This document shows positions 1 to 64,000 of a stretch of 64,000 bases of DNA, piece after piece. The stretch is from a virus (lineage: Duplodnaviria > Heunggongvirae > Uroviricota > Caudoviricetes): the IMG/VR virus record IMGVR_UViG_3300042562_001169. The stretch is one strand, 5' to 3'. The notes beneath the pieces are model-generated. The model was not told the DNA's origin. It searched no databases and worked only from the letters and a program-made list of their open reading frames with translations. How positions within the stretch are numbered: position 1 is the stretch's first letter; each line of letters begins with the position of its first letter. Made by a program: the position numbers and the translations under genes.

Positions 1-58
1 TGATTTTAATTGTTCGTCAGTTACTTGTGGTTGCATAAATCTTTTTATTATAAATATA

Positions 59-409
59 TTAATCTACATTAATGTCTAGTGTTCTTATCATCCACATAGG
101 TTTTTCTTTGGATTCTATTGCTTGTAACCATTCACGAGGTGTTGGAACGTAATTGAAACAATCTTCTTTTATATGGTCGGTTAATATATATCGTGTATAA
201 ACAACTTTCCCATCTGAGTTGGTAAAGTGACTACCAAACCTTTGTTCTGCTTCGTGAATACCCATACTATGATGTCTGAACATTCTGTGTATTGAGTGTG
301 GCACCCAAAGTTTGCTTTCGTCTAGCCATTCGTGAAGGAATAGATAGTCGGTGTATAGTCCGCCATATTTTTTTGCGGATGATTTTGCGTGGATTACTGA
401 ATGTGCCAT
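59..409 (-). CDS. hypothetical protein (116 aa, His-rich)
   Basis: Clean ORF ending before the divergent junction at 410-475. No motif recognised. Confidence 0.5.
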   Translation of the reverse strand: MAHSVIHAKSSAKKYGGLYTDYLFLHEWLDESKLWVPHSIHRMFRHHSMGIHEAEQRFGSHFTNSDGKVVYTRYILTDHIKEDCFNYVPTPREWLQAIESKEKPMWMIRTLDINVD

Positions 410-475
410 AAATTTGATATTTTATTTGGTTATTAACTATTTATAATTATAATTAAAATTACCACATAGAAAAGA

Positions 476-994
476 ATGAAATTAATAATAACGGAATCCA
501 AACATAAGAGCGTCGTATTCAAATACTTTGATAAGTTTGGGGGTGAGGTAGATAATCAATTCATCAATATGTTTAAGTTGGATGATAGAACTGGTATGGT
601 TAGTTATGATGATGCTTACAAATACTTAATTGAGTGGAGAGGTGAGGAAGAATCAAAAGAACTTGCCAAAACTTTATTACTTCAGAATCCCCATCATATA
701 GATGAGTATGGTGGATACGATTTCTTCTTTGAGGTGGATGACATTGACTATTGGGAATTGGATGAAAAACAACCAAATGTTGTTGTTAGTGTAAAAGTTA
801 ATGATTTGTCGGGAACAGTTACCGTTTCAAATGGTGAGAATAGAACATTAGAAGATGCGTTAAATGATGATGATTATGGGTGGGAAGTTAGTGACGAGGT
901 TCAGTGGGGTATAAATGATTATTTCAAGGAGAACATAACATCAAAAACAGGAATTAAAGTAATATTTGATTCAGAATATATTAGTCAACAATAA
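476..994 (+). CDS. MKIIITE-family paralog (N-term MKLIITESKHK...VFKYFD; C-term WG..YFKEN..KV)
   Basis: ATG start. Carries the conserved N-terminal signature shared by many ORFs in this window. Confidence 0.6.
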   Translation: MKLIITESKHKSVVFKYFDKFGGEVDNQFINMFKLDDRTGMVSYDDAYKYLIEWRGEEESKELAKTLLLQNPHHIDEYGGYDFFFEVDDIDYWELDEKQPNVVVSVKVNDLSGTVTVSNGENRTLEDALNDDDYGWEVSDEVQWGINDYFKENITSKTGIKVIFDSEYISQQ

Positions 995-995
995 T

Positions 996-2027
996 ATGAA
1001 GCCACATTTACAAGAATATATAGACGAATTTAATTCCGGAGAATTTGAAGATTTACTTGGATTCTTTGGTAGTATGGAACAAATACTTAAGTTCTTCCAT
1101 AAACAAAATCTATTACAATATATTGACCCTTTTGACGATAATTTAAGTGATTATCAACTAGAGATACTGAATTACTTATTAAACGTCTTAAACGATAAAG
1201 AAACATTAAAATATTGTATAGCTCAATTAGATGATATAGAATTTAAAGATGATGGATGTTATTTAAGAATTACAGATAAAGAAGACTTAGCTGAGTTGTT
1301 TGATAATAATGGAAGAAATTTAACTGCAAGAGATTATGTTAAAGCCATATTTGGTGAAGATAATTGGGAACATTACAGCAATACTACCGATGATGTATAT
1401 AGAGATGTTATTGAAGAGTTGAACCCCGAGAACATAGAACGATTAAAACAACATATGTTAGATGTGTTAACTAATTGGAAAATTGAGGTTGATGATAGTT
1501 CACCTGATTTATTTAACAATTATTCTGAAGAAGGTATTTTTTATTTAACACCGGAGAATGTTGGTGATGTTATTGGTGATGAAGAATCATTTATGTATTT
1601 ACTTGATAATGATTATTTACCTGATGTAACCGGTGACTTATATAGTATTCATTCCAATGCTTATAACAATGCGTATGAAACAGAAATATATAATGACGCT
1701 ATGAGTGAATTAGAAACATTCTTTGATGTGAAATCGGGTAAATGGGAATCAAGACCAACAAGTCATAATCCTGACAAACTTATTGAAACCTATATAATAA
1801 AATTTAATCCAAACGAGGTTGTTAATTCTATTAAGAAATTTGTTGCGGATACTAGTAATTGGGGGTATTATGCGAATAACCTTGATTATGTTACTAGTTG
1901 GTTAAATATGATGAATACTTTTATGGACAATGGTGATGAACCTTGGCTTGACTTTAGAATGCCGGATTACCCGGATAGTGGTTTAGTTGATAAATACATA
2001 AATGAAATATTTCCTGACTACATATAA
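996..2027 (+). CDS. hypothetical protein (~343 aa)
   Basis: The track start at 966 is TTG. The first ATG is at 996, immediately after the upstream stop (992-994), giving a coupled arrangement. Confidence 0.55.
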   Translation: MKPHLQEYIDEFNSGEFEDLLGFFGSMEQILKFFHKQNLLQYIDPFDDNLSDYQLEILNYLLNVLNDKETLKYCIAQLDDIEFKDDGCYLRITDKEDLAELFDNNGRNLTARDYVKAIFGEDNWEHYSNTTDDVYRDVIEELNPENIERLKQHMLDVLTNWKIEVDDSSPDLFNNYSEEGIFYLTPENVGDVIGDEESFMYLLDNDYLPDVTGDLYSIHSNAYNNAYETEIYNDAMSELETFFDVKSGKWESRPTSHNPDKLIETYIIKFNPNEVVNSIKKFVADTSNWGYYANNLDYVTSWLNMMNTFMDNGDEPWLDFRMPDYPDSGLVDKYINEIFPDYI

Positions 2028-2392
2028 TGGAAGATAGAAAAATAGAATCAATTAAAAAAAACATCGTTAAATTGTTTGATGAGGTTATGGTTATAGAAGG
2101 TCAATATGGTATGCCTTATTCTAGTGGTGAGGATTATGCGGATTGGTCTGTTACTTATAAGATTGATAAAATTAGTCTTTGGAACGTCACACGATATAAA
2201 CGTTGTCAATATGGTGGGACCATATATCTTAATCCAATTGAAATTAAGGTTGGGTTTGAAGGTGATTGGGAATATATGAAATACATCACAGATTTACCAA
2301 GTTGGATTGAAGATGAAATTAAAGATTCAATTCTTGATGAGGTTGAAACTTGGTTTCCCAATGTTTGTGCGGATGTTGATTTTTCTTATTAA
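2027..2392 (+). CDS. hypothetical protein (121 aa; C-term ...TWFPNV, family-like)
   Basis: ATG overlaps the upstream stop (ATGG/TAATGG coupling). Confidence 0.5.
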   Translation: MEDRKIESIKKNIVKLFDEVMVIEGQYGMPYSSGEDYADWSVTYKIDKISLWNVTRYKRCQYGGTIYLNPIEIKVGFEGDWEYMKYITDLPSWIEDEIKDSILDEVETWFPNVCADVDFSY

Positions 2393-3045
2393 GTCAAACC
2401 ATTTCCAAATCTATCGAAATATCCAATAACAGCGTTTGAATACATATATGTGCTATCATACATATTTTTATTATTAATTATTTCTGTTATAATGTGCCAA
2501 ACCAAGTCTAATTCTTGTTCTTGAGCACTCTCGTTATAGACAAAGCTTTCAATAAATTCCCCAAGTGCGTCATCATCAATTTCTCCACCGTTAATCATTG
2601 GGTTAGTTAATTCCAACGATAAATAAAAATTAAACATTTCATGGTCTTCGTAACCAATATCCCAATTCAATACGTAACATTCCGAATTAAGTTTTTCTTC
2701 ATCATGTAACTCAATAGATGTAAAATTACTACACTTGTCATTAATTTTCTGTCTTAATTCTTGGTTAATATAAAAGTATCTTATGTTACCTACTCTACAA
2801 TATTTTTCATAAATGTCTTTTCCCCACTCTGGTAAATCTTTGGTTCCGGTCATTACCATAAAGTCGTATAGTGATTCCTCAAGGTGTCCATCAACAACAA
2901 AATTACTGTAAGATATATCGTTAGGGTTTTCTATATCCCATTCAATAGAGTCCTCGTTAAGTTGAGGATATAATAATAATCCATTGATATTAAGGGGCGT
3001 ATCTATGGTTTTAAGAAATAGTCGTAATAATTTATCTTTGTTCAT
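2389..3045 (-). CDS. hypothetical protein (218 aa)
   Basis: Long ORF convergent with the 2027-2392 gene. Confidence 0.5.
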   Translation of the reverse strand: MNKDKLLRLFLKTIDTPLNINGLLLYPQLNEDSIEWDIENPNDISYSNFVVDGHLEESLYDFMVMTGTKDLPEWGKDIYEKYCRVGNIRYFYINQELRQKINDKCSNFTSIELHDEEKLNSECYVLNWDIGYEDHEMFNFYLSLELTNPMINGGEIDDDALGEFIESFVYNESAQEQELDLVWHIITEIINNKNMYDSTYMYSNAVIGYFDRFGNGLT

Positions 3046-3087
3046 AACAATAAATATATATATTTATATAAATAATGAATATAGTTT

Positions 3088-3633
3088 ATGGGAAAATTTG
3101 AAAGTTGGTTGCAAAATTTAATTGAAAAAGAAGGATTTGACGAGGCTAAGTCAATGTTGGGTTTAACCACAATAGAATTAATTCAGAAAAGTGATTGTCA
3201 AATAGATTTTGAGATGGCAAATTATATTCTTGATTATTTATTTAGGGAAAAACTATTTCCTTGGAAATATAAAAAATGTCAATTAAGTTATGATGGGTTT
3301 AGTGGTGTAGTTAATTGGGACTGTGATTGGAGTGGTGATTTTTATAATGATTATAATGATGAAACAACATCTAGTATGGCGACACCATTTTGGGATGGTT
3401 ATGGTAATATTCCCGTTGACACTGAATTATATAAGGCGGTGGATTCAAATAATAATGGGATTTTATTAGGACCTGATGATTTGGATAATAGTCAATCTTA
3501 CACTTCTATTGAGTGGAATAAAAAATTTGATAATCTTGCCTCATACAGTATGTGGATAAGAAGATTTTACTTACCTAACGTTTATGAAGCAATCTCACAA
3601 CATTTGGATAATTATCGTAATTACGAAGATTAA
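3088..3633 (+). CDS. hypothetical protein (181 aa)
   Basis: ORF preceded by an atatttatataaat motif. Confidence 0.5.
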   Translation: MGKFESWLQNLIEKEGFDEAKSMLGLTTIELIQKSDCQIDFEMANYILDYLFREKLFPWKYKKCQLSYDGFSGVVNWDCDWSGDFYNDYNDETTSSMATPFWDGYGNIPVDTELYKAVDSNNNGILLGPDDLDNSQSYTSIEWNKKFDNLASYSMWIRRFYLPNVYEAISQHLDNYRNYED

Positions 3634-4448
3634 ATTAAAATTCTCTCGTCTGTTTTCTTTAGATATAAATCTTTTGTGTCTTTAGTTACATATAATAATA
3701 CGTCACCATTGTCATATTCTGTGTAATCATCAACAATTTCCTCAGACATACCCAACAATATTGTTTGGGAATTAAACCCAAAATTTTTAGCATCTTCTCC
3801 ATCTAATTGTTCGTCAGGTTTTGCTTTGAAGAAATAATCTTTCCAACGACCACTCCAAGATATATAATCTAAATATTGAATCTCAACTTGTTCATCACTA
3901 TATATATTTCCTGTTGCGTCACAATTTGAACAATTTACGTCTCCATCGCCACCACAATAATTGCAAGATTCTTCTCCACTACCATTACATCTTCCACAAG
4001 TCATTCTTCCGGAACCTTCACACATATCACATTCTTCACCGGCATCTTCATCCATACCTGAACCACCACAATAGTCACAATCTTCTTCACCATTACCATC
4101 GCAACGATTACATTCTGTTTCACCTGTTCCATCACAATAATCACAAGGTTCGCGTCCGTTATGACAATCAGGACAATCAACTTCAGGTTCGGTATTGTAG
4201 ATTTCAATTAACTCAACGGAATACATATTGGTTTCAATTCTGTCATAAGCTTCATCAATGTCTTGTTCCTTATTATTAATAGGAATTAAGAAACTATAAA
4301 AAATAACATCTTCAGGTGACATTCTATCTAATAATGGTTTGAAGTGTTTATCATTCCATAAAGATTGGTATACGGAGTTAGGTGATGAGTAGTCATCAAA
4401 GTAGTTTGCCGTTTTCTTAACTAATGAAAGTAATTTGTGTTTTTCCAT
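3630..4448 (-). CDS. Cys-rich protein with 8 tandem CxxCxGxG motifs (DnaJ-type zinc-finger-like repeats)
   Basis: CPDCHNG..CDYCDGTG..CNRCDGNG..CDYCGGSG..CDMCEGSG..CGRCNGSG..CNYCGGDG..CSNCDATG read directly from the translation. Confidence 0.6.
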   Translation of the reverse strand: MEKHKLLSLVKKTANYFDDYSSPNSVYQSLWNDKHFKPLLDRMSPEDVIFYSFLIPINNKEQDIDEAYDRIETNMYSVELIEIYNTEPEVDCPDCHNGREPCDYCDGTGETECNRCDGNGEEDCDYCGGSGMDEDAGEECDMCEGSGRMTCGRCNGSGEESCNYCGGDGDVNCSNCDATGNIYSDEQVEIQYLDYISWSGRWKDYFFKAKPDEQLDGEDAKNFGFNSQTILLGMSEEIVDDYTEYDNGDVLLYVTKDTKDLYLKKTDERILI

Positions 4449-4479
4449 AATATTTTAGATTACAAATATATTTATAAAT

Positions 4480-5565
4480 ATGAGAATTATAATTAAAGAA
4501 AACCAATATTTTAAAATATTAGAGAATACTGATATAGAACCGTCAAAAACAACTATTAAAAACATTTGTGATAGTGAGAAGTTCTGTAAAGCCCAAGGTA
4601 AGATTACCTTTGGTCAGTTACGAGCAATTGTTGAGAGTGCTACAAAACAAAGAATATTTAAACACGTTGGTGAAGGTGGTGTTAAAGCGACAATTAGATT
4701 ATTGCCTTGGTTCTTACCACAACTTATGATTCCTGGTATTGTTGGTGGAGTTATTAGAGCCGTTAACAAAATATTAAAACCAAGTTTAACTGAAACTGAA
4801 AATTATAAAACTTTTTGGGGTAAAGTAATTCTTAAATCATTTCAGGTTGCTGAGGGTGATTTACATTTAAGTGACCCCTTCTCTAAGATATTCTTCATAT
4901 CCGATGGTTTAATGACTATGATGGATGATAAATATAAAATTAGGTTTGCTAGACATATTGCAGAAATTGCTTCAAACAAACCGGATGACGAAGAAGTTCC
5001 TGAGTATTTTGTTGAGAATGAGTTAAGACATTGGGTTAACGATAAGTTTTTATTGGACCCACCATTATCATCAAGGTTAAACGAACAAGAGGAAATTGTG
5101 GATACAACACCCAACTTTAATAAATTAGTTTATCTACCTGAAGAGAAAGCTATGATTGGTGCCTATATGATTACCGGGGATAGTGGGAAGATGATTGATG
5201 TATTAAACATTCACGAACAATTGGATAATGCTGGTTTGTTTATGGATGGTGCGGAATCATACAACATTCATATATTCTTTAGTAAGTTACCAAAATCTCA
5301 AATAGAAATGTTAGGTCCGGTTGAAGGTAAAGAAGGTTTTGAATTTATTAAAATACCTTATTGGTTGTATAAGAAAATGTCTACAGAATTATCTATCAGA
5401 CGATACACAAAATTAAAAAGATTATCGATTGCTCGAAGTCAGGTAAATGATTACTTTCTTAAATTAATTAACAATCCGGATGTTGAGAGGTATTTTAATA
5501 TAGTTGATACGGATGATATTAGTCAACAAAGATTTAAATCATATCAAAGACATTACAAACCTTAA
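4480..5565 (+). CDS. hypothetical protein, 361 aa (N-term MRIIIKENQYFKIL, family-like leader)
   Basis: Long ORF preceded by the tatatttataaat motif 4 nt before the ATG. Confidence 0.55.
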   Translation: MRIIIKENQYFKILENTDIEPSKTTIKNICDSEKFCKAQGKITFGQLRAIVESATKQRIFKHVGEGGVKATIRLLPWFLPQLMIPGIVGGVIRAVNKILKPSLTETENYKTFWGKVILKSFQVAEGDLHLSDPFSKIFFISDGLMTMMDDKYKIRFARHIAEIASNKPDDEEVPEYFVENELRHWVNDKFLLDPPLSSRLNEQEEIVDTTPNFNKLVYLPEEKAMIGAYMITGDSGKMIDVLNIHEQLDNAGLFMDGAESYNIHIFFSKLPKSQIEMLGPVEGKEGFEFIKIPYWLYKKMSTELSIRRYTKLKRLSIARSQVNDYFLKLINNPDVERYFNIVDTDDISQQRFKSYQRHYKP

Positions 5566-6056
5566 ACAATTCTAAAGGTAGTGTCATCAATAGAATCGTC
5601 AGTAGTCTCAGAATTATAAATGTCGGTGTCAATCAAATCTCCATCCCAAACTGAGTAGTCACCCTCTTGATTCATTCCACGAGCGTAGTTAAATATATCA
5701 CCTTTTTCTGAGCTATAAGTTTCAATTTGATGTCTATATGTTTGTTTAACCCACTGAGTTTCCCACAAATACCAATCAAATTCTACTTTTTTAAATGTTG
5801 GTTTATTAAGGTTGTTGGTTAATCTATCTTCTTCAAACAAATCTTCATTCAATTTCCAAACATTATAAATGTAATCACAATCAAGTGAGCTATCGTTACC
5901 TCTAATTCCAAGAGTCGATTCAATAGTTTCAACACCTTCTTGTAATTCATAATCTTGGGATGATTCCAACGTTTCAAAATCAACCTCTTCCATCACCATT
6001 TTAATGAACTTAAATAGGGTTTTGTCGGGTATTGTGTCAAAGATACTTGCGCTCAT
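5562..6056 (-). CDS. hypothetical highly acidic protein (164 aa)
   Basis: D/E-rich composition. Possible DNA-mimic candidate. Confidence 0.5.
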   Translation of the reverse strand: MSASIFDTIPDKTLFKFIKMVMEEVDFETLESSQDYELQEGVETIESTLGIRGNDSSLDCDYIYNVWKLNEDLFEEDRLTNNLNKPTFKKVEFDWYLWETQWVKQTYRHQIETYSSEKGDIFNYARGMNQEGDYSVWDGDLIDTDIYNSETTDDSIDDTTFRIV

Positions 6057-6113
6057 AAAAGTTTTTTATAATAAATATGACGGATTAAAAAAAAATGTCT
6101 ATATTTGCCTCAT

Positions 6114-6845
6114 ATGGCACGACAAGCATTATATGATGATTTAGATTTAGTTTCCCGAGGTTATAGAATTAACCCCGATTGGAACAGGAATTTCCGTGAG
6201 GACCAAGATAAGGTAACCAAAGTAGTTAATGGAATTTTGGATATGAATTTAGGACCTTACATTAACCAAGAAAGAACAATGTTGTCAGAGTTTTATTTCA
6301 CAAAGTATTGGGGTGTTGGGAACTATTGTTTTGTTTATAAAATGAAAGAAGAATATAATCAAACTGAAGTTCTTATTGGGGCTATTATGGAATCAACGGA
6401 TGAAGTATTAAGATGGTATGACTTGACTACTATGATTAATTTCAATATTATTATCATCACACCACATAGAACAATTAGAAAAACTTATTTGGATTTGTTA
6501 TATGAATATGTTACTATGGCGGCTAACGGTAGATTTTTCTCAGCTCAAGATGTGATTCTTAATCACCCAAGAATTCAACAAATGAAAGAATGGGTTACAA
6601 GATATAGAGAATATGATAGAGTAACAAGAAAAACTGTTTTGAGTGACCACCCATATTCTAGAATGGAAAAAAATGGAGAACACGGTGAAATTCTACAATT
6701 AAGGTATGATGTTGATTCTAGAAAGAGAGAAACGATGAATCAATATATTGGTGGTGGACAACAAATGAGTTATTCTATAGAACAAAGACAAAGAGTTGAA
6801 AAAGAAAGTTTAATAACAAGAATAAAAAATAAAATAAAATGGTAA
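6114..6845 (+). CDS. hypothetical protein (~243 aa)
   Basis: The track start at 6105 is TTG. The ATG at 6114 lies 6 nt after a TAtaTTTG box (6100-6107). Confidence 0.5.
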   Translation: MARQALYDDLDLVSRGYRINPDWNRNFREDQDKVTKVVNGILDMNLGPYINQERTMLSEFYFTKYWGVGNYCFVYKMKEEYNQTEVLIGAIMESTDEVLRWYDLTTMINFNIIIITPHRTIRKTYLDLLYEYVTMAANGRFFSAQDVILNHPRIQQMKEWVTRYREYDRVTRKTVLSDHPYSRMEKNGEHGEILQLRYDVDSRKRETMNQYIGGGQQMSYSIEQRQRVEKESLITRIKNKIKW

Positions 6846-7051
6846 ATATGCAAACATTAGTGTTTAATAGTACAGAGAAAACAGCTGTACTTAAAGAAGG
6901 GTTTAGAGGAATGGAATTACTAAACTTTAAAGATGTTCCAACAGTAAAAGTTGAGAACGGGTATTACGAGGTAATGCAAATACAAGGAGAACAAAAAGTT
7001 CCGGTGTTAAGAGTACCAATGGCGAATACGAATATGTTAATTCAAAAATAA
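6839..7051 (+). CDS. hypothetical small protein
   Basis: Short ORF in a co-oriented block. Confidence 0.35.
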   Translation: MVNMQTLVFNSTEKTAVLKEGFRGMELLNFKDVPTVKVENGYYEVMQIQGEQKVPVLRVPMANTNMLIQK

Positions 7052-7052
7052 T

Positions 7053-7568
7053 ATGAACTACGTAGATTGGTGTATTGAACAACACCGTAAAACAAATCAT
7101 TTCTACGACAGATATTTGCCGTATGAATTTCACCTACGAATGGTGAACAATGTGTATGAGGATTTTCAACACCTATTAGATGAGGAGTTAAATGATTATT
7201 GTGGTAAAGCTGTTTGGGCTCACGATACAATAGAAGACACACGAGTATCTTATAATGATGTAAAAAATCAATTAGGAGATGAAGTTGCTGATATCGTTTA
7301 CGCAGTTACCAACGACAAAGGTAAGAATCGTAAAGAGAGAGCGGGAGACAGATACTATGAGGGTATTAGAAATACTCCGGGAGCTGTGTTTGTGAAACTA
7401 TGTGATAGAATTGCGAACGTTCAGTATGGTAAGATGACTAAATCTCGTATGTTTGAGATGTATAAAAAAGAAAACCCCGAGTTCATCCGTCAGTTGGGGT
7501 ATGATATGAACGAGTACAATGTATATGGGGATGTGTTCCATTATTTGAATAATTTATTTAGAGATTAA
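7053..7568 (+). CDS. HD-domain protein resembling the RelA/SpoT (p)ppGpp hydrolase domain (small alarmone hydrolase-like)
   Basis: Motifs HDTIEDT, LGDEVADIVYAVT and VKLCDRIANV match the SpoT/Mesh1 HD-domain blocks HDVIEDT ... VKLADRLHNM. Confidence 0.6.
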   Translation: MNYVDWCIEQHRKTNHFYDRYLPYEFHLRMVNNVYEDFQHLLDEELNDYCGKAVWAHDTIEDTRVSYNDVKNQLGDEVADIVYAVTNDKGKNRKERAGDRYYEGIRNTPGAVFVKLCDRIANVQYGKMTKSRMFEMYKKENPEFIRQLGYDMNEYNVYGDVFHYLNNLFRD

Positions 7569-7572
7569 AAAT

Positions 7573-7821
7573 ATGGAAGATTTATTAAAGTTTGTATTTA
7601 GATTTGTGTTATGGATGGCTTGGTTTACGACCACAATTATTGGTCTTAATCTTCTTAATCAAAAAGTTGATTGGCAAAACTATTTGGGTGTTTTTATCCT
7701 TTGTCTATCTCTATTGTGTGTTGTTTATTATGTTAAAAATAATTTCCACACACTATTAAATGTTGTAAAAGATAATTTATCAAAAATGGTGGTGTATTTA
7801 AAAAAAATGTTTAAAAAATAA
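7573..7821 (+). CDS. small 2-TM membrane protein
   Basis: Hydrophobic segments. Paralogous N-terminus (M..LLKFV) with the next ORF. Confidence 0.45.
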   Translation: MEDLLKFVFRFVLWMAWFTTTIIGLNLLNQKVDWQNYLGVFILCLSLLCVVYYVKNNFHTLLNVVKDNLSKMVVYLKKMFKK

Positions 7822-7826
7822 AAGAT

Positions 7827-8057
7827 ATGAAAAGTTTATTAAAGTTTTTAGGAGTATTAGTTGTGTTGTTTGTTTGGGTTGAATTGATTAACTTATCGTT
7901 CTATCTTATGGATTTATCTGACACCTATATTTTCTATGGTGGGGTTTTATTGTTGGCGTTGATAACAGTTGGACCAATCCTTTATTTTGGGGATAACATT
8001 GTAATGTTCTTGAAGAATATGAAAGGTGTTTTTAGTAGTGAGGAAAAAAAAGAATAA
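7827..8057 (+). CDS. small 2-TM membrane protein (paralog of 7573-7821)
   Basis: MKSLLKFLGVLVVLF...; tandem duplicate. Confidence 0.45.
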   Translation: MKSLLKFLGVLVVLFVWVELINLSFYLMDLSDTYIFYGGVLLLALITVGPILYFGDNIVMFLKNMKGVFSSEEKKE

Positions 8058-8085
8058 AAAAAATTGTATGTTAAACAAAATTGAG

Positions 8086-8093
8086 TATCTTTG
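8086..8093 (+). promoter_or_regulatory. Bacteroidota-type -7 box TAtcTTTG, with TTG at 8064-8066 as the -33 element
   Basis: Matches the TTTG / TAnnTTTG consensus of Bacteroidetes sigma-A promoters. Spacing about 19 nt, upstream of the 8133 gene. Confidence 0.5.
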
Positions 8094-8132
8094 TACTCTA
8101 ATTAAAAAATAATAATTTAAAAAAGTAAAAAA

Positions 8133-8972
8133 ATGAAAAGAATTTTAGCGATTGTGGGTGTAGTGGTATTGTTTTTAGCAGTATTTAATTCGTGTGAAGT
8201 AATTGATGCAGGACACGTAGGGGTTAAAGTTGATATGTATGGTTCCGGTAAAGGTGTCAATAACGTAACAGCGTGTACAGGATGGGTATTTTATAATCCT
8301 GTTACAACAAAGGTTTATGAGTTTCCAACTTTTATCCAACACAAAGAGTATAAGAATACTGAGGATGGGGACAACTCTTTCACGGTTAATACAAAAGATG
8401 GTTCCGAGTTCAGAGTATCTCCTATCTTAAACTACTCTGTAAGTGCCGATAAAGCTCCTTCAATCTTTGCGAAGTATAGAAGAACGTTACCGGAGTTAGA
8501 GGAAGGTTTCTTAAAGACGGCTATTTACGACGCATTCCGATTGGCGACCAATAAGTATACCGCAGAACAATTAATCTCTAATAGAGCACTGTTTGAAGTT
8601 GAAGTAAGAAAGTTGTTAGAATCACAGGTTGTTAAAGAAGGATTTATTGTGAATCAATTTACGTCTAATTTAGAATACCCAACATCGTTCAAGAATGCAA
8701 TTAACGCTAAGAACAACGCGGTACAGGCGGCATTAACCGCGGAGAATCAAGTACAGACTGCGACAGCTCAAGCTAAGATTAAAGTGGCGAAAGCACAAGG
8801 GGACGCTGAGGCTTTGTTAACAAACGCAAGAGCTGAGGCAGAATCAAACAAGTTGAGACAATCTACTTTAACACCAATGTTGTTACAACAACAATGGATT
8901 GAGAAATGGGATGGAGCACTTCCAAGTACTCAATTGGCTTCCGGAGCAAACACAATGTACGGATTAAAATAA
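8133..8972 (+). CDS. SPFH/band-7 (prohibitin/stomatin-like) lipoprotein
   Basis: Lipobox VFNSC after a signal peptide. Band-7 core followed by an Ala/Gln-rich coiled coil (AQAKIKVAKAQGDAEALL). Confidence 0.7.
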   Translation: MKRILAIVGVVVLFLAVFNSCEVIDAGHVGVKVDMYGSGKGVNNVTACTGWVFYNPVTTKVYEFPTFIQHKEYKNTEDGDNSFTVNTKDGSEFRVSPILNYSVSADKAPSIFAKYRRTLPELEEGFLKTAIYDAFRLATNKYTAEQLISNRALFEVEVRKLLESQVVKEGFIVNQFTSNLEYPTSFKNAINAKNNAVQAALTAENQVQTATAQAKIKVAKAQGDAEALLTNARAEAESNKLRQSTLTPMLLQQQWIEKWDGALPSTQLASGANTMYGLK

Positions 8973-8982
8973 TATTAATAAT

Positions 8983-9013
8983 GGAAAAGGGGTGAGATAA
9001 TTACTCCTTTTCC
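8983..9013 (+). terminator. rho-independent-like hairpin
   Basis: Inverted repeat ggaaaagggg...actccttttcc. Confidence 0.45.
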
Positions 9014-9035
9014 TATAATAAAATAAAAAAAAATT

Positions 9036-9395
9036 ATGTTAGGATTAGTATTGGTAGGATTATTGATTATAGATTTAATTCTCTTCGTGTCGTTTGAGTT
9101 AGTCAACATTAACGTATGTGGGTACCCACCAAAAGATGAGGATGTTTTAGAGTTCCTTGAGAAAGTTAAAAAAAGTAACCCATCACTTTTAGATGGTGCT
9201 AAACCGGATAGTATGTTACGTTCAAATGGTAACCCGTTTATCTCAAATAGTTTAAAAACTGTTTTAATGGGTTGTTATATTAATGATGTCGGTACAATAC
9301 CAAGATGGTATAAGTCGTATGGTGAGATTCAAAAATTATATGTTGAGTTGGGTGCGAATAGTAGTAAAACAAAAAAAGAAAAATTAGGATTATGA
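9036..9395 (+). CDS. membrane-anchored hypothetical protein (ends ...EKLGL)
   Basis: N-terminal TM segment. Tandem paralog of the next ORF. Confidence 0.45.
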   Translation: MLGLVLVGLLIIDLILFVSFELVNINVCGYPPKDEDVLEFLEKVKKSNPSLLDGAKPDSMLRSNGNPFISNSLKTVLMGCYINDVGTIPRWYKSYGEIQKLYVELGANSSKTKKEKLGL

Positions 9396-9760
9396 TAACA
9401 CTTTTAGTAATATTAGTAATTATTGTGTCAATAGTTTTAGTGGCGGTGGAAATAGTTAATTTATTTGAATTTGGTATACCCCCAAACGATTCTGACATTT
9501 TAGAGATGGTGGAAAAGTATGAGGTTGAGTACGAGGTAGATAAAAAATGGAACGATAAGTTTAAACTTAAAGCTTCTTATAGGTCAAACACTCCTAATAT
9601 AAATCAAACACAGTATAGTATTATATTTCCATACTACATAAGTGATGTAGGTTTAGTACCAATTTGGTATAAATCCACAAAAATAATTGAACAATTATTT
9701 AAAGACAAAATTGCAAAGTCTAAGTATAAAATAACAACAAGAGAAAAATTAGGATTATGA
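9392..9760 (+). CDS. membrane-anchored hypothetical protein (paralog, ends ...REKLGL)
   Basis: Start overlaps the upstream stop. Shares the YPPKDEDVLEFLEK/IPPNDSDILEMVEK core with the previous ORF. Confidence 0.45.
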   Translation: MITLLVILVIIVSIVLVAVEIVNLFEFGIPPNDSDILEMVEKYEVEYEVDKKWNDKFKLKASYRSNTPNINQTQYSIIFPYYISDVGLVPIWYKSTKIIEQLFKDKIAKSKYKITTREKLGL

Positions 9761-10314
9761 GATTAAATAAAAATTCAGTTAGTTCAAGACTATACAAATG
9801 GTTTTATGGTGTTAGTGAATACCAAGGGTTACCAAACAACTTATGTCCATACTTTTGGAAAGTAGTGTTGATGTATTTAACAATCATTCCATACACATTA
9901 ATATCAATCCCGGTGGTTGTTTATGATTTGTTTGATAAAAATTATAGCAATGGGGATAGAAAGACCGGTGAAAGATTAGGTATTAGTGTTGGTGTTTACA
10001 TTGCATTATTTATTCTTGCGACTTTAATCTCGGCAATACTTGCCTTATTCATTAAAGTTGAGAAAAACACTTTGTTTGAATTTTTGGTAGTTGGTGGTTG
10101 TTTATTTTGGACAGGTCTTATTGTTATCGGAGTGATTGAAGGTGTTAAACATTTGAGAGAATATTCTACAACTGATAAGTCCTATTATTCTGAAACAGAA
10201 AAGAAATGGATTTATGAAAAAACCAAAGTTAATCTAACTACAGAATTTATTAAGGCGAAGTATAATAAATATTGTCCTAAGATTGATTGGGTTAGTAATG
10301 AATCAAAAGATTAA
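9757..10314 (+). CDS. polytopic membrane protein (about 4 TM)
   Basis: Hydrophobic segments read in the translation. Confidence 0.5.
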   Translation: MRLNKNSVSSRLYKWFYGVSEYQGLPNNLCPYFWKVVLMYLTIIPYTLISIPVVVYDLFDKNYSNGDRKTGERLGISVGVYIALFILATLISAILALFIKVEKNTLFEFLVVGGCLFWTGLIVIGVIEGVKHLREYSTTDKSYYSETEKKWIYEKTKVNLTTEFIKAKYNKYCPKIDWVSNESKD

Positions 10315-10600
10315 TTACTTTAAAAAAATGTTGGAACACCAACACCCTAACCTCTATCATAGAGTTGGTATTAGTGCTGAGTTAGTCTCTAACTATTATC
10401 AATGTCGAGGGGTGGATGGTAGAATGAGAGCGGAACTTAATTATATCCCACAAAAATGTGAAATTGTAATTTCATTTCCCAATGTTGATTCATTATATTA
10501 CGATATGTGTTTTTATGTGGATTATCTATGGGGTGGAAACGTTGATGTAATAGCTTCATTTGATTTTAACGGAACTAATCATTTTAAATTTACAGTATAA
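10298..10600 (+). CDS. hypothetical protein
   Basis: The track start at 10283 is TTG. In-frame ATGs lie at 10298 and 10328. Confidence 0.4.
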   Translation: MNQKINYFKKMLEHQHPNLYHRVGISAELVSNYYQCRGVDGRMRAELNYIPQKCEIVISFPNVDSLYYDMCFYVDYLWGGNVDVIASFDFNGTNHFKFTV

Positions 10601-10602
10601 AA

Positions 10603-10628
10603 AACCCTCATTATGGAGGGTTTTTTTA
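10603..10628. terminator. bidirectional rho-independent terminator
   Basis: aaaaccctcattatggagggttttttt, sitting between convergent genes. Confidence 0.7.
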
Positions 10629-11213
10629 TATCTTATATTTTGTAAAGTCAGTTGAAGTTGGTTTTTCATTTTTGAAGTAATATACTTCTATCTTCCCATC
10701 ATAGTTAATTGTTTTTCTATATGCTGTTGGAACGGTTGCTCCGGACGGTAACTTAATTGATTTTGGACCGAAGATACATCTGATTTCAACTACAACTACT
10801 TTATGTGTTTTTGATAGTTCTCGTTCTCTTACTTCAAGTAATCTCCACGTTGTTCTGTTAAGGTTCTCTTGTTGTAGAGAACAATTCAGGTAAGTGAATG
10901 TTTTGAATAGAGTTTCTTTATCACAATTAAAGTCGGCCGCGGGAGCTAAATGACCTTTATCGTAAGGGTTTTTTTCGTAATCTTTAGCGTCAGATGTTTT
11001 AATTGAATCACAAACATAAAAGTCCATCCCGGTTCTTGACGCAGTTCCATTTGGACATTGAACGGTGTAACGAATAAATTTAGGTTGTTCCAACTTCTCT
11101 GAATATACAATCTCAAACATTGGTGTTTTAACCACAATACTATCTCTTAATACTTTTTGTGAAAATGATGTGAATGTGATTAGGGTAATTAATACTAATA
11201 AAATGTTTTTCAT
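10626..11213 (-). CDS. secreted DNA/RNA non-specific endonuclease (Serratia NucA family, beta-beta-alpha-Me)
   Basis: Signal peptide MKNILLVLITLITFTSFSQ. Motifs DKGHLAPAADF (compare DRGHQAP) and NCSLQQENLNRTTW (compare NxxPQ...N..W). Confidence 0.65.
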   Translation of the reverse strand: MKNILLVLITLITFTSFSQKVLRDSIVVKTPMFEIVYSEKLEQPKFIRYTVQCPNGTASRTGMDFYVCDSIKTSDAKDYEKNPYDKGHLAPAADFNCDKETLFKTFTYLNCSLQQENLNRTTWRLLEVRERELSKTHKVVVVEIRCIFGPKSIKLPSGATVPTAYRKTINYDGKIEVYYFKNEKPTSTDFTKYKI

Positions 11214-11272
11214 AATAATGTTTTACTATAAATATCGTAACCATTATTTGTTTTTGTTATATTTATAGAGGT

Positions 11273-12865
11273 ATGAAATTATTAGAAAGTATAAAACAAA
11301 TTATTACTGAGGCTTCAAAGAAAAAAATCTTAATGGATAAGATTGGTTTTAATGAGGATAATGCTGACCTATTAGATAAATTGTGTGGTCCGTTATCGGT
11401 TTGGATGGCAAAAAAAATGATGGAGTTCCAACAATATAGTAGTGGAAGGTTGGGTAATCAAGTAAAAACGGGTTCTGAATTAATAGACCAAATGAATAAC
11501 AATGGTGTTTTAAGAATGAAACAGAGTGGTATCCAATCTATTATGGATTGGGTTCGGGTTGGTTTAAACGGTAATTTGGGCGAATATAAAGATTTACCTT
11601 TTGTTGACTTGGTTTTACAGTCAAAAGAATGGCACGATAATTTGGAAATTGGACAGGGTGATATTAATTATAAAGAACAAAACCCAACTATATTAGATTT
11701 CACTGATGAAAATGGAAATGGGTTTTATTGGGCTGATTTGAATACAAAAAACTCATCAGAAGAATGTAATAGAATGGGACATTGTGGAAGAAGTTCTTAT
11801 GGATATCTTTATTCATTAAGACAAGTAATTCCGATTAACAACAAATATAAATTAAACAAATCAGTTCTAACTGCGGCAATTGGTGAGGATGGTATTATGT
11901 ATCAGTTGAAGGGTGTTAAGAACTCAAAACCAAAAGATGAATACCATCAATACATTCAACCGTTATTCTATGTGTTAGGTGGTGAAGGTGAAGAAGATGA
12001 TTATCTAATTCAAGGTTTTGGAACGGAATACGCATCTGAACAGGATTTTAAATTGTCTGACTTACCGGAACAAACAATCAAAGAATTGTATCAAAATAGA
12101 CCGGAGTTGTTCTCGTCAAGACCTATGCAACGATTGTTAGATAAGATGGGTATTATTGAAATGGAACCATTACCAACAGGATTCTCATTAGAAATTAAAC
12201 CTGAGGATTTTGATGATTATATTGATGGTGGAACTTATAATACATATACCAATAGAACAACCGGAAAACAAACAAGAACAAGTATTTTTGTTGAAATAAT
12301 GGCTGGTGACGCTTGGGATTTGTGGAATCAAGACGGTTACGAAGATTTTGGTAGTTACTTCCAATATACAGTAGACAAACCAACCGAAGAAAGATTGTGG
12401 GATATTGTTAGAAAAATGACAGAAAGAGATGGTGTTGAATTAGATGAGGATTTAGATTTAGAAGATTCTATTAAACAAGTGGATGATGATTGGGAAATAA
12501 GAAATGCTATTGGTGGTGCAATAAATGACGCTGACGCAAATGATTATGTTGATTACTTACAAAAACAAATTGAATCGGCGTTAGAATTCTATGGTAATGT
12601 ATATGAATTTAATGATACCGGAGCCAAAATCCAAGTTGATTTAGCTAATTTGGTTGATATTGATGAGGGTTGGGTTGATGAAATATTTGAAAATCATATG
12701 AATAGGGATGGTAAGTATGATTTAGAAGGAATATTTAATGAATTATTATCTGAAAGTCATATTGATAAACCTGACTTTGACCCCGATGACAGATGGTATC
12801 CATCACCTGATGATAGTGTCGTAAATGAAAATGTTAATTATAGATTAGATGATATAAGTATATGA
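11273..12865 (+). CDS. hypothetical protein, 530 aa, acidic C-terminal half
   Basis: Long ORF. A ttatatttatag motif lies 6 nt upstream of the ATG. Confidence 0.6.
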   Translation: MKLLESIKQIITEASKKKILMDKIGFNEDNADLLDKLCGPLSVWMAKKMMEFQQYSSGRLGNQVKTGSELIDQMNNNGVLRMKQSGIQSIMDWVRVGLNGNLGEYKDLPFVDLVLQSKEWHDNLEIGQGDINYKEQNPTILDFTDENGNGFYWADLNTKNSSEECNRMGHCGRSSYGYLYSLRQVIPINNKYKLNKSVLTAAIGEDGIMYQLKGVKNSKPKDEYHQYIQPLFYVLGGEGEEDDYLIQGFGTEYASEQDFKLSDLPEQTIKELYQNRPELFSSRPMQRLLDKMGIIEMEPLPTGFSLEIKPEDFDDYIDGGTYNTYTNRTTGKQTRTSIFVEIMAGDAWDLWNQDGYEDFGSYFQYTVDKPTEERLWDIVRKMTERDGVELDEDLDLEDSIKQVDDDWEIRNAIGGAINDADANDYVDYLQKQIESALEFYGNVYEFNDTGAKIQVDLANLVDIDEGWVDEIFENHMNRDGKYDLEGIFNELLSESHIDKPDFDPDDRWYPSPDDSVVNENVNYRLDDISI

Positions 12866-13572
12866 GTTTAAGTAAGGATTTAACAATTGTAATCCCCTGC
12901 AAAAATGAGGGATTAATCATAAAGAAAACTTTAGGATTGTTAAACTTGCAAAATAATATTAAAGGTGTAAATGTAATGGTTGCCGATTCTTCAACGGACG
13001 ATGGATTCACACAGAAATGTATTCTTGGTTCATACCATACCAACATCAATGTAAAAATAGTTAAAGGGGGATTTCCGGCTGAAGCCAGAAACAATGGTGT
13101 CAAAAAGATAAAAACTCCTTATGTTTTATTTTTGGATGCCGACATATTCATCAACCAATATTGTTTATTAAATTGTATGGTTGAAGTTATGAAAGAAAAT
13201 GATTATCATTTGTCAACAACTAAAATGAGAACTGACGATGGTGATTACAATTATGTGTACAAATCATTTGATGTTATCCAATACTTAACCAAATTCTCCA
13301 CACCCTTTGCGGTTGGAGGATTTATGTTATTTAATTTAGAGGAATTCAATTCATTGGGAGGATTTAATCCGGATGACAAGTTCGCTGAGGATTATCATTT
13401 AAGTTCAAAAATAAAACCAAATAAGTTTTATGTGGCAAACAAAATTGTTTATACCACATCAAGACGATTCAAGAACAAAGGTTTATTCTATATGGTTAAG
13501 ATGATGATTAAATCTTGGTTTAATAGAAATAATGATGAGTTCTTCACAAAGGAACATAATTACTGGACATAA
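12862..13572 (+). CDS. family-2 glycosyltransferase
   Basis: N-term LTIVIPCKNE, DAD motif (LFLDADIF), and GT-A fold spacing. Confidence 0.6.
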   Translation: MSLSKDLTIVIPCKNEGLIIKKTLGLLNLQNNIKGVNVMVADSSTDDGFTQKCILGSYHTNINVKIVKGGFPAEARNNGVKKIKTPYVLFLDADIFINQYCLLNCMVEVMKENDYHLSTTKMRTDDGDYNYVYKSFDVIQYLTKFSTPFAVGGFMLFNLEEFNSLGGFNPDDKFAEDYHLSSKIKPNKFYVANKIVYTTSRRFKNKGLFYMVKMMIKSWFNRNNDEFFTKEHNYWT

Positions 13573-14291
13573 TGAAATACAAAACAATAATTCTATCAGA
13601 CATTCACTTGGGTTCCAAATCAAGTAGAGCCAACGATGTTATAGAATTTCTTGAAAACAACACCACAGAGACATTAATATTAAATGGGGATATCGTTGAT
13701 GGTTGGGCACTCAAAAGAGGTGGTAAATGGACCGAAAGTCATACCAAAGTATTGAGAAAGATAATGAAGATGAGTGAGAAAGGTGTGAATGTTATTTGGC
13801 TTAGAGGAAATCACGATGAGTTCCTAAAAGATTTCATTCCATTTCATTTATCCAATCTAACAATCACGGAGGATTATACCTTCACATCCATAGATGGTCG
13901 TAAGATGTATGTGTTTCACGGAGATGTATTGGATGTATTCATTACCAAAGCAAAATTTTTAGCTCACATCGGTTCAATAGGTTATGATATAGCATTATGG
14001 ATGAATAGAGTTTACAACAAATATCGTGAGATGAGAGGGTTACCTTATTATTCCATCTCCAAAGATATTAAAAGTGGGGTTAAGAAAGCCGTTAATTTCA
14101 TAAATGATTTTGAACATAACGCAATACTATTGGCTTACAAAAAAGGATGTGATGTTGCCGTATGTGGACACATTCATCAACCGGAGTTAAAAGACAATTA
14201 TATGAATAGCGGGGATTGGTGTGAAAACTGTACCTCATTAGTGGAAACAAAAAAAGGAACGTGGAAAATAATAGAGTTTCACAAAAAATAA
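13572..14291 (+). CDS. calcineurin-like metallophosphoesterase, LpxH-like
   Basis: Motifs ILSDIHLG, LILNGDIVDGW and LRGNHDEF, similar to the UDP-2,3-diacylglucosamine hydrolase pattern D-x-H...GDxxDxW...GNHD. Confidence 0.6.
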   Translation: MKYKTIILSDIHLGSKSSRANDVIEFLENNTTETLILNGDIVDGWALKRGGKWTESHTKVLRKIMKMSEKGVNVIWLRGNHDEFLKDFIPFHLSNLTITEDYTFTSIDGRKMYVFHGDVLDVFITKAKFLAHIGSIGYDIALWMNRVYNKYREMRGLPYYSISKDIKSGVKKAVNFINDFEHNAILLAYKKGCDVAVCGHIHQPELKDNYMNSGDWCENCTSLVETKKGTWKIIEFHKK

Positions 14292-14293
14292 AA

Positions 14294-14472
14294 TGGAATA
14301 TAAGATAAATACCGAAAATAAAACTATCACAATAACTGATAGTGCTGGAAGAGTTGATGAGATTAAATCATTGATGACTTTATTCCCTGACTATACCCTA
14401 ATTACAGGTATATTCAAGAAGGAATGTGTCTGTAATCCATCCAAAGGTGGTGACGGAATTTGTAAATGTTAA
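14294..14472 (+). CDS. small Cys-containing hypothetical protein (59 aa)
   Basis: ORF just below the track's size cut-off, found by eye. Confidence 0.3.
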
Positions 14473-14671
14473 AAAAAATAACCCTAAGAGTTGAATTCTT
14501 GGGGTTTTTTATTTATATTTGTGCTATGGATAATTTAAAAAACTTTATAGTAAATAATAAATACGACTTTTTATCTTTAGGTTGTATAATTTTAATGTTC
14601 TCTGTTAGTGCGGTATTTGCCATACCATCACTTGTTTTTCTTGTAATCGGAGTAAGTGAATCAAAAAATTA

Positions 14672-15187
14672 ATGGGTAAGTTATTACCTGTACCATATCC
14701 CGGTCAATCTATGGATGAATACCGGGAACAATTAGTTAACTTCCAAAAGAATTATTGGAGTTTCTTAAAACCATCCAAAGGTGGAAGTAAGTTCATCCCT
14801 TTACCACCATTAACATTAATCAAAAAAACAAAAGAAATGAGTTCAAAAAAATTAAGCGAACACGTCGAACAAGAATTATTCGACAAAGAAAAAAGAGTTA
14901 TACCAAGTGTTTCACCTGAATACAGAGTGAAATTAAACGAAGGAGTTGACCCTAAAAAAGTTATTAAAACAACACCTGTAATCCGTAAAGAATCTGTATT
15001 GGGGTCAGTTGAGGATAAACCGGTTAAAAAGAAAAAACCATACTACAGAAAAAAATACAACAAACCAAAACCTGTTGAGGTTGTGATTCCGGAATCAACT
15101 AACCCAAACACTTTTGTTAGAGGATTTGTAATTGGGGTTATTGTTGGTATTATATTAACATCAATTATTGAAACAATTATAAATTAA
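14672..15187 (+). CDS. Lys/Pro-rich protein with a C-terminal TM anchor
   Basis: C-terminal sequence ...FVIGVIVGIILTSIIETIIN. Confidence 0.5.
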   Translation: MGKLLPVPYPGQSMDEYREQLVNFQKNYWSFLKPSKGGSKFIPLPPLTLIKKTKEMSSKKLSEHVEQELFDKEKRVIPSVSPEYRVKLNEGVDPKKVIKTTPVIRKESVLGSVEDKPVKKKKPYYRKKYNKPKPVEVVIPESTNPNTFVRGFVIGVIVGIILTSIIETIIN

Positions 15188-15314
15188 AAAACTATTATTT
15201 GTATGTGGTTCTATATTTTAATTGTAATATTTGTTGGTTTAGGTGTTGGGTCTTGGTTGTATATAATGTTTGAGTTATTTAGAAATATTGTTAGACGATT
15301 AAAAGAAAAAAAAG

Positions 15315-15632
15315 ATGTTTAAAGAGGGTGATAAGTATATCCACTTTACCAAGTATGGTGGGATAAATAAAGGTGTTGTTAGTGAATTTTTTAATACACA
15401 TTGTATTGATACTAAAAACTGTGTTGCGTATGAAGTTCCCCACGTTAGAAATGAGAATGGAATTGTATTAAATCTTAGAGAAGATGGACTTATTTATAAG
15501 ATAACGCACGAATATTCGGAAGAAGAGTGTGAAAATATAAGAAAAGTTGGGAAATATTATCAAAATAGGAAACAAAACAAAATAGATGAATATTTATCCG
15601 ATGAAGATGTATTAATCTTCCCTAATCTATAA
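15315..15632 (+). CDS. hypothetical protein
   Basis: Clean ATG ORF. Confidence 0.45.
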   Translation: MFKEGDKYIHFTKYGGINKGVVSEFFNTHCIDTKNCVAYEVPHVRNENGIVLNLREDGLIYKITHEYSEEECENIRKVGKYYQNRKQNKIDEYLSDEDVLIFPNL

Positions 15633-16145
15633 GTAATTCCAACAAAAATGAAATTCATTGCACCTGTCGCAATTCTAGTGATTTTAGTGTCGCTAGCTCT
15701 TTATTTAGTAAAGAAAAAACCTAAACAAATTGTTTCAGAGGAAGTGGTTATTGAACCACCGGTGAAGAAGAAAAGAGTGTATAAAAAGAAAACAAAGAAG
15801 GTATAATGGTAACACCTGACCCTTCCGCACCACTACCGTTATTAATCGGTGTGATTTGTTTGTTTGTGATAATAGTGTTGAGAGATGAGTTTAAAAAAGA
15901 TAAAGATAAGAGTTAAATTATTATTTGTGTTCCTTGGATGGTGTGTATCAGATATCCGAGAGAACTACGGTGATATGAAATCTCGTTATGTTTTGGAAAC
16001 CGACCCTGAATTATTTGAACTTCAAGAATTTGTTAAAGAACTAATTAAGAAAAAATGAATGATTGTGTAACTTTTTTGATGTCTGTTACGTATAATAACT
16101 GACAATAAAGTTGATGAGATAATAAATAAAAAAAACTTTAAAAAA

Positions 16146-16177
16146 GTTTGGTAGTATTAAAAAAAGTGTTATCTTTG
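16146..16177 (+). promoter_or_regulatory. complete Bacteroidota-type promoter (TTTG at 16146-16149 as -33; TAtcTTTG at 16170-16177 as -7)
   Basis: Consensus elements with 20-nt spacing. No long ORF follows. Confidence 0.5.
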
Positions 16178-16183
16178 TCAAAC

Positions 16184-16364
16184 AAATAAGGAATAAAAGA
16201 TTATGTCGAAAAAGAGGGGCGGAAACCCAAATACGTCGAAAGATGGTGACAAGGAATGTTAGGCAATCCTAAAACCTAACTGCTAAGAATCAAGTGTTAT
16301 GATTCGGGTTAACAACCTCAACTTATGGTGAAACAAAAAAAGGTTCCTTCGGGAACCTTTTTAA
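16184..16364 (+). ncRNA. candidate small RNA or micro-peptide transcript (about 180 nt) between a host-type promoter and a strong terminator
   Basis: Internal hairpins (gggcggaaaccc; gttaggcaatcctaaaacctaac). Only a 19-codon ORF is present (MSKKRGGNPNTSKDGDKEC). Ends at the hairpin aaaaaaaggttccttcgggaacctttttaat. Confidence 0.3.
16334..16364. terminator. bidirectional rho-independent terminator
   Basis: aggttccttcgggaacct flanked by an A-run and a T-run. Confidence 0.7.
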
Positions 16365-16846
16365 TTGGGCATATTTCTTGTAAACACATCACCATATCTA
16401 TCAACAATAATTGTTGGGGATTCGTTAACTCTAAATTTAAGATGGTTAGGGTGTTGAATTGATGTATTTATAATTATTTTAATCCTATTATGTGTTCCAT
16501 TTAACCACATATGATAATCAATACCCGCTACATTGTCGATAACATTAATTGAACATCTAACAACACATTCTTGCATTATTCTTCTTGCTGATTGTATTAT
16601 TGTTGATTCTATATCCATTATAGAATCGTTAATTTCATCTGGGTCAACTCTTTGAAATGAACTACTAGAACCGACAGACTCCTGAGAATGGGGGTTTTTA
16701 TACAAGTTAATTAAACTATTTTCACTTCTATGTAATCTTCTAATAAAATCTTGTTCACCTAAGATATTATTTACAACAATTTCATATATTAAAATTGGTT
16801 TTGGTTCTGTATATTCCCTTAATATCTGTCTAATTAATTCCTTCAT
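16361..16846 (-). CDS. family paralog, ILREE-type leader (MKELIRQILREYTEP...)
   Basis: The internal Met at 16846 is preceded (on the minus strand) by atatatttattact. The track start at 16885 lies further upstream. Confidence 0.5.
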   Translation of the reverse strand: MKELIRQILREYTEPKPILIYEIVVNNILGEQDFIRRLHRSENSLINLYKNPHSQESVGSSSSFQRVDPDEINDSIMDIESTIIQSARRIMQECVVRCSINVIDNVAGIDYHMWLNGTHNRIKIIINTSIQHPNHLKFRVNESPTIIVDRYGDVFTRNMPN

Positions 16847-17216
16847 AGTAATAAATATATATTTTTTCAATAAATGCTTGTGCAATTAAAGTAAATGTGT
16901 TACTTTTGTCCTATCAAACTGAAACAATAACCTTAACACATACAGAAACTATGAAAACAATTACCTTCACAATGCAAGAGATATGGGCGGCTTCTCGTCC
17001 ATCTGTTCAAAAAAGTAAAAAAGCTTACAACAGAAAACCAAAACACAATAAAGATAAGTACTAATATCAAACCCATCTCCGGATGGGTTTTTTATTTAAC
17101 GAGAGTAAAAAGTTAAAATAATTACCTTCGTTTTATTTTGGGGAGTAAAAAATTGATAAAATTACCCTCGTAATATAAACGAGAGTAATTTTTACCTTCT
17201 TGTTATATTTATAGAT

Positions 17217-17585
17217 ATGGATGTTAAAATTAGTGAGGGGAAGTTAGAGTTTTTAATGGATACTATCTTTGATGGTTTGGGTGTAGATGTCAATCGTCTA
17301 TCACACAATTTCCAAGTAAGAATGAGTTATTTAGAATTTTTAGCTTCTGTAACAACAAGACGAGAAATGGTTGCTAAATATGATTTTGAGTGGAATTACA
17401 TAATTGTGTTTGATGATAAGTTTTATGATTTGGTTAAACCTTGGGTTTCTCGGAAAGTTTATGATGTAATTAAAGAAGATTTAATTAAGAGAATTTTTAA
17501 GGTGTATACCAAGAAATATAAATCAATATATAAAGAGGAGCCTAAATCAATTAAATTTGTTGATAAGGATTTTAATAAAGTTTAA
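17217..17585 (+). CDS. hypothetical protein (MDVKISEGKLEF...)
   Basis: ttgttatatttatag lies 3 nt before the ATG. Inverted repeats sit upstream. Confidence 0.5.
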   Translation: MDVKISEGKLEFLMDTIFDGLGVDVNRLSHNFQVRMSYLEFLASVTTRREMVAKYDFEWNYIIVFDDKFYDLVKPWVSRKVYDVIKEDLIKRIFKVYTKKYKSIYKEEPKSIKFVDKDFNKV

Positions 17586-17594
17586 TAAAAAAAA

Positions 17595-17625
17595 GAAGGA
17601 AGTAGTTGTTACTTCCTTTTTTTAT
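17595..17625 (+). terminator. rho-independent terminator
   Basis: Hairpin aggaagtagttgttacttcct followed by ttttttt. Confidence 0.6.
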
Positions 17626-17640
17626 GCCTACTTTTGTCGA

Positions 17641-18132
17641 ATGGAAATGGACTTTACAAAATACTCGGTAGAAGAATTAAGAGAACTTCAAAACAAGATT
17701 GGTTATTATTTACAAACTCGTAATGATGATTTTGTTTATATCTGTGAGATTAGGTCGTATGGTAAAAATTGGGTGAATAAATACACCAATGAACTTGCTG
17801 TGAATGATTTGTGTGCTGATTACGATGGTTATGATGGTATCGTGGATGTATATACAACCAATCCGGACGCTAACATTAGTAACTATGGTGAGGTTAATTA
17901 CATTAAATCTGAGGACCAATACCGTAAGTGGAAACAGAGTGAGACATTAATCTCTCAGATAAAAAGTGCGGAAGATAAGTTGGCGAAATGGAATGATAGA
18001 GATAACATCCCATTCCATTCAAGACCAACCTTTGCTCCGATGTGGACAGAACAAGATATCCTTGGGTGGAGAAATGAATTAGAAACAATTGAGTGGGATT
18101 ATGAAGAGCCCGTTTCAATTAAAAAAAAGTGA
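17641..18132 (+). CDS. hypothetical protein
   Basis: The track start at 17557 is TTG and lies inside the terminator. The first ATG is at 17641. Confidence 0.5.
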   Translation: MEMDFTKYSVEELRELQNKIGYYLQTRNDDFVYICEIRSYGKNWVNKYTNELAVNDLCADYDGYDGIVDVYTTNPDANISNYGEVNYIKSEDQYRKWKQSETLISQIKSAEDKLAKWNDRDNIPFHSRPTFAPMWTEQDILGWRNELETIEWDYEEPVSIKKK

Positions 18133-18548
18133 AGACGATTATGATGAATAACGATTCTTATACAGGAAATGAAATGGGTGATAAACCGAAAGAGTTGACT
18201 ATGAAAGAGATTAACGAGAAATATGTTAATCGTATTATTGAGTCATTAGAGAATGACAAAGAACTTTGGGTGAGAGAAGTCATGTGTGGAATGGGAGGAT
18301 GTTTTGTGGATTATTATAGTCCAAAATATTCAACTAAAGATGGAGGAACTTTACAATTCTCGGACAAGGAATATGCCAAAGCTCATATTGATGGGAGACC
18401 TGCTTGGGAAATTCCATTTTGGATGTATCATAACCCATTTAGTGACAAGTCAAGAAGATTAAGAAGAGCGATGGATGTAATGAGAGTATATCTTATTAAC
18501 AAGAAAGACAACGAGTATAAAGATAAATTAAGTAAATCAATTGAATAA
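18129..18548 (+). CDS. hypothetical protein
   Basis: Start overlaps the upstream stop. Confidence 0.5.
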   Translation: MKTIMMNNDSYTGNEMGDKPKELTMKEINEKYVNRIIESLENDKELWVREVMCGMGGCFVDYYSPKYSTKDGGTLQFSDKEYAKAHIDGRPAWEIPFWMYHNPFSDKSRRLRRAMDVMRVYLINKKDNEYKDKLSKSIE

Positions 18549-18750
18549 TATGTGGGTAGAAACTAAAATAGTGATGGATGGTGGTTACCAAGAGGCAATC
18601 ATCTCACAAAATGAAACACAAAACGCAATTGTCTTAAATATTGTTGAGGTTGAAGAACCGGGTTCGGCAAGATTGTATATGTCTTATGATGAGGCGTTAA
18701 GATTGGCAAATGAGTTAATAGATTTTGTAAGTAAAAACAGAGGGAAATAA
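18541..18750 (+). CDS. hypothetical small protein
   Basis: Coupled ORF. Confidence 0.4.
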   Translation: MNNMWVETKIVMDGGYQEAIISQNETQNAIVLNIVEVEEPGSARLYMSYDEALRLANELIDFVSKNRGK

Positions 18751-19358
18751 TGGAAGGATACATTTATTTAGGGGAATATTACGATGTGATTGGTAGACCT
18801 GTTGCTTTACCGGATAAAAAAATAGGGTTTTCTAAAGTTCCGGTTTCAAGAGAATATCAACTCAATAGAACTAAGTCTCCGATTGGATATAGAGTTCTTG
18901 AAGTTTATAAGGTTGATAATATGAATAAGGTTGAAAAAATGTTACATTCCATATTGGATAGCCGTAGGTTAGTTGGGGAGTGGTTTAGAGATGATGAAGA
19001 TACATTAACCGGTGACTTTATTAACTTTATGATTTCTTATGGTGGTGTAGTATCAAGTATTAGTGAGATTAAAGAATCAAAAGAATTTTTAGAATCTACT
19101 CCTGATACAAGATTAATTGATTTGGCAAACAAATTATGTAACGATACAATATTAATTAGAACTTATTTAGGTAATGACTATGAAGTGACCCTTACAACGA
19201 AAGGCATGTTGGTATTCAATGGGGAGTCATTTGACACACCAAATAAGTTATACAATAATGGGGTGGTAAAGTTTGTTAAAGGTGTTAAAGGTGGTAGTGG
19301 AACAAATAACCTATCACAATTTAAATTTAAATTAACGGGTGAGCGTTTAAAAGATTAA
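18750..19358 (+). CDS. T5orf172/MUG113-like (GIY-YIG-superfamily) domain protein
   Basis: N-terminal GYIYLGEYYDVIG ... KIGFSK ... RRLVGEWF resembles the T5orf172 pattern (GxIY...KIGxT...EWF). Confidence 0.45.
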   Translation: MEGYIYLGEYYDVIGRPVALPDKKIGFSKVPVSREYQLNRTKSPIGYRVLEVYKVDNMNKVEKMLHSILDSRRLVGEWFRDDEDTLTGDFINFMISYGGVVSSISEIKESKEFLESTPDTRLIDLANKLCNDTILIRTYLGNDYEVTLTTKGMLVFNGESFDTPNKLYNNGVVKFVKGVKGGSGTNNLSQFKFKLTGERLKD

Positions 19359-19360
19359 TT

Positions 19361-19696
19361 ATGGAAAAGAAATTAGGAAAGATTGAGTCAATAAGTTTTG
19401 GTCTTGGTGGTTATCAGGGAGCAATGATTGGTCTTCACGTTACATTAGGTAATGGAAGTTGGGGTGTTGGAGATTCAAGAGCCAATTGGGATGCGGAGCA
19501 AATAAAGTGGTCCGAACATAGCAAATGGACAGAAGAAGATAGAGACGGTTGGTATGCTGAAATTATGAGATATGTTTCATCGTTACTAAAAGACGCTAAG
19601 GTTAACTCAGTTGACCAATTAAAAGGAAAACCGGTTGAGGTAACCTTTGATGGTAATATGTTAAAGAGTTGGAGAATACTAACTGAAGTATTATAG
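19361..19696 (+). CDS. hypothetical protein
   Basis: ORF in a coupled block. Confidence 0.45.
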   Translation: MEKKLGKIESISFGLGGYQGAMIGLHVTLGNGSWGVGDSRANWDAEQIKWSEHSKWTEEDRDGWYAEIMRYVSSLLKDAKVNSVDQLKGKPVEVTFDGNMLKSWRILTEVL

Positions 19697-19700
19697 TATT

Positions 19701-19910
19701 ATGGGGTGGAAATCAACAATTGATATTAGTCGTGAAGAAGCAATTAAATTAATTCAGTCAAAGATGTCTGATGAGGTTTTTAAGTCTATGTTAAATAGAG
19801 ATATTGAGTATATGATGGAAGATATGGGGTTTGGAGACAATCCGGATTGGGAATATTTTGGTCATAACTTCTTTGTTGTGAATGAAGTAAAGGAATATGA
19901 AAATGACTAA
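19701..19910 (+). CDS. hypothetical small protein
   Basis: ORF. Confidence 0.4.
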   Translation: MGWKSTIDISREEAIKLIQSKMSDEVFKSMLNRDIEYMMEDMGFGDNPDWEYFGHNFFVVNEVKEYEND

Positions 19911-20097
19911 GTTTAACTACGCAAAGATAGAGACTCCGGATGGTGAACTTGTAGGGTATATTGCTATGGAGATTGACACAGAGAATGAAGTGGCGGTGTT
20001 AGATTATGTTGCAGATAATGGATACGTTTTAATCAAATCCACAAAGGAAGAATATGATGGTGCCGATGATGAATACACCGAAATTGAGATAAGATAA
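19897..20097 (+). CDS. hypothetical small acidic protein
   Basis: ORF. Confidence 0.4.
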   Translation: MKMTKFNYAKIETPDGELVGYIAMEIDTENEVAVLDYVADNGYVLIKSTKEEYDGADDEYTEIEIR

Positions 20098-20101
20098 TAA
20101 T

Positions 20102-20128
20102 AACCCCCACAATGATTGGGGGTTTTTA
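20102..20128 (+). terminator. rho-independent terminator
   Basis: aacccccacaatgattgggggttttta. Confidence 0.7.
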
Positions 20129-20149
20129 ATTTATATGATATTTATTGTT

Positions 20150-20344
20150 ATGAAGTTAATTATAACAGAGTCACAATATGAAACCATCAACGAGATGATT
20201 AAACTTAACATTAAGGTAGGTGATACCATTATGGGTGGAAAATTTAAGAACAAGAAGGTTGTTGTGAAGACAATCGACAAGAATGAAAAGGGGGATATTA
20301 CAATAAACGGTAAACCATTGTTACGTTTTAGAATCATAGAATAA
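20150..20344 (+). CDS. MKIIITE-family paralog (MKLIITESQYETINEMIKL)
   Basis: The internal ATG at 20150 reproduces the family leader. The track start at 20135 lies within the terminator tail. Confidence 0.5.
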   Translation: MKLIITESQYETINEMIKLNIKVGDTIMGGKFKNKKVVVKTIDKNEKGDITINGKPLLRFRIIE

Positions 20345-20673
20345 TGAAGATATTGATTAAAGAAGATAAAAGAGATAGAATTGCCAAACGGTTATTAACT
20401 GAGGAATTCTCCGGAATGTATGAAGATGTTAATTATATGACAGATTCACGGGGGGAACACAAAACAATCGAATACCGTAATGGTGAAGGAATCATAATGA
20501 TTTACGGTAATACTGATAATATTTTATATATCTGTGAAGATGTCACTCGTCCACTTAATCTACTTAGTTACACACCAAAACAACTTAAAGATGTTATTGG
20601 TGAATGGTTCTCAGAGTTTTTTGAATTACCGGTTCAATATATTCATCACGTAAATAAATCAGTGTTAAACTAA
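20344..20673 (+). CDS. MKIIITE-family paralog (MKILIKEDKRDR... C-term EWFSEFFELPVQYI)
   Basis: Carries both the N-terminal and the C-terminal family motifs. Confidence 0.55.
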   Translation: MKILIKEDKRDRIAKRLLTEEFSGMYEDVNYMTDSRGEHKTIEYRNGEGIIMIYGNTDNILYICEDVTRPLNLLSYTPKQLKDVIGEWFSEFFELPVQYIHHVNKSVLN

Positions 20674-20674
20674 T

Positions 20675-21268
20675 ATGAAAGAGTTAATTAAAAAAATATT
20701 ACGAGAGGAAGTTCAGAAGAGATTTACAAAATCTAATCAAAGTTTTGAGCGTCTTATTATTAAACAGATGGAGTCTTTAATATCCGAAACAAATAGAGTT
20801 GTTGTCCCACCTGAAGAGAATTATGGAAACTTTAATGAGGAGTGGTGTAAAGGTGATAAAATTATTATGCAGGCAAGATACTTTTTCAGTAGTGAAGATA
20901 GTGATGAAGAAAAGTTTTTTGGTGGTGATTTATATGTTAATAAAGAAGAAATTGATTTTTTATCTCAAATGTTACAGGTTAGAAAACCCTATTTACTTAA
21001 TGTAATTACCGAATGGTATGATGAGAAATACGCTACCAAGTTTGGTCAAGAAACCGGACACCCGGAATTGGAGATTGATGAGACTCACGAAACGGATAGT
21101 GACCATAAATGTTATAAAATGATTAATACTTCAAACCTAAGTAGAGAATATATGATTGATTATATTGATACAAATACATTATATAAACTTAGTGAATTGG
21201 AAAAACTACCTGATGATGAGTTAGAAAGAAAATACCGAAGTGTTTATAATATCCAATTAAATAAGTAA
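20675..21268 (+). CDS. family paralog, ILREE-type leader (MKELIKKILREEVQKR)
   Basis: Tandem array member. Confidence 0.55.
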   Translation: MKELIKKILREEVQKRFTKSNQSFERLIIKQMESLISETNRVVVPPEENYGNFNEEWCKGDKIIMQARYFFSSEDSDEEKFFGGDLYVNKEEIDFLSQMLQVRKPYLLNVITEWYDEKYATKFGQETGHPELEIDETHETDSDHKCYKMINTSNLSREYMIDYIDTNTLYKLSELEKLPDDELERKYRSVYNIQLNK

Positions 21269-21648
21269 TGAAAGTATTAATAACTGAGAGCAGATTAGAA
21301 AGTTTAATCATTGATTACTTAAATGATTCGTATTACCCTGATTATGGGTGGGCAAATCCTGATGTTTATCAAAAAGATGTTAAACAATATGGTGATGTTC
21401 TTTTCTTTGTTGATGACCGAGAATCTTATATTTATTATGGTTGTAATGCAAACGCCGGTCCGGAAGATGAGTTCTTTGCGGGTTATGGTCATCTACATAA
21501 TTATAAATGTCCTTTACTGTCAATATACCCCCTTATAACTCAAAGATTGGATTCTACTTTTGGTGACATATGGAAACCAATATTCAAGAAATGGTTTGAA
21601 GATAATACAGGGTTAGAGGTTACTCAATTAACAACAAATTTCATATAA
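21268..21648 (+). CDS. MKIIITE-family paralog (MKVLITESRLESLIIDYLND... C-term KKWFEDNTGLEVTQL)
   Basis: Carries both the N-terminal and the C-terminal family motifs. Confidence 0.55.
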   Translation: MKVLITESRLESLIIDYLNDSYYPDYGWANPDVYQKDVKQYGDVLFFVDDRESYIYYGCNANAGPEDEFFAGYGHLHNYKCPLLSIYPLITQRLDSTFGDIWKPIFKKWFEDNTGLEVTQLTTNFI

Positions 21649-21947
21649 TGAAAGTATTAATAAAGGAAAGTAAGTATAATAATTTAATTGAGAACTATAT
21701 CCTCAATGGTTATCCTGTAGTTAAAAACGTGACATTTACAACAAAGGATGTTTACTTGGCTAGTGGTAATAAAAGTGAGAGAAGAACAATTCAAAGAAAC
21801 ATCATTAATGTTGGGTTTAGAGGAGGTGAGATGCAGAATAGTCCAACACGAACATTAAGAGAAATTAGAGCTGATATTAATCGTATGTTTGGTTTGGATA
21901 TTGATATGTCAGGTTCACATTGGGGTATTGAGTATAAAATGTTGTAA
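21648..21947 (+). CDS. MKIIITE-family paralog (MKVLIKESKYNNLIENYILNGYP)
   Basis: Tandem array member. Confidence 0.55.
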   Translation: MKVLIKESKYNNLIENYILNGYPVVKNVTFTTKDVYLASGNKSERRTIQRNIINVGFRGGEMQNSPTRTLREIRADINRMFGLDIDMSGSHWGIEYKML

Positions 21948-21949
21948 GT

Positions 21950-22279
21950 ATGAGAATAGTAATCACAGAAAATAAAAGAGATATGTTATTTAGAGAGGAG
22001 TTTAAAAACCTGTTTAATAAATTAACTCCAACAAGAGCCGGACATACCGAGAACATTATCTACATATACTTTGATGAGGTATATGATGATAATGCGGTTA
22101 CAGGGTTGGTATATAGACCAAGTAATCGTCAATTAATTATATATCCGGATTACTTTATTAGTTTAAGAATGTTTGTTTCATCTGAAGAAGAACTAAAGGA
22201 AATGATAGGAATATGTTATGAGGAATTAACTGATAAAATAGTTAGATATTCTTGGATTTGGATAGATAATGAGTTATGA
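21950..22279 (+). CDS. MKIIITE-family paralog (MRIVITENKRDMLFREEF)
   Basis: Tandem array member. Confidence 0.55.
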   Translation: MRIVITENKRDMLFREEFKNLFNKLTPTRAGHTENIIYIYFDEVYDDNAVTGLVYRPSNRQLIIYPDYFISLRMFVSSEEELKEMIGICYEELTDKIVRYSWIWIDNEL

Positions 22280-22605
22280 AAATATTAATCACAGAAAATA
22301 AAAGATACCAATTAGCCTACAAGATATTAGACGATATTTTGAATGGATTGACTCGTGAGGACATTGATTTAAATAAGGATTCCGTATTTAGTAACCAACA
22401 AATAATATTCAGAGATAACAGCGATGACATTTTTATGTGGTGGTCCGAAAAATACGATTTATTGGAAGTTAATAAAGTTATGTGGGAACCACTAAGATTG
22501 TTCTCATTCAGTGGAGAAGAACTTGAAAGAGTTATTCATTGGTGGGTTAAAAATAGATTAAGAATAGAACCGGAGGAGATTAATTTAATTGGTGACTATT
22601 ATTAA
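22276..22605 (+). CDS. MKIIITE-family paralog (MKILITENKRYQLAYKILDD... C-term HWWVKNRLRIEPEEI)
   Basis: Tandem array member. Confidence 0.55.
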   Translation: MKILITENKRYQLAYKILDDILNGLTREDIDLNKDSVFSNQQIIFRDNSDDIFMWWSEKYDLLEVNKVMWEPLRLFSFSGEELERVIHWWVKNRLRIEPEEINLIGDYY

Positions 22606-22656
22606 ATGTCTTTTATTCTGAACAAAAACAATAATAATGTCCGTAATAACGGACAT

Positions 22657-22714
22657 TTACATTTATTCCTACGTAAAAGTGTTGCCAATTACATTTATTC
22701 CTACGTAAAAGTGT
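22657..22714. repeat. perfect 26-nt direct repeat x2 (ttacatttattcctacgtaaaagtgt) with a 6-nt spacer, preceded by the hairpin aatgtccgtaataacggacatt
   Basis: Copies at 22657-22682 and 22689-22714, in a convergent intergenic region. Confidence 0.8.
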
Positions 22715-22777
22715 AATCAACAAATATATTTCATTTGTATAACTCCACACAATGTGTAGTGGAACGCAAACAGAATA

Positions 22778-23056
22778 TTACTTCATATTCTTTAACACAG
22801 CCTCCAACATAGAGATAGATTCCTTATCTTTTTTTGATTTCACTGACTTAGAATTAAGATACTCCAACGACTCAACCATCTCCTGTTTTTTATCCATAGG
22901 TTTGAAAGGGGAGTTTGGAACATTAATAGACTGTTTAACAACTTGTGGTTGATAAACGGGAGGAGTCACGTTAGGGTATAACGTATTATATACCTTGATG
23001 GCATTATCGGACCCCTTAGTGGTTAGACGAATGATTAAGTATTTAAGTAGTTTCAT
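22778..23056 (-). CDS. hypothetical protein (92 aa)
   Basis: Preferred over the overlapping plus-strand ORF 22752-22952. Confidence 0.4.
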   Translation of the reverse strand: MKLLKYLIIRLTTKGSDNAIKVYNTLYPNVTPPVYQPQVVKQSINVPNSPFKPMDKKQEMVESLEYLNSKSVKSKKDKESISMLEAVLKNMK

Positions 23057-23104
23057 ATTTCAAAGATACAACATATTTTTTGTTCTCACAAGATATTTAT
23101 CACT

Positions 23105-23512
23105 ATGGACATACAGGAAAACGTATATAGAATTAAACAAATAATGACTGAAGGTAAGGACGCTTATGTCTCAAGAGCTCGTTCTGACCAAGAGTATGAG
23201 GAAGAATATCCAAAATGGAAAAAAACTATAATTAAACTTTTAGAGATGGAAATAGATTCAAAGGCAGAAATTAACAATGGTAAAATAATAGTTTTGCTTA
23301 ATGGGAAAAACCTTGACAAAAATCTAATTAAATATGATAAAATAAATGAAAGATTATGGTATGATTATTCCTTACAAGAAAATTTGGAAGGTTATATACC
23401 ATACGGTTATTTATCAAGACATTTTAAATACGGACTTCAGGACTTCTTCAAAAAACATTTCCCGGACTATGGTGTTAGAGAACTAACGGCTGCGAGTTTA
23501 GTAAGTTACTAA
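23105..23512 (+). CDS. family paralog, MNLNE-type leader variant (MDIQENVYRIKQIMTEGKD)
   Basis: gatatttatcact lies before the ATG. Confidence 0.5.
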   Translation: MDIQENVYRIKQIMTEGKDAYVSRARSDQEYEEEYPKWKKTIIKLLEMEIDSKAEINNGKIIVLLNGKNLDKNLIKYDKINERLWYDYSLQENLEGYIPYGYLSRHFKYGLQDFFKKHFPDYGVRELTAASLVSY

Positions 23513-23517
23513 TGAAA

Positions 23518-23919
23518 TTATTCCAATAAATGTTTAACATCGTTATAACTTTTATTGTTATCCATACAAAAATCATATAGTTTTATAACACTATCAATCT
23601 CGGGGTGTTTATTTTTAATCCATTCCATCATAACAATATTAAATTTGTCAGAAGGTAAAGATAACATAGGTGCAAGTAGGTTTGAGAATCCGTAAATACC
23701 TTTGACAGTATAACCATCATTTATATATGTTACATTCTGACCGGTCCCAAATATTTTTTTCTTACGTCGTTTAATTCCGATAATTGATTGTTTCCCATAA
23801 GAAAATAAAAAATAACCATTCATACTGACAACCAATACTTCTTCCAACGAGGTTATCTCGTTAATTTTAGGATAGAATACACTAATGTATTTGTCTATTA
23901 TTTTAAGTTGGTCCAACAT
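23518..23919 (-). CDS. hypothetical protein
   Basis: ORF coupled to 23919-24197. Confidence 0.45.
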   Translation of the reverse strand: MLDQLKIIDKYISVFYPKINEITSLEEVLVVSMNGYFLFSYGKQSIIGIKRRKKKIFGTGQNVTYINDGYTVKGIYGFSNLLAPMLSLPSDKFNIVMMEWIKNKHPEIDSVIKLYDFCMDNNKSYNDVKHLLE

Positions 23920-24197
23920 TACACTTTGAAGATAAATTCTTTAGACATATTCTTTTTACACTCAGTTCCGATTGGGAACATACCTTGACTATTAGAAACA
24001 TCTTCACAGTCAACAGCAAGCCAATCAGTAGTCATATGAACCATAAACTTTACTTGTTCCGGTTTCATAGGTTTGTTACAACAAACACATCTCTCGGTGT
24101 GTCCATCCTTTTGTAATCTTTCGTTTTTATCGAAGTTAGGGCTGATGTATAGTTCGGTAGTGTTCATAATAATATCATTTAGATTACAAAGATACAA
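23919..24197 (-). CDS. hypothetical Cys-rich protein (possible zinc ribbon: CVCC...C..C)
   Basis: ORF. Confidence 0.45.
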   Translation of the reverse strand: MYLCNLNDIIMNTTELYISPNFDKNERLQKDGHTERCVCCNKPMKPEQVKFMVHMTTDWLAVDCEDVSNSQGMFPIGTECKKNMSKEFIFKV

Positions 24198-24244
24198 TTA
24201 TATTTTTATTTGACAAAATAACTTTCAATGATTATTATTGTTGT

Positions 24245-24493
24245 ATGAGAATTAAAGCGATATATAAGAAAAACTTAAAGATGAGTGAGGGTAAAGTGGC
24301 GGCACAGATTGCTCACGCAGTTAAGAATTTGGGAATAACACCGGTTGATAGTGATATCATAGTATTAAAGGTGTCAGATAAGAAGTTTGATGAGTTAACA
24401 TCACAGAATGATTGTTACATTCAAACAGATAAAGGTATGACCGAGGTGGAGTCGGGAACACAAACCGCGGCGGCGTGGATAGAAATACAATAA
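24245..24493 (+). CDS. minimal PTH2-family peptidyl-tRNA hydrolase-like protein
   Basis: MSEGKVAAQIAHAV matches GKGKVAAQCSHAAV. ...IQTDKGMTEVESGTQTAAA matches IQDAGRTQIAPGSQTVLGI of Pth2. Confidence 0.55.
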   Translation: MRIKAIYKKNLKMSEGKVAAQIAHAVKNLGITPVDSDIIVLKVSDKKFDELTSQNDCYIQTDKGMTEVESGTQTAAAWIEIQ

Positions 24494-24774
24494 TGATATT
24501 ACCTGCTGACTACACAAAATTAACCCAACCACAAAGGAGGGAAGTTAGACTACAATATATCAAGGAACAGAATAATCTTTGTATGTATTGTGGTGAAACA
24601 TTATATGAAGGCGCACCCGAAAGAATAACAAAAAAACCAATTACTTGGGGTTTATTTCCTCCGGGATTTTTAGACCACCCAATCCATCTTCAACATTGTC
24701 ATAAGACTAATATGACTGAAGGTGCCGTCCATAGTTATTGTAATGCCGTTCTATGGCAATACGAGGGGAGATAA
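24493..24774 (+). CDS. HNH / endonuclease VII-like zinc-finger protein
   Basis: ATGA overlap with the PTH2 stop. CMYCGE ... HLQHCHKTNMTEGAVHSYCNAVL resembles the Endo VII motif DHDHxTGxxRGLLCxxCN. Confidence 0.45.
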   Translation: MILPADYTKLTQPQRREVRLQYIKEQNNLCMYCGETLYEGAPERITKKPITWGLFPPGFLDHPIHLQHCHKTNMTEGAVHSYCNAVLWQYEGR

Positions 24775-24783
24775 AATTAAACG

Positions 24784-24810
24784 AGGGAAAGTAATTTTTC
24801 CCTTTTTTTT
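24784..24810 (+). terminator. rho-independent terminator
   Basis: gagggaaagtaatttttccc followed by tttttttt. Confidence 0.6.
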
Positions 24811-24822
24811 ATATTTATAGTT

Positions 24823-25593
24823 ATGAACTTACACGAAGATATACAAAGAATAAGACAAATGATGATTTCTGAGGAGATGGTCCAATCAGATGCGTGGAAA
24901 TCAATCAAAAAAACATTAGACATTCTTAAAAAGAAAAAGAAAGTTTTAATCTTAAGTTGTTCCAATAGATATAATTGGGATGAAAAAAACCTTGACATAC
25001 CAAAATCAAAGATGATTGCAATGTATCTTAACGATGAGTTAAAAGACTCAGTGTTAATTGATGTTTCCGAACTTAACATTGTTCCTTGTGAGGGGAATGT
25101 ATCAAGAAAAGACGGGAACAGTTGTGGATTACTTAAATCTATGCTCAAAGATAAGAAAAAGAATCCATCCGGAGACCATAGATGTTGGGCAAGTTATAAC
25201 AATCCAAAGGATGAGTTATGGAAGATATCCAAAGAGTTATTTGAGTCAGATGCTGTTGTATTCTTTAGTTCAATTAGATGGGGACAAACCAATATGTTCT
25301 ATCAGAATTTAATTGAGCGATTGACTTGGATTGAGAACAGACACGCAACATTGGGGGAATCAAATCTTGTTAAAGATATTGAGACAGGATTCATTTGTGT
25401 TGGACAGAATTGGAATGGTGAGAACGTAACTGAAACACAGAAAGAAGTTCATAAGTTTTATGGATTCAAACCAAACAATGACTTGTATTGGAATTGGCAA
25501 TATACCAAAGATGTGAATGATGAAACTCAAAAATCATATAAGGATTCACACAAGAAGTTTATTAAAGATACAAAATTACCTGAAGATAAATAA
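24823..25593 (+). CDS. flavodoxin-like-fold NAD(P)H oxidoreductase-like protein carrying the MNLHEDIQRIRQMM family leader
   Basis: KKVLILSCSNRYNWDEKNL and ESDAVVFFSSIRWGQTNMFYQNLIERL resemble the FMN-reductase/Flavodoxin_2 family motifs. Confidence 0.45.
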   Translation: MNLHEDIQRIRQMMISEEMVQSDAWKSIKKTLDILKKKKKVLILSCSNRYNWDEKNLDIPKSKMIAMYLNDELKDSVLIDVSELNIVPCEGNVSRKDGNSCGLLKSMLKDKKKNPSGDHRCWASYNNPKDELWKISKELFESDAVVFFSSIRWGQTNMFYQNLIERLTWIENRHATLGESNLVKDIETGFICVGQNWNGENVTETQKEVHKFYGFKPNNDLYWNWQYTKDVNDETQKSYKDSHKKFIKDTKLPEDK

Positions 25594-26318
25594 TGAACTT
25601 ACGACATGACATAAAAAGAATATTAAGGGAAGAAACAAATAAAGATTTAACTTCGGTAATAGAAATGTTATTAGAGGGATTTGTTAATGACCACAAAGAC
25701 ATTCTTTGTAAGGTTGAGGTTAAGCACCCGGACAAGAGAACCAAACTACCACATTCGGATAATGTTTATGAGAATTACAGAGCAACATTTTATTTAATTG
25801 CTCATAAAGGTGGGTATTCAACAACAAGAGCTCAATTGATGGATAACGTAATGAATGAGGTGTGGGATTTGGTATATAATTATACCGGACAGAAATTAGA
25901 TATGTTTACCAAACACGTAAAGAGTTGTGACGATATTATAAAAGAGAGTAAAGATAATAGTATTTCTGATATGATAAAAACTTTGGGGGTTTCTGATGCC
26001 ATTAAGTATTTTGGGAATTACTACACAATTGAGCCATACTTAAAAGTGGTTGATAAAGTTAATTTTATTAAAGAAAAAGTTAGAGAATTAAGTGATGATG
26101 GTAGTGGTGTTGGTTTACACGAGATAAATGAAGAGCCACTTCATTATAGTGATGAAGATGGGGAGGAACATCAAATAGAATGGTTAGGACTAACAAGTGT
26201 AGACATTAGTGTATATGAAGATGAGTATAGTGGTCATTTAAGGGACTATTATTCTAAGTATGAAAGTTTACCTGTGCAAATAATTGAGGAATTGGTTGAG
26301 ATATTATTAAACCACTAA
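25593..26318 (+). CDS. family paralog (MNLRHDIKRILREETNKD)
   Basis: Tandem array member, coupled start. Confidence 0.5.
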   Translation: MNLRHDIKRILREETNKDLTSVIEMLLEGFVNDHKDILCKVEVKHPDKRTKLPHSDNVYENYRATFYLIAHKGGYSTTRAQLMDNVMNEVWDLVYNYTGQKLDMFTKHVKSCDDIIKESKDNSISDMIKTLGVSDAIKYFGNYYTIEPYLKVVDKVNFIKEKVRELSDDGSGVGLHEINEEPLHYSDEDGEEHQIEWLGLTSVDISVYEDEYSGHLRDYYSKYESLPVQIIEELVEILLNH

Positions 26319-26321
26319 GAT

Positions 26322-26867
26322 ATGAATTTAAACGAGAACATACATAGAATCCATCAGATGATGGGTGTAGTGAGTGAAGATGTGAGTCCAAACACTGTTA
26401 AAACAATAATTGATATATTAGGTATTAGAGATGCTATTAATTATTATGGGGGTTATGAGAACCTTAAAAAATATCTAAATTTGGTTTATGATAGGAAGAG
26501 TGGTAAATGGGTGCACGCGAGTACATTACAGACCAATCCTGTTGATTTAAATACTATTACATCAAGAGAAGATAAGATTGAGTTTATTAAGGATACAATT
26601 TTTACTCAATACTACGGATTGTTTACTTATGGAGATGAAGGTTGGGACGAGAGTGATTATTCTGTGTTAGAGAGTACTGAAACTTATGAAAAGGTAGCAT
26701 TTACATACTATACTGATGAATTAAATGTAACAACATTTTATAGAAATGAGAATGGTGAGTTTTCATCTCAAACCGAAAATGATGACCATAGTGAAACAAT
26801 TAAATATGAGGATTTACCGGATGATATGATTAATAACGCATTTGAGTTTATAGCTAAAAAAATTTAA
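26322..26867 (+). CDS. family paralog (MNLNENIHRIHQMMGVVSED)
   Basis: Tandem array member. Confidence 0.5.
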   Translation: MNLNENIHRIHQMMGVVSEDVSPNTVKTIIDILGIRDAINYYGGYENLKKYLNLVYDRKSGKWVHASTLQTNPVDLNTITSREDKIEFIKDTIFTQYYGLFTYGDEGWDESDYSVLESTETYEKVAFTYYTDELNVTTFYRNENGEFSSQTENDDHSETIKYEDLPDDMINNAFEFIAKKI

Positions 26868-26869
26868 TT

Positions 26870-27328
26870 ATGAATTTAAACGAGAACATACATAGAATCC
26901 ATCAGATGATGGGGATTATCAATGAGAATAAAGTGGTTGATGTTGTTCAAGAAATGGGGTTATACCAAGCCACTCGTTATTTTGGGGGTTATGACAAAGT
27001 TACAAAATTAATGGGGGATTATGTGTTCTCAAATGAAGAAATGATTGATTTTATTAGAGAGGCTATAAAACATTTAGCTTACAAACATAATTCAACCGGG
27101 ATATCTACGTATGAATTAAATATGAATTCTATTCCATATGGTTCTCCTGATGAGGAGTTACATCAAATTGAGTATTTCAACCCGGAGTATGTTACCATAG
27201 ATGTTTATGGTGGTGAAGAGTATGAAAGACACAGAAGTAGTTATACTGAACGATATGAGGATTTGGATGATAATACATTAGATGAGGTTTTCCTGTTTAT
27301 GGTTGACGCAGTAGAACACTACAAATAG
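26870..27328 (+). CDS. family paralog (MNLNENIHRIHQMMGIINEN)
   Basis: The first 15 residues are identical to those of the previous ORF. Confidence 0.5.
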   Translation: MNLNENIHRIHQMMGIINENKVVDVVQEMGLYQATRYFGGYDKVTKLMGDYVFSNEEMIDFIREAIKHLAYKHNSTGISTYELNMNSIPYGSPDEELHQIEYFNPEYVTIDVYGGEEYERHRSSYTERYEDLDDNTLDEVFLFMVDAVEHYK

Positions 27329-27330
27329 AT

Positions 27331-27744
27331 ATGAGTTTACAAGATACCATAAGAAGAATATTAAGAGAGGAATCCTATTCTCCGGCGAGTGATGAATATA
27401 CTCCGGGGGAATATATTGTTCATAAATCAAATCCTATATGGAGAGACAACATAGAACTTACCGGATTACAAACATCGGTGGGGGAATGTTATCAATCACA
27501 CGTCGGTGACGATGAAGAATGTAAACCATCCATATTTGCAACAGATTCATTAGATGAAAAAGATATGTTTGATTCCACATATGACGATGACATTTGGATT
27601 ATCAATACGGAATGTGCCGGGGTTACTTGGTATAAAGACAAACATTTTGATGGTGGATATTACAAACATCATATAGTTACATTCGAGAACATATCACCGG
27701 ACTGTCTTAGATTATTATATAAAGGAACGGGGAAAAGTTATTAA
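27331..27744 (+). CDS. family paralog (MSLQDTIRRILREESYSPA)
   Basis: Tandem array member. Confidence 0.5.
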   Translation: MSLQDTIRRILREESYSPASDEYTPGEYIVHKSNPIWRDNIELTGLQTSVGECYQSHVGDDEECKPSIFATDSLDEKDMFDSTYDDDIWIINTECAGVTWYKDKHFDGGYYKHHIVTFENISPDCLRLLYKGTGKSY

Positions 27745-27812
27745 TGTATATTATAATATACAAAACACAATAAAAACGGGGATAATGTATATTATAGTAT
27801 ACATTTAACACT

Positions 27813-28070
27813 ATGGAGGCAGTATTAAAAATAGTAGATAAGTTAATAGATAAATTCATATTACCTATGGATGATGATATTATGGAATATCACATAACAT
27901 CATATGATGATACAATAGAGATTACATTTTGGATGGCAGGAACCGAATCGGAAGTTGAGGAGGAGATTGTGGAAGAATGTTGGACCGTTTTAAGTACACT
28001 TGGTTCAATACCCTACAGATTTTTATTTAGATTCACTACAGAGGGGGACAATTTCTACGAATACTCATAA
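27813..28070 (+). CDS. hypothetical acidic protein
   Basis: ORF. Confidence 0.4.
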   Translation: MEAVLKIVDKLIDKFILPMDDDIMEYHITSYDDTIEITFWMAGTESEVEEEIVEECWTVLSTLGSIPYRFLFRFTTEGDNFYEYS

Positions 28071-28122
28071 TATAAGTCCTAAACCTTATAAACCACTAAT
28101 ATAAGTCCTAAACCTTATAAAC
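28068..28122. repeat. perfect 26-nt direct repeat x2 (taatataagtcctaaaccttataaac) with a 3-nt spacer
   Basis: Copies at 28068-28093 and 28097-28122, in a convergent intergenic region. Confidence 0.8.
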
Positions 28123-28128
28123 GTGGGA

Positions 28129-28482
28129 TTAATCAATATGATATTTAGTGATATGATATCTACCACATTTATTACAATGCCAAGTAGTATATACAACCTT
28201 TTCAACGTGTAGATTATATCTTTCCATAAACCAAGGGATAAAGATATCGTTTATATCATAACCACTTGTAACACCAAACATAGATACTAATTGATTTGAT
28301 ATCTCCTCAGATAATTCAACTATTCCATTATCACGATTAAATGTGAAAGACATATCGTCACCACTATCTTTATAGATAATAAATCTATGACCAACGGAAT
28401 ACTTCCTTAAGTTACCATAGTCCATATCCAACCATTTGGTAACGACATTTTTTCTCTTGTTCTCTGTGATTATTACTTTCAT
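28129..28482 (-). CDS. MKIIITE-family paralog (MKVIITENKRKNVVTKWLDMDYG; C-term PWFMERYNLHVEKVV plus CNKCGRYH ribbon)
   Basis: Carries both the N-terminal and the C-terminal family motifs. Confidence 0.55.
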   Translation of the reverse strand: MKVIITENKRKNVVTKWLDMDYGNLRKYSVGHRFIIYKDSGDDMSFTFNRDNGIVELSEEISNQLVSMFGVTSGYDINDIFIPWFMERYNLHVEKVVYTTWHCNKCGRYHITKYHID

Positions 28483-28784
28483 ATTTGTTCTACTCTATGA
28501 CATTTCTTGGCTCTAAACCCAAACTTTTTATTACCCCAATCCAATAACAACTCACTAACTTCATCGTTATCAAATCCGAACATACTACGGATAAAATCCC
28601 ATATTTCATTTAAAACATAGAATCCTTTTACTCTACTGTTGTAAAGCATTTTGAACATTCCCTTATCGGATATGAATACTCCTTCGTGTGAGGGGAATAT
28701 CATCTTTTTTAAGTCGGGATATTCCTCTTCTAACCAATTAATGGCGAGACGGATTCGTTTGTTCTCTGTGATTATAATCTTCAT
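28479..28784 (-). CDS. MKIIITE-family paralog (MKIIITENKRIRLAINWLEEEYPD)
   Basis: Coupled to 28129-28482. Confidence 0.55.
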   Translation of the reverse strand: MKIIITENKRIRLAINWLEEEYPDLKKMIFPSHEGVFISDKGMFKMLYNSRVKGFYVLNEIWDFIRSMFGFDNDEVSELLLDWGNKKFGFRAKKCHRVEQI

Positions 28785-29035
28785 ATCAAATAAATATCTA
28801 ACAAAGATAAAACATTTTATTGATTATCCGGGGGGAATTATATATAATTAGAGTATGGAAGAATTAACATTATTAGAAGCGTTATGTATTGTGAGAACAG
28901 GTTTTGCCACAGAGGAGGAAAAACAACTTCTTTTTATGGCGGAAGATGTTATACAACAGGAAAGTAGAAGGTTACACTTAATATATAGAAAAGCGTTAAT
29001 AGAAAACGAACTAAAACAAATAAATAAATAATACT

Positions 29036-29659
29036 ATGGAATTAATAGAATCGTTACAGTGGAGATATGCCACCAAGAAAATGAATGGGGACAAAATCCC
29101 ACAAGATAAATTAGAAAGAATCTTAGAGGCGACAAGATTGGCTCCGAGTTCATATGGGTTAACACCGTATCAGGTAATCGTGGTGGAGGACCAAGAATTA
29201 AAGGAGAGATTGGTGGGAGCTTGTTACGGACAAACTCAATTAAAGGATTCATCAGCTGTATTGGTATTTGCGGTGTGGGACGAGATTACTGAATGGGCGG
29301 TGGAGAATTATATCAATGATATTGCAAACCAAAGAAATATCCCGGTAAATGTATTAGAGGATTTCAAAGGAATGATGATAGGGACAATCTCCAATATGAC
29401 GGAGGAACAAAAACAAACGTGGGCTCAGAAACAAACGTATATAGGATTAGGATTCTCATTAGTAGCATCAGCAGTAGAAGGTGTGGATTCAACTCCAATG
29501 GAGGGATTCTTACCTAATAAAGTAGATGAGGTATTAGGATTAAGAGAATTAGGATTAAAGTCTACATTAGTTCTTACATTAGGATATAGAGATACAGAAG
29601 GAGATTCATTATCTACAATGAAGAAGATAAGAAGAGATAATCTATTCATCAGAAAATAA
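29036..29659 (+). CDS. NAD(P)H nitroreductase family protein
   Basis: RLAPSSYGLTPYQVIVV ... IGLGFSLVASAVEGVDSTPMEGF matches the nitroreductase fold. GC content and codon usage are higher than the flanks. Confidence 0.75.
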   Translation: MELIESLQWRYATKKMNGDKIPQDKLERILEATRLAPSSYGLTPYQVIVVEDQELKERLVGACYGQTQLKDSSAVLVFAVWDEITEWAVENYINDIANQRNIPVNVLEDFKGMMIGTISNMTEEQKQTWAQKQTYIGLGFSLVASAVEGVDSTPMEGFLPNKVDEVLGLRELGLKSTLVLTLGYRDTEGDSLSTMKKIRRDNLFIRK

Positions 29660-29671
29660 TAGATAGAAAGA

Positions 29672-29700
29672 ACCTCACCAATTAAAGGTGGGGTTTTTTA
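29672..29700 (+). terminator. rho-independent terminator
   Basis: cctcaccaattaaaggtgggg followed by tttttt. Confidence 0.7.
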
Positions 29701-30581
29701 TTATAAGATAAAATACTAAACGATAAATCTATTCGTTCATAGTCCTACACTCCGTTCCGGAATTCACTCATAGTTTCATCCTTTACTATTTTCTTATGTA
29801 TAAGAAATCCATTTATTTATACACGTCAACTTCCATATGTATAAAAAACTCAATAATTTATACATAACAGTTTACAGTTTACTATAAACAGTCAATAGTA
29901 AACAATCCCCCCACTTATACCGGGGGAACAGAGTTCCCCCCTCTGAAGAAGGGGACAATAAAGGGACACGATTAGTTATCCGGTATGGTGTTCATTATTA
30001 ATGAATGTTCATTTGCAATGAACAATAAGATTAAATGAACATTGTAATGGATATTACGGTAACTTGTATTACGGTATCGATTAAAAAGTTATGTTTTGTA
30101 TCAATACAGTCAGTTTTAAACTCACAAGAGTGATACGAAACATAAGTTTTAATGGTATTTTGTGTCTCTATGGTGTCCCATATATAAATCATTTAGTTCG
30201 TCCATTGTAGGGTATTTAATTGTCCCCTAACGGTTCGTTGAAGTAATCTTCCTAACACCTAACGGTTCCCACGCATCATACACCATTACTGACATTTATC
30301 GCTGGGAAACACCTATAGTAAAATAATTAGTCCTGAGAGTATCGTCAGGGGGAAAAAATTGACTTCTCACTATGCTGGAACACAATAATGGTGGGAGAAA
30401 GTGGTAAACTAAGGTAAGTCTGTGGTATTAAAAGGGGGAAAAGGATTATCCCCAATGACGAAAGAGACTGACATTTTGTCAAAAACAAGAATTTTAACAT
30501 AAAAAGTTATTAACAATTCCCCCTGACAGTGTTGATAAGTGGATTGTTGATAACTATATTTAGAAAAAGTTATTAACAATT

Positions 30582-30875
30582 ATGGTACCAAAACAATACT
30601 TAACCGGATTTACCCCTACTGTCAGTGTGTCAGGTGATACATATATAGTGGATTATGAGATAGGGGAATGTGTATACACCTATTCGAGGGTGGGGAAAAG
30701 AATAAAACAGGAGGTCCTTCAACTTATCAAATGTGATATGTGGAAGGTGATTACATTAATTAATGAGGACAACCAATTAGACGAGGGGGATTATAGGGAT
30801 ATCAATATGGAAATCCGGAATCATTCCCTACGTTATGTGACTGAGTTTATAAATGGTCAGAGTCTTCATCTATAA
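30582..30875 (+). CDS. hypothetical protein (island gene, atypical codon usage)
   Basis: ORF inside the C-tract-rich island. Uses ccc/ggg/cta codons that are rare elsewhere in the window. Confidence 0.35.
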   Translation: MVPKQYLTGFTPTVSVSGDTYIVDYEIGECVYTYSRVGKRIKQEVLQLIKCDMWKVITLINEDNQLDEGDYRDINMEIRNHSLRYVTEFINGQSLHL

Positions 30876-31326
30876 TAGTTCTCTTCCACCACTTCAGGAA
30901 CTTGTTATCCGGAGAAAGGTGGGGGATGATAAGTTTGTCTATCAATATCATTATGATGGATAGAGAACCCATTACCATTAGGAAGATTAAAAATGTCAAC
31001 ATAGTTTATATTATTAAGAGTTACCGGTGATAATCACCGTCAATTAGTAAAGATACAAATAAATTATGACATTCTCAACAAAAGGGGGGATTGTTTAATA
31101 ATAATATTAAATAAAAAAAATAAACCCTTAGTGTGATTATGAGATTCGTAATAAAATGGGGGATTTATATAAAAAATATAAAGCAGGTTGGAGTCTACTC
31201 TTCCACCACTCGGTCCGCCCCCTGTCGGGTTGATTACCGATTCAGTGATACAAATATACGACTAATAATTTACACCACCAAACAAAACCGGGGATTATTT
31301 AATATTATTTCAATATATTTATCTGT

Positions 31327-31809
31327 ATGGCAAAAGAAGAAACACCAAAGGACATTACCCCAAAGAAAAGAAGGGGAATAGATATTGCAGTCAATGGACT
31401 AAGAAAGACATATCCATTTGTAATAGGGTATGAGGATGACCCGGGAGACCAATACGCAGCATCACACTACATTGATTTAATAATAGACCTACAGAAACTA
31501 TCTGACTATATGGATGTTCCTGTTAATCCCTATTGGGTGAACTTCGCAAGTCATCCGGACTATAGAAGGATATACTCCTTATGGTCCTACCTGAAGTTCC
31601 CCGAGGAAATTGAGGTTACATATGATAGAGACATATCAAACCATCCCGGATATAAATTGGGGAAGGATGTAATCTATCTACTTGAATCTATATATGAATA
31701 CATCCCCGAGGAATACAAACTGTTCTATGAGTTCACCTCTGAGTTTGCCCCCGACAAACCTATGACACTCCCCGTGACTCTAAAGGTTAACGGATACATT
31801 ATGACATAA
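31327..31809 (+). CDS. hypothetical protein (island gene, atypical codon usage)
   Basis: ORF preceded by atatatttatctgt. ccc/aga/ata-rich codon usage. Confidence 0.45.
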   Translation: MAKEETPKDITPKKRRGIDIAVNGLRKTYPFVIGYEDDPGDQYAASHYIDLIIDLQKLSDYMDVPVNPYWVNFASHPDYRRIYSLWSYLKFPEEIEVTYDRDISNHPGYKLGKDVIYLLESIYEYIPEEYKLFYEFTSEFAPDKPMTLPVTLKVNGYIMT

Positions 31810-31901
31810 GGTCATGTTCATAACCTGTTGATAACTTCTTATCATAAGTTATTAACAACTGTCACCCTGTCATGTTGATAACTTTATTTGGATATATCGA
31901 A

Positions 31902-31935
31902 TACACTCCCTACCCCCCTATAATTACATAGGGGG
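31902..31935 (+). terminator. rho-independent terminator
   Basis: cccccctataattacatagggggttttttt. Confidence 0.55.
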
Positions 31936-32040
31936 TTTTTTTGACCCCTCCCCGGTAAACACCCCCCATACCCCCTCCCTTACTACCGTGGGGGTATCCC
32001 CCCTCCCCTCCCTCCCCCTATAATAGTCCAAATAGGGGGG
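31936..32040. repeat. C-tract-rich structured segment (G-quadruplex/i-motif-capable: G5-A-G3-A-G4-A-G6 on the minus strand)
   Basis: gacccctccccggtaaacaccccccataccccctcccttactaccgtgggggtatcccccctcccctccctccccctataatagtccaaatagggggg. Confidence 0.6.
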
Positions 32041-32175
32041 ATAATCCCTTCTGCAACGTCTAAGGGTAAAAAAAACTTTATATGAAAATCGTTTTAAAAT
32101 TTCTAAAAAAATTTTTGGGAAAAAATCCCCCCAATTAATGGGGTGTCCGGATAGTGAAAAAAAATTTTTGGAAAA

Positions 32176-32207
32176 ATTTGGTGGGAATTATGGAATGTAT
32201 TATCTTT
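32176..32207 (+). promoter_or_regulatory. Bacteroidota-type promoter (TTTG ...20 nt... TAtcTTTG)
   Basis: -33 element at 32176-32179 and -7 element at 32200-32207, upstream of the 32222 ORF. Confidence 0.5.
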
Positions 32208-32221
32208 GTAAAAAATAAGAT

Positions 32222-32470
32222 ATGGGAAAAGAAACGGTTGAGCAGGGGTTTGATAGAATATACGATTCAATGGATTTTACTGAATTTTGTTTTCCTTCAT
32301 TTAAGTTGGGGGTTAAATGGGAACAAGAACAAAATGGTTTAACTATGGATGAGGGGATTGACTTTGGTAAGGAGTTATCTAAATGGGGTTACAATAAGGG
32401 TAATTCAATTGATGTTGAGATTTTGGTTAATGAGATACTTCCGGATTTATTCAAACAATTTAATAAATAA
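32222..32470 (+). CDS. hypothetical small protein
   Basis: ORF after the promoter. Confidence 0.4.
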   Translation: MGKETVEQGFDRIYDSMDFTEFCFPSFKLGVKWEQEQNGLTMDEGIDFGKELSKWGYNKGNSIDVEILVNEILPDLFKQFNK

Positions 32471-32473
32471 GAT

Positions 32474-33229
32474 ATGAGAAATATATTTTTAATCCCCACT
32501 TCAATGGAGAGTAGATTGTGGAGGGATTTGGATTCCAATAAATTGACGTTTGAAAATTTATCGAAACCCAATAGTAATGAATGTACCAAGTGTTCCAATG
32601 AGTATGTGTATATTACCTCTGATGAGAAATTTGTTAGAGATGAATATATAACTGATGGACTTGAGGTAATTAAGGCAACACCAAAGTTGGTTGATGCTCA
32701 AGGATTGGTTAATAGAAGAGAATGGAAGAAAATCGTTATGACCAATGACTTGGAATTAACTGAGAATGGTATTCAACAGATTGGGGATTTATTTTTCCGA
32801 TGGTTTGTTTTGAATCCTACCTGTGAGGAAGTTGAGATTGGTAAAACCAATAAACTCCTTGATGTATATGAGGACAAGTGGGAAGTGAGATATCACATTT
32901 ACGATATACACGAGAAACCGAAAAAGAATTTCTATTGTGGGGATGAGGTTGACTATGGGGAACAGTGTGACTTTCAATGTGAGAGATGTGTTAATTGTAC
33001 CGGAGTTGATTATGGATATCTTCCAAAGGAGGATTTGGGTTATACCACTAAGATTGGGATTAAGGTTGTCGATGGTATGGTTAGACCTCTTATGGTTCCA
33101 AAGAAATATTTTGGTGAAGTTGAACATATACATTATAGTTCGGTATTTGATTGGTTATCTAAAAAGGATTACCTATCTGATAAACGAGAAGATATACAGA
33201 GAGAGTTTGAACAATACTTAAATAAATAA
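32474..33229 (+). CDS. hypothetical Cys-rich protein (CGDEVDYGEQCDFQCERCVNC)
   Basis: ORF; terminator downstream. Confidence 0.45.
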   Translation: MRNIFLIPTSMESRLWRDLDSNKLTFENLSKPNSNECTKCSNEYVYITSDEKFVRDEYITDGLEVIKATPKLVDAQGLVNRREWKKIVMTNDLELTENGIQQIGDLFFRWFVLNPTCEEVEIGKTNKLLDVYEDKWEVRYHIYDIHEKPKKNFYCGDEVDYGEQCDFQCERCVNCTGVDYGYLPKEDLGYTTKIGIKVVDGMVRPLMVPKKYFGEVEHIHYSSVFDWLSKKDYLSDKREDIQREFEQYLNK

Positions 33230-33239
33230 TATTGATATA

Positions 33240-33267
33240 CCCCCGCTTATGTAGTTGGGGGTTTTTT
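33240..33267 (+). terminator. rho-independent terminator
   Basis: cccccgcttatgtagttggggg followed by tttttt. Confidence 0.7.
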
Positions 33268-33324
33268 ATTTGACATTGGGGATATAATTGATTATTCTTT
33301 AATTCCATAAGGTATATAACAATT

Positions 33325-33732
33325 ATGGTAAAAACAAAATCAATTTCGTTTCTCAAATACAATAGGTTTGAGTTCGGAGAACAAATCGTTAGTCAATTCG
33401 TGGTCTTTGAATGTAAGTGGCTATTCTCAATCATCTTCTTTTATTTTCATAAATCTCTTGGTAGTCAGGATAGGTTTCATACCCACGCTTTTAACGCGTG
33501 GTCTGTAAAACTGTTTGGGGGATATGATGAGCACATCTTGGATGACGAGGTTGGTGGGGAATATCATATTGTTAGACGTGAGAAGGTCTTGGTTTACTTC
33601 CCCCGGGATTCGTATCATCGGATATCTAATAGTGATGGATGTATGACGGTATTGTTCTCGGGTCCTTGGAAAAAGACTTGGAAGGAATATGTTAATGGGG
33701 AAGTTGTTCACTACGGTTGGGGTCGGGAATGA
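33325..33732 (+). CDS. hypothetical protein (135 aa; higher GC)
   Basis: ORF followed immediately by copy 1 of the 43-bp GC-rich repeat. Confidence 0.4.
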   Translation: MVKTKSISFLKYNRFEFGEQIVSQFVVFECKWLFSIIFFYFHKSLGSQDRFHTHAFNAWSVKLFGGYDEHILDDEVGGEYHIVRREKVLVYFPRDSYHRISNSDGCMTVLFSGPWKKTWKEYVNGEVVHYGWGRE

Positions 33733-33743
33733 CGGACCTCTGA

Positions 33744-33786
33744 CCACCCGAACTCCCTCCGGTCGTATTCAAATCCCCCCGCCCCC
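33744..33786 (+). repeat. 43-bp GC-rich direct repeat, copy 1 (ccacccgaactccctccggtcgtattcaaatccccccgccccc)
   Basis: 41/43 identical to the copy at 35897-35938. Both copies sit directly after stop codons. Confidence 0.85.
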
Positions 33787-33803
33787 TTTTTTTGAAAAAA
33801 TAT

Positions 33804-33834
33804 TTGTTAATATAAACTTTTTATATTATCTTTG
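33804..33834 (+). promoter_or_regulatory. Bacteroidota-type promoter (TTG ...20 nt... TAtcTTTG)
   Basis: -7 box at 33827-33834, upstream of the 33855 gene. Confidence 0.5.
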
Positions 33835-33854
33835 TGGTATTAAAATAAACTACT

Positions 33855-34931
33855 ATGATAAATCAGGAATTATTGGCTGAGGCAACAAATAAATTTAAGA
33901 CATCGAATGACGACATTAAGTTAGAGGGGAATATTATTGACCTATTGATGAAATGTTATATTAAGTATGACCCATCAAAGAGGGGGAATACTCTTCAGAA
34001 GTTGATTATCGAATATTTGGGTAAAGACGTTCTTACGATTCCGGCTACTTGGAACTGTGGGGACTTTGCGTTGGGTGTAGAATCATTCAAGGGGAATAAG
34101 TTATTGAGTAAGATTTTAAAGAAATTGGATTATATCATTGGGGAGACTAAGGTTAAGGATTCTAAATCTATGATAAAGATGAGAAATGACATTATTCAAA
34201 GATTCTTTGAAATTGTTTCAACCTTCTATGAGATTAAGACATCTTATTTGAATGATAAGGGTTCCTACACAATTGGGAACATTAGGACATATCAGAATTA
34301 TCACAACTTGATTGTTTTATTGGTTGACTGTGAGGATTCGTTTAATTATAAACTTCTTTCAATTCCGAAGGAGGATTTAAAGGAGTTTAAGATGCACCAC
34401 CAACACGGAACTAAGGAATCTAACAATGATACAAAGAACCCCCATTTATCGTTTCACGTTAAGAAGGGTTCTGATATTGAAGATAGTTTAAAGAAGTGGG
34501 AGTTACCGGGAGGTTTTGAGGGATTGAACAAGGTATGTAAGATTCAAAGTAGTAAAGTTCGTAGAAATAGTTCAAAGTTGACAAAGGAACAATATGATTA
34601 CATCATAAATGATGAGGTTAAGTTATTCTTTAGTGAACGTGGTTTTGAGGATTATGTAATTGACAATGAGATTGACATTATTCCGTATATCTACAAGAAA
34701 TTCCGTAACATTAAGAAAAGTTCATATAGTAGAGGGGAATCTTATTGGGAGAATGACATGGGTGAGGTTTTATTTTATTATCAGAACCGGTCTTACATTG
34801 TATATGATAGTGTACTTGAGGATATATCTGAAAAGTTTAATTTAACTTATAAGGATGTTATGAATTATCTATCCGTATATTTTGATTTGAGGTATCCTAA
34901 TTTGAAACACTATCAGGTTTTGGAGAATTAG
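33855..34931 (+). CDS. hypothetical 358-aa protein with a possible N-terminal PD-(D/E)xK nuclease motif (E53 ... D70 ... E97-x-K99)
   Basis: ...NCGDFALG ... DYIIGETKVK... has spacing compatible with the restriction-endonuclease-like fold. Motif-level evidence only. Confidence 0.5.
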   Translation: MINQELLAEATNKFKTSNDDIKLEGNIIDLLMKCYIKYDPSKRGNTLQKLIIEYLGKDVLTIPATWNCGDFALGVESFKGNKLLSKILKKLDYIIGETKVKDSKSMIKMRNDIIQRFFEIVSTFYEIKTSYLNDKGSYTIGNIRTYQNYHNLIVLLVDCEDSFNYKLLSIPKEDLKEFKMHHQHGTKESNNDTKNPHLSFHVKKGSDIEDSLKKWELPGGFEGLNKVCKIQSSKVRRNSSKLTKEQYDYIINDEVKLFFSERGFEDYVIDNEIDIIPYIYKKFRNIKKSSYSRGESYWENDMGEVLFYYQNRSYIVYDSVLEDISEKFNLTYKDVMNYLSVYFDLRYPNLKHYQVLEN

Positions 34932-34941
34932 ATATATTGAA

Positions 34942-34972
34942 CCCCCCGCTTTTATTGGTTGGGGGTTTTTTA
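34942..34972 (+). terminator. rho-independent terminator
   Basis: accccccgcttttattggttggggg followed by tttttt. Confidence 0.7.
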
Positions 34973-35011
34973 TTTGAAATTAATTGTTTATACTTAAGAA
35001 AAAAAGTTATT

Positions 35012-35437
35012 ATGAAAAAGTTATTGTTATTATTTGCTCTGTTGTTGATGATTGGGTGTAATATGCCTGTTTATAAAACATATCACACAGATAAAATTTA
35101 TTTAAGACAATTGGTGAATCGTGATGTTACGGAAACTCATACTTCGGGTTCGTTCTTTTTGATTGCCGGTTCGGTTAGTTCGGATAGTGAAACCCAAACT
35201 GTTATAAAAGTTATGGGTGAGGTTAATGGTGAATATCGTTTTATGCAATTTGATTTTACTAAAGCAAGAATCAAAATTGATAATAAGGTCACCACCCCAT
35301 ATATTGTTTTGAATTATGTGGACGATGAAAATAAATCAGTTGATTACTTATTGGAATACGATTACAACGTAAAGTCCGTTACCATTATTTGTCCGGAACA
35401 ATATTTACCTGAGAAATTATTACCAATTCAAATATAG
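35012..35437 (+). CDS. small lipoprotein (MKKLLLLFALLLMIGC...)
   Basis: The internal ATG at 35012 gives a classic signal peptide with Cys lipobox. The track start at 34937 lies inside the terminator. Confidence 0.5.
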   Translation: MKKLLLLFALLLMIGCNMPVYKTYHTDKIYLRQLVNRDVTETHTSGSFFLIAGSVSSDSETQTVIKVMGEVNGEYRFMQFDFTKARIKIDNKVTTPYIVLNYVDDENKSVDYLLEYDYNVKSVTIICPEQYLPEKLLPIQI

Positions 35438-35444
35438 AGATATT

Positions 35445-35894
35445 ATGGAAAACGAAGATAATATAATAAACCTTGCCAACTTTTATGATGGACCTTATGG
35501 TGGTGTTCCATCTCGGATTGCAACACCTCAACCCACCTTTAATGAGTTCCCGGATAACAAGGAAATTGATGTCCCCGAAAAATTAAAGGATGTTGTTAAG
35601 AAGATGTGTCCCGAGATTTTGAATATTGTTTCGGTTGGGTATAGAGAACAAACTGTTTATAACCCTATGAACTTTGAACCGGTATACAAGTATTTGGTTG
35701 GTGTTGATTTATATTTTGATAATCATAATGGAATGAAAAAAGGTAAACACGAATATAGTAAGGAAATTGATGATTATTTTAAAATGACATACGGTAGTGA
35801 GATGGATTTTATATCCTTTCACGTTCAGTCATTTATCTTTCCCCCCGAGAAGACCACTAAGGACAAGTTCTTTGAGTTGTTTGGTAAGGTGTAA
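35445..35894 (+). CDS. hypothetical protein (149 aa)
   Basis: ORF followed by copy 2 of the GC-rich repeat. Confidence 0.45.
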   Translation: MENEDNIINLANFYDGPYGGVPSRIATPQPTFNEFPDNKEIDVPEKLKDVVKKMCPEILNIVSVGYREQTVYNPMNFEPVYKYLVGVDLYFDNHNGMKKGKHEYSKEIDDYFKMTYGSEMDFISFHVQSFIFPPEKTTKDKFFELFGKV

Positions 35895-35896
35895 CC

Positions 35897-35938
35897 CCAC
35901 CCGAACTCCCTCCGGTCGATTTCAAATCCCCCCGCCCC
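35897..35938 (+). repeat. 43-bp GC-rich direct repeat, copy 2
   Basis: ccacccgaactccctccggtcgatttcaaatccccccgcccc. Confidence 0.85.
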
Positions 35939-35981
35939 TTTTATTTTGGAGTTGGGGGATATTTATTATAAAAGATATATT

Positions 35982-36314
35982 ATGTTTTCAGCAGGTGGAG
36001 TTTATGTAATGGTAGCAGGAATCCTATTGGGATTAGCTGTTATAGGTGGGTCAGTTTATTATGTTAATAAAATGTTTGCTGATAACACTCAGGAAATATT
36101 GGTTCGGTTTATTTTATTAATATTCACCTCATTGGTTGCGTTATTTATTGTTGATAAGGTAATTGCTTGGCAGGTTAAACTATTGAGTGATGAGCAGAAT
36201 GGGCAATTATTTGATTTGATTAAAACATTGGTGTTAATGATATTCTCGTATTACTTTGGAACTAAAGAAGGAGTTGAAACCAATGGTGACCAAAATAAGA
36301 AAGATAAAGAATGA
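35982..36314 (+). CDS. small membrane protein (3 TM)
   Basis: The ATG at 35982 is preceded by gggggatatttatt. The track start at 35946 lies in the repeat/terminator. Confidence 0.45.
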   Translation: MFSAGGVYVMVAGILLGLAVIGGSVYYVNKMFADNTQEILVRFILLIFTSLVALFIVDKVIAWQVKLLSDEQNGQLFDLIKTLVLMIFSYYFGTKEGVETNGDQNKKDKE

Positions 36315-36616
36315 AAATTATTATAACAGAAGAACAGTATGGTAGAATGTTTAATTCCAAACTTTGGTTAAGACGTAACTATGATTTGGTTAAACAGGAG
36401 TTGAAGGCTACAATGGACTTCACCCGGGACCGTATCTGTGATAAAGATGAATTTGAAAATTTTGAATATTATTTCTTCTCCGTGTTTATGGATTGCCTTC
36501 ACCCTTATTATTATGAGGAAGAGAATTTTGATTATAAGGAATTTCAAACCACGTTAACTGATATGTTCTATGTTGAATGTACCGAGTTTTATTTTAACGG
36601 TAGAGAGAAATGTTAA
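36311..36616 (+). CDS. MKIIITE-family paralog (MKIIITEEQYGRMF)
   Basis: Tandem array member. Confidence 0.55.
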   Translation: MKIIITEEQYGRMFNSKLWLRRNYDLVKQELKATMDFTRDRICDKDEFENFEYYFFSVFMDCLHPYYYEEENFDYKEFQTTLTDMFYVECTEFYFNGREKC

Positions 36617-36650
36617 CACCCCTTTTAAAGTTAAGGGATATTTATTTGAT

Positions 36651-37016
36651 ATGAGAATTATTATAACAGAAAGTAAATTTAAAAGTATGGTTACCAAAAT
36701 GGTTGGGTATGATTTATCCCACCGTATTGAGATGATTACAAGTTGGGAGAATTTAACCGGTTCGGAAAAACATAATGTATTTGGTGATAATAAATCTATT
36801 TTTGTTCAGTATCAAAACCATTATGGTCCGATGTATATATTTTCAAATTTTAAAGGACATAATTATTTGGCTCAAAATCAAAAAGGTAAACTATGGTTTA
36901 TTGTTGATACAAGTACTGGATACGAAATAGATTACTATGATTTTTTACAAATGCTTAATCTTGATATGACGGGTATTAGTTTAAGAAAAATAATCGATGA
37001 ATTTGCTGAAGAATGA
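36651..37016 (+). CDS. MKIIITE-family paralog (MRIIITESKFKSMVTKMVGYD)
   Basis: The ATG at 36651 is preceded by gggatatttatttgat. The track start is upstream, within a hairpin. Confidence 0.55.
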   Translation: MRIIITESKFKSMVTKMVGYDLSHRIEMITSWENLTGSEKHNVFGDNKSIFVQYQNHYGPMYIFSNFKGHNYLAQNQKGKLWFIVDTSTGYEIDYYDFLQMLNLDMTGISLRKIIDEFAEE

Positions 37017-37351
37017 AAATAATAATTACAGAAAGTAAAGTTGGGCAAGTAAAAAATTTAGTACAAGAAATTATTGATGATGAGTTAAATAACTTACGTC
37101 AAGAGGCTGATGAAGAGTGGGGTTTGGGTGAAATGGATGAGATAAATGAGGTTGGTTCTGTTGAAAAGATTGTTGTTGATGAAATAAAAACAACTGATGG
37201 TATTAGTGTTAATGTCAATCTTTATTTAAACACAGATAGAGAAGATTTTGAAATAATTTTACCAATGATTGAATATACTATTGAGCAATGGATTCCTAAT
37301 GCTAAAATTCATATAAACAAAATATATCTAAATGAAAATAATAATTACTGA
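37013..37351 (+). CDS. MKIIITE-family paralog (MKIIITESKVGQVKNLVQEII)
   Basis: Coupled start. Confidence 0.55.
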   Translation: MKIIITESKVGQVKNLVQEIIDDELNNLRQEADEEWGLGEMDEINEVGSVEKIVVDEIKTTDGISVNVNLYLNTDREDFEIILPMIEYTIEQWIPNAKIHINKIYLNENNNY

Positions 37352-37652
37352 GAGACAGAATAATTTATTGATGGAGGATTTACCCATTAGTCTTCGTAGA
37401 CGAATTAATTATAATATTCTTAAAGACCATTTGGATTTTTCCATATTAGAATCCGTTAATCCTTGTGATTATAGTACATTAGGGGATTTTATTGGTGAGA
37501 TGTGTGATATGATGGTTGTGGATTTTTTAGATGATTTTGAATATGATAGCGGTCTAAAAGTTAGTCCAAAAGATAAAGATGATTTTTATTATTTTATGAC
37601 TGATAATTTTGCTGATTACCTTCAAGAATTTTATGATAAACAATGTGCGTAA
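37332..37652 (+). CDS. MKIIITE-family paralog (MKIIITERQNNLLMEDL)
   Basis: Array member. Confidence 0.55.
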   Translation: MKIIITERQNNLLMEDLPISLRRRINYNILKDHLDFSILESVNPCDYSTLGDFIGEMCDMMVVDFLDDFEYDSGLKVSPKDKDDFYYFMTDNFADYLQEFYDKQCA

Positions 37653-37680
37653 CCGATATATTTATATTAAAACAAATTAT

Positions 37681-38172
37681 ATGAAAAAAATTGTAAGATT
37701 AACTGAAGGAGAGTTAACAAATTTAATAAAAAGAATATTAAAGGAGGATTCGACAAAAAATAATTGTCATAAAGAATATACAAACCCTGAATCCAATACA
37801 GACCCATACATATATAGAATGGGTCCGGAATGTATTTGGCAAACTAAAAGTGATAAAACAAAAAAACAAATAGGTAAAGAAATACCTGATTGGATTTCAT
37901 TATATAAAAATGAAAAGGCAAACCAAAAACTTGATAAATGGTTCCCAAACGCTAAATCGGATTGTTCAAAATGTAAAAATGGTGGTATTAAAAAAACCCC
38001 ACCATCTGATTTAATTAAGAAAAAAGTTGATTTAGTTAAGGGTAAAATTGGTGAAAATAAATGTCCTAAAACCATAAATTGTATGCCGTCACCTAATGGT
38101 AAACCTAACCCTTGTGATGATTTTTTTATTAGTTACTGTATCAAATCAGGTAAGACTTCGGCAACATATTAA
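37681..38172 (+). CDS. family paralog with Cys/Lys-rich C-terminus (MKKIVRLTEGELTNLIKRILKED...)
   Basis: ATG at 37681. Combines the LTE-type and ILKE-type leader motifs. Confidence 0.5.
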   Translation: MKKIVRLTEGELTNLIKRILKEDSTKNNCHKEYTNPESNTDPYIYRMGPECIWQTKSDKTKKQIGKEIPDWISLYKNEKANQKLDKWFPNAKSDCSKCKNGGIKKTPPSDLIKKKVDLVKGKIGENKCPKTINCMPSPNGKPNPCDDFFISYCIKSGKTSATY

Positions 38173-38177
38173 TAATT

Positions 38178-38639
38178 ATGAAAAAGAAAATTATAAAATT
38201 AACGGAATCAGATTTAAAAAACATTGTGATGAGAATTATCAATGAACAATTTGATATGGACTACTACGACATTATTTTGGATTTATATAACGAGGTTGGT
38301 CTTGAGGGTATGACTGATGAAGAAATTGAATATTTGAAAAGTGGCGGTGAGAGTAATGTCCCTGAAAGATTTTTGGGTGGAGACTTGGATATTGATTCTG
38401 AGGAATCTGAAGATTTTGGTGGACTTGATAGATTCAAGGAAATTATGGACGGATACAATCATAAGATTGTGGATACCGCTCCCGACGGTAAGTTGAGAGT
38501 TGTCTTTAGAGAAAACCCTGAGATATTGGAAAGACTTGATGGTGTGGTTCCGGAATCATTAATAGAAGTTAGACAAGGACATATAATCATTCTTGTTCCT
38601 GAAAATTGGACGGATGATATTTTCGGAGAAGAAATATAA
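38178..38639 (+). CDS. family paralog, acidic (MKKKIIKLTESDLKNIVMRIINEQ)
   Basis: ORF; terminator downstream. Confidence 0.5.
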   Translation: MKKKIIKLTESDLKNIVMRIINEQFDMDYYDIILDLYNEVGLEGMTDEEIEYLKSGGESNVPERFLGGDLDIDSEESEDFGGLDRFKEIMDGYNHKIVDTAPDGKLRVVFRENPEILERLDGVVPESLIEVRQGHIIILVPENWTDDIFGEEI

Positions 38640-38644
38640 TTTAA

Positions 38645-38671
38645 GACCCCACCTTGACAGTGGGGTTTTTT
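38645..38671 (+). terminator. rho-independent terminator
   Basis: gaccccaccttgacagtggggtttttt. Confidence 0.7.
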
Positions 38672-38701
38672 ATTTCTATCTTTAGACAAAACTTAAACAT
38701 T

Positions 38702-38884
38702 ATGTCAAAACATTATCAGGTAGATTATTATTTAATCTATGAAGGAGGGGGTAAAGCATCTCAATCAACAACACTAATTATGGAATCAGACTCTGATTCG
38801 GAAGCAATTAGAAAAATTAAAGGTAAGAATAATTTAACATCCAATGTTAAAGAAATTCAAATAATTAAAATAAAAAAATCTTAA
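38702..38884 (+). CDS. hypothetical small protein
   Basis: First ATG after the terminator. Confidence 0.4.
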   Translation: MSKHYQVDYYLIYEGGGKASQSTTLIMESDSDSEAIRKIKGKNNLTSNVKEIQIIKIKKS

Positions 38885-38888
38885 CATT

Positions 38889-39173
38889 ATGTCAGAACAA
38901 ACACCAAAAACAATTGCAGTATTCGCTACAGAATATTATGAAACATCAATCACCAGAGAACCGGTAGAATTAACCCTTGCAGATTATCCTGAATTGGAAG
39001 GTATGTCACAGGACGAAGCTATTAACTATGTTGAATTAAATGCTTCGGATATGGCATCAACAAATCCTGATATGTATGAATCATTGGAGGAAGAATTAAA
39101 TGATATGGATATTCGTAGAGACAAAATCACGAATGAAACCCAAGAAATTAACGCGGTAGCTGAAATGTTTTAA
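38889..39173 (+). CDS. small, strongly acidic protein (DNA-mimic candidate)
   Basis: 94 aa with a large excess of D/E over K/R. Confidence 0.45.
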   Translation: MSEQTPKTIAVFATEYYETSITREPVELTLADYPELEGMSQDEAINYVELNASDMASTNPDMYESLEEELNDMDIRRDKITNETQEINAVAEMF

Positions 39174-39180
39174 GAATTAA

Positions 39181-39210
39181 ACCCCAATTATTTATTTAGT
39201 TGGGGTTTTT
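39181..39210 (+). terminator. rho-independent terminator
   Basis: accccaattatttatttagttggggttttttt. Confidence 0.7.
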
Positions 39211-39226
39211 TTATTATCTTTGTCAA

Positions 39227-39487
39227 ATGAAAAAGTTGGTATTCAAATATTTTGACACATTTTGTTACGGGGAACTAATTCCGGATGAGGGTGACTCTAA
39301 TTGGATGAAACCATTTATTGAGTATAATGCGTTTGGATATTCAATTAACGAAAACTATCTATTTTATAATGGAGGTTTGATGGACGATGTTATGGGGATG
39401 TTTAGTGTCGGTAAAGCTGACTTTAGAGAATATTTAATGGAGTGGTTTCAAAATAGATATAATTTACCGGTATCAAATGTTGTGTAA
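39227..39487 (+). CDS. MKIIITE-family variant (MKKLVFKYFDTF...; C-term EWFQNRYNLPVSNVV)
   Basis: ATG sits 4 nt after a TAtcTTTG box (39215-39222), so the mRNA is probably leaderless. Confidence 0.5.
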   Translation: MKKLVFKYFDTFCYGELIPDEGDSNWMKPFIEYNAFGYSINENYLFYNGGLMDDVMGMFSVGKADFREYLMEWFQNRYNLPVSNVV

Positions 39488-39504
39488 TAAATAAAAATAA
39501 AAAA

Positions 39505-39783
39505 ATGAATGAGTTAACAGTTGCTGTAACGTGGAGACGAAAAGATAAAACAAATTATTTTGATATTAAATTCCCAAAGGACCAAGAGTTATTATCGGTT
39601 AAGGAATCAATAATGATGTTGGCTGCCGGTATGTCTATGTTAATTAAAGCCGGACACAAACGAGGAGATTTTAAAGATTACGAAATGTTTGAACACGTAA
39701 TTGATTATATGAAAAGTGAGTTTGTTTCTACAGAATCATTTGAAGACGCTACTATCCAACCAAACACAATTAAGAGTGAGTAA
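39505..39783 (+). CDS. hypothetical protein
   Basis: ORF. Confidence 0.45.
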   Translation: MNELTVAVTWRRKDKTNYFDIKFPKDQELLSVKESIMMLAAGMSMLIKAGHKRGDFKDYEMFEHVIDYMKSEFVSTESFEDATIQPNTIKSE

Positions 39784-40036
39784 TAAAAGAGAACAAAACA
39801 TTTTTAAATTTTTAGATATTACCTATGGTAGTTGTATATTATTTGAAAACGATACGTGTTACTATATTGCCGGTGTTTGTATCTATTACAAAAGTTCTAA
39901 ACAAGTTGGGTGGACAGGTGTTACTCATTTAGATTTAGTTAGAACTTTTGGTGAAGGAAGATACTACCCCCAACTAAACAAATGGTTCTCTGAGAAATAT
40001 AATTTAGAAGTTATTAAAACCCCCATCTTTAATTAG
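39716..40036 (+). pseudogene. family member lacking an ATG start (IFKFLDITYG ... NKWFSEKYNLEVIKTPIFN)
   Basis: Clear family C-terminal motif. The only upstream in-frame start is GTG, inside the preceding gene. Confidence 0.3.
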
Positions 40037-40056
40037 ATTGGGGGATATTTATTTAT

Positions 40057-41184
40057 ATGAATATTAAGATAAGTAAAAATCAATACGATAAATTAAAAAA
40101 GAAAATACAATTGACAATTGATTTCCCAAAAGAAATCGTTGTTAGGTTTGGAGGTTTTAAACCCGACGACTATTACCAACCAACATTTGTGTATCTTGAT
40201 GAAATGCCTGAAGATGATATTCTTAAACTAAAAGAGTTAAAAGATAGAAACGAGGGTTTAACCGTTAAACTTAATAATATTTACACAAAAGAAGAATTTG
40301 ATTTCCCGTTGGAAATTATAAATTTCACTAAATCACGAGGTAATCCATACATATTTAAATCAGAATACGAAAAGATTGAATCCGAACTTGAATCCCACGA
40401 ACTTATATTAAGTGCTGATTTATTAAAAAAATCAATTTCAAAATTTCCTCAATTTATGTTGAATACGTTATATGACCTATATCCAAATAATATTGGTAAA
40501 AATAGTTTCATTGATGGTGATGGTATTTGTAATAGTGAAGATGGGTTGATAGATATTCCAAACACAAATGTTCCCGGACAAACTTGGTCAATCCTTAATT
40601 ATTTTGATACCAATCCAATGGTTATCAAAAAACTTATTGAATGGTTTATGCACGGGGTATTTAATAATAATGAGACACCAAAGATAGTTTCTAACGAGAA
40701 ATTTAAGGAATGGATTAAAAATAATTCATCCTCATTGTTTAAAGATGGTGAATACTTGGAGGAACTCGTTAACATTAATCTTAAATCATATAAGTCAGGG
40801 GTAAAAACCGAAAATTCGGCAATTAAAAAATTAACTGAATCACCATTTAATATTGATGGAAAAAACATTAAACAATATTGTTCAGGTTCAAAACAAGATA
40901 GAGTTGATGGTAAAGATATTGAAATAACGACTACTGAAGGTGTTCGTTATGCTCAGATTAAACCATTATCGGGGTATAAGGTTAATGAAATTACAATAGA
41001 AAATAAAATTACAAAAGAATATGAGGTTAACACTTATCAAATGAAAAACTATAAGAGTAAACCAATTCAATATCTTATTTTCTCAAACGCAAAAAATATT
41101 TTAATATTTGAAAATAATAATTACAAAATTATTGGTACCGGTTTAGTAGTGTTTAAAAATCCACCATTATCTAATTTAGATTAA
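40057..41184 (+). CDS. hypothetical 375-aa protein (N-term MNIKISKNQYDKL, leader variant)
   Basis: gggggatatttattt lies before the ATG. Confidence 0.55.
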   Translation: MNIKISKNQYDKLKKKIQLTIDFPKEIVVRFGGFKPDDYYQPTFVYLDEMPEDDILKLKELKDRNEGLTVKLNNIYTKEEFDFPLEIINFTKSRGNPYIFKSEYEKIESELESHELILSADLLKKSISKFPQFMLNTLYDLYPNNIGKNSFIDGDGICNSEDGLIDIPNTNVPGQTWSILNYFDTNPMVIKKLIEWFMHGVFNNNETPKIVSNEKFKEWIKNNSSSLFKDGEYLEELVNINLKSYKSGVKTENSAIKKLTESPFNIDGKNIKQYCSGSKQDRVDGKDIEITTTEGVRYAQIKPLSGYKVNEITIENKITKEYEVNTYQMKNYKSKPIQYLIFSNAKNILIFENNNYKIIGTGLVVFKNPPLSNLD

Positions 41185-41185
41185 T

Positions 41186-41506
41186 ATGAGGGTTATAATT
41201 ACAGAAGATAAAAGGGAACGTCTTATTGATAATTTTTTATCTGAGGAATATGGTGGATTAATCCGATATGAACCTAAAAACAGACCTGACCTTATTTTTT
41301 TTGTAAAAGACACGGGAAAAGACCCTATAAAAAGAGATATTGTATTATTTTACAATAAAGATGACCAATATGCTTTTATTAATTGGAATATTGTGGATAG
41401 TATTAGAATGTTCACCGGTGATGAATGGGACTCAGAACAATTTGTTAAAAGATGGTTAAAGAAAACTTACGGGATTGACCCGATTAAATTATACAACAAT
41501 TTTTAA
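41186..41506 (+). CDS. MKIIITE-family paralog (MRVIITEDKRERLIDNFLSEEYGG; C-term KRWLKKTYGIDPIKL)
   Basis: Array member. Confidence 0.55.
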   Translation: MRVIITEDKRERLIDNFLSEEYGGLIRYEPKNRPDLIFFVKDTGKDPIKRDIVLFYNKDDQYAFINWNIVDSIRMFTGDEWDSEQFVKRWLKKTYGIDPIKLYNNF

Positions 41507-41507
41507 T

Positions 41508-42323
41508 ATGAACAAAAGATTAAAATACTTATCTCTTATTAAGAAATTAATTTCTTGCGAAAGTCGTGAGCAATTATCCGACACTATTAAAGAAATTAAT
41601 GAATTTAATAAAGAATATTCTATTACCTCAACGTCGGAAGAATTTAAAAAATTTGAAATTGCTATTGCAGTAATGAGAGTTAAATTAAAACGTAAACACG
41701 ATATTATAGAAAACCAATTGAGGGGTCAAAAACAAAATAACAAGACTAATATGAAAATAGTAATTACAGAAAGACAAGAAGATTTATTATTCAGTTTACT
41801 AACCGAAGGGGAAAACAAACCAACCAACCCAAAGTTATGGGCACAATGTCTTGCTTGGGCAAGGTCAAGATATAAAGTATGTCCAAGTGCGTATTGTAAT
41901 GGAGCTGCTGCCAAACGATATAAATCAAAAGGTGGTGGATGGAGAAAAAATAAAAAATCCACTAATGAGGCATCAAGTCCAACACAACAAGCGGCGATTG
42001 CCATCAATATGAAGAAGAAAGGGGTTGAACCAAAGAACGAAAATGTTAATGAAGATTTGAAAAGATGGTTTAAGGAGAAGTGGGTTGATGTAAGCAAAAA
42101 AGTTGACGGGAAACATCCACCCTGTGGAAGAAAGGACGCTGATGGTAAGTCATATCCAAAATGTCGTCCATCAAAAAAGGTTTCATCTGAAACACCTAAG
42201 GTGGCTTCATCATATGATAAAGATGAGAAGAAAGCGATGACACAACAAAAACGAAGAGCTGAAAAGAAAGACCCAAAAGTGGGAACAGGAAATAAACCAA
42301 CAATGACACATTACGAAAAATGA
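41508..42323 (+). CDS. MKIIITE-family paralog with Lys/Cys-rich body. The leader (MKIVITERQEDLLF) begins at 41751, and an in-frame 81-codon N-terminal extension runs from 41508.
   Basis: There is no stop codon between 41508 and 41751. Confidence 0.45.
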   Translation: MNKRLKYLSLIKKLISCESREQLSDTIKEINEFNKEYSITSTSEEFKKFEIAIAVMRVKLKRKHDIIENQLRGQKQNNKTNMKIVITERQEDLLFSLLTEGENKPTNPKLWAQCLAWARSRYKVCPSAYCNGAAAKRYKSKGGGWRKNKKSTNEASSPTQQAAIAINMKKKGVEPKNENVNEDLKRWFKEKWVDVSKKVDGKHPPCGRKDADGKSYPKCRPSKKVSSETPKVASSYDKDEKKAMTQQKRRAEKKDPKVGTGNKPTMTHYEK

Positions 42324-42691
42324 AAATAGTGATTACAGAATCTCAATACAACAAACTATTCAACGACTTAGACGATAGTTTTTTTGGAACCGTAGAAGAA
42401 ACCAACTTTGTTGTTGGTGACTTACTGACTGAGGCGGAATATCAGGGACGCAAAGTTCAACTTGGTAAAATTATGCAAGGGGATGTTAAAAAATTCAAAG
42501 TGTATGTTAAGAACGACAAAGGAAATGTTGTTAAGGTTAACTTTGGTTTTGGTGGTAAATCGGCAAAAGGAAAACGAATGGTTATCAAAAAAAATAATCC
42601 GGCTAGAAGAAAATCTTTTAGAGCAAGAATGAATTGTGATAGTCCGGGACCAAGATGGAAAGCAAGATACTGGGCTTGTAGAACTTGGTAA
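42320..42691 (+). CDS. MKIIITE-family paralog, basic (MKIVITESQYNKLFNDLDD)
   Basis: Coupled start. Confidence 0.55.
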   Translation: MKIVITESQYNKLFNDLDDSFFGTVEETNFVVGDLLTEAEYQGRKVQLGKIMQGDVKKFKVYVKNDKGNVVKVNFGFGGKSAKGKRMVIKKNNPARRKSFRARMNCDSPGPRWKARYWACRTW

Positions 42692-42692
42692 T

Positions 42693-43064
42693 ATGGATGT
42701 AAAAATTAAATACGATAAATTGTTTTCCACGTTTGAAAAAATGATGGAAGAGTATTCCAATTTGGACCACACCGAAAAATCTTACGATTCTTGGATTCAG
42801 GAAAAGGGTGGTTATATTGATTTGGATGTTATAAATTTTTATCGCGATATTGAAGAAGATTATGAAGATGATGATTGGGTTATGCAATATCAAGATAGTT
42901 CAGGTGATGAAGGAAGAGATGAAGATTTACCAATATTAAGATATGGTGATGGTTATTCATTTAAATCTGAACAGTCAATGTTTGGGCATCACTTTGATGA
43001 GTTATTAAAAGATTGGTTTGAAAAAGTATACGGGTATAATGTTAAAACAATTGAAAGGATATAA
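42693..43064 (+). CDS. family-like acidic protein (MDVKIKYDKLF...; C-term DWFEKVYGYNVKTIERI)
   Basis: ATG at 42693, right after the upstream stop. The track start at 42636 overlaps the upstream gene. Confidence 0.5.
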   Translation: MDVKIKYDKLFSTFEKMMEEYSNLDHTEKSYDSWIQEKGGYIDLDVINFYRDIEEDYEDDDWVMQYQDSSGDEGRDEDLPILRYGDGYSFKSEQSMFGHHFDELLKDWFEKVYGYNVKTIERI

Positions 43065-43456
43065 TGAATATAGAAGATGAAATAGTTCCCAAAATGATTA
43101 CCAAGTATATGAATACTTTTGGTAATAAAAAAATAAATGAAATGACTTGTTCCGACACAAAGTATAACTTCAGTGTTCATATTGTTAATTTGTATAAAGG
43201 TGAGGAACGTTGGAAGTTTGATGATAGTTGGAGAAATACATACGACTATGTTCTTGTTATTGATTCTGAGATTCCGGTCCCTAATAATATCTGTGATGAG
43301 TATAAAGAAAAACATTTTAAGGATGAAAGAGCTTTAAAATACCCGTTATTGTGGGCGTTTGACACTGAAATGATAGATGATTTAAAATATATGGGGGTTG
43401 ATTTAACCTCTTGGTCATTTGGTAAAGCGGGGTTACATTTTAAAAATAGAGAATAG
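43064..43456 (+). CDS. hypothetical protein
   Basis: Coupled ORF. Confidence 0.5.
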   Translation: MNIEDEIVPKMITKYMNTFGNKKINEMTCSDTKYNFSVHIVNLYKGEERWKFDDSWRNTYDYVLVIDSEIPVPNNICDEYKEKHFKDERALKYPLLWAFDTEMIDDLKYMGVDLTSWSFGKAGLHFKNRE

Positions 43457-43603
43457 TGATACTTATTAGTAAATCATTATTATGTCAAAATCAAAAAAAA
43501 TAGGGAAACCTAAAAAAAACAGAGTAAATGTTGTTAAGAAATTAAAGATAATGAATAAAAACAACGAAATCCTTTCAAGATTAAAATCTGAATTGTAAAA
43601 TTA

Positions 43604-43630
43604 ACCCCATCCTAAACGGTGGGGTTTTTT
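43604..43630. terminator. bidirectional rho-independent terminator
   Basis: aaccccatcctaaacggtggggtttttt, between convergent genes. Confidence 0.7.
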
Positions 43631-44334
43631 AATTTATCTTCCATCATCGAATATACCTTCTCCTTTAATTTTTTGGTGTCCTTAATTGTTAACCCGTCAA
43701 CACTAACCTCATCTAAAAATACAACACGATTTATTCCCGGAGTTAACCCAAACAAACTTGAATGATGAAGACGTTTATCTGTGTCCAACAATAACATTGG
43801 TTTAATAGGTGTTTGAGTTTCAATAGCAATTCTAAATGCTCCGTCAAAGAAATCACATAACGTATCATCCGTATCATTAAACTTACCTTCCGGAAATAAA
43901 AATATTGAAATCCCTTTTGAAATTTCTGATTTTAATTTTCTGATACTCTCAACACGACTACTTGACTCAGTCCGTTTAATTGTTATTACACAGGTTTTCC
44001 AAATGTAACCCAACAAAGGTATTGATGATGTTTCGTGTTGACCCAAAACTCTAAAAGGTTGATTGATACTCAACGCAATTGATGGTGCGTCCATATAGGA
44101 TTTATGGTTTGAGATAAAAACATATTGTTTATTCTTATCGTGAGGTTTGTCGTAAATTATTTTGTGACGAATACCAATTAAGAAGAACCAAGATTTTGCC
44201 CACAGGTTAACCACCCGGTAATTCATATTGGTCCCTTTCATACCAAAAAATGAAAATACAAATATGATTGGTGATATCAATAACATTATTAAGACAAATG
44301 TTATTAACGAATAAATTGTAAATATTTTTTTCAT
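43612..44334 (-). CDS. PlsC-type lysophospholipid (1-acyl-sn-glycerol-3-phosphate) acyltransferase
   Basis: HX4D box (FISNHKSYMDAP), FPEG motif and an N-terminal TM segment. The likely start (MKKIF) abuts the upstream stop. Confidence 0.6.
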   Translation of the reverse strand: MKKIFTIYSLITFVLIMLLISPIIFVFSFFGMKGTNMNYRVVNLWAKSWFFLIGIRHKIIYDKPHDKNKQYVFISNHKSYMDAPSIALSINQPFRVLGQHETSSIPLLGYIWKTCVITIKRTESSSRVESIRKLKSEISKGISIFLFPEGKFNDTDDTLCDFFDGAFRIAIETQTPIKPMLLLDTDKRLHHSSLFGLTPGINRVVFLDEVSVDGLTIKDTKKLKEKVYSMMEDKLKNPTV

Positions 44335-44335
44335 A

Positions 44336-45769
44336 TCAAATTTGTTTTCCATATTCAATAACGGTTTCAGTTTTTTCTTCTTGACGGTGACCGCCAACAT
44401 AAGTTCCACATACTTTATTACCATTATCAATCACGTCCTCAATTTGAGTCTCCCATCTAATATATAGAAGACTTGTTGATGGGTCGGTATAATTTCCTGA
44501 CATAGTTTTTTTTACACCGTTTTTAATCACACCATTAATTCTTCCTTTGTGGTGATATACATCTTCATAGGTTTCTTTAACACCTTCACTAATAACGTCC
44601 TTTATTAAATCTGTTGGGACATCCCAATCACATTCAATGGTGTCCGTAATACCTTTGTTAATAATCTTATCAATTATGTTTTCACCAACATATTGACGTG
44701 GGGTGGAACTTCTCACACCATCTCTAACGACAAGATGTGATTCTAAAATAAGTTCTCTACCGCTAGTATCTAAAATCAGAAGAGCATTCTTTTTTTGTTT
44801 TGTTTCTTTTACACCATTTTTAAGTGCGTCTTCCATTTTATTATCAAAAAATTTCATCACATCAACGTGACTAGTTTCTTTAACACCAATATCAATCACT
44901 TTATAAGCATCAACCCTAAGTTTTGACATATGATATTTAGTTTCCTTCACACCCTTATCAATTACTTCTTCACATAAAAATTGGAATTTATCTCCCGATT
45001 TGGTTTCTTTCACACCTTCTTTAATGACACCATTAATCCAACTTTGATTTTCGTACTCACTATATTGAGTGTCTCTCACACCATTTTGAATAACATCTTT
45101 AACGTCACCTCTAAATCCTTTATACTCGTAAATTTCTTTCACCCCATTTTGAATGATGTCGTTAATATCTCCAAGTTTTTTATCTGAACTTCCGTTATCG
45201 GTATCTTTAACAAGGAATGGTCGATGGAAATGGAGGGGGTCAGTTTTCTTCACACCATTTTCAAGAGTACCCTCAACTGATAAGGTTCTTTTATCGCCCC
45301 AATAATCGGTGTTCTTCACCCCATTTTGAATGATATCGTCAACCCCAAGAAGAGTACGTCGTAATGTGCTATTAGTTTCTTTCACCCCATTCTCAATGGT
45401 ATCGTCAACGGACCAACACGTTTTCATATGAGCCATCTTAGTTTTATTTACACCATTTTCAAGAGTATCTTCAAATTGTTGTTTTCTATCCCGGGCATCT
45501 CTAAAGAGTGTAACATAAGTTAACTCTTTATTTATAATATTGTCTTCCACCCATTTTGTGATGAGGTGTTGATTCTGAACGCAATCCAACGAAGCGTAAG
45601 CAAAAACACTTTTAAAAAAGTTGTAATTATACCACAGAGTTTTATTCTCAGTTAATTCAATCACCCATTGTTTAGTCTCAGTAAAGATTAACCAAGTGGA
45701 ATCATTGTGGGTGTAGGTATCCACACCTTCGGTAAATTCGTTGATTAGTTTATGTATAATTTTTTCCAT
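44336..45769 (-). CDS. 477-aa protein with about 15 degenerate repeats of the motif [IV]-x-N-G-V-K-[EK]-T
   Basis: Repeats read directly (ENGVNKT, IENGVKET, IQNGVKNT, LENGVKKT, IQNGVKEI, IQNGVRDT, IKEGVKET, IDKGVKET, IDIGVKET, LKNGVKET ...). Coupled to the acyltransferase. Confidence 0.6.
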   Translation of the reverse strand: MEKIIHKLINEFTEGVDTYTHNDSTWLIFTETKQWVIELTENKTLWYNYNFFKSVFAYASLDCVQNQHLITKWVEDNIINKELTYVTLFRDARDRKQQFEDTLENGVNKTKMAHMKTCWSVDDTIENGVKETNSTLRRTLLGVDDIIQNGVKNTDYWGDKRTLSVEGTLENGVKKTDPLHFHRPFLVKDTDNGSSDKKLGDINDIIQNGVKEIYEYKGFRGDVKDVIQNGVRDTQYSEYENQSWINGVIKEGVKETKSGDKFQFLCEEVIDKGVKETKYHMSKLRVDAYKVIDIGVKETSHVDVMKFFDNKMEDALKNGVKETKQKKNALLILDTSGRELILESHLVVRDGVRSSTPRQYVGENIIDKIINKGITDTIECDWDVPTDLIKDVISEGVKETYEDVYHHKGRINGVIKNGVKKTMSGNYTDPSTSLLYIRWETQIEDVIDNGNKVCGTYVGGHRQEEKTETVIEYGKQI

Positions 45770-45825
45770 ACAACAAAGATACTAAAACTATTTCTTATTA
45801 TCTAATAATAATTTATATTTTTACA

Positions 45826-46122
45826 ATGAAGAAGTTGATTATTATCAGAAAAGTGTTTAAGGAATTATATCCTGAGTTAAAGGTGCTTGTCCGGTATAAC
45901 CAAAAAAAGTATTTTGAAATCATTCTCAAAAATGTTAAAGGGTCTTATGTAGACGACACTTCATTTAAATATATGCTCACCATCCCGGGTTCTGAAAATA
46001 TTGTAATTGAAGATTTTGTTAATTCTTTATTTGGGTATTGTTCCATTCTCAATGAGGATAATTGTATAATAAAGTATTTGGATAAAAAAGGTTCCCGAAC
46101 AATCACTAAAATATTACAATAG
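45826..46122 (+). CDS. hypothetical protein
   Basis: ORF. Confidence 0.45.
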   Translation: MKKLIIIRKVFKELYPELKVLVRYNQKKYFEIILKNVKGSYVDDTSFKYMLTIPGSENIVIEDFVNSLFGYCSILNEDNCIIKYLDKKGSRTITKILQ

Positions 46123-46133
46123 ATTATTGATAG

Positions 46134-46340
46134 ATGAATAAATTTTATCTATACTTACCTATGGAAGAATCTAAAATAACAAGAACTATTAAGTTCGTAG
46201 ACAAAAAATGTGTTATGAAACCAATGGATGGAGAAACCGGTTTAACTGAAACTTGGAACACCCACCCAACCGTTGACAATCCAAGAGATGTTTTTTTTAA
46301 ACAAGAAGGAACCACATATTATTTAGTTTCATCTAAATAA
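46134..46340 (+). CDS. hypothetical small protein
   Basis: ORF. Confidence 0.4.
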   Translation: MNKFYLYLPMEESKITRTIKFVDKKCVMKPMDGETGLTETWNTHPTVDNPRDVFFKQEGTTYYLVSSK

Positions 46341-46384
46341 TTCTAACCTCCGGTTAAACGGGGGTTTTTTAATTTAATGAAAAT

Positions 46385-46879
46385 ATGAAATTTATTATTT
46401 GTTTATTGTTTTGTTTGGTTGGGTATTCACAGATTCCCAATAACATTATTATCGGAGATTCCCAAACTCCATACGTTGATAGAAACTCAAAAAAAGTAGA
46501 GAGGGTGGTTGGACTATGGAAAGGTGGGATTGCTGTCCCATACCTTACAAAAATGGTTCAGAGATATAAAGTTTCACCCAATGTCCAAAATGTTTTTTTG
46601 TGTATTGGAACCAACGACTTATATGTGGATAAAGGAATTGATAAATTATTTAAGTCAATACGGATTACATTTCCAAATACCAAGATTTATGTTATTCAGG
46701 GTTCTTGGGGTTGGGGTGGTGTTACTCACACCAAGTATGATAAGATTAAAAAATATTATAAACGATATCAAGAATTGGGTGGAACAATAATTGGACCACC
46801 AATTGGTAAAGGTGACCCCCATTGTGATTGTCCTGTATATAAAGAAATCGGAAAAGTTATTGATAATATCTTGTTGTGA
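46385..46879 (+). CDS. secreted SGNH/GDSL-family hydrolase (lipase/esterase)
   Basis: Signal peptide. Block I GDSQT and block III IGTNDL. Confidence 0.6.
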   Translation: MKFIICLLFCLVGYSQIPNNIIIGDSQTPYVDRNSKKVERVVGLWKGGIAVPYLTKMVQRYKVSPNVQNVFLCIGTNDLYVDKGIDKLFKSIRITFPNTKIYVIQGSWGWGGVTHTKYDKIKKYYKRYQELGGTIIGPPIGKGDPHCDCPVYKEIGKVIDNILL

Positions 46880-46892
46880 GATATTTATTGAT

Positions 46893-47285
46893 ATGAAAAT
46901 TATAATAACTGAGAGTAAATTAAATCAAGCGGTCATTGATTACCTGAACGAGACATACGATACCAATAACATTGGTTGGACATATGGTATTGATGATTGG
47001 GGTAATGAAGTGGACTACGCAATTGAATTTTATACTGACGATTATGATGAAGGTGATAATACTTTATTTAGATGGTATGGTGAAGATTATTGGGATAGTG
47101 ATGATGCTGATGGTTGGGGTGAACCATATCGTAGCGAATTAAAAAGTAAATCTCCTTTGTTAATATTTGAAAATGATGATGTTTTTATTGCTTTAAACGG
47201 TTATTTTGGTGATAAATGGAAACAACCATTTATTGATTGGTTTTGGGATAAATTCCACGTACCGGTTAAGACAATCAATAAGTAG
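46893..47285 (+). CDS. MKIIITE-family paralog (MKIIITESKLNQAVIDYLNETYD; C-term DWFWDKFHVPVKTINK)
   Basis: ATG at 46893 preceded by gagatatttattgat. The track start at 46791 overlaps the upstream gene. Confidence 0.55.
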   Translation: MKIIITESKLNQAVIDYLNETYDTNNIGWTYGIDDWGNEVDYAIEFYTDDYDEGDNTLFRWYGEDYWDSDDADGWGEPYRSELKSKSPLLIFENDDVFIALNGYFGDKWKQPFIDWFWDKFHVPVKTINK

Positions 47286-47366
47286 TGGAAAATAATTGAT
47301 AAAATACCTCTTTTAGTGGAAAAAAACGCCATAAATGGTATAAAATTTGATATTTAATGGAAAACT

Positions 47367-47627
47367 ATGAAAAAAATTGTATTACTTTTAATGTTGGTTT
47401 TGTTAACTTCTTGTGAAGGTTATCAGACTATGGTTTACGCTTACGGTATTCGTCAAAGACCAGAACCACAACCAAGACCAAAACGAGTGTATCATTATTA
47501 CACACCATACACTTATTATCCGGTAGTGACTCCGGTTTATGTTTATCCACGAAGATTTTCCGCACCATATTTTAATGTTAGAGGGAACAACTTTGAACAA
47601 CAACATCAGGGGGGAAGAAGACGTTAA
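47367..47627 (+). CDS. small Pro/Tyr-rich lipoprotein (MKKIVLLLMLVLLTSC...)
   Basis: Cys lipobox. Confidence 0.5.
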   Translation: MKKIVLLLMLVLLTSCEGYQTMVYAYGIRQRPEPQPRPKRVYHYYTPYTYYPVVTPVYVYPRRFSAPYFNVRGNNFEQQHQGGRRR

Positions 47628-47751
47628 TTTTTTTTAATCAATTTGGATTTTTATTTTTTTGAGATATTTATAAAAACTAGAGCATTATATTACTAGTTTT
47701 TTTTATTAAATTTATTCTTATTATTAAGATAAAAATATCAAGACCCAAATT

Positions 47752-47775
47752 CCCTCCTGTCCGGAGGGTTTTTTA
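47752..47775 (+). terminator. rho-independent terminator
   Basis: ccctcctgtccggaggg followed by tttttt. Confidence 0.7.
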
Positions 47776-47796
47776 TTTACACAGATATTTATAGTT

Positions 47797-48915
47797 ATGA
47801 AAATTAAGATTACCGAAACTCAATATAAAAATTTAGACGAAGCCGTTGGTGTCCCAACCAATATTATTTCCGTCTCCCAACAACTATACGATAAGATGAT
47901 GTTGGAACTTAGACCCAACGCCAATTTAAACGCTCAATTCCAAAAAACAATTACCTTAAAAGGTGATTTTCAAATTAACGAATATAAGTTTGACACAATA
48001 AAATTATCTTTTAATGTTCACGATTTGGATGATTATGAATTTGACGGTATAGAAAAACCTAAAGTGTTGTTAAATGGTATGACACACCACGGGAAGGTTA
48101 AGATGAATGCTAAGTTTAATTATGAGGCAAACCAAAATATGAACAAAATTGAATTGTCAATTACTTTTGTTGTTGATAATGATGCGACAAGTCAAGACGT
48201 TATTGATGAGTTTAAGAAAGAACGAACATTAATGATTTCAAGTTTGGCTCACGAACTAAAACACGCTTATGATGAATCTGTTAACCCAATAGTTCAAACA
48301 CATAAAAGAGTTGATTATAATATTGGGACTCAAAGAAGATTTGGGAATATCCCACCGTTAAATAAATTATTAAATTATATGTATTTTGCTCACACCACAG
48401 AAAATTTGGTTAGAGCAACTGAAGTATATGCCGCGTTGGAAGAGAGTGGAATCACAAAGGAAGATTTTCTTAAATTTATCACAAACCATAAAGTTTACGT
48501 TGCCTATAAAGATGGGATTAATTTAACTTACGAGGGATTAAAAGAAGATTTAAAGAATATTATTCCTCAAATTAAACAAACTTTTGACGATAGTGGTATT
48601 AGTTATCCGGAGGACGCATCTGATGATGAGATGGTTGAAGTGACATTAGAGGTATTCTTTAAAACATTATTACAATGGAAAGCTGGTGGTATGAGAGATT
48701 TTTTAACCGATGATTTTATGGAAGAACTATTTGGATTCAGAGGTGCTAAACAAAGATATTTTGATAAGTATCTTAGTAAGATTACTCGATTTGGTAACGA
48801 CTACGAGAAATTCTTCAAATATGAGATTAATCAAACAAGAAACATTTGTCTTAAGATGACAAAAAAATTAAGTAAATTATATTCCTTAATAAAAGACAAA
48901 AACCCCCAACAATAG
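47797..48915 (+). CDS. 372-aa protein with family leader (MKIKITETQYKNL) and HExxH motif (LAHELKHAYDE): putative zinc metallohydrolase
   Basis: Motifs read from the translation. The fold is not established. Confidence 0.5.
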   Translation: MKIKITETQYKNLDEAVGVPTNIISVSQQLYDKMMLELRPNANLNAQFQKTITLKGDFQINEYKFDTIKLSFNVHDLDDYEFDGIEKPKVLLNGMTHHGKVKMNAKFNYEANQNMNKIELSITFVVDNDATSQDVIDEFKKERTLMISSLAHELKHAYDESVNPIVQTHKRVDYNIGTQRRFGNIPPLNKLLNYMYFAHTTENLVRATEVYAALEESGITKEDFLKFITNHKVYVAYKDGINLTYEGLKEDLKNIIPQIKQTFDDSGISYPEDASDDEMVEVTLEVFFKTLLQWKAGGMRDFLTDDFMEELFGFRGAKQRYFDKYLSKITRFGNDYEKFFKYEINQTRNICLKMTKKLSKLYSLIKDKNPQQ

Positions 48916-48933
48916 TTGAGGGTTTTTTTATTA

Positions 48934-49266
48934 TTAAGATTTAAATTTTTCTCCTTTAACTTTCACCCATTCCAAATCACCATCTAAAATTAAGACATCA
49001 CTATATGATGGGACATCTTTAGTGTTTTCCTCGGTGTGTTTATCATCATAATCATCCCCAATAGATGGGATAACTTTAACAAAATCAGAACCTTCTTCGG
49101 TGATTGTTATTTTCCATTCACCATTATATAAAATAGTTCCTTTAGTCCCTAATGAAGTTTTAAACTTGATAGGTTTTCTCTCGGATGAGTAAGCCTCGAC
49201 CTCATCAATAATTTGTCCGTCAATCTCAATTAAATCATCGGACGCTCCGTAAATCCTTGTTATCAT
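48934..49266 (-). CDS. hypothetical protein
   Basis: ORF downstream of clpP on the minus strand. Confidence 0.45.
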   Translation of the reverse strand: MITRIYGASDDLIEIDGQIIDEVEAYSSERKPIKFKTSLGTKGTILYNGEWKITITEEGSDFVKVIPSIGDDYDDKHTEENTKDVPSYSDVLILDGDLEWVKVKGEKFKS

Positions 49267-49267
49267 A

Positions 49268-50002
49268 TTATCGTTTTAAGATTTCTTTAGAGTAAAATTC
49301 ATCAAACCCAACCATCATTTCTGTCATAGATTTGTTTGTCTCTAATCCAACGATGTTATCAATTAAACCAAACTTTTTCGCCTCATCTGAGTTGAACCAT
49401 TTGTCATTTCTTGATGACTCATACATCTCGTCAAATGTTTTCCCACAATTCTCCGCCAAGATTTTGAATAACATATAGTTATACTTCTCCGCCTCCAATT
49501 GGTTGATACGAGTGTCCTGAACATTTCCTTGTGTTCCGTGAGATACCATATGTGTCATAATTTTTGAGAAGATTAATGAACTTCTTTTTCCTTTGGCTCC
49601 TGACGATACTAATACGGAACCCATAGACGCACACATCCCAACATTTAATGTTGCAACATCCGGTTTGATGTAGTTCATAGTATCTCGGATTCCAAGACCT
49701 GACAATACGGAACCTCCCGGAGTGTCAAGATACATACTGATATCTTTTTTATCTGTGGTTTCCAAGAAGATAAGTTGAGCTTGTATGATAGATGCCATCT
49801 GACTCTCAACCGGTCCGGAAACCCAAATAATTCTGTCCATCATAAGTCGGGAGAAAATATCAAGTTGAGTTGCTCTCATCTCTCTTTCTTCCAAAATGTA
49901 TGGAGTAACACTCTCGATGTGTTTTTGGTAGTAATCCAAATTAAGTCCTGAAATACCTCTGTCGCTCATCGCGAACTTTTGAAACTCTTTTCCGTAATTC
50001 AT
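49268..50002 (-). CDS. clpP: ATP-dependent Clp protease proteolytic subunit ClpP
   Basis: Canonical blocks: LDTPGGSV, catalytic Ser in GMCASMGS and catalytic His in MTHMVSHG. Full-length match to bacterial ClpP. Confidence 0.85.
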   Translation of the reverse strand: MNYGKEFQKFAMSDRGISGLNLDYYQKHIESVTPYILEEREMRATQLDIFSRLMMDRIIWVSGPVESQMASIIQAQLIFLETTDKKDISMYLDTPGGSVLSGLGIRDTMNYIKPDVATLNVGMCASMGSVLVSSGAKGKRSSLIFSKIMTHMVSHGTQGNVQDTRINQLEAEKYNYMLFKILAENCGKTFDEMYESSRNDKWFNSDEAKKFGLIDNIVGLETNKSMTEMMVGFDEFYSKEILKR

Positions 50003-50259
50003 TATGCTTTTTGTTTGGTTGGTACTAATGTTAATGCTTTTGCAACGGCAGCATCTTTGGACTTTAATCCTTTCTCAATAAGTTTTCCGTTTTTGTAGAT
50101 TCGGAAATCATACGTCATTGAATACCCGTGTTTTTTTGTTGTATCTGGTTTTGACGTTGCTAACACATAAATGTCATTAAGACCCACTTTAACAACATAC
50201 TTCCCTTTTGAACTTTGTTTTCCCATCTTTAAATGTTTTAGATTATTAATATTGGACAA
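50002..50259 (-). CDS. small basic protein
   Basis: Its stop overlaps the clpP start (TAATG). Confidence 0.45.
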   Translation of the reverse strand: MSNINNLKHLKMGKQSSKGKYVVKVGLNDIYVLATSKPDTTKKHGYSMTYDFRIYKNGKLIEKGLKSKDAAVAKALTLVPTKQKA

Positions 50260-50325
50260 AGATATACAAAAAATGTTATTACAACAACTTTTAATTAAAA
50301 ATATTTTTATTATACTTGTGGTATT

Positions 50326-50559
50326 ATGGAGCAGAAAAAATTTGAAAAGATATTATATTCATTATATCCCGACCTTGAGGTTATGGACTACACCTTGTTT
50401 GAGAGGTATGACGTTGGTGAGGATGGTCAATTTGAGAATAAAATGACTTCGGCAATTTTTGTTACGGTTAAAGGTGAGTTTCAAAGTACCGGTGTTAGTA
50501 TTGGTGAAGATATTAGTCGTATGGCAAATATTGAAGTTGTTGTAGATAAATTTGAATAA
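50326..50559 (+). CDS. hypothetical small protein
   Basis: ORF. Confidence 0.4.
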   Translation: MEQKKFEKILYSLYPDLEVMDYTLFERYDVGEDGQFENKMTSAIFVTVKGEFQSTGVSIGEDISRMANIEVVVDKFE

Positions 50560-50979
50560 ATGGAGAAGAAACCGGATTTAGTTGTTTGGAGTGAAAAGGA
50601 TGGTTACGACGCAAAATTAAAGTCGTATCCGACGAGTGCTGGTGGTCAAGGTTTTGACTTACCTAATGTTCCGTTGTTTAGAGAACAGTCATCAAAAAAG
50701 ATGATGGATGTCTTTAACAGGGAACATCAAGAAATAAAAGAAAGGATTGAAAAGATGTATGATGAGTATAATACTTCCATTATGGTGTGGGAATCTAAAA
50801 TTTCTTTTGAGCCGATAGTAGGAAAGTCATATTTTTTATATAACTTTGCAGGAGAATTAACATTATCTCTTATTGCACCCAATGAATGGAGACGAGGAGA
50901 CGATTTTGTTGGTGAGTATTTATTAAATTCTGATAACAAATGGATAACAAAAAATCTTGCAAAGAATGTCCCTGGATAG
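50560..50979 (+). CDS. hypothetical protein
   Basis: ORF. Confidence 0.45.
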   Translation: MEKKPDLVVWSEKDGYDAKLKSYPTSAGGQGFDLPNVPLFREQSSKKMMDVFNREHQEIKERIEKMYDEYNTSIMVWESKISFEPIVGKSYFLYNFAGELTLSLIAPNEWRRGDDFVGEYLLNSDNKWITKNLAKNVPG

Positions 50980-51161
50980 TTAGGAATCACTTTAACGATA
51001 TGATTATCGGACATTCAATGAAACACGACAAGTCCCACAATTGTCATATGATACCTCCGGATAAAAGAGGTGGTCTGTGGGAAACAAAAGAAGAAACTAA
51101 ATGTATTGGTAGAAAACAATTTGAAAAACAAAAAGAATATGAAAGCAACATTATCGTATAA
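50940..51161 (+). CDS. small Cys/His-rich protein (CKECPW ... HNCH)
   Basis: ORF overlapping the end of the previous gene. Confidence 0.35.
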   Translation: MDNKKSCKECPWIVRNHFNDMIIGHSMKHDKSHNCHMIPPDKRGGLWETKEETKCIGRKQFEKQKEYESNIIV

Positions 51162-51387
51162 CTTAAACGACCCGGATGACAGAATGGCTCATATGAGAGC
51201 GGTTAAATCTTTGGATATGGCATCCGCATTATTTGAAATTACAAGAAACCTAAAAAAACAAGTTGAAAGAAAGTTTGAGAATGATGATAAAGAATATGAC
51301 GAATTTGATGGTATCCAAGAGGTATTTGAAAGAATTTACGAAATATTGGGAGATAACAGTATAGATATAGATGAATTAATTAATTAA
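51139..51387 (+). CDS. hypothetical protein (MKATLSYN...)
   Basis: Internal ATG at 51139. Confidence 0.4.
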   Translation: MKATLSYNLNDPDDRMAHMRAVKSLDMASALFEITRNLKKQVERKFENDDKEYDEFDGIQEVFERIYEILGDNSIDIDELIN

Positions 51388-51390
51388 GGT

Positions 51391-51594
51391 ATGGAACAAA
51401 CAGAATTAGAATTTATGTTCTTTATGAAAGGAACATCAGGGTCATTTATGACAAACTTATTTAAAACCATAATGAATGCTGATATAGGTAATCAAGTAAA
51501 ACTATCATTGGGATTCCCTAACGAAGTTGAGGTGGTTCGTAGATATCAAAACGAAGATGGTTATTGGCAAGAATTACAAAAAAAATTAGGGTAA
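51391..51594 (+). CDS. hypothetical small protein
   Basis: ORF. Confidence 0.4.
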   Translation: MEQTELEFMFFMKGTSGSFMTNLFKTIMNADIGNQVKLSLGFPNEVEVVRRYQNEDGYWQELQKKLG

Positions 51595-51595
51595 T

Positions 51596-51982
51596 ATGAA
51601 AAAAAATACACGAATAGCGGTAATTGCTCACGACGGGAAAAAAGCGGATATGGTCGCCTTTATTATGAAGAGATTAGATTTCTTTAAAAAGGTTGATGTT
51701 ATGGCAACAGGTACAACTGGAAAACATATTGAACACGCGGGACTTGATGTGAATTGTCTTAAATCAGGTCCTTTAGGTGGTGATGCTCAAATTGCTTCGT
51801 TAATATCTGATGGTAAAATAGACGCTGTTGTGTTTTTTATTGACCCATTAGGTCTTCATCCCCATCAGGTAGATGTGAATATGTTATTACGAATTTGTAA
51901 TGTTTATAATATACCATTGGCGACAAATTATTCCACAGCATCTTTAGTAATAAGTGGACTTAAAAAAAAATTAAAACTGTAA
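51596..51982 (+). CDS. mgsA: methylglyoxal synthase
   Basis: IAVIAHDGKK, ATGTTG, GPLGGDAQIASLI, IDAVVFFIDPLGLHPHQVDVNMLLR and NIPLATN align block-for-block with E. coli MgsA. Confidence 0.8.
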   Translation: MKKNTRIAVIAHDGKKADMVAFIMKRLDFFKKVDVMATGTTGKHIEHAGLDVNCLKSGPLGGDAQIASLISDGKIDAVVFFIDPLGLHPHQVDVNMLLRICNVYNIPLATNYSTASLVISGLKKKLKL

Positions 51983-51996
51983 CGTTAAATTAAATT

Positions 51997-52449
51997 ATGA
52001 AAAAGTTAGTATTATTATTGTGTTTAGTATTGTCATCGTGTTATGTTCCTGAAGTTCACGAAGGACCAATAGATAACACCGGACCAATTATCGTAAATCC
52101 CCCACCGGGTAGTGGAGGCGTTATCACAACACAAAGTTTGGTTGGTCAAACTTGGAAAATATTTTATTACCGAGTTGGTCCGATGGGAACGGTTATGAGT
52201 GCGAATGACACGTTAATCTTTTTAACCTCATCGACTTACACTTATAACGGATATCAATCAACATACTACTTAACCCCAACCGGTTCCGGATATAATTTAA
52301 GTTTGTATGAAACTCCTTGGGGTAATTTGAGTGGTTCAATATTATCAAACAATATAACTCAGGGACAAATATTGGGAACCAAGTTTGTGGACATCTCAAC
52401 CGGGTCGTCAAATACCACTGAGTATTACTTGTGGATGAACAAAATATAA
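51997..52449 (+). CDS. lipoprotein (MKKLVLLLCLVLSSC...), Ser/Thr/Gly-rich
   Basis: Cys lipobox. Confidence 0.5.
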   Translation: MKKLVLLLCLVLSSCYVPEVHEGPIDNTGPIIVNPPPGSGGVITTQSLVGQTWKIFYYRVGPMGTVMSANDTLIFLTSSTYTYNGYQSTYYLTPTGSGYNLSLYETPWGNLSGSILSNNITQGQILGTKFVDISTGSSNTTEYYLWMNKI

Positions 52450-52496
52450 CGATGTCTCCGACATTGATGTCGGGGACATATTAAAAAAATAATAAA

Positions 52497-53051
52497 ATGG
52501 ATAACGCAATTTACGAATACATAAAAAACGGAATAACTATTAATGGTAATCCAATTGATGGATATACTGTTTTCACAATCCCAACCCAACATTTCAAAAT
52601 TGATAATTTGGATGAATTAACGAAATGGACTTTTGAAAATGAGATTAGAAAACAGAAAGAACACGATGAATTAACTTCTGAGATATTCAAGGAAGTTCAA
52701 AAAGAAATTGACCAAGAGATTCTAAACCAATTACGTGGTGGTGAACCTAACCCGGATTTCATCCCAATGAATACGACTGATAGATTATTTCATAAATTTT
52801 TGGATGCTCCTGACCCCGATGCTGACCCGGACGTAATATGGGGTAAAAACCAATTTGTTAATATGTTATTAACCGATGATGACTTCTACCAAAAGTGGGG
52901 TGAGAATTGTTGTGAAGAATTAACTTACGAAGAAAGATATAAATATTGGTTTTCACATAACTATGAAACCGGATTTGAATATACACCAACTATTGAACCC
53001 GATTTTGATAATGATTATTTTGAACCAACACCAAAAAGAAAATTAAAATAA
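52497..53051 (+). CDS. hypothetical acidic protein (contains TDDDFYQKWGE)
   Basis: ORF. Confidence 0.5.
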   Translation: MDNAIYEYIKNGITINGNPIDGYTVFTIPTQHFKIDNLDELTKWTFENEIRKQKEHDELTSEIFKEVQKEIDQEILNQLRGGEPNPDFIPMNTTDRLFHKFLDAPDPDADPDVIWGKNQFVNMLLTDDDFYQKWGENCCEELTYEERYKYWFSHNYETGFEYTPTIEPDFDNDYFEPTPKRKLK

Positions 53052-53052
53052 A

Positions 53053-53715
53053 ATGGAATTAAGTGTAATGGAAAGGTATGTTGCATTCATTTGTAGTGAA
53101 CTACCAAAAACAAGAAGAGTATTACTAACGCCACCACCTCCAATGGAAAACGGAGAGTATGGGTATAAGAGAATGAGTAAAGTCGGACCTCACGTTTATA
53201 TGCCTGTGGAAATTGAGATTGTTGAAACATATACTCGTTCTGCTAAGTTGTGTGTCAAATTTGAGGATTATCAAATGAATGATATTTTCTATATGTCCCG
53301 TCATAAAGGACCGGATAAATTATTGGAGGAAATTGACAAGAAGATTGATAAGATTGTTAATAGAACCTTGATTGATGATGGAAGACAGGAGTGGGTTAGA
53401 GAACAATATAAAATCAAGAGTGATGATTTCCCGTTATTTAAACTTCGTCCGGGAGTTGAGGTTGATGTGTATGGTGATTTGTATAAGAGGTATCTTGTAC
53501 ATACTATTGAAGGTGTGAAAAATGGTTTTGATAGAATAAAAGGTTATTTAGATAATTGTTTAGTTGAGTTTGATGGTTCATATGAACACTTCTCTAACCC
53601 ATCATTCCAATATGGGTATAGACCTCATACACAAGAAGAATTTATTGAGAAGTTAAAAACCGACGAGGAGTTTAACAAAAAGTGGGGTGGTATGAGAAAA
53701 AATATTGTTGAGTAA
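53053..53715 (+). CDS. hypothetical protein whose C-terminus (TQEEFIEKLKTDEEFNKKWGG) copies the ThyA small-domain insert
   Basis: 19 of 23 residues are identical to ThyA TQEEFINKIKTDDEFAKKWGE. Confidence 0.5.
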   Translation: MELSVMERYVAFICSELPKTRRVLLTPPPPMENGEYGYKRMSKVGPHVYMPVEIEIVETYTRSAKLCVKFEDYQMNDIFYMSRHKGPDKLLEEIDKKIDKIVNRTLIDDGRQEWVREQYKIKSDDFPLFKLRPGVEVDVYGDLYKRYLVHTIEGVKNGFDRIKGYLDNCLVEFDGSYEHFSNPSFQYGYRPHTQEEFIEKLKTDEEFNKKWGGMRKNIVE

Positions 53716-53893
53716 TATGGAAATTAAAATAAGTAGTTTAGACCCAACCGGTGTATCAGATGAAATTTTCTCAACTGATACACATATAAAGTATTTTCGG
53801 TTTTTAGTTGAAATAGACGGAGTTAAATATATGTTAACCAAATTTGACTCTTACGTAATTGAAAATAATAACCCAAATAAAACTGAAGAGTAA
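53705..53893 (+). CDS. hypothetical small protein
   Basis: ORF. Confidence 0.35.
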   Translation: MLSNMEIKISSLDPTGVSDEIFSTDTHIKYFRFLVEIDGVKYMLTKFDSYVIENNNPNKTEE

Positions 53894-54084
53894 TGTATAT
53901 CATAGTTTGGAGAAATAGTCACCGGGAACCATTTATTGATGTGAATCATAGTCAATTTATGGAATCGTATTATAGTTACGAGGAGGCTAAGGCTGTTGCC
54001 GAAGAAATTGTTAAGAACGAAAGTGAGGGTGAACCAAGTCCTTGGTATTTTGATTATAAAATTTATGAAGAGGCAAATGGATAA
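53893..54084 (+). CDS. hypothetical small protein
   Basis: ORF. Confidence 0.35.
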   Translation: MYIIVWRNSHREPFIDVNHSQFMESYYSYEEAKAVAEEIVKNESEGEPSPWYFDYKIYEEANG

Positions 54085-54239
54085 AAAATTAGACATTAGT
54101 TGGAAATCTTATTCAAAAACCTTACCTTTGTCCAGAGAGATATATTTGGAAGTATTTGGTGAGCCAAAGACCCACGCAGAATGGGCGGATAGTTTTAATA
54201 AAATAGGAAGAATAAACGGATTAATAATAAAACACACAA

Positions 54240-54557
54240 ATGGCAACTAAAAAAGAAAAGAAAGTTAGAGAAATAATTGATTTGGACCACGATACCCTTA
54301 TGGACTTGTGGGACAATGTTGGTTATAAAGGTGATAGTCACGAATTAAATGGTGAGACATATACTCACGTTGATAAAATAAACACATCGGATAAGTCCGA
54401 CGGTGATTCTTGGGATTACATTATACAAAGAAAATCAGATGGGAAACATTTTAAATTTAATGTTTGGGATGCTGGTTCACATAATGGATATGTCTTTGAA
54501 GATAAGTTCTTAAAAGAAGTATTCCCTAAAACAGTTACAACAACCAAATATAAATAA
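54240..54557 (+). CDS. hypothetical protein
   Basis: ORF. Confidence 0.45.
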   Translation: MATKKEKKVREIIDLDHDTLMDLWDNVGYKGDSHELNGETYTHVDKINTSDKSDGDSWDYIIQRKSDGKHFKFNVWDAGSHNGYVFEDKFLKEVFPKTVTTTKYK

Positions 54558-54558
54558 A

Positions 54559-55062
54559 ATGGCGAAATACGATAATAAAAACAGAAAACCCCACTTAGGA
54601 TTACTAAATTTTGAGGGTGACACATTCAGAGCATACAAACTTGGTGTTTCTGATTACGTAATTGTGGATGACCACCACGAGATAATTGAATTTACCAATA
54701 CAAAAGGTATAATCTTTATTATGAATGGTGGTAAATCTTTAACAACAAGTTATGGTAGAACATATACCATCCCAAACGAACACGAGAACGCAAGACCATC
54801 TGACGAACAATTAAGAAGTTTCTTGGGGTTGGCATCTTTGGAACAAGAAGAAGATGATTTGGAACTTTGGGAGTCCGTTCAATATAGAATGGATGCAGAA
54901 GGTTTTGACTATTGTTTTGAGAGTTATAGTCATTGGGATGAAATCAAAGATGAAGAATTCCACCGGTTAAGAAAAGAGTTTTTAAGAACGATGGAAGAAC
55001 TGAGAAACTATATTGATAATAAAGTTGATGAAGGAAGACAAAAAGAGTGGGATGGGGAATAA
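54559..55062 (+). CDS. hypothetical protein
   Basis: ORF. Confidence 0.5.
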   Translation: MAKYDNKNRKPHLGLLNFEGDTFRAYKLGVSDYVIVDDHHEIIEFTNTKGIIFIMNGGKSLTTSYGRTYTIPNEHENARPSDEQLRSFLGLASLEQEEDDLELWESVQYRMDAEGFDYCFESYSHWDEIKDEEFHRLRKEFLRTMEELRNYIDNKVDEGRQKEWDGE

Positions 55063-55391
55063 TCCACAAGTAATTCACGATGAATTGTGGGACCATTACA
55101 GCGGGTTACCAAATCCGATGTGGTATCAACATATTACAGAATTAGAAGATGAAGAAGAAGATACAAGTGATAGTGATGATACTGAAGTTACTACTGAATA
55201 AAATAAAACAAAAAAGAAAAAGTATATGGGATTTATAGATAATCTTTACGCTGTGTATGAAAAAGTACCAGCACACGGGAGTAAAGAACATAATGTAATC
55301 TTGGCTCCTTTCAAAACTAAAGAAGAAGCAGAACAAAGCAGAATTAAATATGGTTATAACACCGATAATTATTACGTAGATATTTTGAAAT

Positions 55392-56663
55392 ATGAATAAA
55401 TTAGACAAAACATATCAGGACTTACTCCAAGACATTCTTGACAACGGAGTAGTAAAACAAGACAGAACAGGGACGGGAACAATCTCGGTATTCGGAAGAC
55501 AAATCAGACATAAAATGTCAGAAGGATTCCCATTACTTACAACCAAAAAAATGCCATTCAAAACAATCGTAACAGAACTTCTTTGGTTCTTAAGAGGTGA
55601 TACCAACATTAAGTTTTTGGTTGATAATGGATGTAATATTTGGAATGGTGATGCTTATAAGAACTACATAAATAACCCAGCTTACAAAGCTGAATCTGTT
55701 GCCGATTTAATGGGTTCACAAGCAGGTCAATTGGTAAAATGCTCAACACAAGAAGAGTTCATCAACAAAATAAAGACAGATGATGAGTTTGCTAAGAAGT
55801 GGGGTGAATTGGGTCCAATTTACGGTAAGCAATGGAGAAATTGGGGGAGGTTTGAGTATGAAGGTTTCACCCAAGAAGGTAGCGAAACATTAAATAACAT
55901 AGATGTAAATTGGAAAATACCAACAGACCAAATCCAAAACCTAATCAACGACCTTAAAACAAATCCAGACTCAAGACGATTGATGGTTAATGCTTGGAAT
56001 GTTGGAGAACTGGACCAAATGGTTCTTCCACCTTGTCATTATGGATTTCAAGTTTATACAAGAGAGTTGAGTAATGAAGAACGATTAGATTGGATGAGAG
56101 GTAATAAGTCTAAAGTAATCTTACCAATGAGAGACCCTAATATTGAGTTTTCTATGGATGAATGGTTTAGACCATACGGAGTTCCTAAACGAGCAATCTC
56201 TTTAATGTGGAATCAACGTTCAGTAGATACATTCTTAGGATTACCATTCAACATTGCTTCTTATGGATTGTTATTAGAAATAATTGCAAAAGAAGTTAAT
56301 ATGGTTCCTGACCAGTTGATTGGGAATCTTGGTGATGTTCATTTATATTCAAATCATATTGAACAAGCCAAAGAACAAATTGGAAGAGAATATACTCACC
56401 AAGAAAGAGATGAATTGTTACAACAAGAGATGGGTAGAGAAAGATATAATAAGGCGGTTGATGAATTGATGCCGTTCGGTGGGGGATTAAGTGGATATTA
56501 TGAATTTTATAAAATTCCATATAGAACAAGAGAACCTTATCGATTACCAACATTAGTAATGGTTACTAACCCCGATTTAAAGTTTGATGAATATGTTTAT
56601 GATAATTTAAAACTTGTAAACTATCAATCACATCCAACCATTAAAGCACCTTTAAGTAATTAA
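55392..56663 (+). CDS. thyA: thymidylate synthase ThyA, long form with small-domain insert and extra C-terminal insertion (423 aa)
   Basis: DRTGTGT, PLLTTKK, LPPCHYGFQVY (catalytic Cys), DTFLGLPFNIASY, GDVHLYSNH. Insert ...DEFAKKWGELGPIYGKQWR as in the L. casei/B. subtilis ThyA type. Confidence 0.9.
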   Translation: MNKLDKTYQDLLQDILDNGVVKQDRTGTGTISVFGRQIRHKMSEGFPLLTTKKMPFKTIVTELLWFLRGDTNIKFLVDNGCNIWNGDAYKNYINNPAYKAESVADLMGSQAGQLVKCSTQEEFINKIKTDDEFAKKWGELGPIYGKQWRNWGRFEYEGFTQEGSETLNNIDVNWKIPTDQIQNLINDLKTNPDSRRLMVNAWNVGELDQMVLPPCHYGFQVYTRELSNEERLDWMRGNKSKVILPMRDPNIEFSMDEWFRPYGVPKRAISLMWNQRSVDTFLGLPFNIASYGLLLEIIAKEVNMVPDQLIGNLGDVHLYSNHIEQAKEQIGREYTHQERDELLQQEMGRERYNKAVDELMPFGGGLSGYYEFYKIPYRTREPYRLPTLVMVTNPDLKFDEYVYDNLKLVNYQSHPTIKAPLSN

Positions 56664-56665
56664 AA

Positions 56666-56902
56666 ATGTTAATACATATTCAGACACAGGAATTGGAAAA
56701 AGAGTTTATAAATCCGGTTAAAAATGGGTTTGTATTTCAACCGGCAATTGATTACCAAACAAATGCCATCCACGCACAATTTGAAGGGAAAGATGTTATC
56801 ATCTTTAACTTCAAAAAGTATGGATGGTTTAACGATAACAGATTTAACACCTACAACCTATCATTAGGACCGGCAGGTATAACAATTGAAATACTATTAT
56901 GA
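56666..56902 (+). CDS. hypothetical small protein
   Basis: ORF. Confidence 0.4.
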   Translation: MLIHIQTQELEKEFINPVKNGFVFQPAIDYQTNAIHAQFEGKDVIIFNFKKYGWFNDNRFNTYNLSLGPAGITIEILL

Positions 56903-57105
56903 CTATAACACAAATAACGACACCTACTTTTGAATATGACGGTGAAAAATATAGTGTATTTATCCGAAGGTTTATAGATTTTAATGATTTTCAAAATTAC
57001 TTGGAAAGAAAGGAAAAATTAGGTAAAACAAAATTATTCATTCATTCCATATTTACATTACCTGAACAAACAGAAATTTGGATTAAATATCAAATACTAT
57101 TATGA
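56899..57105 (+). CDS. hypothetical small protein
   Basis: ORF. Confidence 0.4.
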   Translation: MTITQITTPTFEYDGEKYSVFIRRFIDFNDFQNYLERKEKLGKTKLFIHSIFTLPEQTEIWIKYQILL

Positions 57106-57320
57106 TAGTTAACGAAAAGGTGGATGATAAAGGTAGAGTTGTTGAAAAGAAAATAACAGGTTCTTACTATAATTCCATTTGGAGTTATATCTATGACGAT
57201 AAAAACCAAACCGTAACCCAAAAAAGAAGTGATTCACCTTTTTATAAAATTATTACGGATTTAATAAGTAAAACAAGTAAAATCGTTTGGAACGATGGTA
57301 AAGAAGAACAAATAATATGA
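57102..57320 (+). CDS. hypothetical small protein
   Basis: ORF. Confidence 0.4.
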   Translation: MIVNEKVDDKGRVVEKKITGSYYNSIWSYIYDDKNQTVTQKRSDSPFYKIITDLISKTSKIVWNDGKEEQII

Positions 57321-57583
57321 AAAGTCCATTAACCGGAAAAGAAATGAAACTAATGTCGGAACCATCCACAATGGATTATAAAGGTAAGACATACAATGTG
57401 ATTCACCACCATTATCTGTGTGAATTAACAAATGAACAATTCACAACATCAGAGTTAGATGAAATGAATTTATTAGAACTAAACAAACAAGTTAAACTTG
57501 ATTTTTTAGACCAATTCGAGGCAACTGAGGGGAAAATTAACATAGCAACCTTATACGAAGGTAAAGATAAACAAACAATATGA
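57317..57583 (+). CDS. hypothetical small protein
   Basis: ORF. Confidence 0.4.
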   Translation: MKSPLTGKEMKLMSEPSTMDYKGKTYNVIHHHYLCELTNEQFTTSELDEMNLLELNKQVKLDFLDQFEATEGKINIATLYEGKDKQTI

Positions 57584-57771
57584 AAGAATCGACAGAATTT
57601 GAAATGATGAGGTCACTCCATACATTATGGGTGAAAGGGTTAATAACTTTTGAACAAGTTGAACTATTATTAATTCAAAATAACCAATTAGAACTAACAT
57701 TCTTAAATAAGAATGAATTTATGGCAGAAACATTAGATGGAAAAACAAAATATAGACTCGGAGAACAATAA
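57580..57771 (+). CDS. hypothetical small protein
   Basis: ORF. Confidence 0.4.
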   Translation: MKESTEFEMMRSLHTLWVKGLITFEQVELLLIQNNQLELTFLNKNEFMAETLDGKTKYRLGEQ

Positions 57772-58090
57772 TTACTTTAAGAAAAATAAAGTAAAAATTA
57801 ATAAAATTGTTAAGGAATATGAAAATGCCACCACAAAAGAAGTTTGGGAAGGTGTAAGAGATAATTTTACCTTTGGGTTCATAGGAGCTACCTTAGTAGT
57901 TTTCATAGCAACACGGACAGATATTGCAGTTTTAATGGGGTATATAATATATTACTTCTTTATGGGTAAGATTGTGAACCGACCAAAATACGTGACTGAT
58001 TTGGGTAAGTTAATTGTATTCCCGATACCGTCAGCGTTGGGTGCATTTGCCGGATATAAATTAAGTTATGTTCTACTACATTTAATATAA
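57737..58090 (+). CDS. small membrane protein (2 TM)
   Basis: Hydrophobic segments. Confidence 0.4.
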   Translation: MEKQNIDSENNNYFKKNKVKINKIVKEYENATTKEVWEGVRDNFTFGFIGATLVVFIATRTDIAVLMGYIIYYFFMGKIVNRPKYVTDLGKLIVFPIPSALGAFAGYKLSYVLLHLI

Positions 58091-58096
58091 AAAAAA

Positions 58097-58125
58097 CCGA
58101 CTGATGTCGGTTTTGTTGTTTTAAG
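58097..58125. terminator. bidirectional terminator hairpin (accgactgatgtcggttttgtt)
   Basis: Sits between convergent genes. The stem resembles the hairpin at 52453-52478 (ccgacattgatgtcgg). Confidence 0.6.
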
Positions 58126-58888
58126 CCAAATTCAAATTAGCACTTGTCATAACTGAAGCTACTTTATCTTGATTATGTAAATTTGTACTTTTTCTATCGG
58201 AAATTGCTTGTTTAATTAATTCTTCATCAGATTTACCTGATTTAATACCTTCATCTAAACTTTTTGCAAATTTCTTAAAATATCCCGGACCATTCCAGCA
58301 AGCGTATGAAAAGTGCATTAATAAACTATCATTAGCCTCAACACGTTTTTTAAGTTCAGGATTTGTAAAATAGTTTTTTGAATTAGTGTCATATTGATTT
58401 TTCATTATTTTAGCGGCTAAAGTTTTTAATGTATCCTCTAGTTGACCCCCTCTATAATAATGTTTCCAAGTTTTACAAAACTGTTGCATACCTAAGTCAG
58501 TTTTTTCTTTATCAATAATTCTAAAAAATTCCTTACCCTCAGGTGAACTTTCAATACTACCATTGTATCTGTCAAGACCAAACATAGTTTCTGTTGATAC
58601 ACCCATTCCTTTAGTTGAATGTCCACATTTAGGATTCCAGTAACCACCTTCAAATTCGTCAATCACTTTTTTGGTTACGTTTTCCCATTTAGAATCAACA
58701 GACCCTGAACTTAAATCAAATTTTCCAATTGCCGATTTTATTTTATTTCCAAAATCACCGGTTTTAAGCATATTAACAATTGTATCTGCCAAACCTTTAA
58801 GTGCGTCACCGGCTCCTTGTTCGTTAATATTATATAATGATTTAATATTGTTTTTTTCTTCTTCGGTTATTAATAATTTTTTTGACAT
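58121..58888 (-). CDS. putative peptidoglycan hydrolase, GH108-like N-terminal motif (FEGGYWNP...STKGMGVS)
   Basis: Resembles the GH108 signature EGGYxNDPxDxGGxTxxGI. Weak, motif-level only. Confidence 0.35.
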   Translation of the reverse strand: MSKKLLITEEEKNNIKSLYNINEQGAGDALKGLADTIVNMLKTGDFGNKIKSAIGKFDLSSGSVDSKWENVTKKVIDEFEGGYWNPKCGHSTKGMGVSTETMFGLDRYNGSIESSPEGKEFFRIIDKEKTDLGMQQFCKTWKHYYRGGQLEDTLKTLAAKIMKNQYDTNSKNYFTNPELKKRVEANDSLLMHFSYACWNGPGYFKKFAKSLDEGIKSGKSDEELIKQAISDRKSTNLHNQDKVASVMTSANLNLA

Positions 58889-58940
58889 ATCAAATTTTCT
58901 TTTATTATAAATACTAACATATTTTAATATATTTATAAAT

Positions 58941-59330
58941 ATGAAAATAACGATTAAACATATTGATTCGGATGTCCCAAAAGAGAATTATGAATTTTAT
59001 AATGATTTTATCCAATATCTACAAAAATCTTATCCGTTAAAAAATAATATAATAATTAAGTTTGTTGGAAAAAGAGTTGGAGGTATGACTACCGGACAAA
59101 GAAATACTCAAAATGAGTTAATAATATTATCTAAAGGTAGAATGAATAGGGACATTTTAAGAACACTTGCTCACGAATGGGTTCACGAATATCAAAGAAC
59201 CATTTTAAATCGAGACCAAGGTCCTGATATAGGTGGAAAGAATGAAGATGAAGCAAATTCTGAGTCAGGTTCGATAATTAAGAAATTTGAACAATCTCAC
59301 CCTAAGGATGAGAAAAAAATGTATGAGTAA
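58941..59330 (+). CDS. small SprT/WLM-like zincin (LAHEWVHEYQ), with a MKITIKH leader variant
   Basis: HExxH motif in a 129-aa protein. atatatttataaat lies before the ATG. Confidence 0.4.
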   Translation: MKITIKHIDSDVPKENYEFYNDFIQYLQKSYPLKNNIIIKFVGKRVGGMTTGQRNTQNELIILSKGRMNRDILRTLAHEWVHEYQRTILNRDQGPDIGGKNEDEANSESGSIIKKFEQSHPKDEKKMYE

Positions 59331-59891
59331 TTACGTTCCTTTAATGTATACCCAATTTTTTTGATAATTTTTATTCTTTATACAGAATAACGCATATCCG
59401 TTAACAATAGGTCTCCCGGTATTATAACATCCGCAAACTAAACCCCAATTTCCGTATCTACCGTATAATTGATTAAGTAATTTCATACTTGTCCGGATAT
59501 TGAGTTCAATGTTATTTTTTAAATCCCCTTTTGATATTTTTTGTTTATGAATATAATTTGCTGTTGATGGCATAATTTGCATTGGTCCCACAGCACCGGC
59601 AAATGAAGTTTGTCCGGGTTTATATTTCCAATCAAATGGTCCTTTATAGTGAGTTTCTAAATACGCAACATTAAAGGCGATGTATTTGGGTATTTTGTAA
59701 ATATTGGAGTAGTGGTCAATTAACTCGTACATCTTTAACGGAGTTGGGGAACTCACATCCGAGTTCCCCAATTCTGAAAGTTCAATACTTAGTTTTTTTT
59801 CTACTTTATTGTTCATCAGTTTGAACGACATTGTTATAATCATTGTCGACAAAATCAGTGTCGTAAATAAGATAATTCCTCGTATTTTCAT
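59331..59891 (-). CDS. lytic transglycosylase (SLT domain) with N-terminal signal-anchor
   Basis: AYLETHY (catalytic Glu) ... SFAGAVGPMQIMPSTANYI. The likely start is MKIRGIILFTT at 59891; the track start is upstream. Confidence 0.65.
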   Translation of the reverse strand: MKIRGIILFTTLILSTMIITMSFKLMNNKVEKKLSIELSELGNSDVSSPTPLKMYELIDHYSNIYKIPKYIAFNVAYLETHYKGPFDWKYKPGQTSFAGAVGPMQIMPSTANYIHKQKISKGDLKNNIELNIRTSMKLLNQLYGRYGNWGLVCGCYNTGRPIVNGYALFCIKNKNYQKNWVYIKGT

Positions 59892-59896
59892 AGTTT

Positions 59897-60238
59897 TTAT
59901 TTTATAGTTGATGTCGAAACAGGGTTGTTTTGACCCCATACGTTTTTGGCGTATAGTTTAAAAATTGTTTTACCAATTGAGTCTTGGTATATACTATAAT
60001 TACCTGTTTTTTTCTCAATAACGATTAAATGGTTATTTTCATCTATCGCAAGATTGACTTCTGACTTAACAATTGTTCTCACTTGAACCTTTGAAATCTT
60101 GTCTTTGTTTATCATTTGGTTATAAAATATCCCGATAAAGAACGACGCAGTTACAGAACATAAGATAATTCCGTAAATTGTTACACTTTTAAAAAAAGGT
60201 GTAATTTTTTCTTTTAAACTTTTTAGTTTTTCATTCAT
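59897..60238 (-). CDS. membrane-anchored protein upstream of the transglycosylase (possible lysis accessory)
   Basis: N-terminal TM (IYGIILCSVTASFFIGIF). Confidence 0.45.
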   Translation of the reverse strand: MNEKLKSLKEKITPFFKSVTIYGIILCSVTASFFIGIFYNQMINKDKISKVQVRTIVKSEVNLAIDENNHLIVIEKKTGNYSIYQDSIGKTIFKLYAKNVWGQNNPVSTSTIK

Positions 60239-60323
60239 AATTTTTAATTTTTAATGTTTTGACAAAAATAAAGCTAAGAAACGAGTCCACCAACTTTATT
60301 AACAAAAAGTTGTTAATATCTCA

Positions 60324-60749
60324 TTACGAGATACTAACAACTTCTAAATCAAAGATTAATTTTTTTCCTGCTAAAGGATGATTGGCGTCTAAAGTAACAG
60401 TTTCTTCGTTAACTGCAATTACTAGTACATTCACCGGTCCTTGAGGTCCATTACCTTGTAATGATTCACCAACTTGAATTCCTTCAGGAACATTAGCTCT
60501 TGGAACTTCGTTAATAAACTCAGGTTTTGGTTCACCGTAAGAATCTTCAACAGAAAGCTCAATAGTTTTTTTATCACCTTCAACCATATCGATTAAACCT
60601 GATTCAAATCCTTTAATAAGTTGTCCTAATCCTAACTCAACCTCTAATGGTTCACGACCTTCAGCGATTGATGTGTCAAAGATTGTTCCGTCTTCTAATC
60701 TTCCTGTGTAATGTACTTTTACTTTACTCGTTGTTTCTACTTTTTTCAT
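60324..60749 (-). CDS. FKBP-type peptidyl-prolyl cis-trans isomerase, SlyD-like
   Basis: VKVHYTGRLEDGTIFDTS ... LAGKKLIFDLEVVSI with an inserted IF-domain segment; aligns to SlyD/FkpB. Confidence 0.8.
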   Translation of the reverse strand: MKKVETTSKVKVHYTGRLEDGTIFDTSIAEGREPLEVELGLGQLIKGFESGLIDMVEGDKKTIELSVEDSYGEPKPEFINEVPRANVPEGIQVGESLQGNGPQGPVNVLVIAVNEETVTLDANHPLAGKKLIFDLEVVSIS

Positions 60750-61057
60750 AAATTAAATGTTTTTGATAATAATAAGATTAATAAAAATAAAAATCAAACA
60801 TTATTGATTAAAAAACAAATAATCACTATAATTATATTAATAATTAACCCCCAAAAACCCTTATAATCTTATGTCAAACGAAGAACACGTTGAGGAAATG
60901 TACTATTTCGCTCACATTTCAGGAGTATTTAAAGAATTCTCAAATGAAGTAACTAAAATTAGAAATAATGACCCTAAAAAACATTTTTCGGAGGTTGTTG
61001 AAGACGTGTTTAATAAATTTGTTAACGGAGGATTAATTCAAAGTGATTTACACCTAT

Positions 61058-61363
61058 TTATTTAACATCAATTGTTGATGTTAGGTTAATATTTTCTTTT
61101 TTACCCATATATTTCCAACCTTCTAAGACCAAATGTTCCATTCCTACCGGAAATGACTCTAAACATAATTCAGGGTCGGTGGTGAGTAACTTACAATCAA
61201 CGGTAAAACATTTATTATTAGTAGAATATCGGATAAAATTGACTACAATGACGCTACCCACACCAAATAATAGTTCAAGGTCGTCTTTTAGGACAATATT
61301 TATAAAAAATTCAAAAGCTTTCTTCATATTATTAAATATAGGTGGAAAAATAGGTTTTTCCAA
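61058..61363 (-). CDS. hypothetical protein
   Basis: ORF. Confidence 0.4.
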   Translation of the reverse strand: MEKPIFPPIFNNMKKAFEFFINIVLKDDLELLFGVGSVIVVNFIRYSTNNKCFTVDCKLLTTDPELCLESFPVGMEHLVLEGWKYMGKKENINLTSTIDVK

Positions 61364-61371
61364 TTAACCAT

Positions 61372-61662
61372 TTGATTTATATTAAATCATTATTTATAAT
61401 TAAAGAAAAAACTATGTATTTAAATGTAATTTTAACGATTTTCGTGGTTGTCCAAGTTGCCACACTAGTATTAATCTATAAATGGTGGGACAAATACGGA
61501 AGAAAACTATTCACATCATTTACTGATATGAAAAAAGGATTTTCAGATAACCCATTTGTTGGTCCCACGAGTAAAGGTCCAAACCCATTTGGAAATATTC
61601 CGGATATGAGTCAAATGATGAAACAATTTGAATCTATGACCAAAAATATGGGAAAAAAGTAA
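61372..61662 (+). CDS. small membrane protein
   Basis: TM segment LNVILTIFVVVQVATLVLI. Confidence 0.4.
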   Translation: MIYIKSLFIIKEKTMYLNVILTIFVVVQVATLVLIYKWWDKYGRKLFTSFTDMKKGFSDNPFVGPTSKGPNPFGNIPDMSQMMKQFESMTKNMGKK

Positions 61663-61685
61663 GTTATAACTGAGAAAAATAGAAA

Positions 61686-61718
61686 AAGGAGTTAGTTTTT
61701 TACTAATTCCTTTTTTTA
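61686..61718 (+). terminator. rho-independent terminator
   Basis: aggagttagttttttactaattcct followed by ttttttt. Confidence 0.65.
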
Positions 61719-61733
61719 TTTGGAAAAATGTCT

Positions 61734-61741
61734 TATCTTTG
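61734..61741 (+). promoter_or_regulatory. Bacteroidota-type -7 box TAtcTTTG
   Basis: Upstream of the 61757 gene. Confidence 0.45.
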
Positions 61742-61756
61742 TAAAAAATATTAAAA

Positions 61757-62392
61757 ATGGAGCCAGAAAAAGACATATTCGACGAATGGGCGGACGAAAG
61801 AAAAAAAGAATCGTGGATTATGAGAAAACTACGTTTTATTCCGGCATGGTGGGACCACGATGGTCAATATTACCATAAATACGTTAAAATGGGTGTAAAA
61901 AACCTAATTTATTGGTTCCCAATCATATGGAAAGACAGAAATTGGGATAGTCATTACATCTTTGATATAATGAAACATAAATTATCGGGACAAGCTGATT
62001 ATATTGGACGTAGAGATTTACATACACGTGCACAAGAAGACGCAAAAAGAATGAGGTTATGTGTAAAATTGATGGGTTTGGTTCAAGAGGAGTTTTATTC
62101 TTCTGAATACTCCGATTTTCATAAAACCAAACATTGGTTTGAACCTGTTCCGGATAAACCAAATTTATCATCTTGGGAATCACGATTATTAGAAGAAAAT
62201 TTTGATGATTACTTCAAAAAATACCCATTAATTTACAAAAGAGTGTTAAATGGCGAGGGAGTATTTAATAGAGAAGGTCGTGAGGAAGATAAACAAATCA
62301 TTGCGATGAACATTGGACATATAAACCACGACAGAGCAAGAAAATTGTTATTCAAAGTGATGGAAGAAAATATCGAGAGATGGTGGGATTAA
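61757..62392 (+). CDS. hypothetical protein (211 aa, Trp-rich)
   Basis: ORF. Confidence 0.5.
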   Translation: MEPEKDIFDEWADERKKESWIMRKLRFIPAWWDHDGQYYHKYVKMGVKNLIYWFPIIWKDRNWDSHYIFDIMKHKLSGQADYIGRRDLHTRAQEDAKRMRLCVKLMGLVQEEFYSSEYSDFHKTKHWFEPVPDKPNLSSWESRLLEENFDDYFKKYPLIYKRVLNGEGVFNREGREEDKQIIAMNIGHINHDRARKLLFKVMEENIERWWD

Positions 62393-62678
62393 TATGAGCA
62401 CATTTGATGAAGTTTGGGATAAAGTTGCGGAAGAACTCCGAGGAAATCTAACTGTTGAGGAATATAAAGAGTTAATCACTCTTGAATATGTATTAACTTG
62501 GGGTTATGGAAGTCCTGAAGACGATGAACGGTTTAAAGAATTAAGAATTAAAAAACACGGAGTGTAATGAGTAACGAATTAATTTTTACAATAGTATTTG
62601 GGTTAGCTTATTTGGGTGTAATAATTCTATGGGTAGAAGGGATTGATTATATGAAAAAAAATCATCCTGATTATAAAG

Positions 62679-63032
62679 GTGAAGATTTATTTAACGAAGA
62701 AGAAGGTAAAGACGAAGAAAAAAATGATTGAAGATACAAAAGGACATTCAACAAGACATAAGGCTAAAGAATATCCATTAACATATAAAAAAAATATGAA
62801 AAACTATGTAGTTGGAATTTTAAGTATGTATGAAAATGACTTAAAATTATTTAAAGTTGAAGCTGAAGACAAATATGAGGCTTTAAAAAAAGGGATGGTG
62901 GATTTTACTTCGGAAGAGTATAAAGAACACGAACTTGAATTCCAAAATGGTGCGATATGTCCCCCCAATTTTGAATCATTAACCGGATTTTATAATGTTG
63001 GAGATATAATGACAAATGTTATAGAAATATAA
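62679..63032 (+). CDS. hypothetical protein (likely start MIEDTKGHST around 62724)
   Basis: ORF; upstream small ORFs at 62400-62568 and 62568-62732. Confidence 0.4.
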   Translation: MKIYLTKKKVKTKKKMIEDTKGHSTRHKAKEYPLTYKKNMKNYVVGILSMYENDLKLFKVEAEDKYEALKKGMVDFTSEEYKEHELEFQNGAICPPNFESLTGFYNVGDIMTNVIEI

Positions 63033-63042
63033 TATTTTTTAT

Positions 63043-63050
63043 TATCTTTG
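63043..63050 (+). promoter_or_regulatory. Bacteroidota-type -7 box TAtcTTTG
   Basis: Upstream of the 63067 gene. Confidence 0.45.
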
Positions 63051-63066
63051 TAAAAAAATAGAAATA

Positions 63067-63759
63067 ATGAGAGTTACATTTATAAGTGATACACACAACA
63101 AACACAAACAAGTCACACAGGATTTACCTGGTGGAGATTTACTAGTGCATAGTGGAGATTTAACATCTATGGGTTACGAACACGAAATCAGAGAGTTCTG
63201 TAAGTGGTTTAATAACATAGAAGGTTATACTCACAAGGTATTCATCGCCGGAAACCACGATTGGGGTTTTCAAGATAACGTTGACAAGGTAAAAGAGATA
63301 TTAGATTTCTACACCGGAATCACATATCTTCAAGATAGTGCATTGGTAATCAAAGTTGGGGATGAAAGAGAAGTAAAAATCTATGGTAGCCCTTGGCAAC
63401 CTTGGTTTCACGATTGGGCATTCAACTTACAAAAAAATGGTATGACGTTGGCAGGTAAATGGGAAGGAATCCCTGATGATACTGACATCTTACTTACTCA
63501 CGGACCAGCGTTCGGAATCTTAGACACTGTTGACGGTAGAAGATACGATAATTTAGGTTGTGAGTTATTATCTGAGAGATTAGAAAGATTAAACGTTAAA
63601 CTTCATAATGTTGGTCATATCCACACCGGATATGGTTACGTTAAAAAAGGGGACACACATCACTTTAACTCTGCGGTATTAGATGAGAGATACATCTACA
63701 CTCAAAAACCAATGACTGTTGATTGGAATCCGGATACAAACGAAGTAGAGTTTGTTTAA
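63067..63759 (+). CDS. calcineurin-like metallophosphoesterase
   Basis: FISDTHNKH, VHSGDLTSMG, IAGNHDW, LLTHGP, GHIHTGYG. Confidence 0.6.
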   Translation: MRVTFISDTHNKHKQVTQDLPGGDLLVHSGDLTSMGYEHEIREFCKWFNNIEGYTHKVFIAGNHDWGFQDNVDKVKEILDFYTGITYLQDSALVIKVGDEREVKIYGSPWQPWFHDWAFNLQKNGMTLAGKWEGIPDDTDILLTHGPAFGILDTVDGRRYDNLGCELLSERLERLNVKLHNVGHIHTGYGYVKKGDTHHFNSAVLDERYIYTQKPMTVDWNPDTNEVEFV

Positions 63760-63765
63760 TAAAAA

Positions 63766-63792
63766 ACCCCCTTAATTGGGGGTTTATTTTTT
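63766..63792. terminator. bidirectional rho-independent terminator
   Basis: aaaaaacccccttaattgggggtttatttttt. Confidence 0.7.
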
Positions 63793-63976
63793 AAGACATA
63801 ATCTGTTGTAACTTATTCATTATACGACCCTGTTCTTCTTGGAGTTGTCTAATTTTCAGTAACTGATTTGAATTTAGGTCGATACTCTCACCTTTAATTG
63901 AGGCGATTTCGTTAGACAGCTTATCAAAACTATAAGTTAATTGGCTGTACAATTGGGCTTTTTGGTCGTTGTTCAT
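63791..63976 (-). CDS. small coiled-coil protein
   Basis: ORF. Confidence 0.35.
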   Translation of the reverse strand: MNNDQKAQLYSQLTYSFDKLSNEIASIKGESIDLNSNQLLKIRQLQEEQGRIMNKLQQIMS

Positions 63977-64000
63977 ATCCCAATAATAAATAAGTAAATT

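Follow-up and report, generated by a model that had tools for sequence, protein, structure and literature searches.

A portable N-terminal peptide tag on unrelated proteins of an uncultured tailed phage lineage: a possible capsid-targeting propeptide?

Why should so many genes of a single tailed phage, encoding otherwise dissimilar small proteins, begin with nearly the same few residues, and what could such a common beginning be for? The question is posed most plainly by a tandem array at positions 20,150 to 22,605 of the window (i.e., the whole 64,000-nucleotide stretch of IMG/VR virus record IMGVR_UViG_3300042562_001169 that was analyzed), for the lineage of which a cultured member was looked for and none was found. 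The array, which a preliminary description of the same DNA had presented as eight tandem members, comprises seven genes, six of which (20150, 20344, 21268, 21648, 21950 and 22276) carry the N-terminal peptide, hereafter “the tag”:

20150..20344, plus strand: tagged ORF, 64 aa, MKLIITESQ, small basic domain, first gene of the array
20344..20673, plus strand: tagged α/β-domain protein, 109 aa, MKILIKEDK, C-terminal motif WFSEFFELPVQYI
20675..21268, plus strand: untagged array member, 197 aa, class C leader MKELIKKILREE
21268..21648, plus strand: tagged α/β-domain protein, 126 aa, MKVLITESR, subfamily of 46893, C-terminal motif WFEDNTGLEVTQL
21648..21947, plus strand: tagged ORF, 99 aa, MKVLIKESK, family profile matched by the N-terminal 36 residues only
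21950..22279, plus strand: tagged α/β-domain protein, 109 aa, MRIVITENK
22276..22605, plus strand: tagged α/β-domain protein, 109 aa, MKILITENK

Upstream of the first gene there are a terminator hairpin as well as a promoter-like motif, and the small basic domain of its product is also found within a 290-aa tagged protein in L163; an internal stretch of the untagged member is similar to the C-terminal helix of the α/β family.

The tag is by no means confined to the array. A six-frame scan of the window for M[KR].[ILVM][ILVM][TKS]E at the start of an ORF returned 18 cases, and the variant MKIKITETQ at 47797 raises the number of tagged window ORFs to 19 (M-[KR]-φ-φ-φ-[TK]-E), which bears out the notion of an expanded family, although the “at least 20 ORFs” proposed earlier are only arrived at by admitting degenerate copies (MDVKIKYDK at 42693, MNIKISKNQ at 40057 and MDVKISEGK at 17217). 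The other window features relevant here are as follows:

476..994, plus strand: tagged ORF, 172 aa, MKLIITESK, body weakly similar to the α/β family
4480..5565, plus strand: tagged ORF, 361 aa, MRIIIKENQ, body unrelated to the α/β family
23105..27744, plus strand: genes with class B or class C leaders
28129..28482, minus strand: tagged α/β-domain protein, 117 aa, MKVIITENK, C-terminal motif WFMERYNLHVEKVV
28479..28784, minus strand: tagged α/β-domain protein, 101 aa, MKIIITENK, promoter-like motif 5 nt 5' of the ATG
36311..36616, plus strand: tagged ORF, 101 aa, MKIIITEEQ, separate cluster C9
36651..37016, plus strand: tagged ORF, 121 aa, MRIIITESK, separate cluster C1, promoter-like motif upstream
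37013..37351, plus strand: tagged ORF, 112 aa, MKIIITESK, separate cluster C6
37332..37652, plus strand: tagged ORF, 106 aa, MKIIITERQ, separate cluster C4
38178..38639, plus strand: gene with a class D leader, MKKKIIKLTESDLKNIVMRIINE, containing L-T-E-S
39227..39487, plus strand: untagged α/β-domain protein, 86 aa, starting at helix 1 (MKKLVFKYFDTF), C-terminal motif WFQNRYNLPVSNVV
39716..40036, plus strand: probable untagged α/β-domain copy, start uncertain, C-terminal motif WFSEKYNLEVIKT
41186..41506, plus strand: tagged α/β-domain protein, 106 aa, MRVIITEDK, C-terminal motif RWLKKTYGIDPIKL
41508..42323, plus strand: 271-aa ORF, complete tag (MKIVITERQ) in its interior at 41751
42320..42691, plus strand: tagged ORF, 123 aa, MKIVITESQ, homologue of immuto gp099
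42693..43064, plus strand: α/β-domain protein, 123 aa, degenerate tag MDVKIKYDK, C-terminal motif WFEKVYGYNVKTI
46893..47285, plus strand: tagged α/β-domain protein, 130 aa, MKIIITESK, C-terminal motif WFWDKFHVPVKTI, promoter-like motif upstream
47797..48915, plus strand: tagged ORF, 372 aa, variant MKIKITETQ, unrelated body, terminator and promoter-like motif upstream
49268..50002, minus strand: phage-encoded ClpP-type protease subunit, not of the prohead protease type

At 4480, where the promoter-like motif abuts the ATG, the encoded protein has a short stretch (IKNICDSEKFC.AQG.ITFG, as judged by eye) in common with a tagged, seemingly membrane-spanning protein of IMG/VR cluster K13. The 271-aa product of 41508 consists of an 81-aa helical N-terminal part, the tag and a DUF5872-like basic domain, in this order, which is kept in L001. 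Three further leader classes were also seen, namely class B (MNLNENIHRIHQMMG followed by φ-φ-x-E; 23105, 24823, 26322 and 26870), class C (IKRILREE; 25593 and 27331) and the abovementioned class D; every example seen of the three contains φ-x-E, and classes B and C, which the control loci lack, are found alongside the tag in the window's lineage. Five of the leader-class genes form a tandem run (24823-27744), from which 23105 is separated by unrelated genes.

Such recurrence within the window is far above chance: neither 1.15 Mb of related, tag-free immuto-type phage loci nor 40 kb from the huge phage LR745206 contained a single instance of the tag pattern, and the exact degenerate DNA pattern has 7 matches in 596 Gb of bacterial genomes and more than 120 among the matches listed in IMG/VR viral contigs. 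As derived from 309 distinct tagged ORFs of related viral contigs, the consensus spans 13 residues, M-K-I-I-I-T-E-S-Q-Y-x-x-L, with a hydrophobic residue at position 5 throughout (Ile in 295 of the 309) and Glu7 in 306, and about one in seven genes (11-14%) of the regions examined bears it.

Is it the peptide or the underlying DNA that is being conserved? Across the 309 ORFs, the first and second codon positions of codons 2-7 and 9 mostly hold 0.9-2 bits of information, the third positions of codons 3-6 (amino acids with three or four synonymous codons) hold 0.4-0.8 bits, and both TCN (108) and AGY (57) codons are used for Ser8, which agrees with the earlier statement that conservation acts at the level of the protein. 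A recombination cassette akin to the T4-type promoter-stem-loop cassettes, with the peptide as its by-product, might have been suspected, as the tag at the head of gene clusters follows upon a terminator hairpin and a promoter-like element, and duplication could have spread such a gene start; the free variation of third positions and the use of both serine codon families, along with copies too divergent in DNA to recombine while their peptide stays fixed, make this exceedingly improbable, and the codon analysis largely refutes it.

In a subtler nucleic acid-centered explanation, translation would be initiated, or its early elongation carried out, more efficiently because of the opening codons or of the nascent peptide they specify; the mRNAs in question lack a Shine-Dalgarno sequence and in many cases also a leader, and a proven gene start would be reused from gene to gene. 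Expression is increased by Lys/Ile-rich peptides placed at the N-terminus, the SKIK tag among them, and tags of this type, being engineered and just four residues long, act right after Met1 on unrelated proteins, much as the present tag matters only at the N-terminus and sits on proteins of any kind. Moreover, 12 of the 14 starts abutting the promoter-like TAnnTTTA carry a leader of some class, and A-ending synonymous codons are favored over codons 2-8 as compared with gene bodies, a bias that is lost by codon 10. However, 13 residues are conserved here, Thr, Glu, Ser and Gln included, and the conservation of T6, E7, S8, Q9 and L13 as amino acids, third positions being free, is more than a translation ramp would require. 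Neither class B nor class C is rich in Lys and Ile, the tag is missing from those genes for which the highest expression would be anticipated (capsid, scaffold and portal), and no tag was found in the 1.15 Mb of immuto-like phages, similarly AT-rich and including the Flavobacterium-infecting immuto, all of which leaves enhancement of translation a distinctly unlikely explanation.

What, then, does the tag sit on? With their first 12 residues removed, the 309 tagged ORFs fall into 82 BLAST clusters, and when the profiles of the 12 largest clusters from the first clustering, that of the window's lineage, were compared with one another, only three pairs were linked, the bodies beyond residue 15 being unrelated between clusters. 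Tagged window proteins outside the α/β family include the DUF5872-like one, the 361-aa and 372-aa ones and the product of 42320, which matches Flavobacterium phage immuto gp099, itself untagged, at 44% identity (residues 31-120 against 83-166); the related contigs add one Pfam Phage_lysozyme protein and, by eye, leucine-rich-repeat and membrane proteins. Where two domains are fused, the internal copy retains helix 1, and K-I-I-I is gone in five of seven such proteins. The tag is thus portable and dependent on its N-terminal position, and it is not part of any single fold. A Sec, Tat or lipoprotein signal peptide was considered and rejected, as three or four hydrophobic residues precede T-E-S-Q, where such a signal would have a hydrophobic core of about 7-15 behind a basic N-terminal region, and there is no Cys lipobox.

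One bearer of the tag is an α/β domain of ~100-130 aa that carries W[FL]xxKYxLxV toward its C-terminus, has about 11 copies in the window and forms 718 clusters at 50% identity in public metagenomes (141 metagenomic relatives for 46893). Its C-terminal motif, noticed already in the preliminary description, is real, as seven called genes have it against 0.27 expected in shuffles (maximum 3), with an eighth copy at 39716-40036, and the family has likewise stayed unrecognized, with no significant Pfam or PHROG match and, in BFVD (predicted viral protein structures), matches of both structural models only to uncharacterized proteins of uncultured phages. It had been proposed that the two motifs are paired terminal strands of one diversifying scaffold around a hypervariable core. 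About six of the eight ORFs with the C-terminal motif are tagged as well (about seven with the degenerate tag of 42693), these eight belong to one α/β family, and both models match the same BFVD proteins. Nevertheless, in the AlphaFold2 models of the 20344 and 46893 proteins (pLDDT 90.8 and 90.5, respectively) helix 1, beginning at residue 7-9, is followed by a four-stranded sheet and further helices, and the C-terminal strand lies in the sheet without the N-terminus, residues 1-5 (20344 model) or up to 1-6 of which are unstructured, bearing in mind that low pLDDT is common at chain termini and is no proof of disorder. The same arrangement disposes of a ribbon-helix-helix DNA-binding domain (strand-helix-helix, ~45 residues) as a candidate. 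Furthermore, some copies of the domain are untagged (39227, 39716-40036) or have a degenerate tag (42693), the tag occurs on proteins with no detectable similarity to the domain, and each of the two paralogues tested has stable orthologues at 55-98% identity across metagenomes. A single scaffold holding both motifs is therefore highly improbable: the domain and the portable tag are two separable things. The idea of an arms-race array is compatible with tagged genes evolving faster than their neighbors, whereas “hypervariable” and “diversifying” overstate the case.

That the tag has no predicted structure in these models invites the thought that it is retained in the mature protein and binds in trans, with the β-prone K-I-I-I-T strand and the start of helix 1 either extending a sheet of a hypothetical shared hub protein, from phage or host, or pairing with the same strand of another subunit, so that many unrelated proteins would be gathered at one place or made oligomeric. 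The tag is indeed hydrophobic, with many β-branched residues, and the monomer models give it no place; conservation reaches as far as S-Q-Y-x-x-L, where the helix starts, the bearers are of all sizes and kinds, and one of them is a probable DNA-binding protein encoded beside the terminase, small terminases being known to form rings. Such docking, though, leaves unexplained the loss of constraint in internal copies, where a strand could still dock; it would also reduce to coincidence the match of ITE/LTE to T4-type propeptide and capsid maturation sites (PMC5694885). We consider it unlikely.

It is this match that suggests a different function. The prohead protease gp21 of phage T4 cleaves Alt, a packaged and ejected protein, at ITE-6 (N-terminal MELITE) and at LTE-619 (C-terminal) (PMC5694885), and the 65-residue propeptide of gp23 (PMC9026906) ends at FLTE65|A, as confirmed in the sequence. 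Residues 5-7 of the tag, I-T-E, read as the gp21 cleavage motif (I/L)-x-E and, judging by sequence, match T4-type sites. Glu65 of gp23 is invariant once immuto-like phages and a tag-bearing clade are brought into a capsid protein alignment (QIVSE|A in the former and ALL[S/N]E|S in the latter), and gp21-like proteases of this group have a conserved φ-x-E-[S/G] before their catalytic core. φ-φ-x-E is, however, also enriched about two-fold at the N-termini of control loci, so the cleavage motif alone is weak evidence. By analogy, the likeliest of the readings considered, to which we would give somewhat less than an even chance, is that the tag works like the T4 capsid-targeting sequences and the six-residue Alt propeptide: it would direct otherwise unrelated accessory proteins into the core of the assembling prohead, a T4-type gp21-like protease would cut after the invariant Glu7 (I-T-E|S), and the mature proteins would be packaged with the DNA and enter the host at infection.

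Where the tagged genes lie bears on this. Immuto, the closest cultured relative, has its portal, protease and capsid genes in a T4-type module, and a T4-type portal/capsid module with a gp21-type protease is found on the tag-bearing contigs L127, L201 and L232 and in the L315 clade. In L232, two tagged genes lie between the portal-proximal gene and the protease, in L127 one lies immediately 3' of the protease, and class D leaders occupy the corresponding place in 6 of 60 L315-clade loci; tagged genes in these clades thus occupy the places of T4 prohead-core genes, and the major structural proteins (capsid, scaffold and portal) are untagged. The head module and protease of the window's own lineage were searched for and never recovered, the T4-type protease being known from immuto and the other tag-bearing clades, which was counted against the targeting model. 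So was the gene directly upstream of the large terminase in the L315 clade, tagged (or with a variant tag) in nearly all loci, the product of which has a C-terminal winged helix by eye and may be a small terminase, not a prohead component; database searches with it gave no match confirming or excluding this. Also counted against the model were conservation past the proposed cut (S8, Q9, Y10 and L13, i.e., six residues onward), which exceeds the needs of a simple leader, and the mentioned share of tagged genes as opposed to a handful of targeting-sequence proteins in T4.

The phage-encoded ClpP subunit suggests yet another fate for the tagged proteins, namely that the tag is an N-terminal degron read by an unfoldase partner of ClpP (e.g., host ClpX) and limits their lifetime. 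The window subunit scores 219 bits against a ClpP model versus 59 against a ClpP-related head-maturation-protease model, ClpP is 74-100% identical in 16 of 18 lineage loci (54% in L019 and L020), it is 97% identical in L016 as compared with 53% for the 130-aa tagged protein, and immuto has neither tags nor a ClpP match; a start of the form Met-basic-φ-φ-φ is, as we presume, loosely like a published class of ClpX N-terminal signals. On the other hand, the co-occurrence of tag and ClpP amounts to a single contrast, LR745206 has a 60% identical ClpP and no tags in the surrounding 40 kb, no unfoldase gene was found, and rapid turnover fits poorly with tags on proteins of the lysozyme type and of the head module. 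A degron is, in our opinion, very unlikely.

Returning to capsid targeting, how far does the likeness to known systems go? T4 internal proteins are diverse and have only the capsid-targeting sequence in common (PMC3012670), and this sequence also works on foreign proteins (PMC3012670, PMC9026906). As here, it is a short, portable N-terminal peptide ending in φ-x-E on unrelated, fast-evolving small proteins (cargo of ~8-20 kDa). Unlike here, it is found on three to five T4 proteins and not on dozens of families, its propeptide has 10-19 residues instead of the 7 proposed for the tag, and the tag is conserved past the cut. Nor is the tag similar to MKTYQEFIAE (only Met-Lys and a Glu are in common), hence our claim is that it “works like” the T4 sequence, not that it is homologous to it. 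The Alt propeptide has the same I-T-E, ending 6 residues from Met1 (7 in the tag), and Alt's L-T-E recurs as the class D leader motif, but Alt is a single protein with no family-wide tag, and its residues after the cut differ. Among giant phages, φKZ, 201φ2-1 and SPN3US have ~50 head proteins, families of paralogous head proteins and a gp21-related protease cutting after Glu, and the identical N-termini of the diverged SPN3US paralogues gp53/gp54 were noted as reminiscent of T4 targeting sequences (PMC5694885); their propeptides, by contrast, are mostly >100 residues long and not common to unrelated families, and the motif is S/A/G-x-E, not I/L-x-E. Going one step further, the 13-residue tag and the three leader classes together might constitute general cargo loading of more than 80 unrelated families for co-injection, the cargo (peptidoglycan hydrolases, probable enzymes and arrays of small α/β proteins) taking up about a tenth of the genes in the regions examined; we put this forward tentatively and deem it rather doubtful.

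Should the tag be a capsid-targeting propeptide, the injected proteins of a whole abundant environmental phage clade would become identifiable from their sequences, and, as the T4 counterpart class includes a restriction inhibitor and an enzyme modifying host RNA polymerase, a large, ready list of candidate anti-defense/takeover effectors would be at hand, along with a possible tool, a short tag of natural origin with which foreign proteins could be brought into T4-type heads. Among the cargo families, the α/β domain, new and without annotation, would in that case be the most expanded, its anti-defense or takeover role, as for T4 IPI*, being only an analogy. Whatever the mechanism, a 13-residue peptide that is found on more than 80 unrelated families and is lost when internal is an unusually clear, previously undescribed linear signal.

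The N-terminal motif of the window's ORFs is real. The pattern M[KR].[ILVM][ILVM][TKS]E heads 18 of them, and a variant at 47797 raises the number to 19, so that the family expansion proposed in the preliminary description holds while its count of at least 20 does not; the supposed eight-gene tandem array at 20150-22605 comprises seven genes, six of which are tagged. The consensus is M1 K2 I3 I4 I5 T6 E7 S8 Q9 Y10 x x L13, with conservation fading past position 15.

Tag peptide sequence: MKIIITESQYKKLL

This pattern is absent from 1.15 Mb of Flavobacterium phage vB_FspM_immuto (the closest cultured relative, hereafter immuto) and immuto-like loci, as well as from a 40-kb stretch of the huge phage LR745206, and its exact degenerate DNA form gave 7 matches in 596 Gb of bacterial genomes and at least 120 in IMG/VR. 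Across 309 distinct tagged ORFs, the first two positions of the codons carry the information and the third is almost unconstrained, with Ser8 encoded by both serine codon families (TCN, n = 108; AGY, n = 57), which indicates that selection acts on the peptide, agrees with the protein-level conservation already proposed and led us to reject conservation at the DNA level; a weaker preference for A-ending codons is superimposed at codons 2-8. Charge was rejected as a hallmark of the tagged proteins (median pI of 5.5 vs. 5.8 for other window genes), and a literature search with the peptide strings and the immuto phage returned nothing relevant.

BLAST and profile searches within the window recovered one real family, an uncharacterised α/β domain of about 100-130 aa, whose C-terminal motif, W[FL]xxKYxLxV, lies near the end of eight ORFs, seven being called genes (0.27 expected in shuffles), which bears out the shared C-terminus noticed earlier.

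Members of the α/β family in the window (ORF starts or coordinates; BLAST/profile)
20344, 21268, 21950, 22276: members
28129, minus strand: member
28479, minus strand: member
39227, 39716-40036, 41186, 42693, 46893: members

Two members modelled from deep alignments (pLDDT 90.8 and 90.5) share a topology in which one helix is followed by three to four strands, a pair of helices and a last strand, with the C-terminal motif forming the end of the last long helix and this last strand; residues 1-5 or 1-6 of the tag are unstructured in both models, and helix 1 begins at residue 7-9. As the N-terminus is thus unstructured and the tag also heads unrelated proteins, the earlier idea of a single scaffold domain built from both motifs is highly improbable: the C-terminal motif marks out a large α/β family of its own, so far without annotation, which is the tag's commonest cargo in the window. 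Searched with a profile, 1.84 billion representative proteins yielded 718 clusters at E ≤ 0.001, nearly all of them single-domain proteins matched from residue 1, and no Pfam, PHROGs or NCBIfam assignment was obtained for the family members (larger neighbours were searched too). The hypervariability ascribed to the cores between the two motifs is overstated, since tagged genes keep recognisable orthologues, albeit diverging faster than neighbouring genes (median amino-acid identities of 79 vs. 87%, 72 vs. 86% and 43 vs. 82% in three sister contigs, where the lowest values may in part stem from paralogue matches), a pattern in keeping with accessory genes whose selection is relaxed or shifting.

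The N-terminal motif is, furthermore, a portable, position-dependent peptide tag found on dozens of unrelated phage protein families. Some α/β members lack it (39227, 39716-40036) or carry a degenerate form (42693), and eight tagged ORFs show no detectable α/β similarity (20150, 4480, 36311, 37013, 37332, 41751, 42320 and 47797). With the first 12 residues trimmed, tagged ORFs from the window and its sister loci fall into 28 clusters, among which profile-profile comparison connects just three pairs, and, among the matches listed, the addition of the tag-search loci gives 82 clusters for the 309 distinct tagged ORFs, with sizes of up to 526 aa. One tagged protein has a Phage_lysozyme domain above the Pfam cut-off, a DHH-like match was weak, and by eye others look like membrane proteins, cell-wall hydrolases or proteins with leucine-rich repeats; 42320 has a body that matches residues 83-166 of immuto gp099 at 44% identity, the N-terminus of gp099 being different. 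In two-domain α/β fusions, helix 1 is retained in the internal copy and K-I-I-I is gone from five of the seven, hence the constraint depends on N-terminal position. In the ORF at 41508-42323, a helical N-terminal part of 81 aa is followed by a complete internal tag with its Met (41751) and then by a DUF5872-like basic domain, an arrangement also kept in the related locus L001; the ORF may yield two products, translation beginning internally as well, or its product may be a precursor that is later cleaved.

Three further N-terminal leader classes (B, C and D) occur, on other gene families, in the tag-bearing lineages and gave no matches in 1.2 Mb of the immuto-like control loci. An excess of φ-φ-x-E (φ, hydrophobic) at N-termini was discarded as a lineage-specific signal, as the control loci are enriched too.

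Further leaders and promoter-like elements of the window
Class B leader: MNLQENIxRIxxMMG, then φ-φ-x-E; window form MNLNENIHRIHQMMG then φ-φ-x-E
Class C leader: IRRILREE; window form IKRILREE
Class D leader: KLTESDLxRIVKRVINE; window form KLTESDLKNIVxRIINE
23105-23512, 24823-27744, 16361-16846 (minus strand), 20675-21268, 38178-38639: genes with further leaders, partly tandem
20137-20152, 23092-23107, 24810-24825, 40044-40059, 46880-46895, 47784-47799: promoter-like elements
3043-3058 (minus strand), 4467-4482, 16844-16859 (minus strand), 17204-17219, 28784 (minus strand), 31314-31329, 36651, 58928-58943: eight more promoter-like elements

The element, [G/T]ATATTTAT, stands 4-5 nt ahead of the ATG with which each gene cluster opens; the window has 16 matches (2.0 expected), often with a T-run and a G+C-rich hairpin before them. 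Its TAnnTTTA core resembles the Bacteroidota -7 promoter box, TAnnTTTG, a likeness that predicts leaderless mRNAs arranged as terminator-promoter cassettes. Should the tag act as a translation leader, such an opening of the clusters, with a hairpin terminator and TAnnTTTA so close to the ATG, would be readily accommodated, as would the presence of a leader at 12 of the 14 starts with the element; that reading is nonetheless distinctly unlikely, given that specific residues are conserved in the tag, some leader classes are not Lys/Ile-rich, and the major structural genes go without a tag.

The window is AT-rich (G+C of ~31%), with ~137 mostly small, densely packed genes and no tRNA genes. Neither a DNA search with 8 kb of it nor a protein search with a 130-aa family member matched cultured or GenBank phages; its thymidylate synthase and several neighbours are 44-64% identical to those of immuto in a shared local order, and metagenomic contigs of 207-322 kb carry orthologues of its small proteins. 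With no close cultured relative and with orthologues on such contigs, the phage represents an uncultured, abundant and probably jumbo lineage; one of the window's proteins, of 343 aa, was met in 129 blocks of the public collection. Three of the seven exact tag-pattern matches in bacterial bins (L398-L404) lie on 3.8-8.3 kb contigs in Bacteroidota bins (Flavobacterium, Ginsengibacter, Bacteroidales), and these could be mis-binned phage fragments that hint weakly at the host, which is probably, on evidence that is weak overall, a member of the Bacteroidota. The thymidylate synthase (55392-56663; 423 aa) has a Pfam match split into two stretches, and two ORFs upstream of it (52497-53051 and 53053-53715) hold short stretches 34-37% identical to parts of the enzyme; downstream of an SPFH/Band 7 gene (8133-8972) lie two adjacent paralogous small ORFs (9036-9760; 119 and 122 aa, 37.5% identical), both starting, by eye, with a hydrophobic segment that probably spans the membrane.

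A phage-encoded ClpP-type subunit (49268-50002, minus strand) resembles cellular ClpP far more than it does the ClpP-like head-maturation proteases and was dismissed as a prohead protease, scoring as genuine ClpP; the database entries nearest to it come from two huge uncultured phages, LR745206 and LR756502, and from the Prevotella Lak megaphages. That it is genuine and highly conserved (74-100% identity in 16 of 18 lineage loci) would suit a tag serving as its degron, which we regard as highly improbable: the link is a single contrast, and the related LR745206 has ClpP with no tags nearby.

A closer parallel is offered by head maturation in T4, whose varied internal proteins have nothing in common but a 10-residue capsid-targeting sequence, removed by the prohead protease gp21 (PMC3012670, PMC9026906); Alt is cut at ITE-6, losing six N-terminal residues, and at LTE-619, losing a C-terminal piece (PMC5694885), and the gp23 propeptide spans 65 residues (PMC9026906). 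T4 gp23 reads ...GSFLTE65/AEIGG (the slash marks the cut; the sequence was found at 100% identity in 499 records), and its cleavage-site Glu is invariant in the alignment with capsid proteins of immuto-like loci and of a tag-bearing clade.

Aligned capsid cleavage sites
Immuto-like: QIVSE/A, QLVTE/A
Tag-bearing clade: ALLSE/S, ALLNE/S

The tag reads IITE/S, compared with LTE/A in gp23, and a φ-x-E-[S/G] motif is conserved ahead of the catalytic core in the group's gp21-like proteases. The head module of immuto is T4-type and in T4 order (portal, core genes, protease, scaffold, capsid protein), and such modules are also held by L232, L127 and L201, three loci fetched solely for containing the tag. 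In L232, two tagged paralogues are found between the protease and a portal-proximal gene. The protease of L127 is directly followed by a class C leader gene, and just downstream of that gene come a tagged gene of 258 aa and its paralogue, which has a displaced tag variant (MEKNKIIIESQ), the two flanking a scaffold-like gene. In L201, by contrast, the tagged gene lies directly upstream of the large terminase, a position that counts against the T4 parallel. The terminase-defined clade (that of L315) was chosen without bias as to tags, and the genes in its prohead-core slot bear class D leaders in 6 of 60 loci. T4 has its prohead-core genes 67, 68 and 22 at the slots seen in L232, L127 and this clade. 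The portal gene of L232 (70-2730) encodes 886 aa vs. ~630 aa in relatives, its N-terminal stretch appearing intein-like by eye.

Counting against a propeptide, tagged genes make up 11-14% of all genes in the regions examined, conservation extends six residues beyond the proposed cut, and φ-φ-x-E by itself also abounds at the N-termini of the control loci. A head module for the lineage of the window itself was sought in IMG/VR with capsid protein and terminase, which gave other clades only, and by exact-protein look-ups from the window's ends, which gave no record or upstream genes that were all non-structural. Across 77 loci of the terminase-defined clade, 52 leader matches fall within 1 kb upstream of the large terminase. 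A fast-diverging gene (L315:9113-9967, ~283 aa) sits there directly upstream of the terminase, in the same place in ~60 loci, and almost every locus has it with the tag or a close variant. Its conserved C-terminus is winged-helix-like by eye and it had no significant match in PHROGs, Pfam or a PDB sequence-profile search; the gene may encode the small terminase, a protein outside the prohead. Were the tag a strand retained for docking or oligomerisation, this terminase-adjacent protein would be readily accommodated, as would a peptide that is hydrophobic, β-prone and unplaced in the models; we consider this unlikely, if worth weighing, as such a strand has no known partner and the cleavage-site match would be left as coincidence.

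The best available model, which we hold tentatively and with somewhat less than even confidence, is that of a cleavable T4-type propeptide: the tag would send its diverse cargo to the prohead in the T4 fashion, and would there be cut off after Glu7 (IITE/S).

Follow-up and report, generated by a model that had tools for sequence, protein, structure and literature searches.

ORF A, at positions 24245–24493 on the plus strand of a 64-kb window of phage DNA (the window being the whole stretch of 64,000 nucleotides analysed here), encodes a compact PTH2-family protein of 82 aa, a putative peptidyl-tRNA hydrolase. On balance, we think it rather likely that this compact Pth2 frees tRNA in infected cells and that it does so as a stand-alone accessory gene. 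Its membership of the PTH2 family, which an earlier note on this DNA had proposed, is borne out by two lines of evidence that agree, a Pfam match above the gathering score and the predicted fold.

Family, fold and active site of ORF A

The start codon of ORF A is the earliest one possible downstream of the preceding stop, and the two sequence blocks that the earlier note had singled out are both present in the translation, GKVAAQIAHA at residues 16–25 and TDKGMTEVESGTQTAAA at residues 61–77. Against Pfam PF01981, whose gathering score is 23, the protein reaches 28.7 bits (E 1.6e-6) and covers profile positions 7–94 of 115. At E <0.1, a phmmer search of PDB sequences returned only Pth2 chains; the one match outside the family, 2ot9, stands at E 0.22. 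When the query is a profile built from 51 ORF A family members, seven solved Pth2 chains from archaea and human are found at E 3.5e-9 to 8e-5, in alignments that reach chain residue ~94–102 of 115–127. PDB 24bt_A, a recent Pth2-like deposit of 127 aa named ‘peptidyl-tRNA hydrolase’, stands at E 1.9e-6 to the phage family profile.

ORF A has more than 400 homologues, and most of the 120 close ones listed are exactly 82 aa long. In a public metagenome assembly collection, the identical protein turns up in 177 indexed blocks, and for the two pairs with unsaturated dS, dN/dS comes to 0.044 and 0.077. Judged from these sequence comparisons, ORF A is a real and strongly conserved gene. Could its shortness nonetheless stem from a frameshift, or from decay into a pseudogene? 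We reject this reading, since 82 aa is the length common to hundreds of homologues, since dN/dS is low, and since the downstream gene, ORF B, is also a complete member of its own family.

The AlphaFold2 model of ORF A, built with the family alignment, is confident (pLDDT 92.9, pTM 0.80) and has the Pth2 fold, the prediction by which the earlier note had suggested checking the assignment. It shows the alpha/beta architecture of the family, a four-stranded mixed sheet with helices packed on it, in the order strand-helix-strand-helix-strand-strand and with just two helices. The model superposes on the Pth2 core over its full 82 residues, at 27% identity, and Foldseek against viral models returned annotated viral peptidyl-tRNA hydrolases. 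What is kept is the beta1-alpha1-beta2-alpha-beta3-beta4 sandwich of archaeal/eukaryotic Pth2. Calling the protein ‘minimal’ is therefore apt, with 82 aa set against a domain of 115 positions. Three deletions separate it from cellular Pth2: ~10 residues after helix 1 (a short second helix), ~5 residues before strand 3, and the C-terminal 17–20 residues that form the last helix. The complete ~115-residue domain with its second and C-terminal helices is thus not present, ORF A being ~35 residues short of it. This truncated layout is the norm in the phage clade. A search of 1.84 billion cluster representatives (50% identity level) gave 171 relatives at E <= 1e-3, and among the 150 listed ones, which were aligned, 103 end at most 8 aa from the end of ORF A, with the canonical C-terminal helix kept by a handful only.

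K17, D62 and T66 of ORF A align with K18, D86 and T90 of S. solfataricus Pth2 (1xty), which we take to be the catalytic residues of the Sulfolobus enzyme; mutagenesis by Fromant et al. in 2005 reportedly identified these three. Across the 150 representatives and ORF A, K17 is found in 147 of 151 sequences, H24 in 146, G64 in 144 and D62 in all 148 that are ungapped at this position. T66 occurs in 137 of the 150 representatives plus ORF A, with Ser in 6 more, and K17 and D62 are invariant in two further family alignments. We predict K17, D62 and T66 to be the catalytic residues of ORF A. The most strictly kept residues are the Pth2 active-site positions together with the GK..AQ..H and D.G.TE..GT.T motifs, which points to catalysis of this type having been retained.

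Possible roles in the infected cell

Bacterial hosts normally rely on Pth1, which is unrelated to Pth2. Yet ORF A, a member of the archaeal/eukaryotic Pth2 family, is encoded by a phage of bacteria, the bacterial host being indicated by an SLT transglycosylase in the window and by a sigma-70 region 2 gene, Amidase_2 and SmpB in relatives. A phage with an unrelated Pth2 of its own suggests that large phages are limited, during infection, by the accumulation of peptidyl-tRNA or by how much tRNA is available. We infer an enzymatic activity, its substrate and a benefit to the phage as follows. Going by sequence and model, ORF A is probably an active peptidyl-tRNA hydrolase; its activity would return free tRNA to the pool of infected cells, in parallel to host Pth1, and the recycling of peptidyl-tRNA (or of N-acyl-aminoacyl-tRNA) would keep tRNA available during infection. 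Such recycling would be the most economical reading of its role.

Could the same chemistry serve in counter-defence? ORF A might strip N-acyl groups from aminoacyl-tRNAs poisoned by GNAT-type toxins (TacT/AtaT-like abortive infection), or, together with ribosome-rescue factors, free peptides from tRNAs that tRNA-targeting defences have damaged or stalled. We consider this possible, albeit unlikely; it refines the role proposed in the main explanation and is compatible with it. Bacterial Pth is reported to detoxify the products of a tRNA-acetylating toxin (PMC9241777), and Iyer et al. have proposed that jumbo-phage PTH2 acts in ribosome rescue after tRNA cleavage (PMC7824862). Genes with fitting functions are also found nearby in relatives of the phage. 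An Acb1-family (anti-CBASS) 2H phosphoesterase adjoins Pth2 or ORF B in sister strains; such genes, above the gathering score of 27 for PF23474 with 33.6 and 31.1 bits, lie beside Pth2 and/or ORF B genes in L009 (3505–4071), L010 (3253–3819), L013 (5852–6418) and L092–L094 (4433–4993). In one ~430-kb phage lineage, Pth2 and an SmpB gene (Pfam 166 bits) overlap at the 3′ end of the former (L034 5201–5686, L035 5234–5698, L037 5234–5686). Pseudaeromonas phage KLEP7 carries CCA-adding enzyme genes three and four genes downstream of its Pth2 gene, and a further locus, L006, has a T4-type RNA ligase ~4.5 kb away. As an observation in its own right, SmpB and Pth2 back to back put two ribosome-rescue or tRNA-recycling functions side by side; no tmRNA gene was found within these three 10-kb loci.

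However, each of these associations is confined to one lineage. In a comparison of four genes on each side of Pth2 at 63 IMG/VR loci (481 genes in 352 clusters), no neighbour is conserved across divergent lineages. A Pfam census of 149 neighbour representatives gave at most 3 members for each listed family; Acb1, NAD-salvage, ADP-ribosyl and Nudix genes are scattered among them, several of these associations being single-lineage as well. The window itself contains no Acb1, SmpB, RNA ligase or tRNA gene, nor any other recognisable translation or tRNA-repair gene among its ~111 ORFs, ~18 of which have a Pfam family.

Pth2 lies inside phage tRNA clusters at eight loci (L031, L042, L044, L053, L054, L055, L064 and L066), but we rejected an association with tRNA arrays as evidence of its role, because the unrelated ORF B family, used as a control at 80 loci, is found there equally often. 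Any tRNA gene is present at 17 of 70 Pth2 loci versus 21 of 80 control loci, and a tRNA gene within 1 kb at 8 of 70 versus 11 of 80 (Fisher p 0.81). Overall, tRNA genes occur in about a quarter of the 10-kb loci of either gene family (L013–L162), and in 11–14% of the loci one lies within 1 kb. This probably shows where such phages place their small accessory genes in general, apparently in variable regions that also hold the tRNA genes. As no neighbour is conserved and the tRNA link is lost against the control, the biological role of ORF A is one that we infer. The earlier note had suggested that the enzyme could safeguard translation during an attack on host tRNA or salvage drop-off products; for both suggestions, the evidence from gene context is weak.

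It is tempting to go one step further and to see in the 82-aa core a dedicated anti-defence enzyme within a fast-turnover counter-defence island, with Acb1 alongside in sister strains. Such an enzyme would rid the cell of aminoacyl-tRNAs that abortive-infection toxins of the host have N-acylated or blocked in another way, and the loss of helices would represent substrate specialisation or escape from a host inhibitor. We regard this as improbable. If true, however, the widespread family, including ORF15.3 of Vibrio phage ICP1, would form a new anti-defence class acting on the tRNA pool.

About equally doubtful, in our view, is that the truncated protein has drifted, either to another substrate, for example some other ester on a nucleotide or at the 3′ end of RNA, or to a role without catalysis such as the binding of a host factor. 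Human Pth2/Bit1 has been reported to have a second, non-enzymatic role. ORF A has lost two helices, and its calculated pI of 6.55 is near neutral, whereas a tRNA binder might be expected to have a basic surface. It also fails both NCBIfam equivalog models, with 31.7 bits against a cut-off of 126 for NF003314 and 26.4 against 82 for TIGR00283. Moreover, its fold is shared with DUF2000 (Atu0240, PDB 2gax), a family of unknown function, although structural identity is only 11% and DUF2000 is absent from the Pfam matches of ORF A up to E = 1, so that the protein is no member of that family by sequence. Truncation, the sub-equivalog score and the pI make the transfer of function somewhat risky, even if Pth2 membership is secure at the level of Pfam and fold. 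Against drift stand the complete superposition on the Pth2 core and the fact that conservation in very divergent members is strictest at the active-site positions and motifs. A peptidyl-tRNA hydrolase is the preferred reading.

ORF B, the gene junction and the variable region

The best sigma-70-like promoter within 23400–25000, TTGACA-17 nt-TATTAT, lies directly upstream of ORF A on the plus strand (24210–24238) and agrees with the consensus at 11 of 12 positions; its assignment is by consensus match only. The ATG of ORF A follows the −10 element after 6 nt, and a Shine-Dalgarno sequence is not apparent. The ORF A mRNA may therefore be leaderless or nearly so, with a transcription start deduced from the consensus match. 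The promoter is kept in the sister strains L009 and L010 despite different upstream genes. On the other side of the gene pair, 3′ of ORF B, an intrinsic-terminator-like hairpin on the plus strand (24783–24812; GAGGGAAAG-TAAT-TTTTCCCTT, a stem of 9 pairs, followed by a T run) may end transcription; the region holds 4 terminator-like sites versus 0.6 expected from shuffles. With one promoter in front and one terminator behind, the gene pair looks like a small self-contained transcription unit.

The two genes meet at TAATGA, where the TAA stop of ORF A (24491–24493) runs into the ATG of ORF B (24493–24495) and the TGA at 24494–24496 provides a second in-frame stop for ORF A. The letters ATGA, which the earlier note had described as an overlap, are thus there, but the genes share a single base (TAATG) and not the classic 4 nt. 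An alternative ORF B start at the upstream GTG 24475 was rejected in favour of the ATG at 24493, on which homologue N-termini, the PHROG alignment and gene calls in sister contigs agree. ORF B has no clear Shine-Dalgarno sequence.

ORF B (24493–24774, plus strand) encodes a free-standing HNH (His-Me finger) nuclease of 93 aa that falls into phrog_14729, a group of unknown function (E 2e-29), and is related to Endo VII. Matches to the Endo VII PHROGs are weaker (phrog_423, E 2.5e-6), and Pfam Endonuclease_7 (PF02945) scores 18.3 bits over residues 64–87 only, below its gathering score of 23.6, even though some close homologues carry a precomputed PF02945 match. The description of ORF B as an Endo VII-like HNH protein hence survives as an HNH nuclease related to Endo VII, albeit one below the Pfam threshold for that family. 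Its motif reads C30-x-x-C33 ... H65-x-x-H68-[C/D/N/S]-H70 ... H80-x-x-C83-N84. What the earlier note had given as C-x-x-C-N is really H-x-x-C-N, with the CxxC located upstream of HxH. C30, C33, H65, H68, H70, H80, C83 and N84 are invariant in 37 homologues and are putative zinc-binding or catalytic residues.

The structure model of ORF B (pLDDT 95.6) has the features of the HNH/His-Me superfamily, namely a beta-beta-alpha-metal fold, a catalytic His, a conserved Asn and a structural Zn site. T4 Endo VII (1e7d) has the highest identity among the top six structural matches, 28% over 61 aligned residues. Sequence and model together support an HNH nuclease related to Endo VII. With 93 aa against the 157 aa of the T4 enzyme, however, ORF B has no counterpart of the helical part by which Endo VII dimerises and which makes it a junction resolvase, and the dimeric architecture of ~157 aa with swapped helical domains is not found in it. 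The second Zn pair also differs, being C-x-x-C in T4 Endo VII and H-x-x-C in ORF B. Members of the ORF B family occur in 130 phage records, mostly in lineages such as Klebsiella, Rhizobium and Pseudomonas phages, and the family is spread through N4-like and other phages.

Do the two genes then work together? The one-base TAATG overlap, the missing Shine-Dalgarno sequence of ORF B and the single promoter and terminator would fit a translationally coupled hydrolase-nuclease module, as the earlier note had suggested, but we consider such a module very improbable, since strains with identical or 99% identical Pth2 have genes inserted before ORF B, distant Pth2 loci (L004, L005 and L006) have downstream genes unrelated to it, and most phage lineages with an ORF B homologue gave no match to ORF A in the same collection, the organism lists overlapping in Vibrio only. 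In L010, whose Pth2 is identical, the Acb1-family gene (PF23474) sits exactly between ORF A and ORF B; in L009, also with an identical Pth2, four genes including Acb1 do so; and in L013 (99% identical Pth2) a 107-aa gene separates the two, with the Acb1-family gene following ORF B. The pairing is conserved neither in sister strains nor in distant relatives, and the module is already contradicted by these comparative data, which mark ORF B as an incidental neighbour. On the preferred reading, ORF A would be a stand-alone accessory gene in a variable region that has its own promoter and would be transcribed together with whatever small genes lie 3′ of it, in this strain the unrelated HNH nuclease ORF B.

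The junction between ORF A and ORF B appears as a hot spot of gene insertion. On the 5′ side of ORF A, two divergently oriented minus-strand ORFs (133 and 92 aa, 23518–24197) are replaced in L009 and L010, in the latter by a NUMOD4/HNH_3 homing-type endonuclease. With upstream and downstream genes differing among sister strains, both flanks of Pth2 are variable.

The source of the window is a jumbo bacteriophage with a genome of at least ~270 kb: the exact ORF B sequence is present on a 272-kb contig, and IMG/VR viral contigs of 215–434 kb carry Pth2 genes identical or close to ORF A. A megablast of positions 22000–28000 found no near-identical DNA in sequenced phages; the best GenBank match to ORF A at the protein level is an unannotated 635-kb uncultured phage (67% identity), and homologues in cultured phages come from Aeromonas, Shewanella and Vibrio phages, ICP1 among them. 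The window has 32% G+C and mostly small ORFs. Its recognisable families are thymidylate synthase, SPFH, ClpP, FKBP, SLT, a non-specific endonuclease, two metallophosphatases, a nitroreductase, a GT2 glycosyltransferase and a few DUFs.

Several features of the window are worth recording for themselves. Six plus-strand genes between 23105 and 27744 (starts at 23105, 24823, 25593, 26322, 26870 and 27331) have in common an N-terminal motif of ~14 residues, M-N/D-L/I-x-E/D-D/N-I/V-x-R-I-x-x-M/I-M/L, which might serve all six as a leader or targeting peptide or else mark a recombination-prone paralogue family. In their C-terminal parts, too, those at 25593, 26322 and 26870 are distantly paralogous (26–28% identity), and an exact DNA repeat of 45 bp (26321–26365 and 26869–26913) spans two of the six gene starts. 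Two tandem 109-aa paralogues at 21950–22605, both beginning M-[RK]-I-[VL]-ITENKR, match no family. The thymidylate synthase gene (55392–56663) encodes 423 aa and matches the 266-position Pfam profile in two stretches, implying an insertion of ~150 residues.

Comparison with known Pth2 systems

Finally, we would like to place ORF A among the Pth2 proteins already known. The cellular enzymes of PF01981, such as those of P. horikoshii (1wn2), S. solfataricus (1xty) and human (PTRH2/Bit1, 1q7s), are 115–123 aa long compared with 82 aa in ORF A. In phages, Pth2 was reported in 2013 as ORF188 of Klebsiella phage RaK2 (PMC3622015), whose protein is a structural match to ORF A in the Foldseek comparison with viral models, and Iyer et al. 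described PTH2 across two jumbo-phage groups in 2021 (PMC7824862). The novelty that had been implied for a phage Pth2 was thus overstated: such proteins are in the literature and in GenBank annotations, and tRNA recycling or ribosome rescue has already been suggested for them (PMC3622015, PMC7824862). Full-text literature searches found no published experimental test of any phage Pth2.

Among GenBank-annotated proteins, KLEP7 gp109 (93 aa) and S14_92 of Shewanella phage 1/4 (112 aa) are 43–46% identical to ORF A (tblastn), the former having the same truncated layout. A further homologue has gone by as a hypothetical protein: ORF15.3 of Vibrio phage ICP1 (QFR59207.1; 39% identity over 98% of the query, E 6e-10, tblastn), encoded at 2501–2788 of L003, which corresponds to 87768–88055 of ICP1_2017_F_Mathbaria (MN419153.1). 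It has the same motifs as ORF A and, with 95 aa, a longer helix-1/loop region. At 21.7 bits it falls just below the Pfam cut-off of 23, which is probably why it was left unannotated. ICP1 and Vibrio cholerae offer a genetically tractable system with a compact Pth2 homologue.

The practical gain from this work is modest, in that it secures the Pth2 annotation, excludes a hydrolase-nuclease module and points to the homologue in ICP1. The clade itself is very abundant in metagenomes, and its core of 82 aa, two helices short of the cellular one, is apparently the smallest Pth2 in nature, making it suitable for asking what Pth2 minimally needs for substrate binding and cleavage. BFVD holds many viral peptidyl-tRNA hydrolases of 107 to 258 aa, next to which ORF A is at the short extreme. 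Phage Pth2 as such is already known; to it, ORF A adds a member at the short end of the family. It comes from uncultured phages whose Pth2 proteins form a clade apart from the annotated ones, very abundant and with a length of 82 aa in almost every member.

Follow-up and report, generated by a model that had tools for sequence, protein, structure and literature searches.

In phage T4, a short N-terminal peptide of about 10 residues, the capsid-targeting sequence (CTS), is the sole feature common to otherwise unrelated proteins (IPI-III, Alt, gp24, gp67 and gp68) whose genes lie in variable hotspots; the T4 internal proteins are basic. The sites in the T4 genome read FIAE/A, LLRE/S and FLTE65/A, with the slash marking the cut. 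Encapsulin cargo-loading peptides are likewise short and transferable and direct diverse enzymes into an HK97-fold shell, but they are usually C-terminal, differ in sequence from the leader described below, belong to a cellular system and are not removed by a protease. Polyvalent proteins, which Iyer et al. in 2017 are said to have described from phages and conjugative elements, are believed to accompany the DNA on delivery. In giant phages, a T4-related prohead protease cuts after Glu and many different proteins are packaged in the large heads (PMC5694885). The propeptides of phiKZ, 201phi2-1 and SPN3US include those of paralogs with identical first ~15 residues and diverged bodies, such as SPN3US gp53 and gp54, which share their first 15 residues, are 34% identical in their bodies and were read as targeting-sequence carriers (PMC5694885).

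Here we analyzed a 64-kb stretch of viral DNA (the window), in which five consecutive genes begin with a common leader that is real, N-terminal, helical, modular and virus-specific. As in the T4 CTS proteins, this short N-terminal peptide is the only feature that unrelated proteins have in common, the genes occupy variable hotspots, the phages belong to one superfamily as judged from Gp23, Portal_T4 and Peptidase_S77 in leader-bearing contigs, and the leader ends in hydrophobic-x-Glu. However, it is longer (14-20 residues), has no significant sequence similarity to the CTS in HMM comparison, and comes in several interchangeable flavours with copies between the domains of fused proteins; with at least 84 body families its repertoire greatly exceeds that of T4, includes enzymes and consists mostly of acidic bodies. 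The gp53/gp54 pattern matches that of the third and fourth array genes (26322 and 26870), whereas giant-phage propeptides are mostly longer than 100 residues with A/S/G-x-E sites, and homology between them and the leader was not detected. Three tagged ORFs match ART-PolyVal and multi-domain tagged proteins carry HD, HExxH and ParB-like modules, which recalls polyvalent proteins. Those are very large multi-domain proteins in which ART-PolyVal, ParB, metallopeptidase and similar modules are joined, whereas the window genes are small and single-domain (some metagenomic relatives are multi-domain), and the leader is not a described module of theirs.

Results

A coupled array of five genes with a common helical leader

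All five array genes described in the earlier note are present and form one tightly coupled operon (Table 1), with a 1-nt overlap at the first junction and spacers of 3, 2 and 2 nt at the others. The products are essentially single-body proteins of 137-256 aa, and all five leaders follow the pattern M[NS]LxxxIxRI, continued by xQMM or LREE. Genes 3 and 4 are identical over their first 15 residues, as had been claimed, and share a perfect 45-nt DNA repeat (26321-26365 and 26869-26913), of which 44 nt are coding and which contains the identical leaders. A terminator-like hairpin closes the upstream unit just 5' of the array, and a promoter-like motif lies 3 nt 5' of the first ATG; this motif (RTATTTATAD) is present 17 times where 6.7 copies would be expected, and almost all copies lie 3-20 nt upstream of gene starts. 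Searches of ten leader proteins against Pfam, PHROGs and NCBIfam returned no significant match.

Table 1. Coordinates of leader genes and array-flanking signals in the window.
Feature	Position	Strand	Sequence and remarks
530-aa gene	11273..12865	+	start MKLLESIKQIITE; further leader match
Short-form leader gene	16361..16846	-	MKELIRQILREY; promoter-like motif precedes gene
Short-form leader gene	20675..21268	+	MKELIKKILREE
Leader gene outside array	23105..23512	+	MDIQENVYRIKQIM; ortholog inside array in L002, L004 and L137, with MNLQENIDRIK
Terminator-like hairpin and T-run	24783..24804	+	9-bp stem, then TTTTTTATAT
Promoter-like motif	24810..24820	+	TATATTTATAG
Gene 1	24823..25593	+	start MNLHEDIQRIRQMM; leader MNLHEDIQRIRQMMISEE (codons 1-18); flavodoxin-like FMN/quinone-reductase body
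Gene 2	25593..26318	+	leader MNLRHDIKRILREE; two-part body, C-terminal half paralogous to genes 3 and 4
Gene 3	26322..26867	+	start MNLNENIHRIHQMMG; leader MNLNENIHRIHQMMGVVSE; GxxDAIxYxGGY-type body
Gene 4	26870..27328	+	start MNLNENIHRIHQMMG; leader MNLNENIHRIHQMMGIINE; paralogous body, no detectable fold match
Gene 5	27331..27744	+	leader MSLQDTIRRILREE; unrelated body YSPASDEYTPGEY...
LTE segment and leader helix	37681..38172	+	MKKIVRLTEGELTNLIKRILKED
LTE segment and leader helix	38178..38639	+	MKKKIIKLTESDLKNIVMRIINEQ

Chance was excluded as the source of the leader similarity by controlling for composition: none of 20,000 composition-preserving shuffles reached the observed similarity (mean pairwise BLOSUM62 score of the four non-identical leaders 22.8, compared with -8.7 +/- 3.7 after shuffling). 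When N-termini of the window were drawn at random, 8 of 20,000 sets reached the leader score, and these eight probably draw on leader genes or on the MKIIITE class.

The proposal of an amphipathic helix was borne out by the hydrophobic moment of the leader (0.46-0.70, against 0.28 +/- 0.13 for other N-termini) and by AlphaFold, which places a helix at residues 3-14 of the 26870 product (pLDDT about 55), followed by a confidently modelled body. The leader is thus modelled, at low confidence, as a helix separate from the 26870 fold. With a mean hydrophobicity of -0.1 to -0.6 over residues 2-15, charges throughout and no hydrophobic h-region of ~10-15 residues, twin-arginine motif or lipobox, the leader was rejected as a Sec, Tat or lipoprotein signal peptide. 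The real lipoprotein signals of the window, for example MKKLLLLFALLLMIGC at 35012, look unlike it.

Further leader genes, flavours and internal copies

The five related starts reported outside the array (23105, 20675, 16846 on the minus strand, 37681 and 38178) were all found. At the last two the LTE segment is followed by IKRILKED and VMRIINEQ, respectively, confirming the combined class, and a match absent from the earlier note begins the gene at 11273. In a six-frame scan of the window with a loose leader motif, 10 of the 13 matches were the gene starts in question, positioned 4-6 residues from the Met or 15-16 after the LTE segment.

The earlier note read these starts as one modular amphipathic helix family with two flavours and assigned it no function; the single modular family stands, the count of two does not. 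Orthologous bodies that are 65-91% identical bear different flavours, P0096 has the LREE flavour on a 26870 body, and further flavours (MKLIxTIKxI and MIKLTDLIxEMM) exist. Gene 2 orthologs in L002, L004 and L010 carry a MKLI(G/R)TIK leader instead, the gene 5 ortholog in L002 carries MKLIETIKRIINEE, and a few orthologs appear to lack a leader. The leader evolves by swapping between flavours. Nor is it strictly N-terminal, since copies with the Met replaced lie between the domains of fused proteins. In P0279 an internal leader joins the gene 5 body to a ParB-like domain that precedes it, the metagenomic homolog of 11273 (P0247) has a full MNLQENILRIKEVMG leader plus a second, internal one, and in multi-domain tagged proteins with HD, HExxH or ParB-like modules a leader precedes each domain.

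The leader on unrelated bodies in related viruses

In relatives, hundreds of genes with no relation to one another open with this helical leader of ~14 residues, and at least 84 unrelated body clusters carry it in related viral contigs. These bodies include an FMN-reductase-like enzyme, P-loop kinases, ADP-ribosyltransferases and an Acb1-like anti-CBASS enzyme (2H/Acb1), and among the further recognisable families are Pterin_4a, GNAT, HD and M15 peptidase. The syntenic locus between a PTH2-like gene and a nitroreductase holds two to six different leader genes in relatives and is a variable hotspot.

One explanation is that the leader is no more than the opening helix of each protein's own fold, retained from one ancestral protein whose bodies diverged beyond recognition, with no common function. 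Three of the five array bodies (the C-terminal half of gene 2 and genes 3 and 4) are indeed true paralogs, and in 24823 the leader helix runs to residue 20 at moderate confidence. However, the tagged bodies span the clearly unrelated folds listed above, cellular relatives do not have the leader (in gene 1 it extends the N-terminus beyond that of cellular FMN reductases), flavours are exchanged among orthologs and a few of these seem leaderless. We regard this explanation as very improbable.

At least 120 leader matches were found in IMG/VR, against one real match in 596 Gb of cellular genomes. Neither megablast with 20 kb nor tblastn with 26322 or 24823 gave a match in the isolate phage collection, where tblastn with 11273 gave one weak match; no isolate there carries tagged proteins, the group being uncultured. 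Flavobacterium phage immuto, which gave the best ThyA match and a partial MCP match, was rejected as a relative because it is a different kind of phage; used as a negative control, its first 50 kb held no leaders. Searching the literature for the leader strings gave no results, and the leader goes unmentioned in the Far-T4 paper.

Nucleotide-level signals in the leader

The leader shows strong, position-specific codon bias (AAC 80% vs 25%, ATA 96% vs 44%, CTA 44% vs 9%), codon 6 keeps a third-base C across amino-acid changes, and the rare codons TCC and AGG are common. These signals speak for a rival reading in which conservation acts chiefly on the nucleic acid, as a 5' cassette handle for recombination and shuffling and/or a translation start, with the peptide as by-product. 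The perfect 45-nt repeat between neighbours whose bodies are only ~30% identical points the same way, as do two genes of L004 that are identical over 30 nt upstream plus 14 codons and the flavours homogenised among neighbouring genes in L002. However, general start-proximal codon bias is far too weak to be the cause of the bias in the leader, flavours with different nucleotides keep the same helical pattern, R9 is encoded by AGA, AGG and CGA and I10 by all three codons, and synonymous identity among orthologs is equal in leader and body (0.65 vs 0.62). The internal copies lack a start yet are conserved as peptides, so translation start alone was rejected as an explanation. Moreover, recombination through the leader is compatible with a targeting function and expected alongside it. 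A mainly nucleic-acid role appears improbable, if less so than a shared ancestral helix.

Link to T4-type heads

Leader-bearing related contigs (L113, L105, L123 and others) encode gp17, gp20, a Peptidase_S77 prohead protease, a scaffold-like gene and Gp23, with profile scores of 249 bits for Portal_T4 (gp20), 74.7 bits for Peptidase_S77 (cut-off 27) and 242 bits for Gp23. In L113 the protease gene occupies 5871-6554 and the scaffold-like gene 4610-5785. In such contigs leader genes and gp23 are no more than a few kb apart, and the 24823 orthologs are 79-84% identical to 24823. The promoter-like motif of the array is also found 5' of gp17, gp20, gp21 and scaffold genes in related contigs. The 64-kb window itself contains no head genes, so that the T4 link rests on the contigs of relatives.

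Hydrophobic-x-Glu, a low-information motif cut by prohead proteases of this class (L/I-x-E), ends all leader flavours, and in the 26870 family E19 hardly varies. The tagged bodies show no depletion of [LI]xE (observed/expected 1.15 vs 1.18) and are mostly acidic (median pI 5.3), the basic charge of T4 internal proteins not being found in them. Direct similarity to the T4 targeting sequences (MKTYQEFIAE and relatives) is weak. Against 76 T4 N-termini the leader HMM gave no enrichment (gp67 11th, IPs 14-15th, Alt 18th). A post hoc comparison of the consensus with the same number of T4 proteins placed gp67 1st, gp24 4th, Alt 6th and the IPs 43-44th, with a Mann-Whitney p of 0.02-0.06.

Discussion

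We propose that the leader is a T4-like capsid-targeting propeptide that marks a large and rapidly changing collection of proteins for packaging and injection, a reading to which we give about an even chance. The amphipathic helix, at the N-terminus or before each domain of a fusion, would dock the protein onto the scaffolding core during prohead assembly. A T4-type prohead protease would then cut off the leader after the Glu of hydrophobic-x-Glu, with LQE at residues 3-5 and LRE, INE or ISE at the leader end as candidate sites. The mature proteins would be retained in the head and pass into the host along with the DNA, and the five-gene array would be a fast-changing hotspot of internal or ejected proteins. 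We infer docking, cleavage, packaging and injection of the tagged proteins from several features. The anatomy is that of the T4 internal proteins: proteins otherwise unrelated have nothing in common but a short leader at the N-terminus, and their genes lie together in a variable hotspot. SPN3US gp53/gp54 offer a precedent (PMC5694885). T4-type head genes in leader-bearing contigs, the putative protease-site motif at the end of all flavours and the promoter-like motif common to array and head genes are consistent with it, as are the virus restriction of the leader, its detachment from the 26870 fold and its status as an extension relative to cellular FMN reductases. The internal copies with a replaced Met fit a docking or cleavage element rather than a start-codon effect, and the cargo looks effector-like (ART-PolyVal, Acb1 anti-CBASS, GNAT, kinases, HD, M15 peptidase).

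Several observations speak against capsid targeting, namely the low HMM ranks of the T4 targeting-sequence proteins and the weak consensus similarity, the low information of hydrophobic-x-Glu, the bodies that are acidic, unlike T4 internal proteins, and without [LI]xE depletion, the very large repertoire of 84 body clusters with a metabolic-looking, cofactor-dependent enzyme, the window without head genes, and the position-specific codon bias. The last, which the capsid-targeting model leaves unexplained, hints that a nucleotide-level or recombination factor is also involved.

Being amphipathic, detached and present on many bodies that are unrelated, the helix could also serve for docking or targeting to another shared partner. 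Candidates, which we consider fairly unlikely even when taken together, are a tag (degron or adaptor) that times proteolysis by the phage-encoded ClpP, and recruitment to a phage hub or compartment or to a host complex. The window does encode a true ClpP (CLP_protease, 177 bits), many cargoes are enzymes expected to work in the cytoplasm, and the charge and [LI]xE content of the bodies fit such a role as well. However, no candidate receptor was found, ClpP is tied to the leader solely by its presence in the window, the low mean hydrophobicity speaks against membrane insertion, and, within this phage superfamily, the nearest documented parallel to precisely this anatomy is capsid targeting.

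More tentatively, and with distinctly less confidence than in capsid targeting as such, the leader may be a universal cargo tag from which sequence alone would define the complete packaged and injected arsenal of a widespread, uncultured lineage of large (100-320 kb) phages of the T4 superfamily, probably infecting Bacteroidota. This arsenal would comprise dozens of families per genome and more than 80 overall, including anti-CBASS, ADP-ribosyltransferase, kinase and redox enzymes, and would evolve by leader-cassette swaps and by fusing and splitting tagged modules. Alternatively, the tag may lead to another destination, as yet undescribed, or to a timer based on ClpP.

Cellular genomes essentially lack the leader, which makes it a clean marker of this phage lineage even before its function is settled. 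If it is a capsid-targeting tag, the injected proteome of abundant uncultured aquatic phages, which is very hard to define experimentally, would be readable from sequence alone. In T4 the injected set consists of anti-defence proteins, and many uncharacterised families here would become candidate counter-defence effectors beside the Acb1-like and ART-PolyVal proteins. Such a tag would also provide a natural cargo-loading system with interchangeable tags for phage capsid engineering, and a model of how leader cassettes drive the shuffling of accessory genes.

Leader array

The five-gene tandem array with a common N-terminal leader described in the earlier note was borne out, with ORFs that are consecutive, start as described and are coupled by a 1-nt overlap or 2-3-nt spacers. 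A terminator-like hairpin lies upstream, and a promoter-like motif ends 3 nt 5' of the first ATG. All five genes start with M[NS]LxxxIxRI and continue with xQMM or LREE, and a 45-nt perfect repeat containing the start codon is common to 26322 and 26870 (genes are named by start coordinate). The mean pairwise score over the four non-identical leaders was 22.8, against -8.7 +/- 3.7 for composition-controlled shuffled sequences, with 0 of 20,000 reaching it. In a six-frame scan with a loose leader motif, gene starts made up 10 of 13 hits. Related starts reported beyond the array are also present, and 37681 and 38178 do combine both proposed classes, an LTE segment preceding IKRILKED and VMRIINEQ, respectively.

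Leader genes and other features of the window
Feature	Position (strand)	Remarks
Array leader genes, starts	24823, 25593, 26322, 26870, 27331 (+)
Other leader-type starts	23105, 20675, 16846 (-), 37681, 38178
Terminator-like hairpin	24783-24804
Promoter-like motif of array	24810-24820	TATATTTATAG
Further RTATTTATA sites, among others	11259-11268, 16850-16859 (-), 17205-17214, 4468-4477, 37658-37667, 47785-47794, 58929-58938
Small palindrome	26351-26364, 26899-26912	CCATCAGATGATGG; within both identical leaders (codons IHQMMG)
21-nt near-perfect direct repeat	27742-27762, 27783-27803	TAATGTATATTATA(A/G)TATACA; spacer directly 3' of array; each copy palindromic in itself
MK[IVL][IVL]ITE[NS][KR] starts	476, 4480, 20150, 20344, 21268, 21648, 21950, 22276, 28482 (-), 28784 (-), 36311, 36648, 37013, 37332, 41186, 42320, 46893, 47797	about 20 genes in window; no Pfam match
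255-aa gene	58121-58888 (-)	Starts MSKKLLITEEEKNNIKSLY, another N-terminal variant; promoter-like motif upstream; no PHROG match
True ClpP homolog	49268-50002 (-)	Pfam CLP_protease, 177 bits; PHROG 'head maturation protease'
477-aa protein	44336-45769 (-)	About 20 degenerate repeats ending NGVKET/NGVKKT; no PHROG match
Cysteine-repeat protein	3630-4448 (-)	Run of CxxCxGxG-type repeats (CPDCHNGREPCDYCDGTGETECNRCDGNGEEDCDYCGGSG...), recalling DnaJ zinc-finger region

Flavours and bodies

Leader flavour differs between phages on orthologous bodies. Such swaps were found between 25593 (MNLRHDIKRILREE) and the related contig L004 (MKLIRTIKSIVNEE; 88% body identity), between 26870 and contig L002 (MKLIETIKSIINEN; 67%), and between 27331 and MKLIETIKRIINEE; the protein P0096 carries the body of 26870 with the LREE flavour. 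Most orthologs of 24823 have the leader MNLQENIQRIREMMISEE, some have the LTE-like MIKLTDLINEMMLQEE, and a few apparently have no leader. Judged by these swaps, the flavours belong to a single family.

The leader is modular and is carried on many unrelated bodies. The C-terminal half of 25593 shares one body family with 26322 and 26870, marked by GxxDAIxYxGGY ... QIEYF ... YEDLDDNTLDEVF, to which the bodies of 27331 and 23105 are unrelated. In 1.3 Mb of collected loci, 257 unique leader ORFs fell into 84 body clusters, with Pfam matches to ART-PolyVal (3), Acb1 (anti-CBASS), DUF2237, Pterin_4a, Peptidase_M15_4/VanY, GNAT, several P-loop kinases and HD, and weak matches to NleE and ADP-ribosyl-exotoxin. 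The array locus is flanked by a PTH2-like gene and a nitroreductase, and syntenic metagenomic contigs hold differing leader-gene sets there, including a P-loop kinase. The proposal of one modular family stands, and the family is far larger than the two flavours first described; no description of it was found in the literature searched.

The MK[IVL][IVL]ITE[NS][KR] genes align by eye over their first ~17 residues with the LTE class, (I/L)TE(S/G)xLxxLIxxhLxx, and hold a hydrophobic-T-E resembling FLTE|A, at which T4 gp23 is cleaved. A W...(Y/F)(N/G)L.V motif at the C-terminus recurs in many of them, which makes these genes true paralogs as well.

Helix, internal copies and codon use

The reading of the leader as an amphipathic N-terminal helix was correct. 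In the AlphaFold model of 26870 (mean pLDDT 87.8), a helix is predicted for residues 3-14 (pLDDT about 55) and the confident body begins near residue 19. That this helix is a structural vestige appears very improbable. Leader hydrophobic moments range from 0.46 to 0.70, compared with 0.28 +/- 0.13 in other N-termini, with mean hydrophobicity below 0 and hydrophobic positions at 3, 7, 10, 13/14 and 17. A secretion signal was rejected, the hydrophobic pattern being that of a docking-type helix; docking to some shared partner other than a capsid is an unlikely alternative.

Multi-domain proteins (about 15 representatives and 15 ORFs in the collected loci, among them P0233, P0247, P0252, P0279, L061, L088 and L030, with HD, HExxH and ParB-like domains) carry a leader copy with Met replaced (e.g. 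IPLKESIRRILREE, TNLQESIRRILREG) ahead of each downstream domain, preceded by a Gly/Ser/Pro-rich linker. In P0279, a ParB-like domain and the 27331 body are connected in this way. These internal copies argue against a function tied to translation start alone.

Codons 2-7 of 249-260 leader ORFs (window and contigs L001-L133) show position-specific bias: AAC is used at 80% of N2 and 71% of N6 (25% in bodies), ATA at 96% of I7 (44%) and CTA at 44% of L3 (9%). Third-base C is retained at codon 6 despite amino-acid changes; internal copies partly retain the bias, using ATA at I7 in 15/15 cases, and frequently use the rare TCC and AGG. The general bias near start codons is much weaker and cannot account for this pattern. 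Combined with the perfect repeats and flavour runs among neighbouring genes, the leader bias suggests frequent leader-mediated recombination or an extra nucleotide-level constraint, which may act atop peptide-level selection. A leader that is mainly a nucleic-acid or recombination module is nevertheless improbable, as synonymous identity among 24823 orthologs in the leader (0.65) equals that in the body (0.62).

Distribution and genomic setting

A profile of six window leaders matched 82 of 1.84 billion representative proteins (E <= 1e-3), nearly all from residue 1, with consensus MNLQENIxRI(KQMMG | LREE). A degenerate DNA pattern for MNLQENIxRI occurred in at least 120 IMG/VR stretches, many on 200-320-kb contigs. 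Its two matches in 596 Gb of cellular genomes were a chance ORF of 23 codons and a mis-binned 3.3-kb phage fragment with the same array. This fragment (L137, CAZYEM010000367.1, 3283 bp) was placed in a MAG labelled 'uncultured Bacteroides sp.', which points weakly to a Bacteroidota host unless the binning is an artefact.

The window (31% G+C) is phage DNA dense with short ORFs. For its thymidylate synthase, the nearest counterpart (63% aa) belongs to Flavobacterium phage immuto; the isolate phage collection gave no DNA-level match and no isolate with array proteins. Pfam matches in the first half are scattered accessory functions only (DUF6915, Band_7, NS-type endonuclease, GT2, metallophosphatase, MUG113 domain, nitroreductase). 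The ClpP gene is remote from any head genes, in a lineage that already owns a Peptidase_S77 prohead protease.

T4-type head genes and comparison with T4 targeting sequences

The collected loci encode homologs of T4 gp17, gp18, gp19, gp20, gp21 and gp23, with Pfam matches to Portal_T4 (249 bits), Peptidase_S77 (74.7 bits; cut-off 27) and Gp23 (242 bits). Head genes are ordered as portal, two small genes, protease, coiled-coil scaffold-like gene and capsid gene. In many contigs gp23 lies within a few kb of leader genes, including 24823 orthologs (79-84% identical). The capsid protein belongs to the T4 superfamily, nearest to isolates Microcystis phage Mel-JY01, immuto and Rhodothermus phage RM378, the latter the only cultured 'Far-T4' phage (PMC7198788). 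The promoter-like RTATTTATA (17 in the window, 6.7 expected) lies 3-20 nt 5' of ATG, which suggests very short or absent mRNA 5' leaders, and also precedes gp17, gp20, gp21 and scaffold genes in related contigs.

In T4, IPI-III, Alt, gp24, gp67 and gp68 have N-terminal targeting sequences of 10-20 residues that attach to the scaffold core and are cut off after Glu by gp21 (PMC5694885; PMC3012670). Genomic examples are MKTYQEFIAE|A (ipII, ipIII), MAKINELLRE|S (gp24), MELITELFDE (Alt) and MEGLIEAIKSN (gp67), with FLTE65|A in gp23. All leader flavours terminate in hydrophobic-x-Glu, and among members of the 26870 family E19 hardly varies. A leader HMM showed no enrichment of targeting-sequence proteins among T4 N-termini; post hoc consensus scoring (p = 0.02-0.06) placed gp67 1st, gp24 4th and Alt 6th of 76, and the IPs 43-44th. 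Direct sequence similarity to these targeting sequences is not established. Tagged bodies are mostly acidic, and depletion of [LI]xE in them was not found.

The targeting sequence is the sole feature shared by T-even internal proteins, which are encoded by hotspot genes, injected, and block restriction systems (PMC12373910). The best-supported reading, to which we give an even chance, is that the leader would target accessory proteins to the capsid in T4 style and be taken off by the protease, thereby marking proteins that may be packaged or injected.
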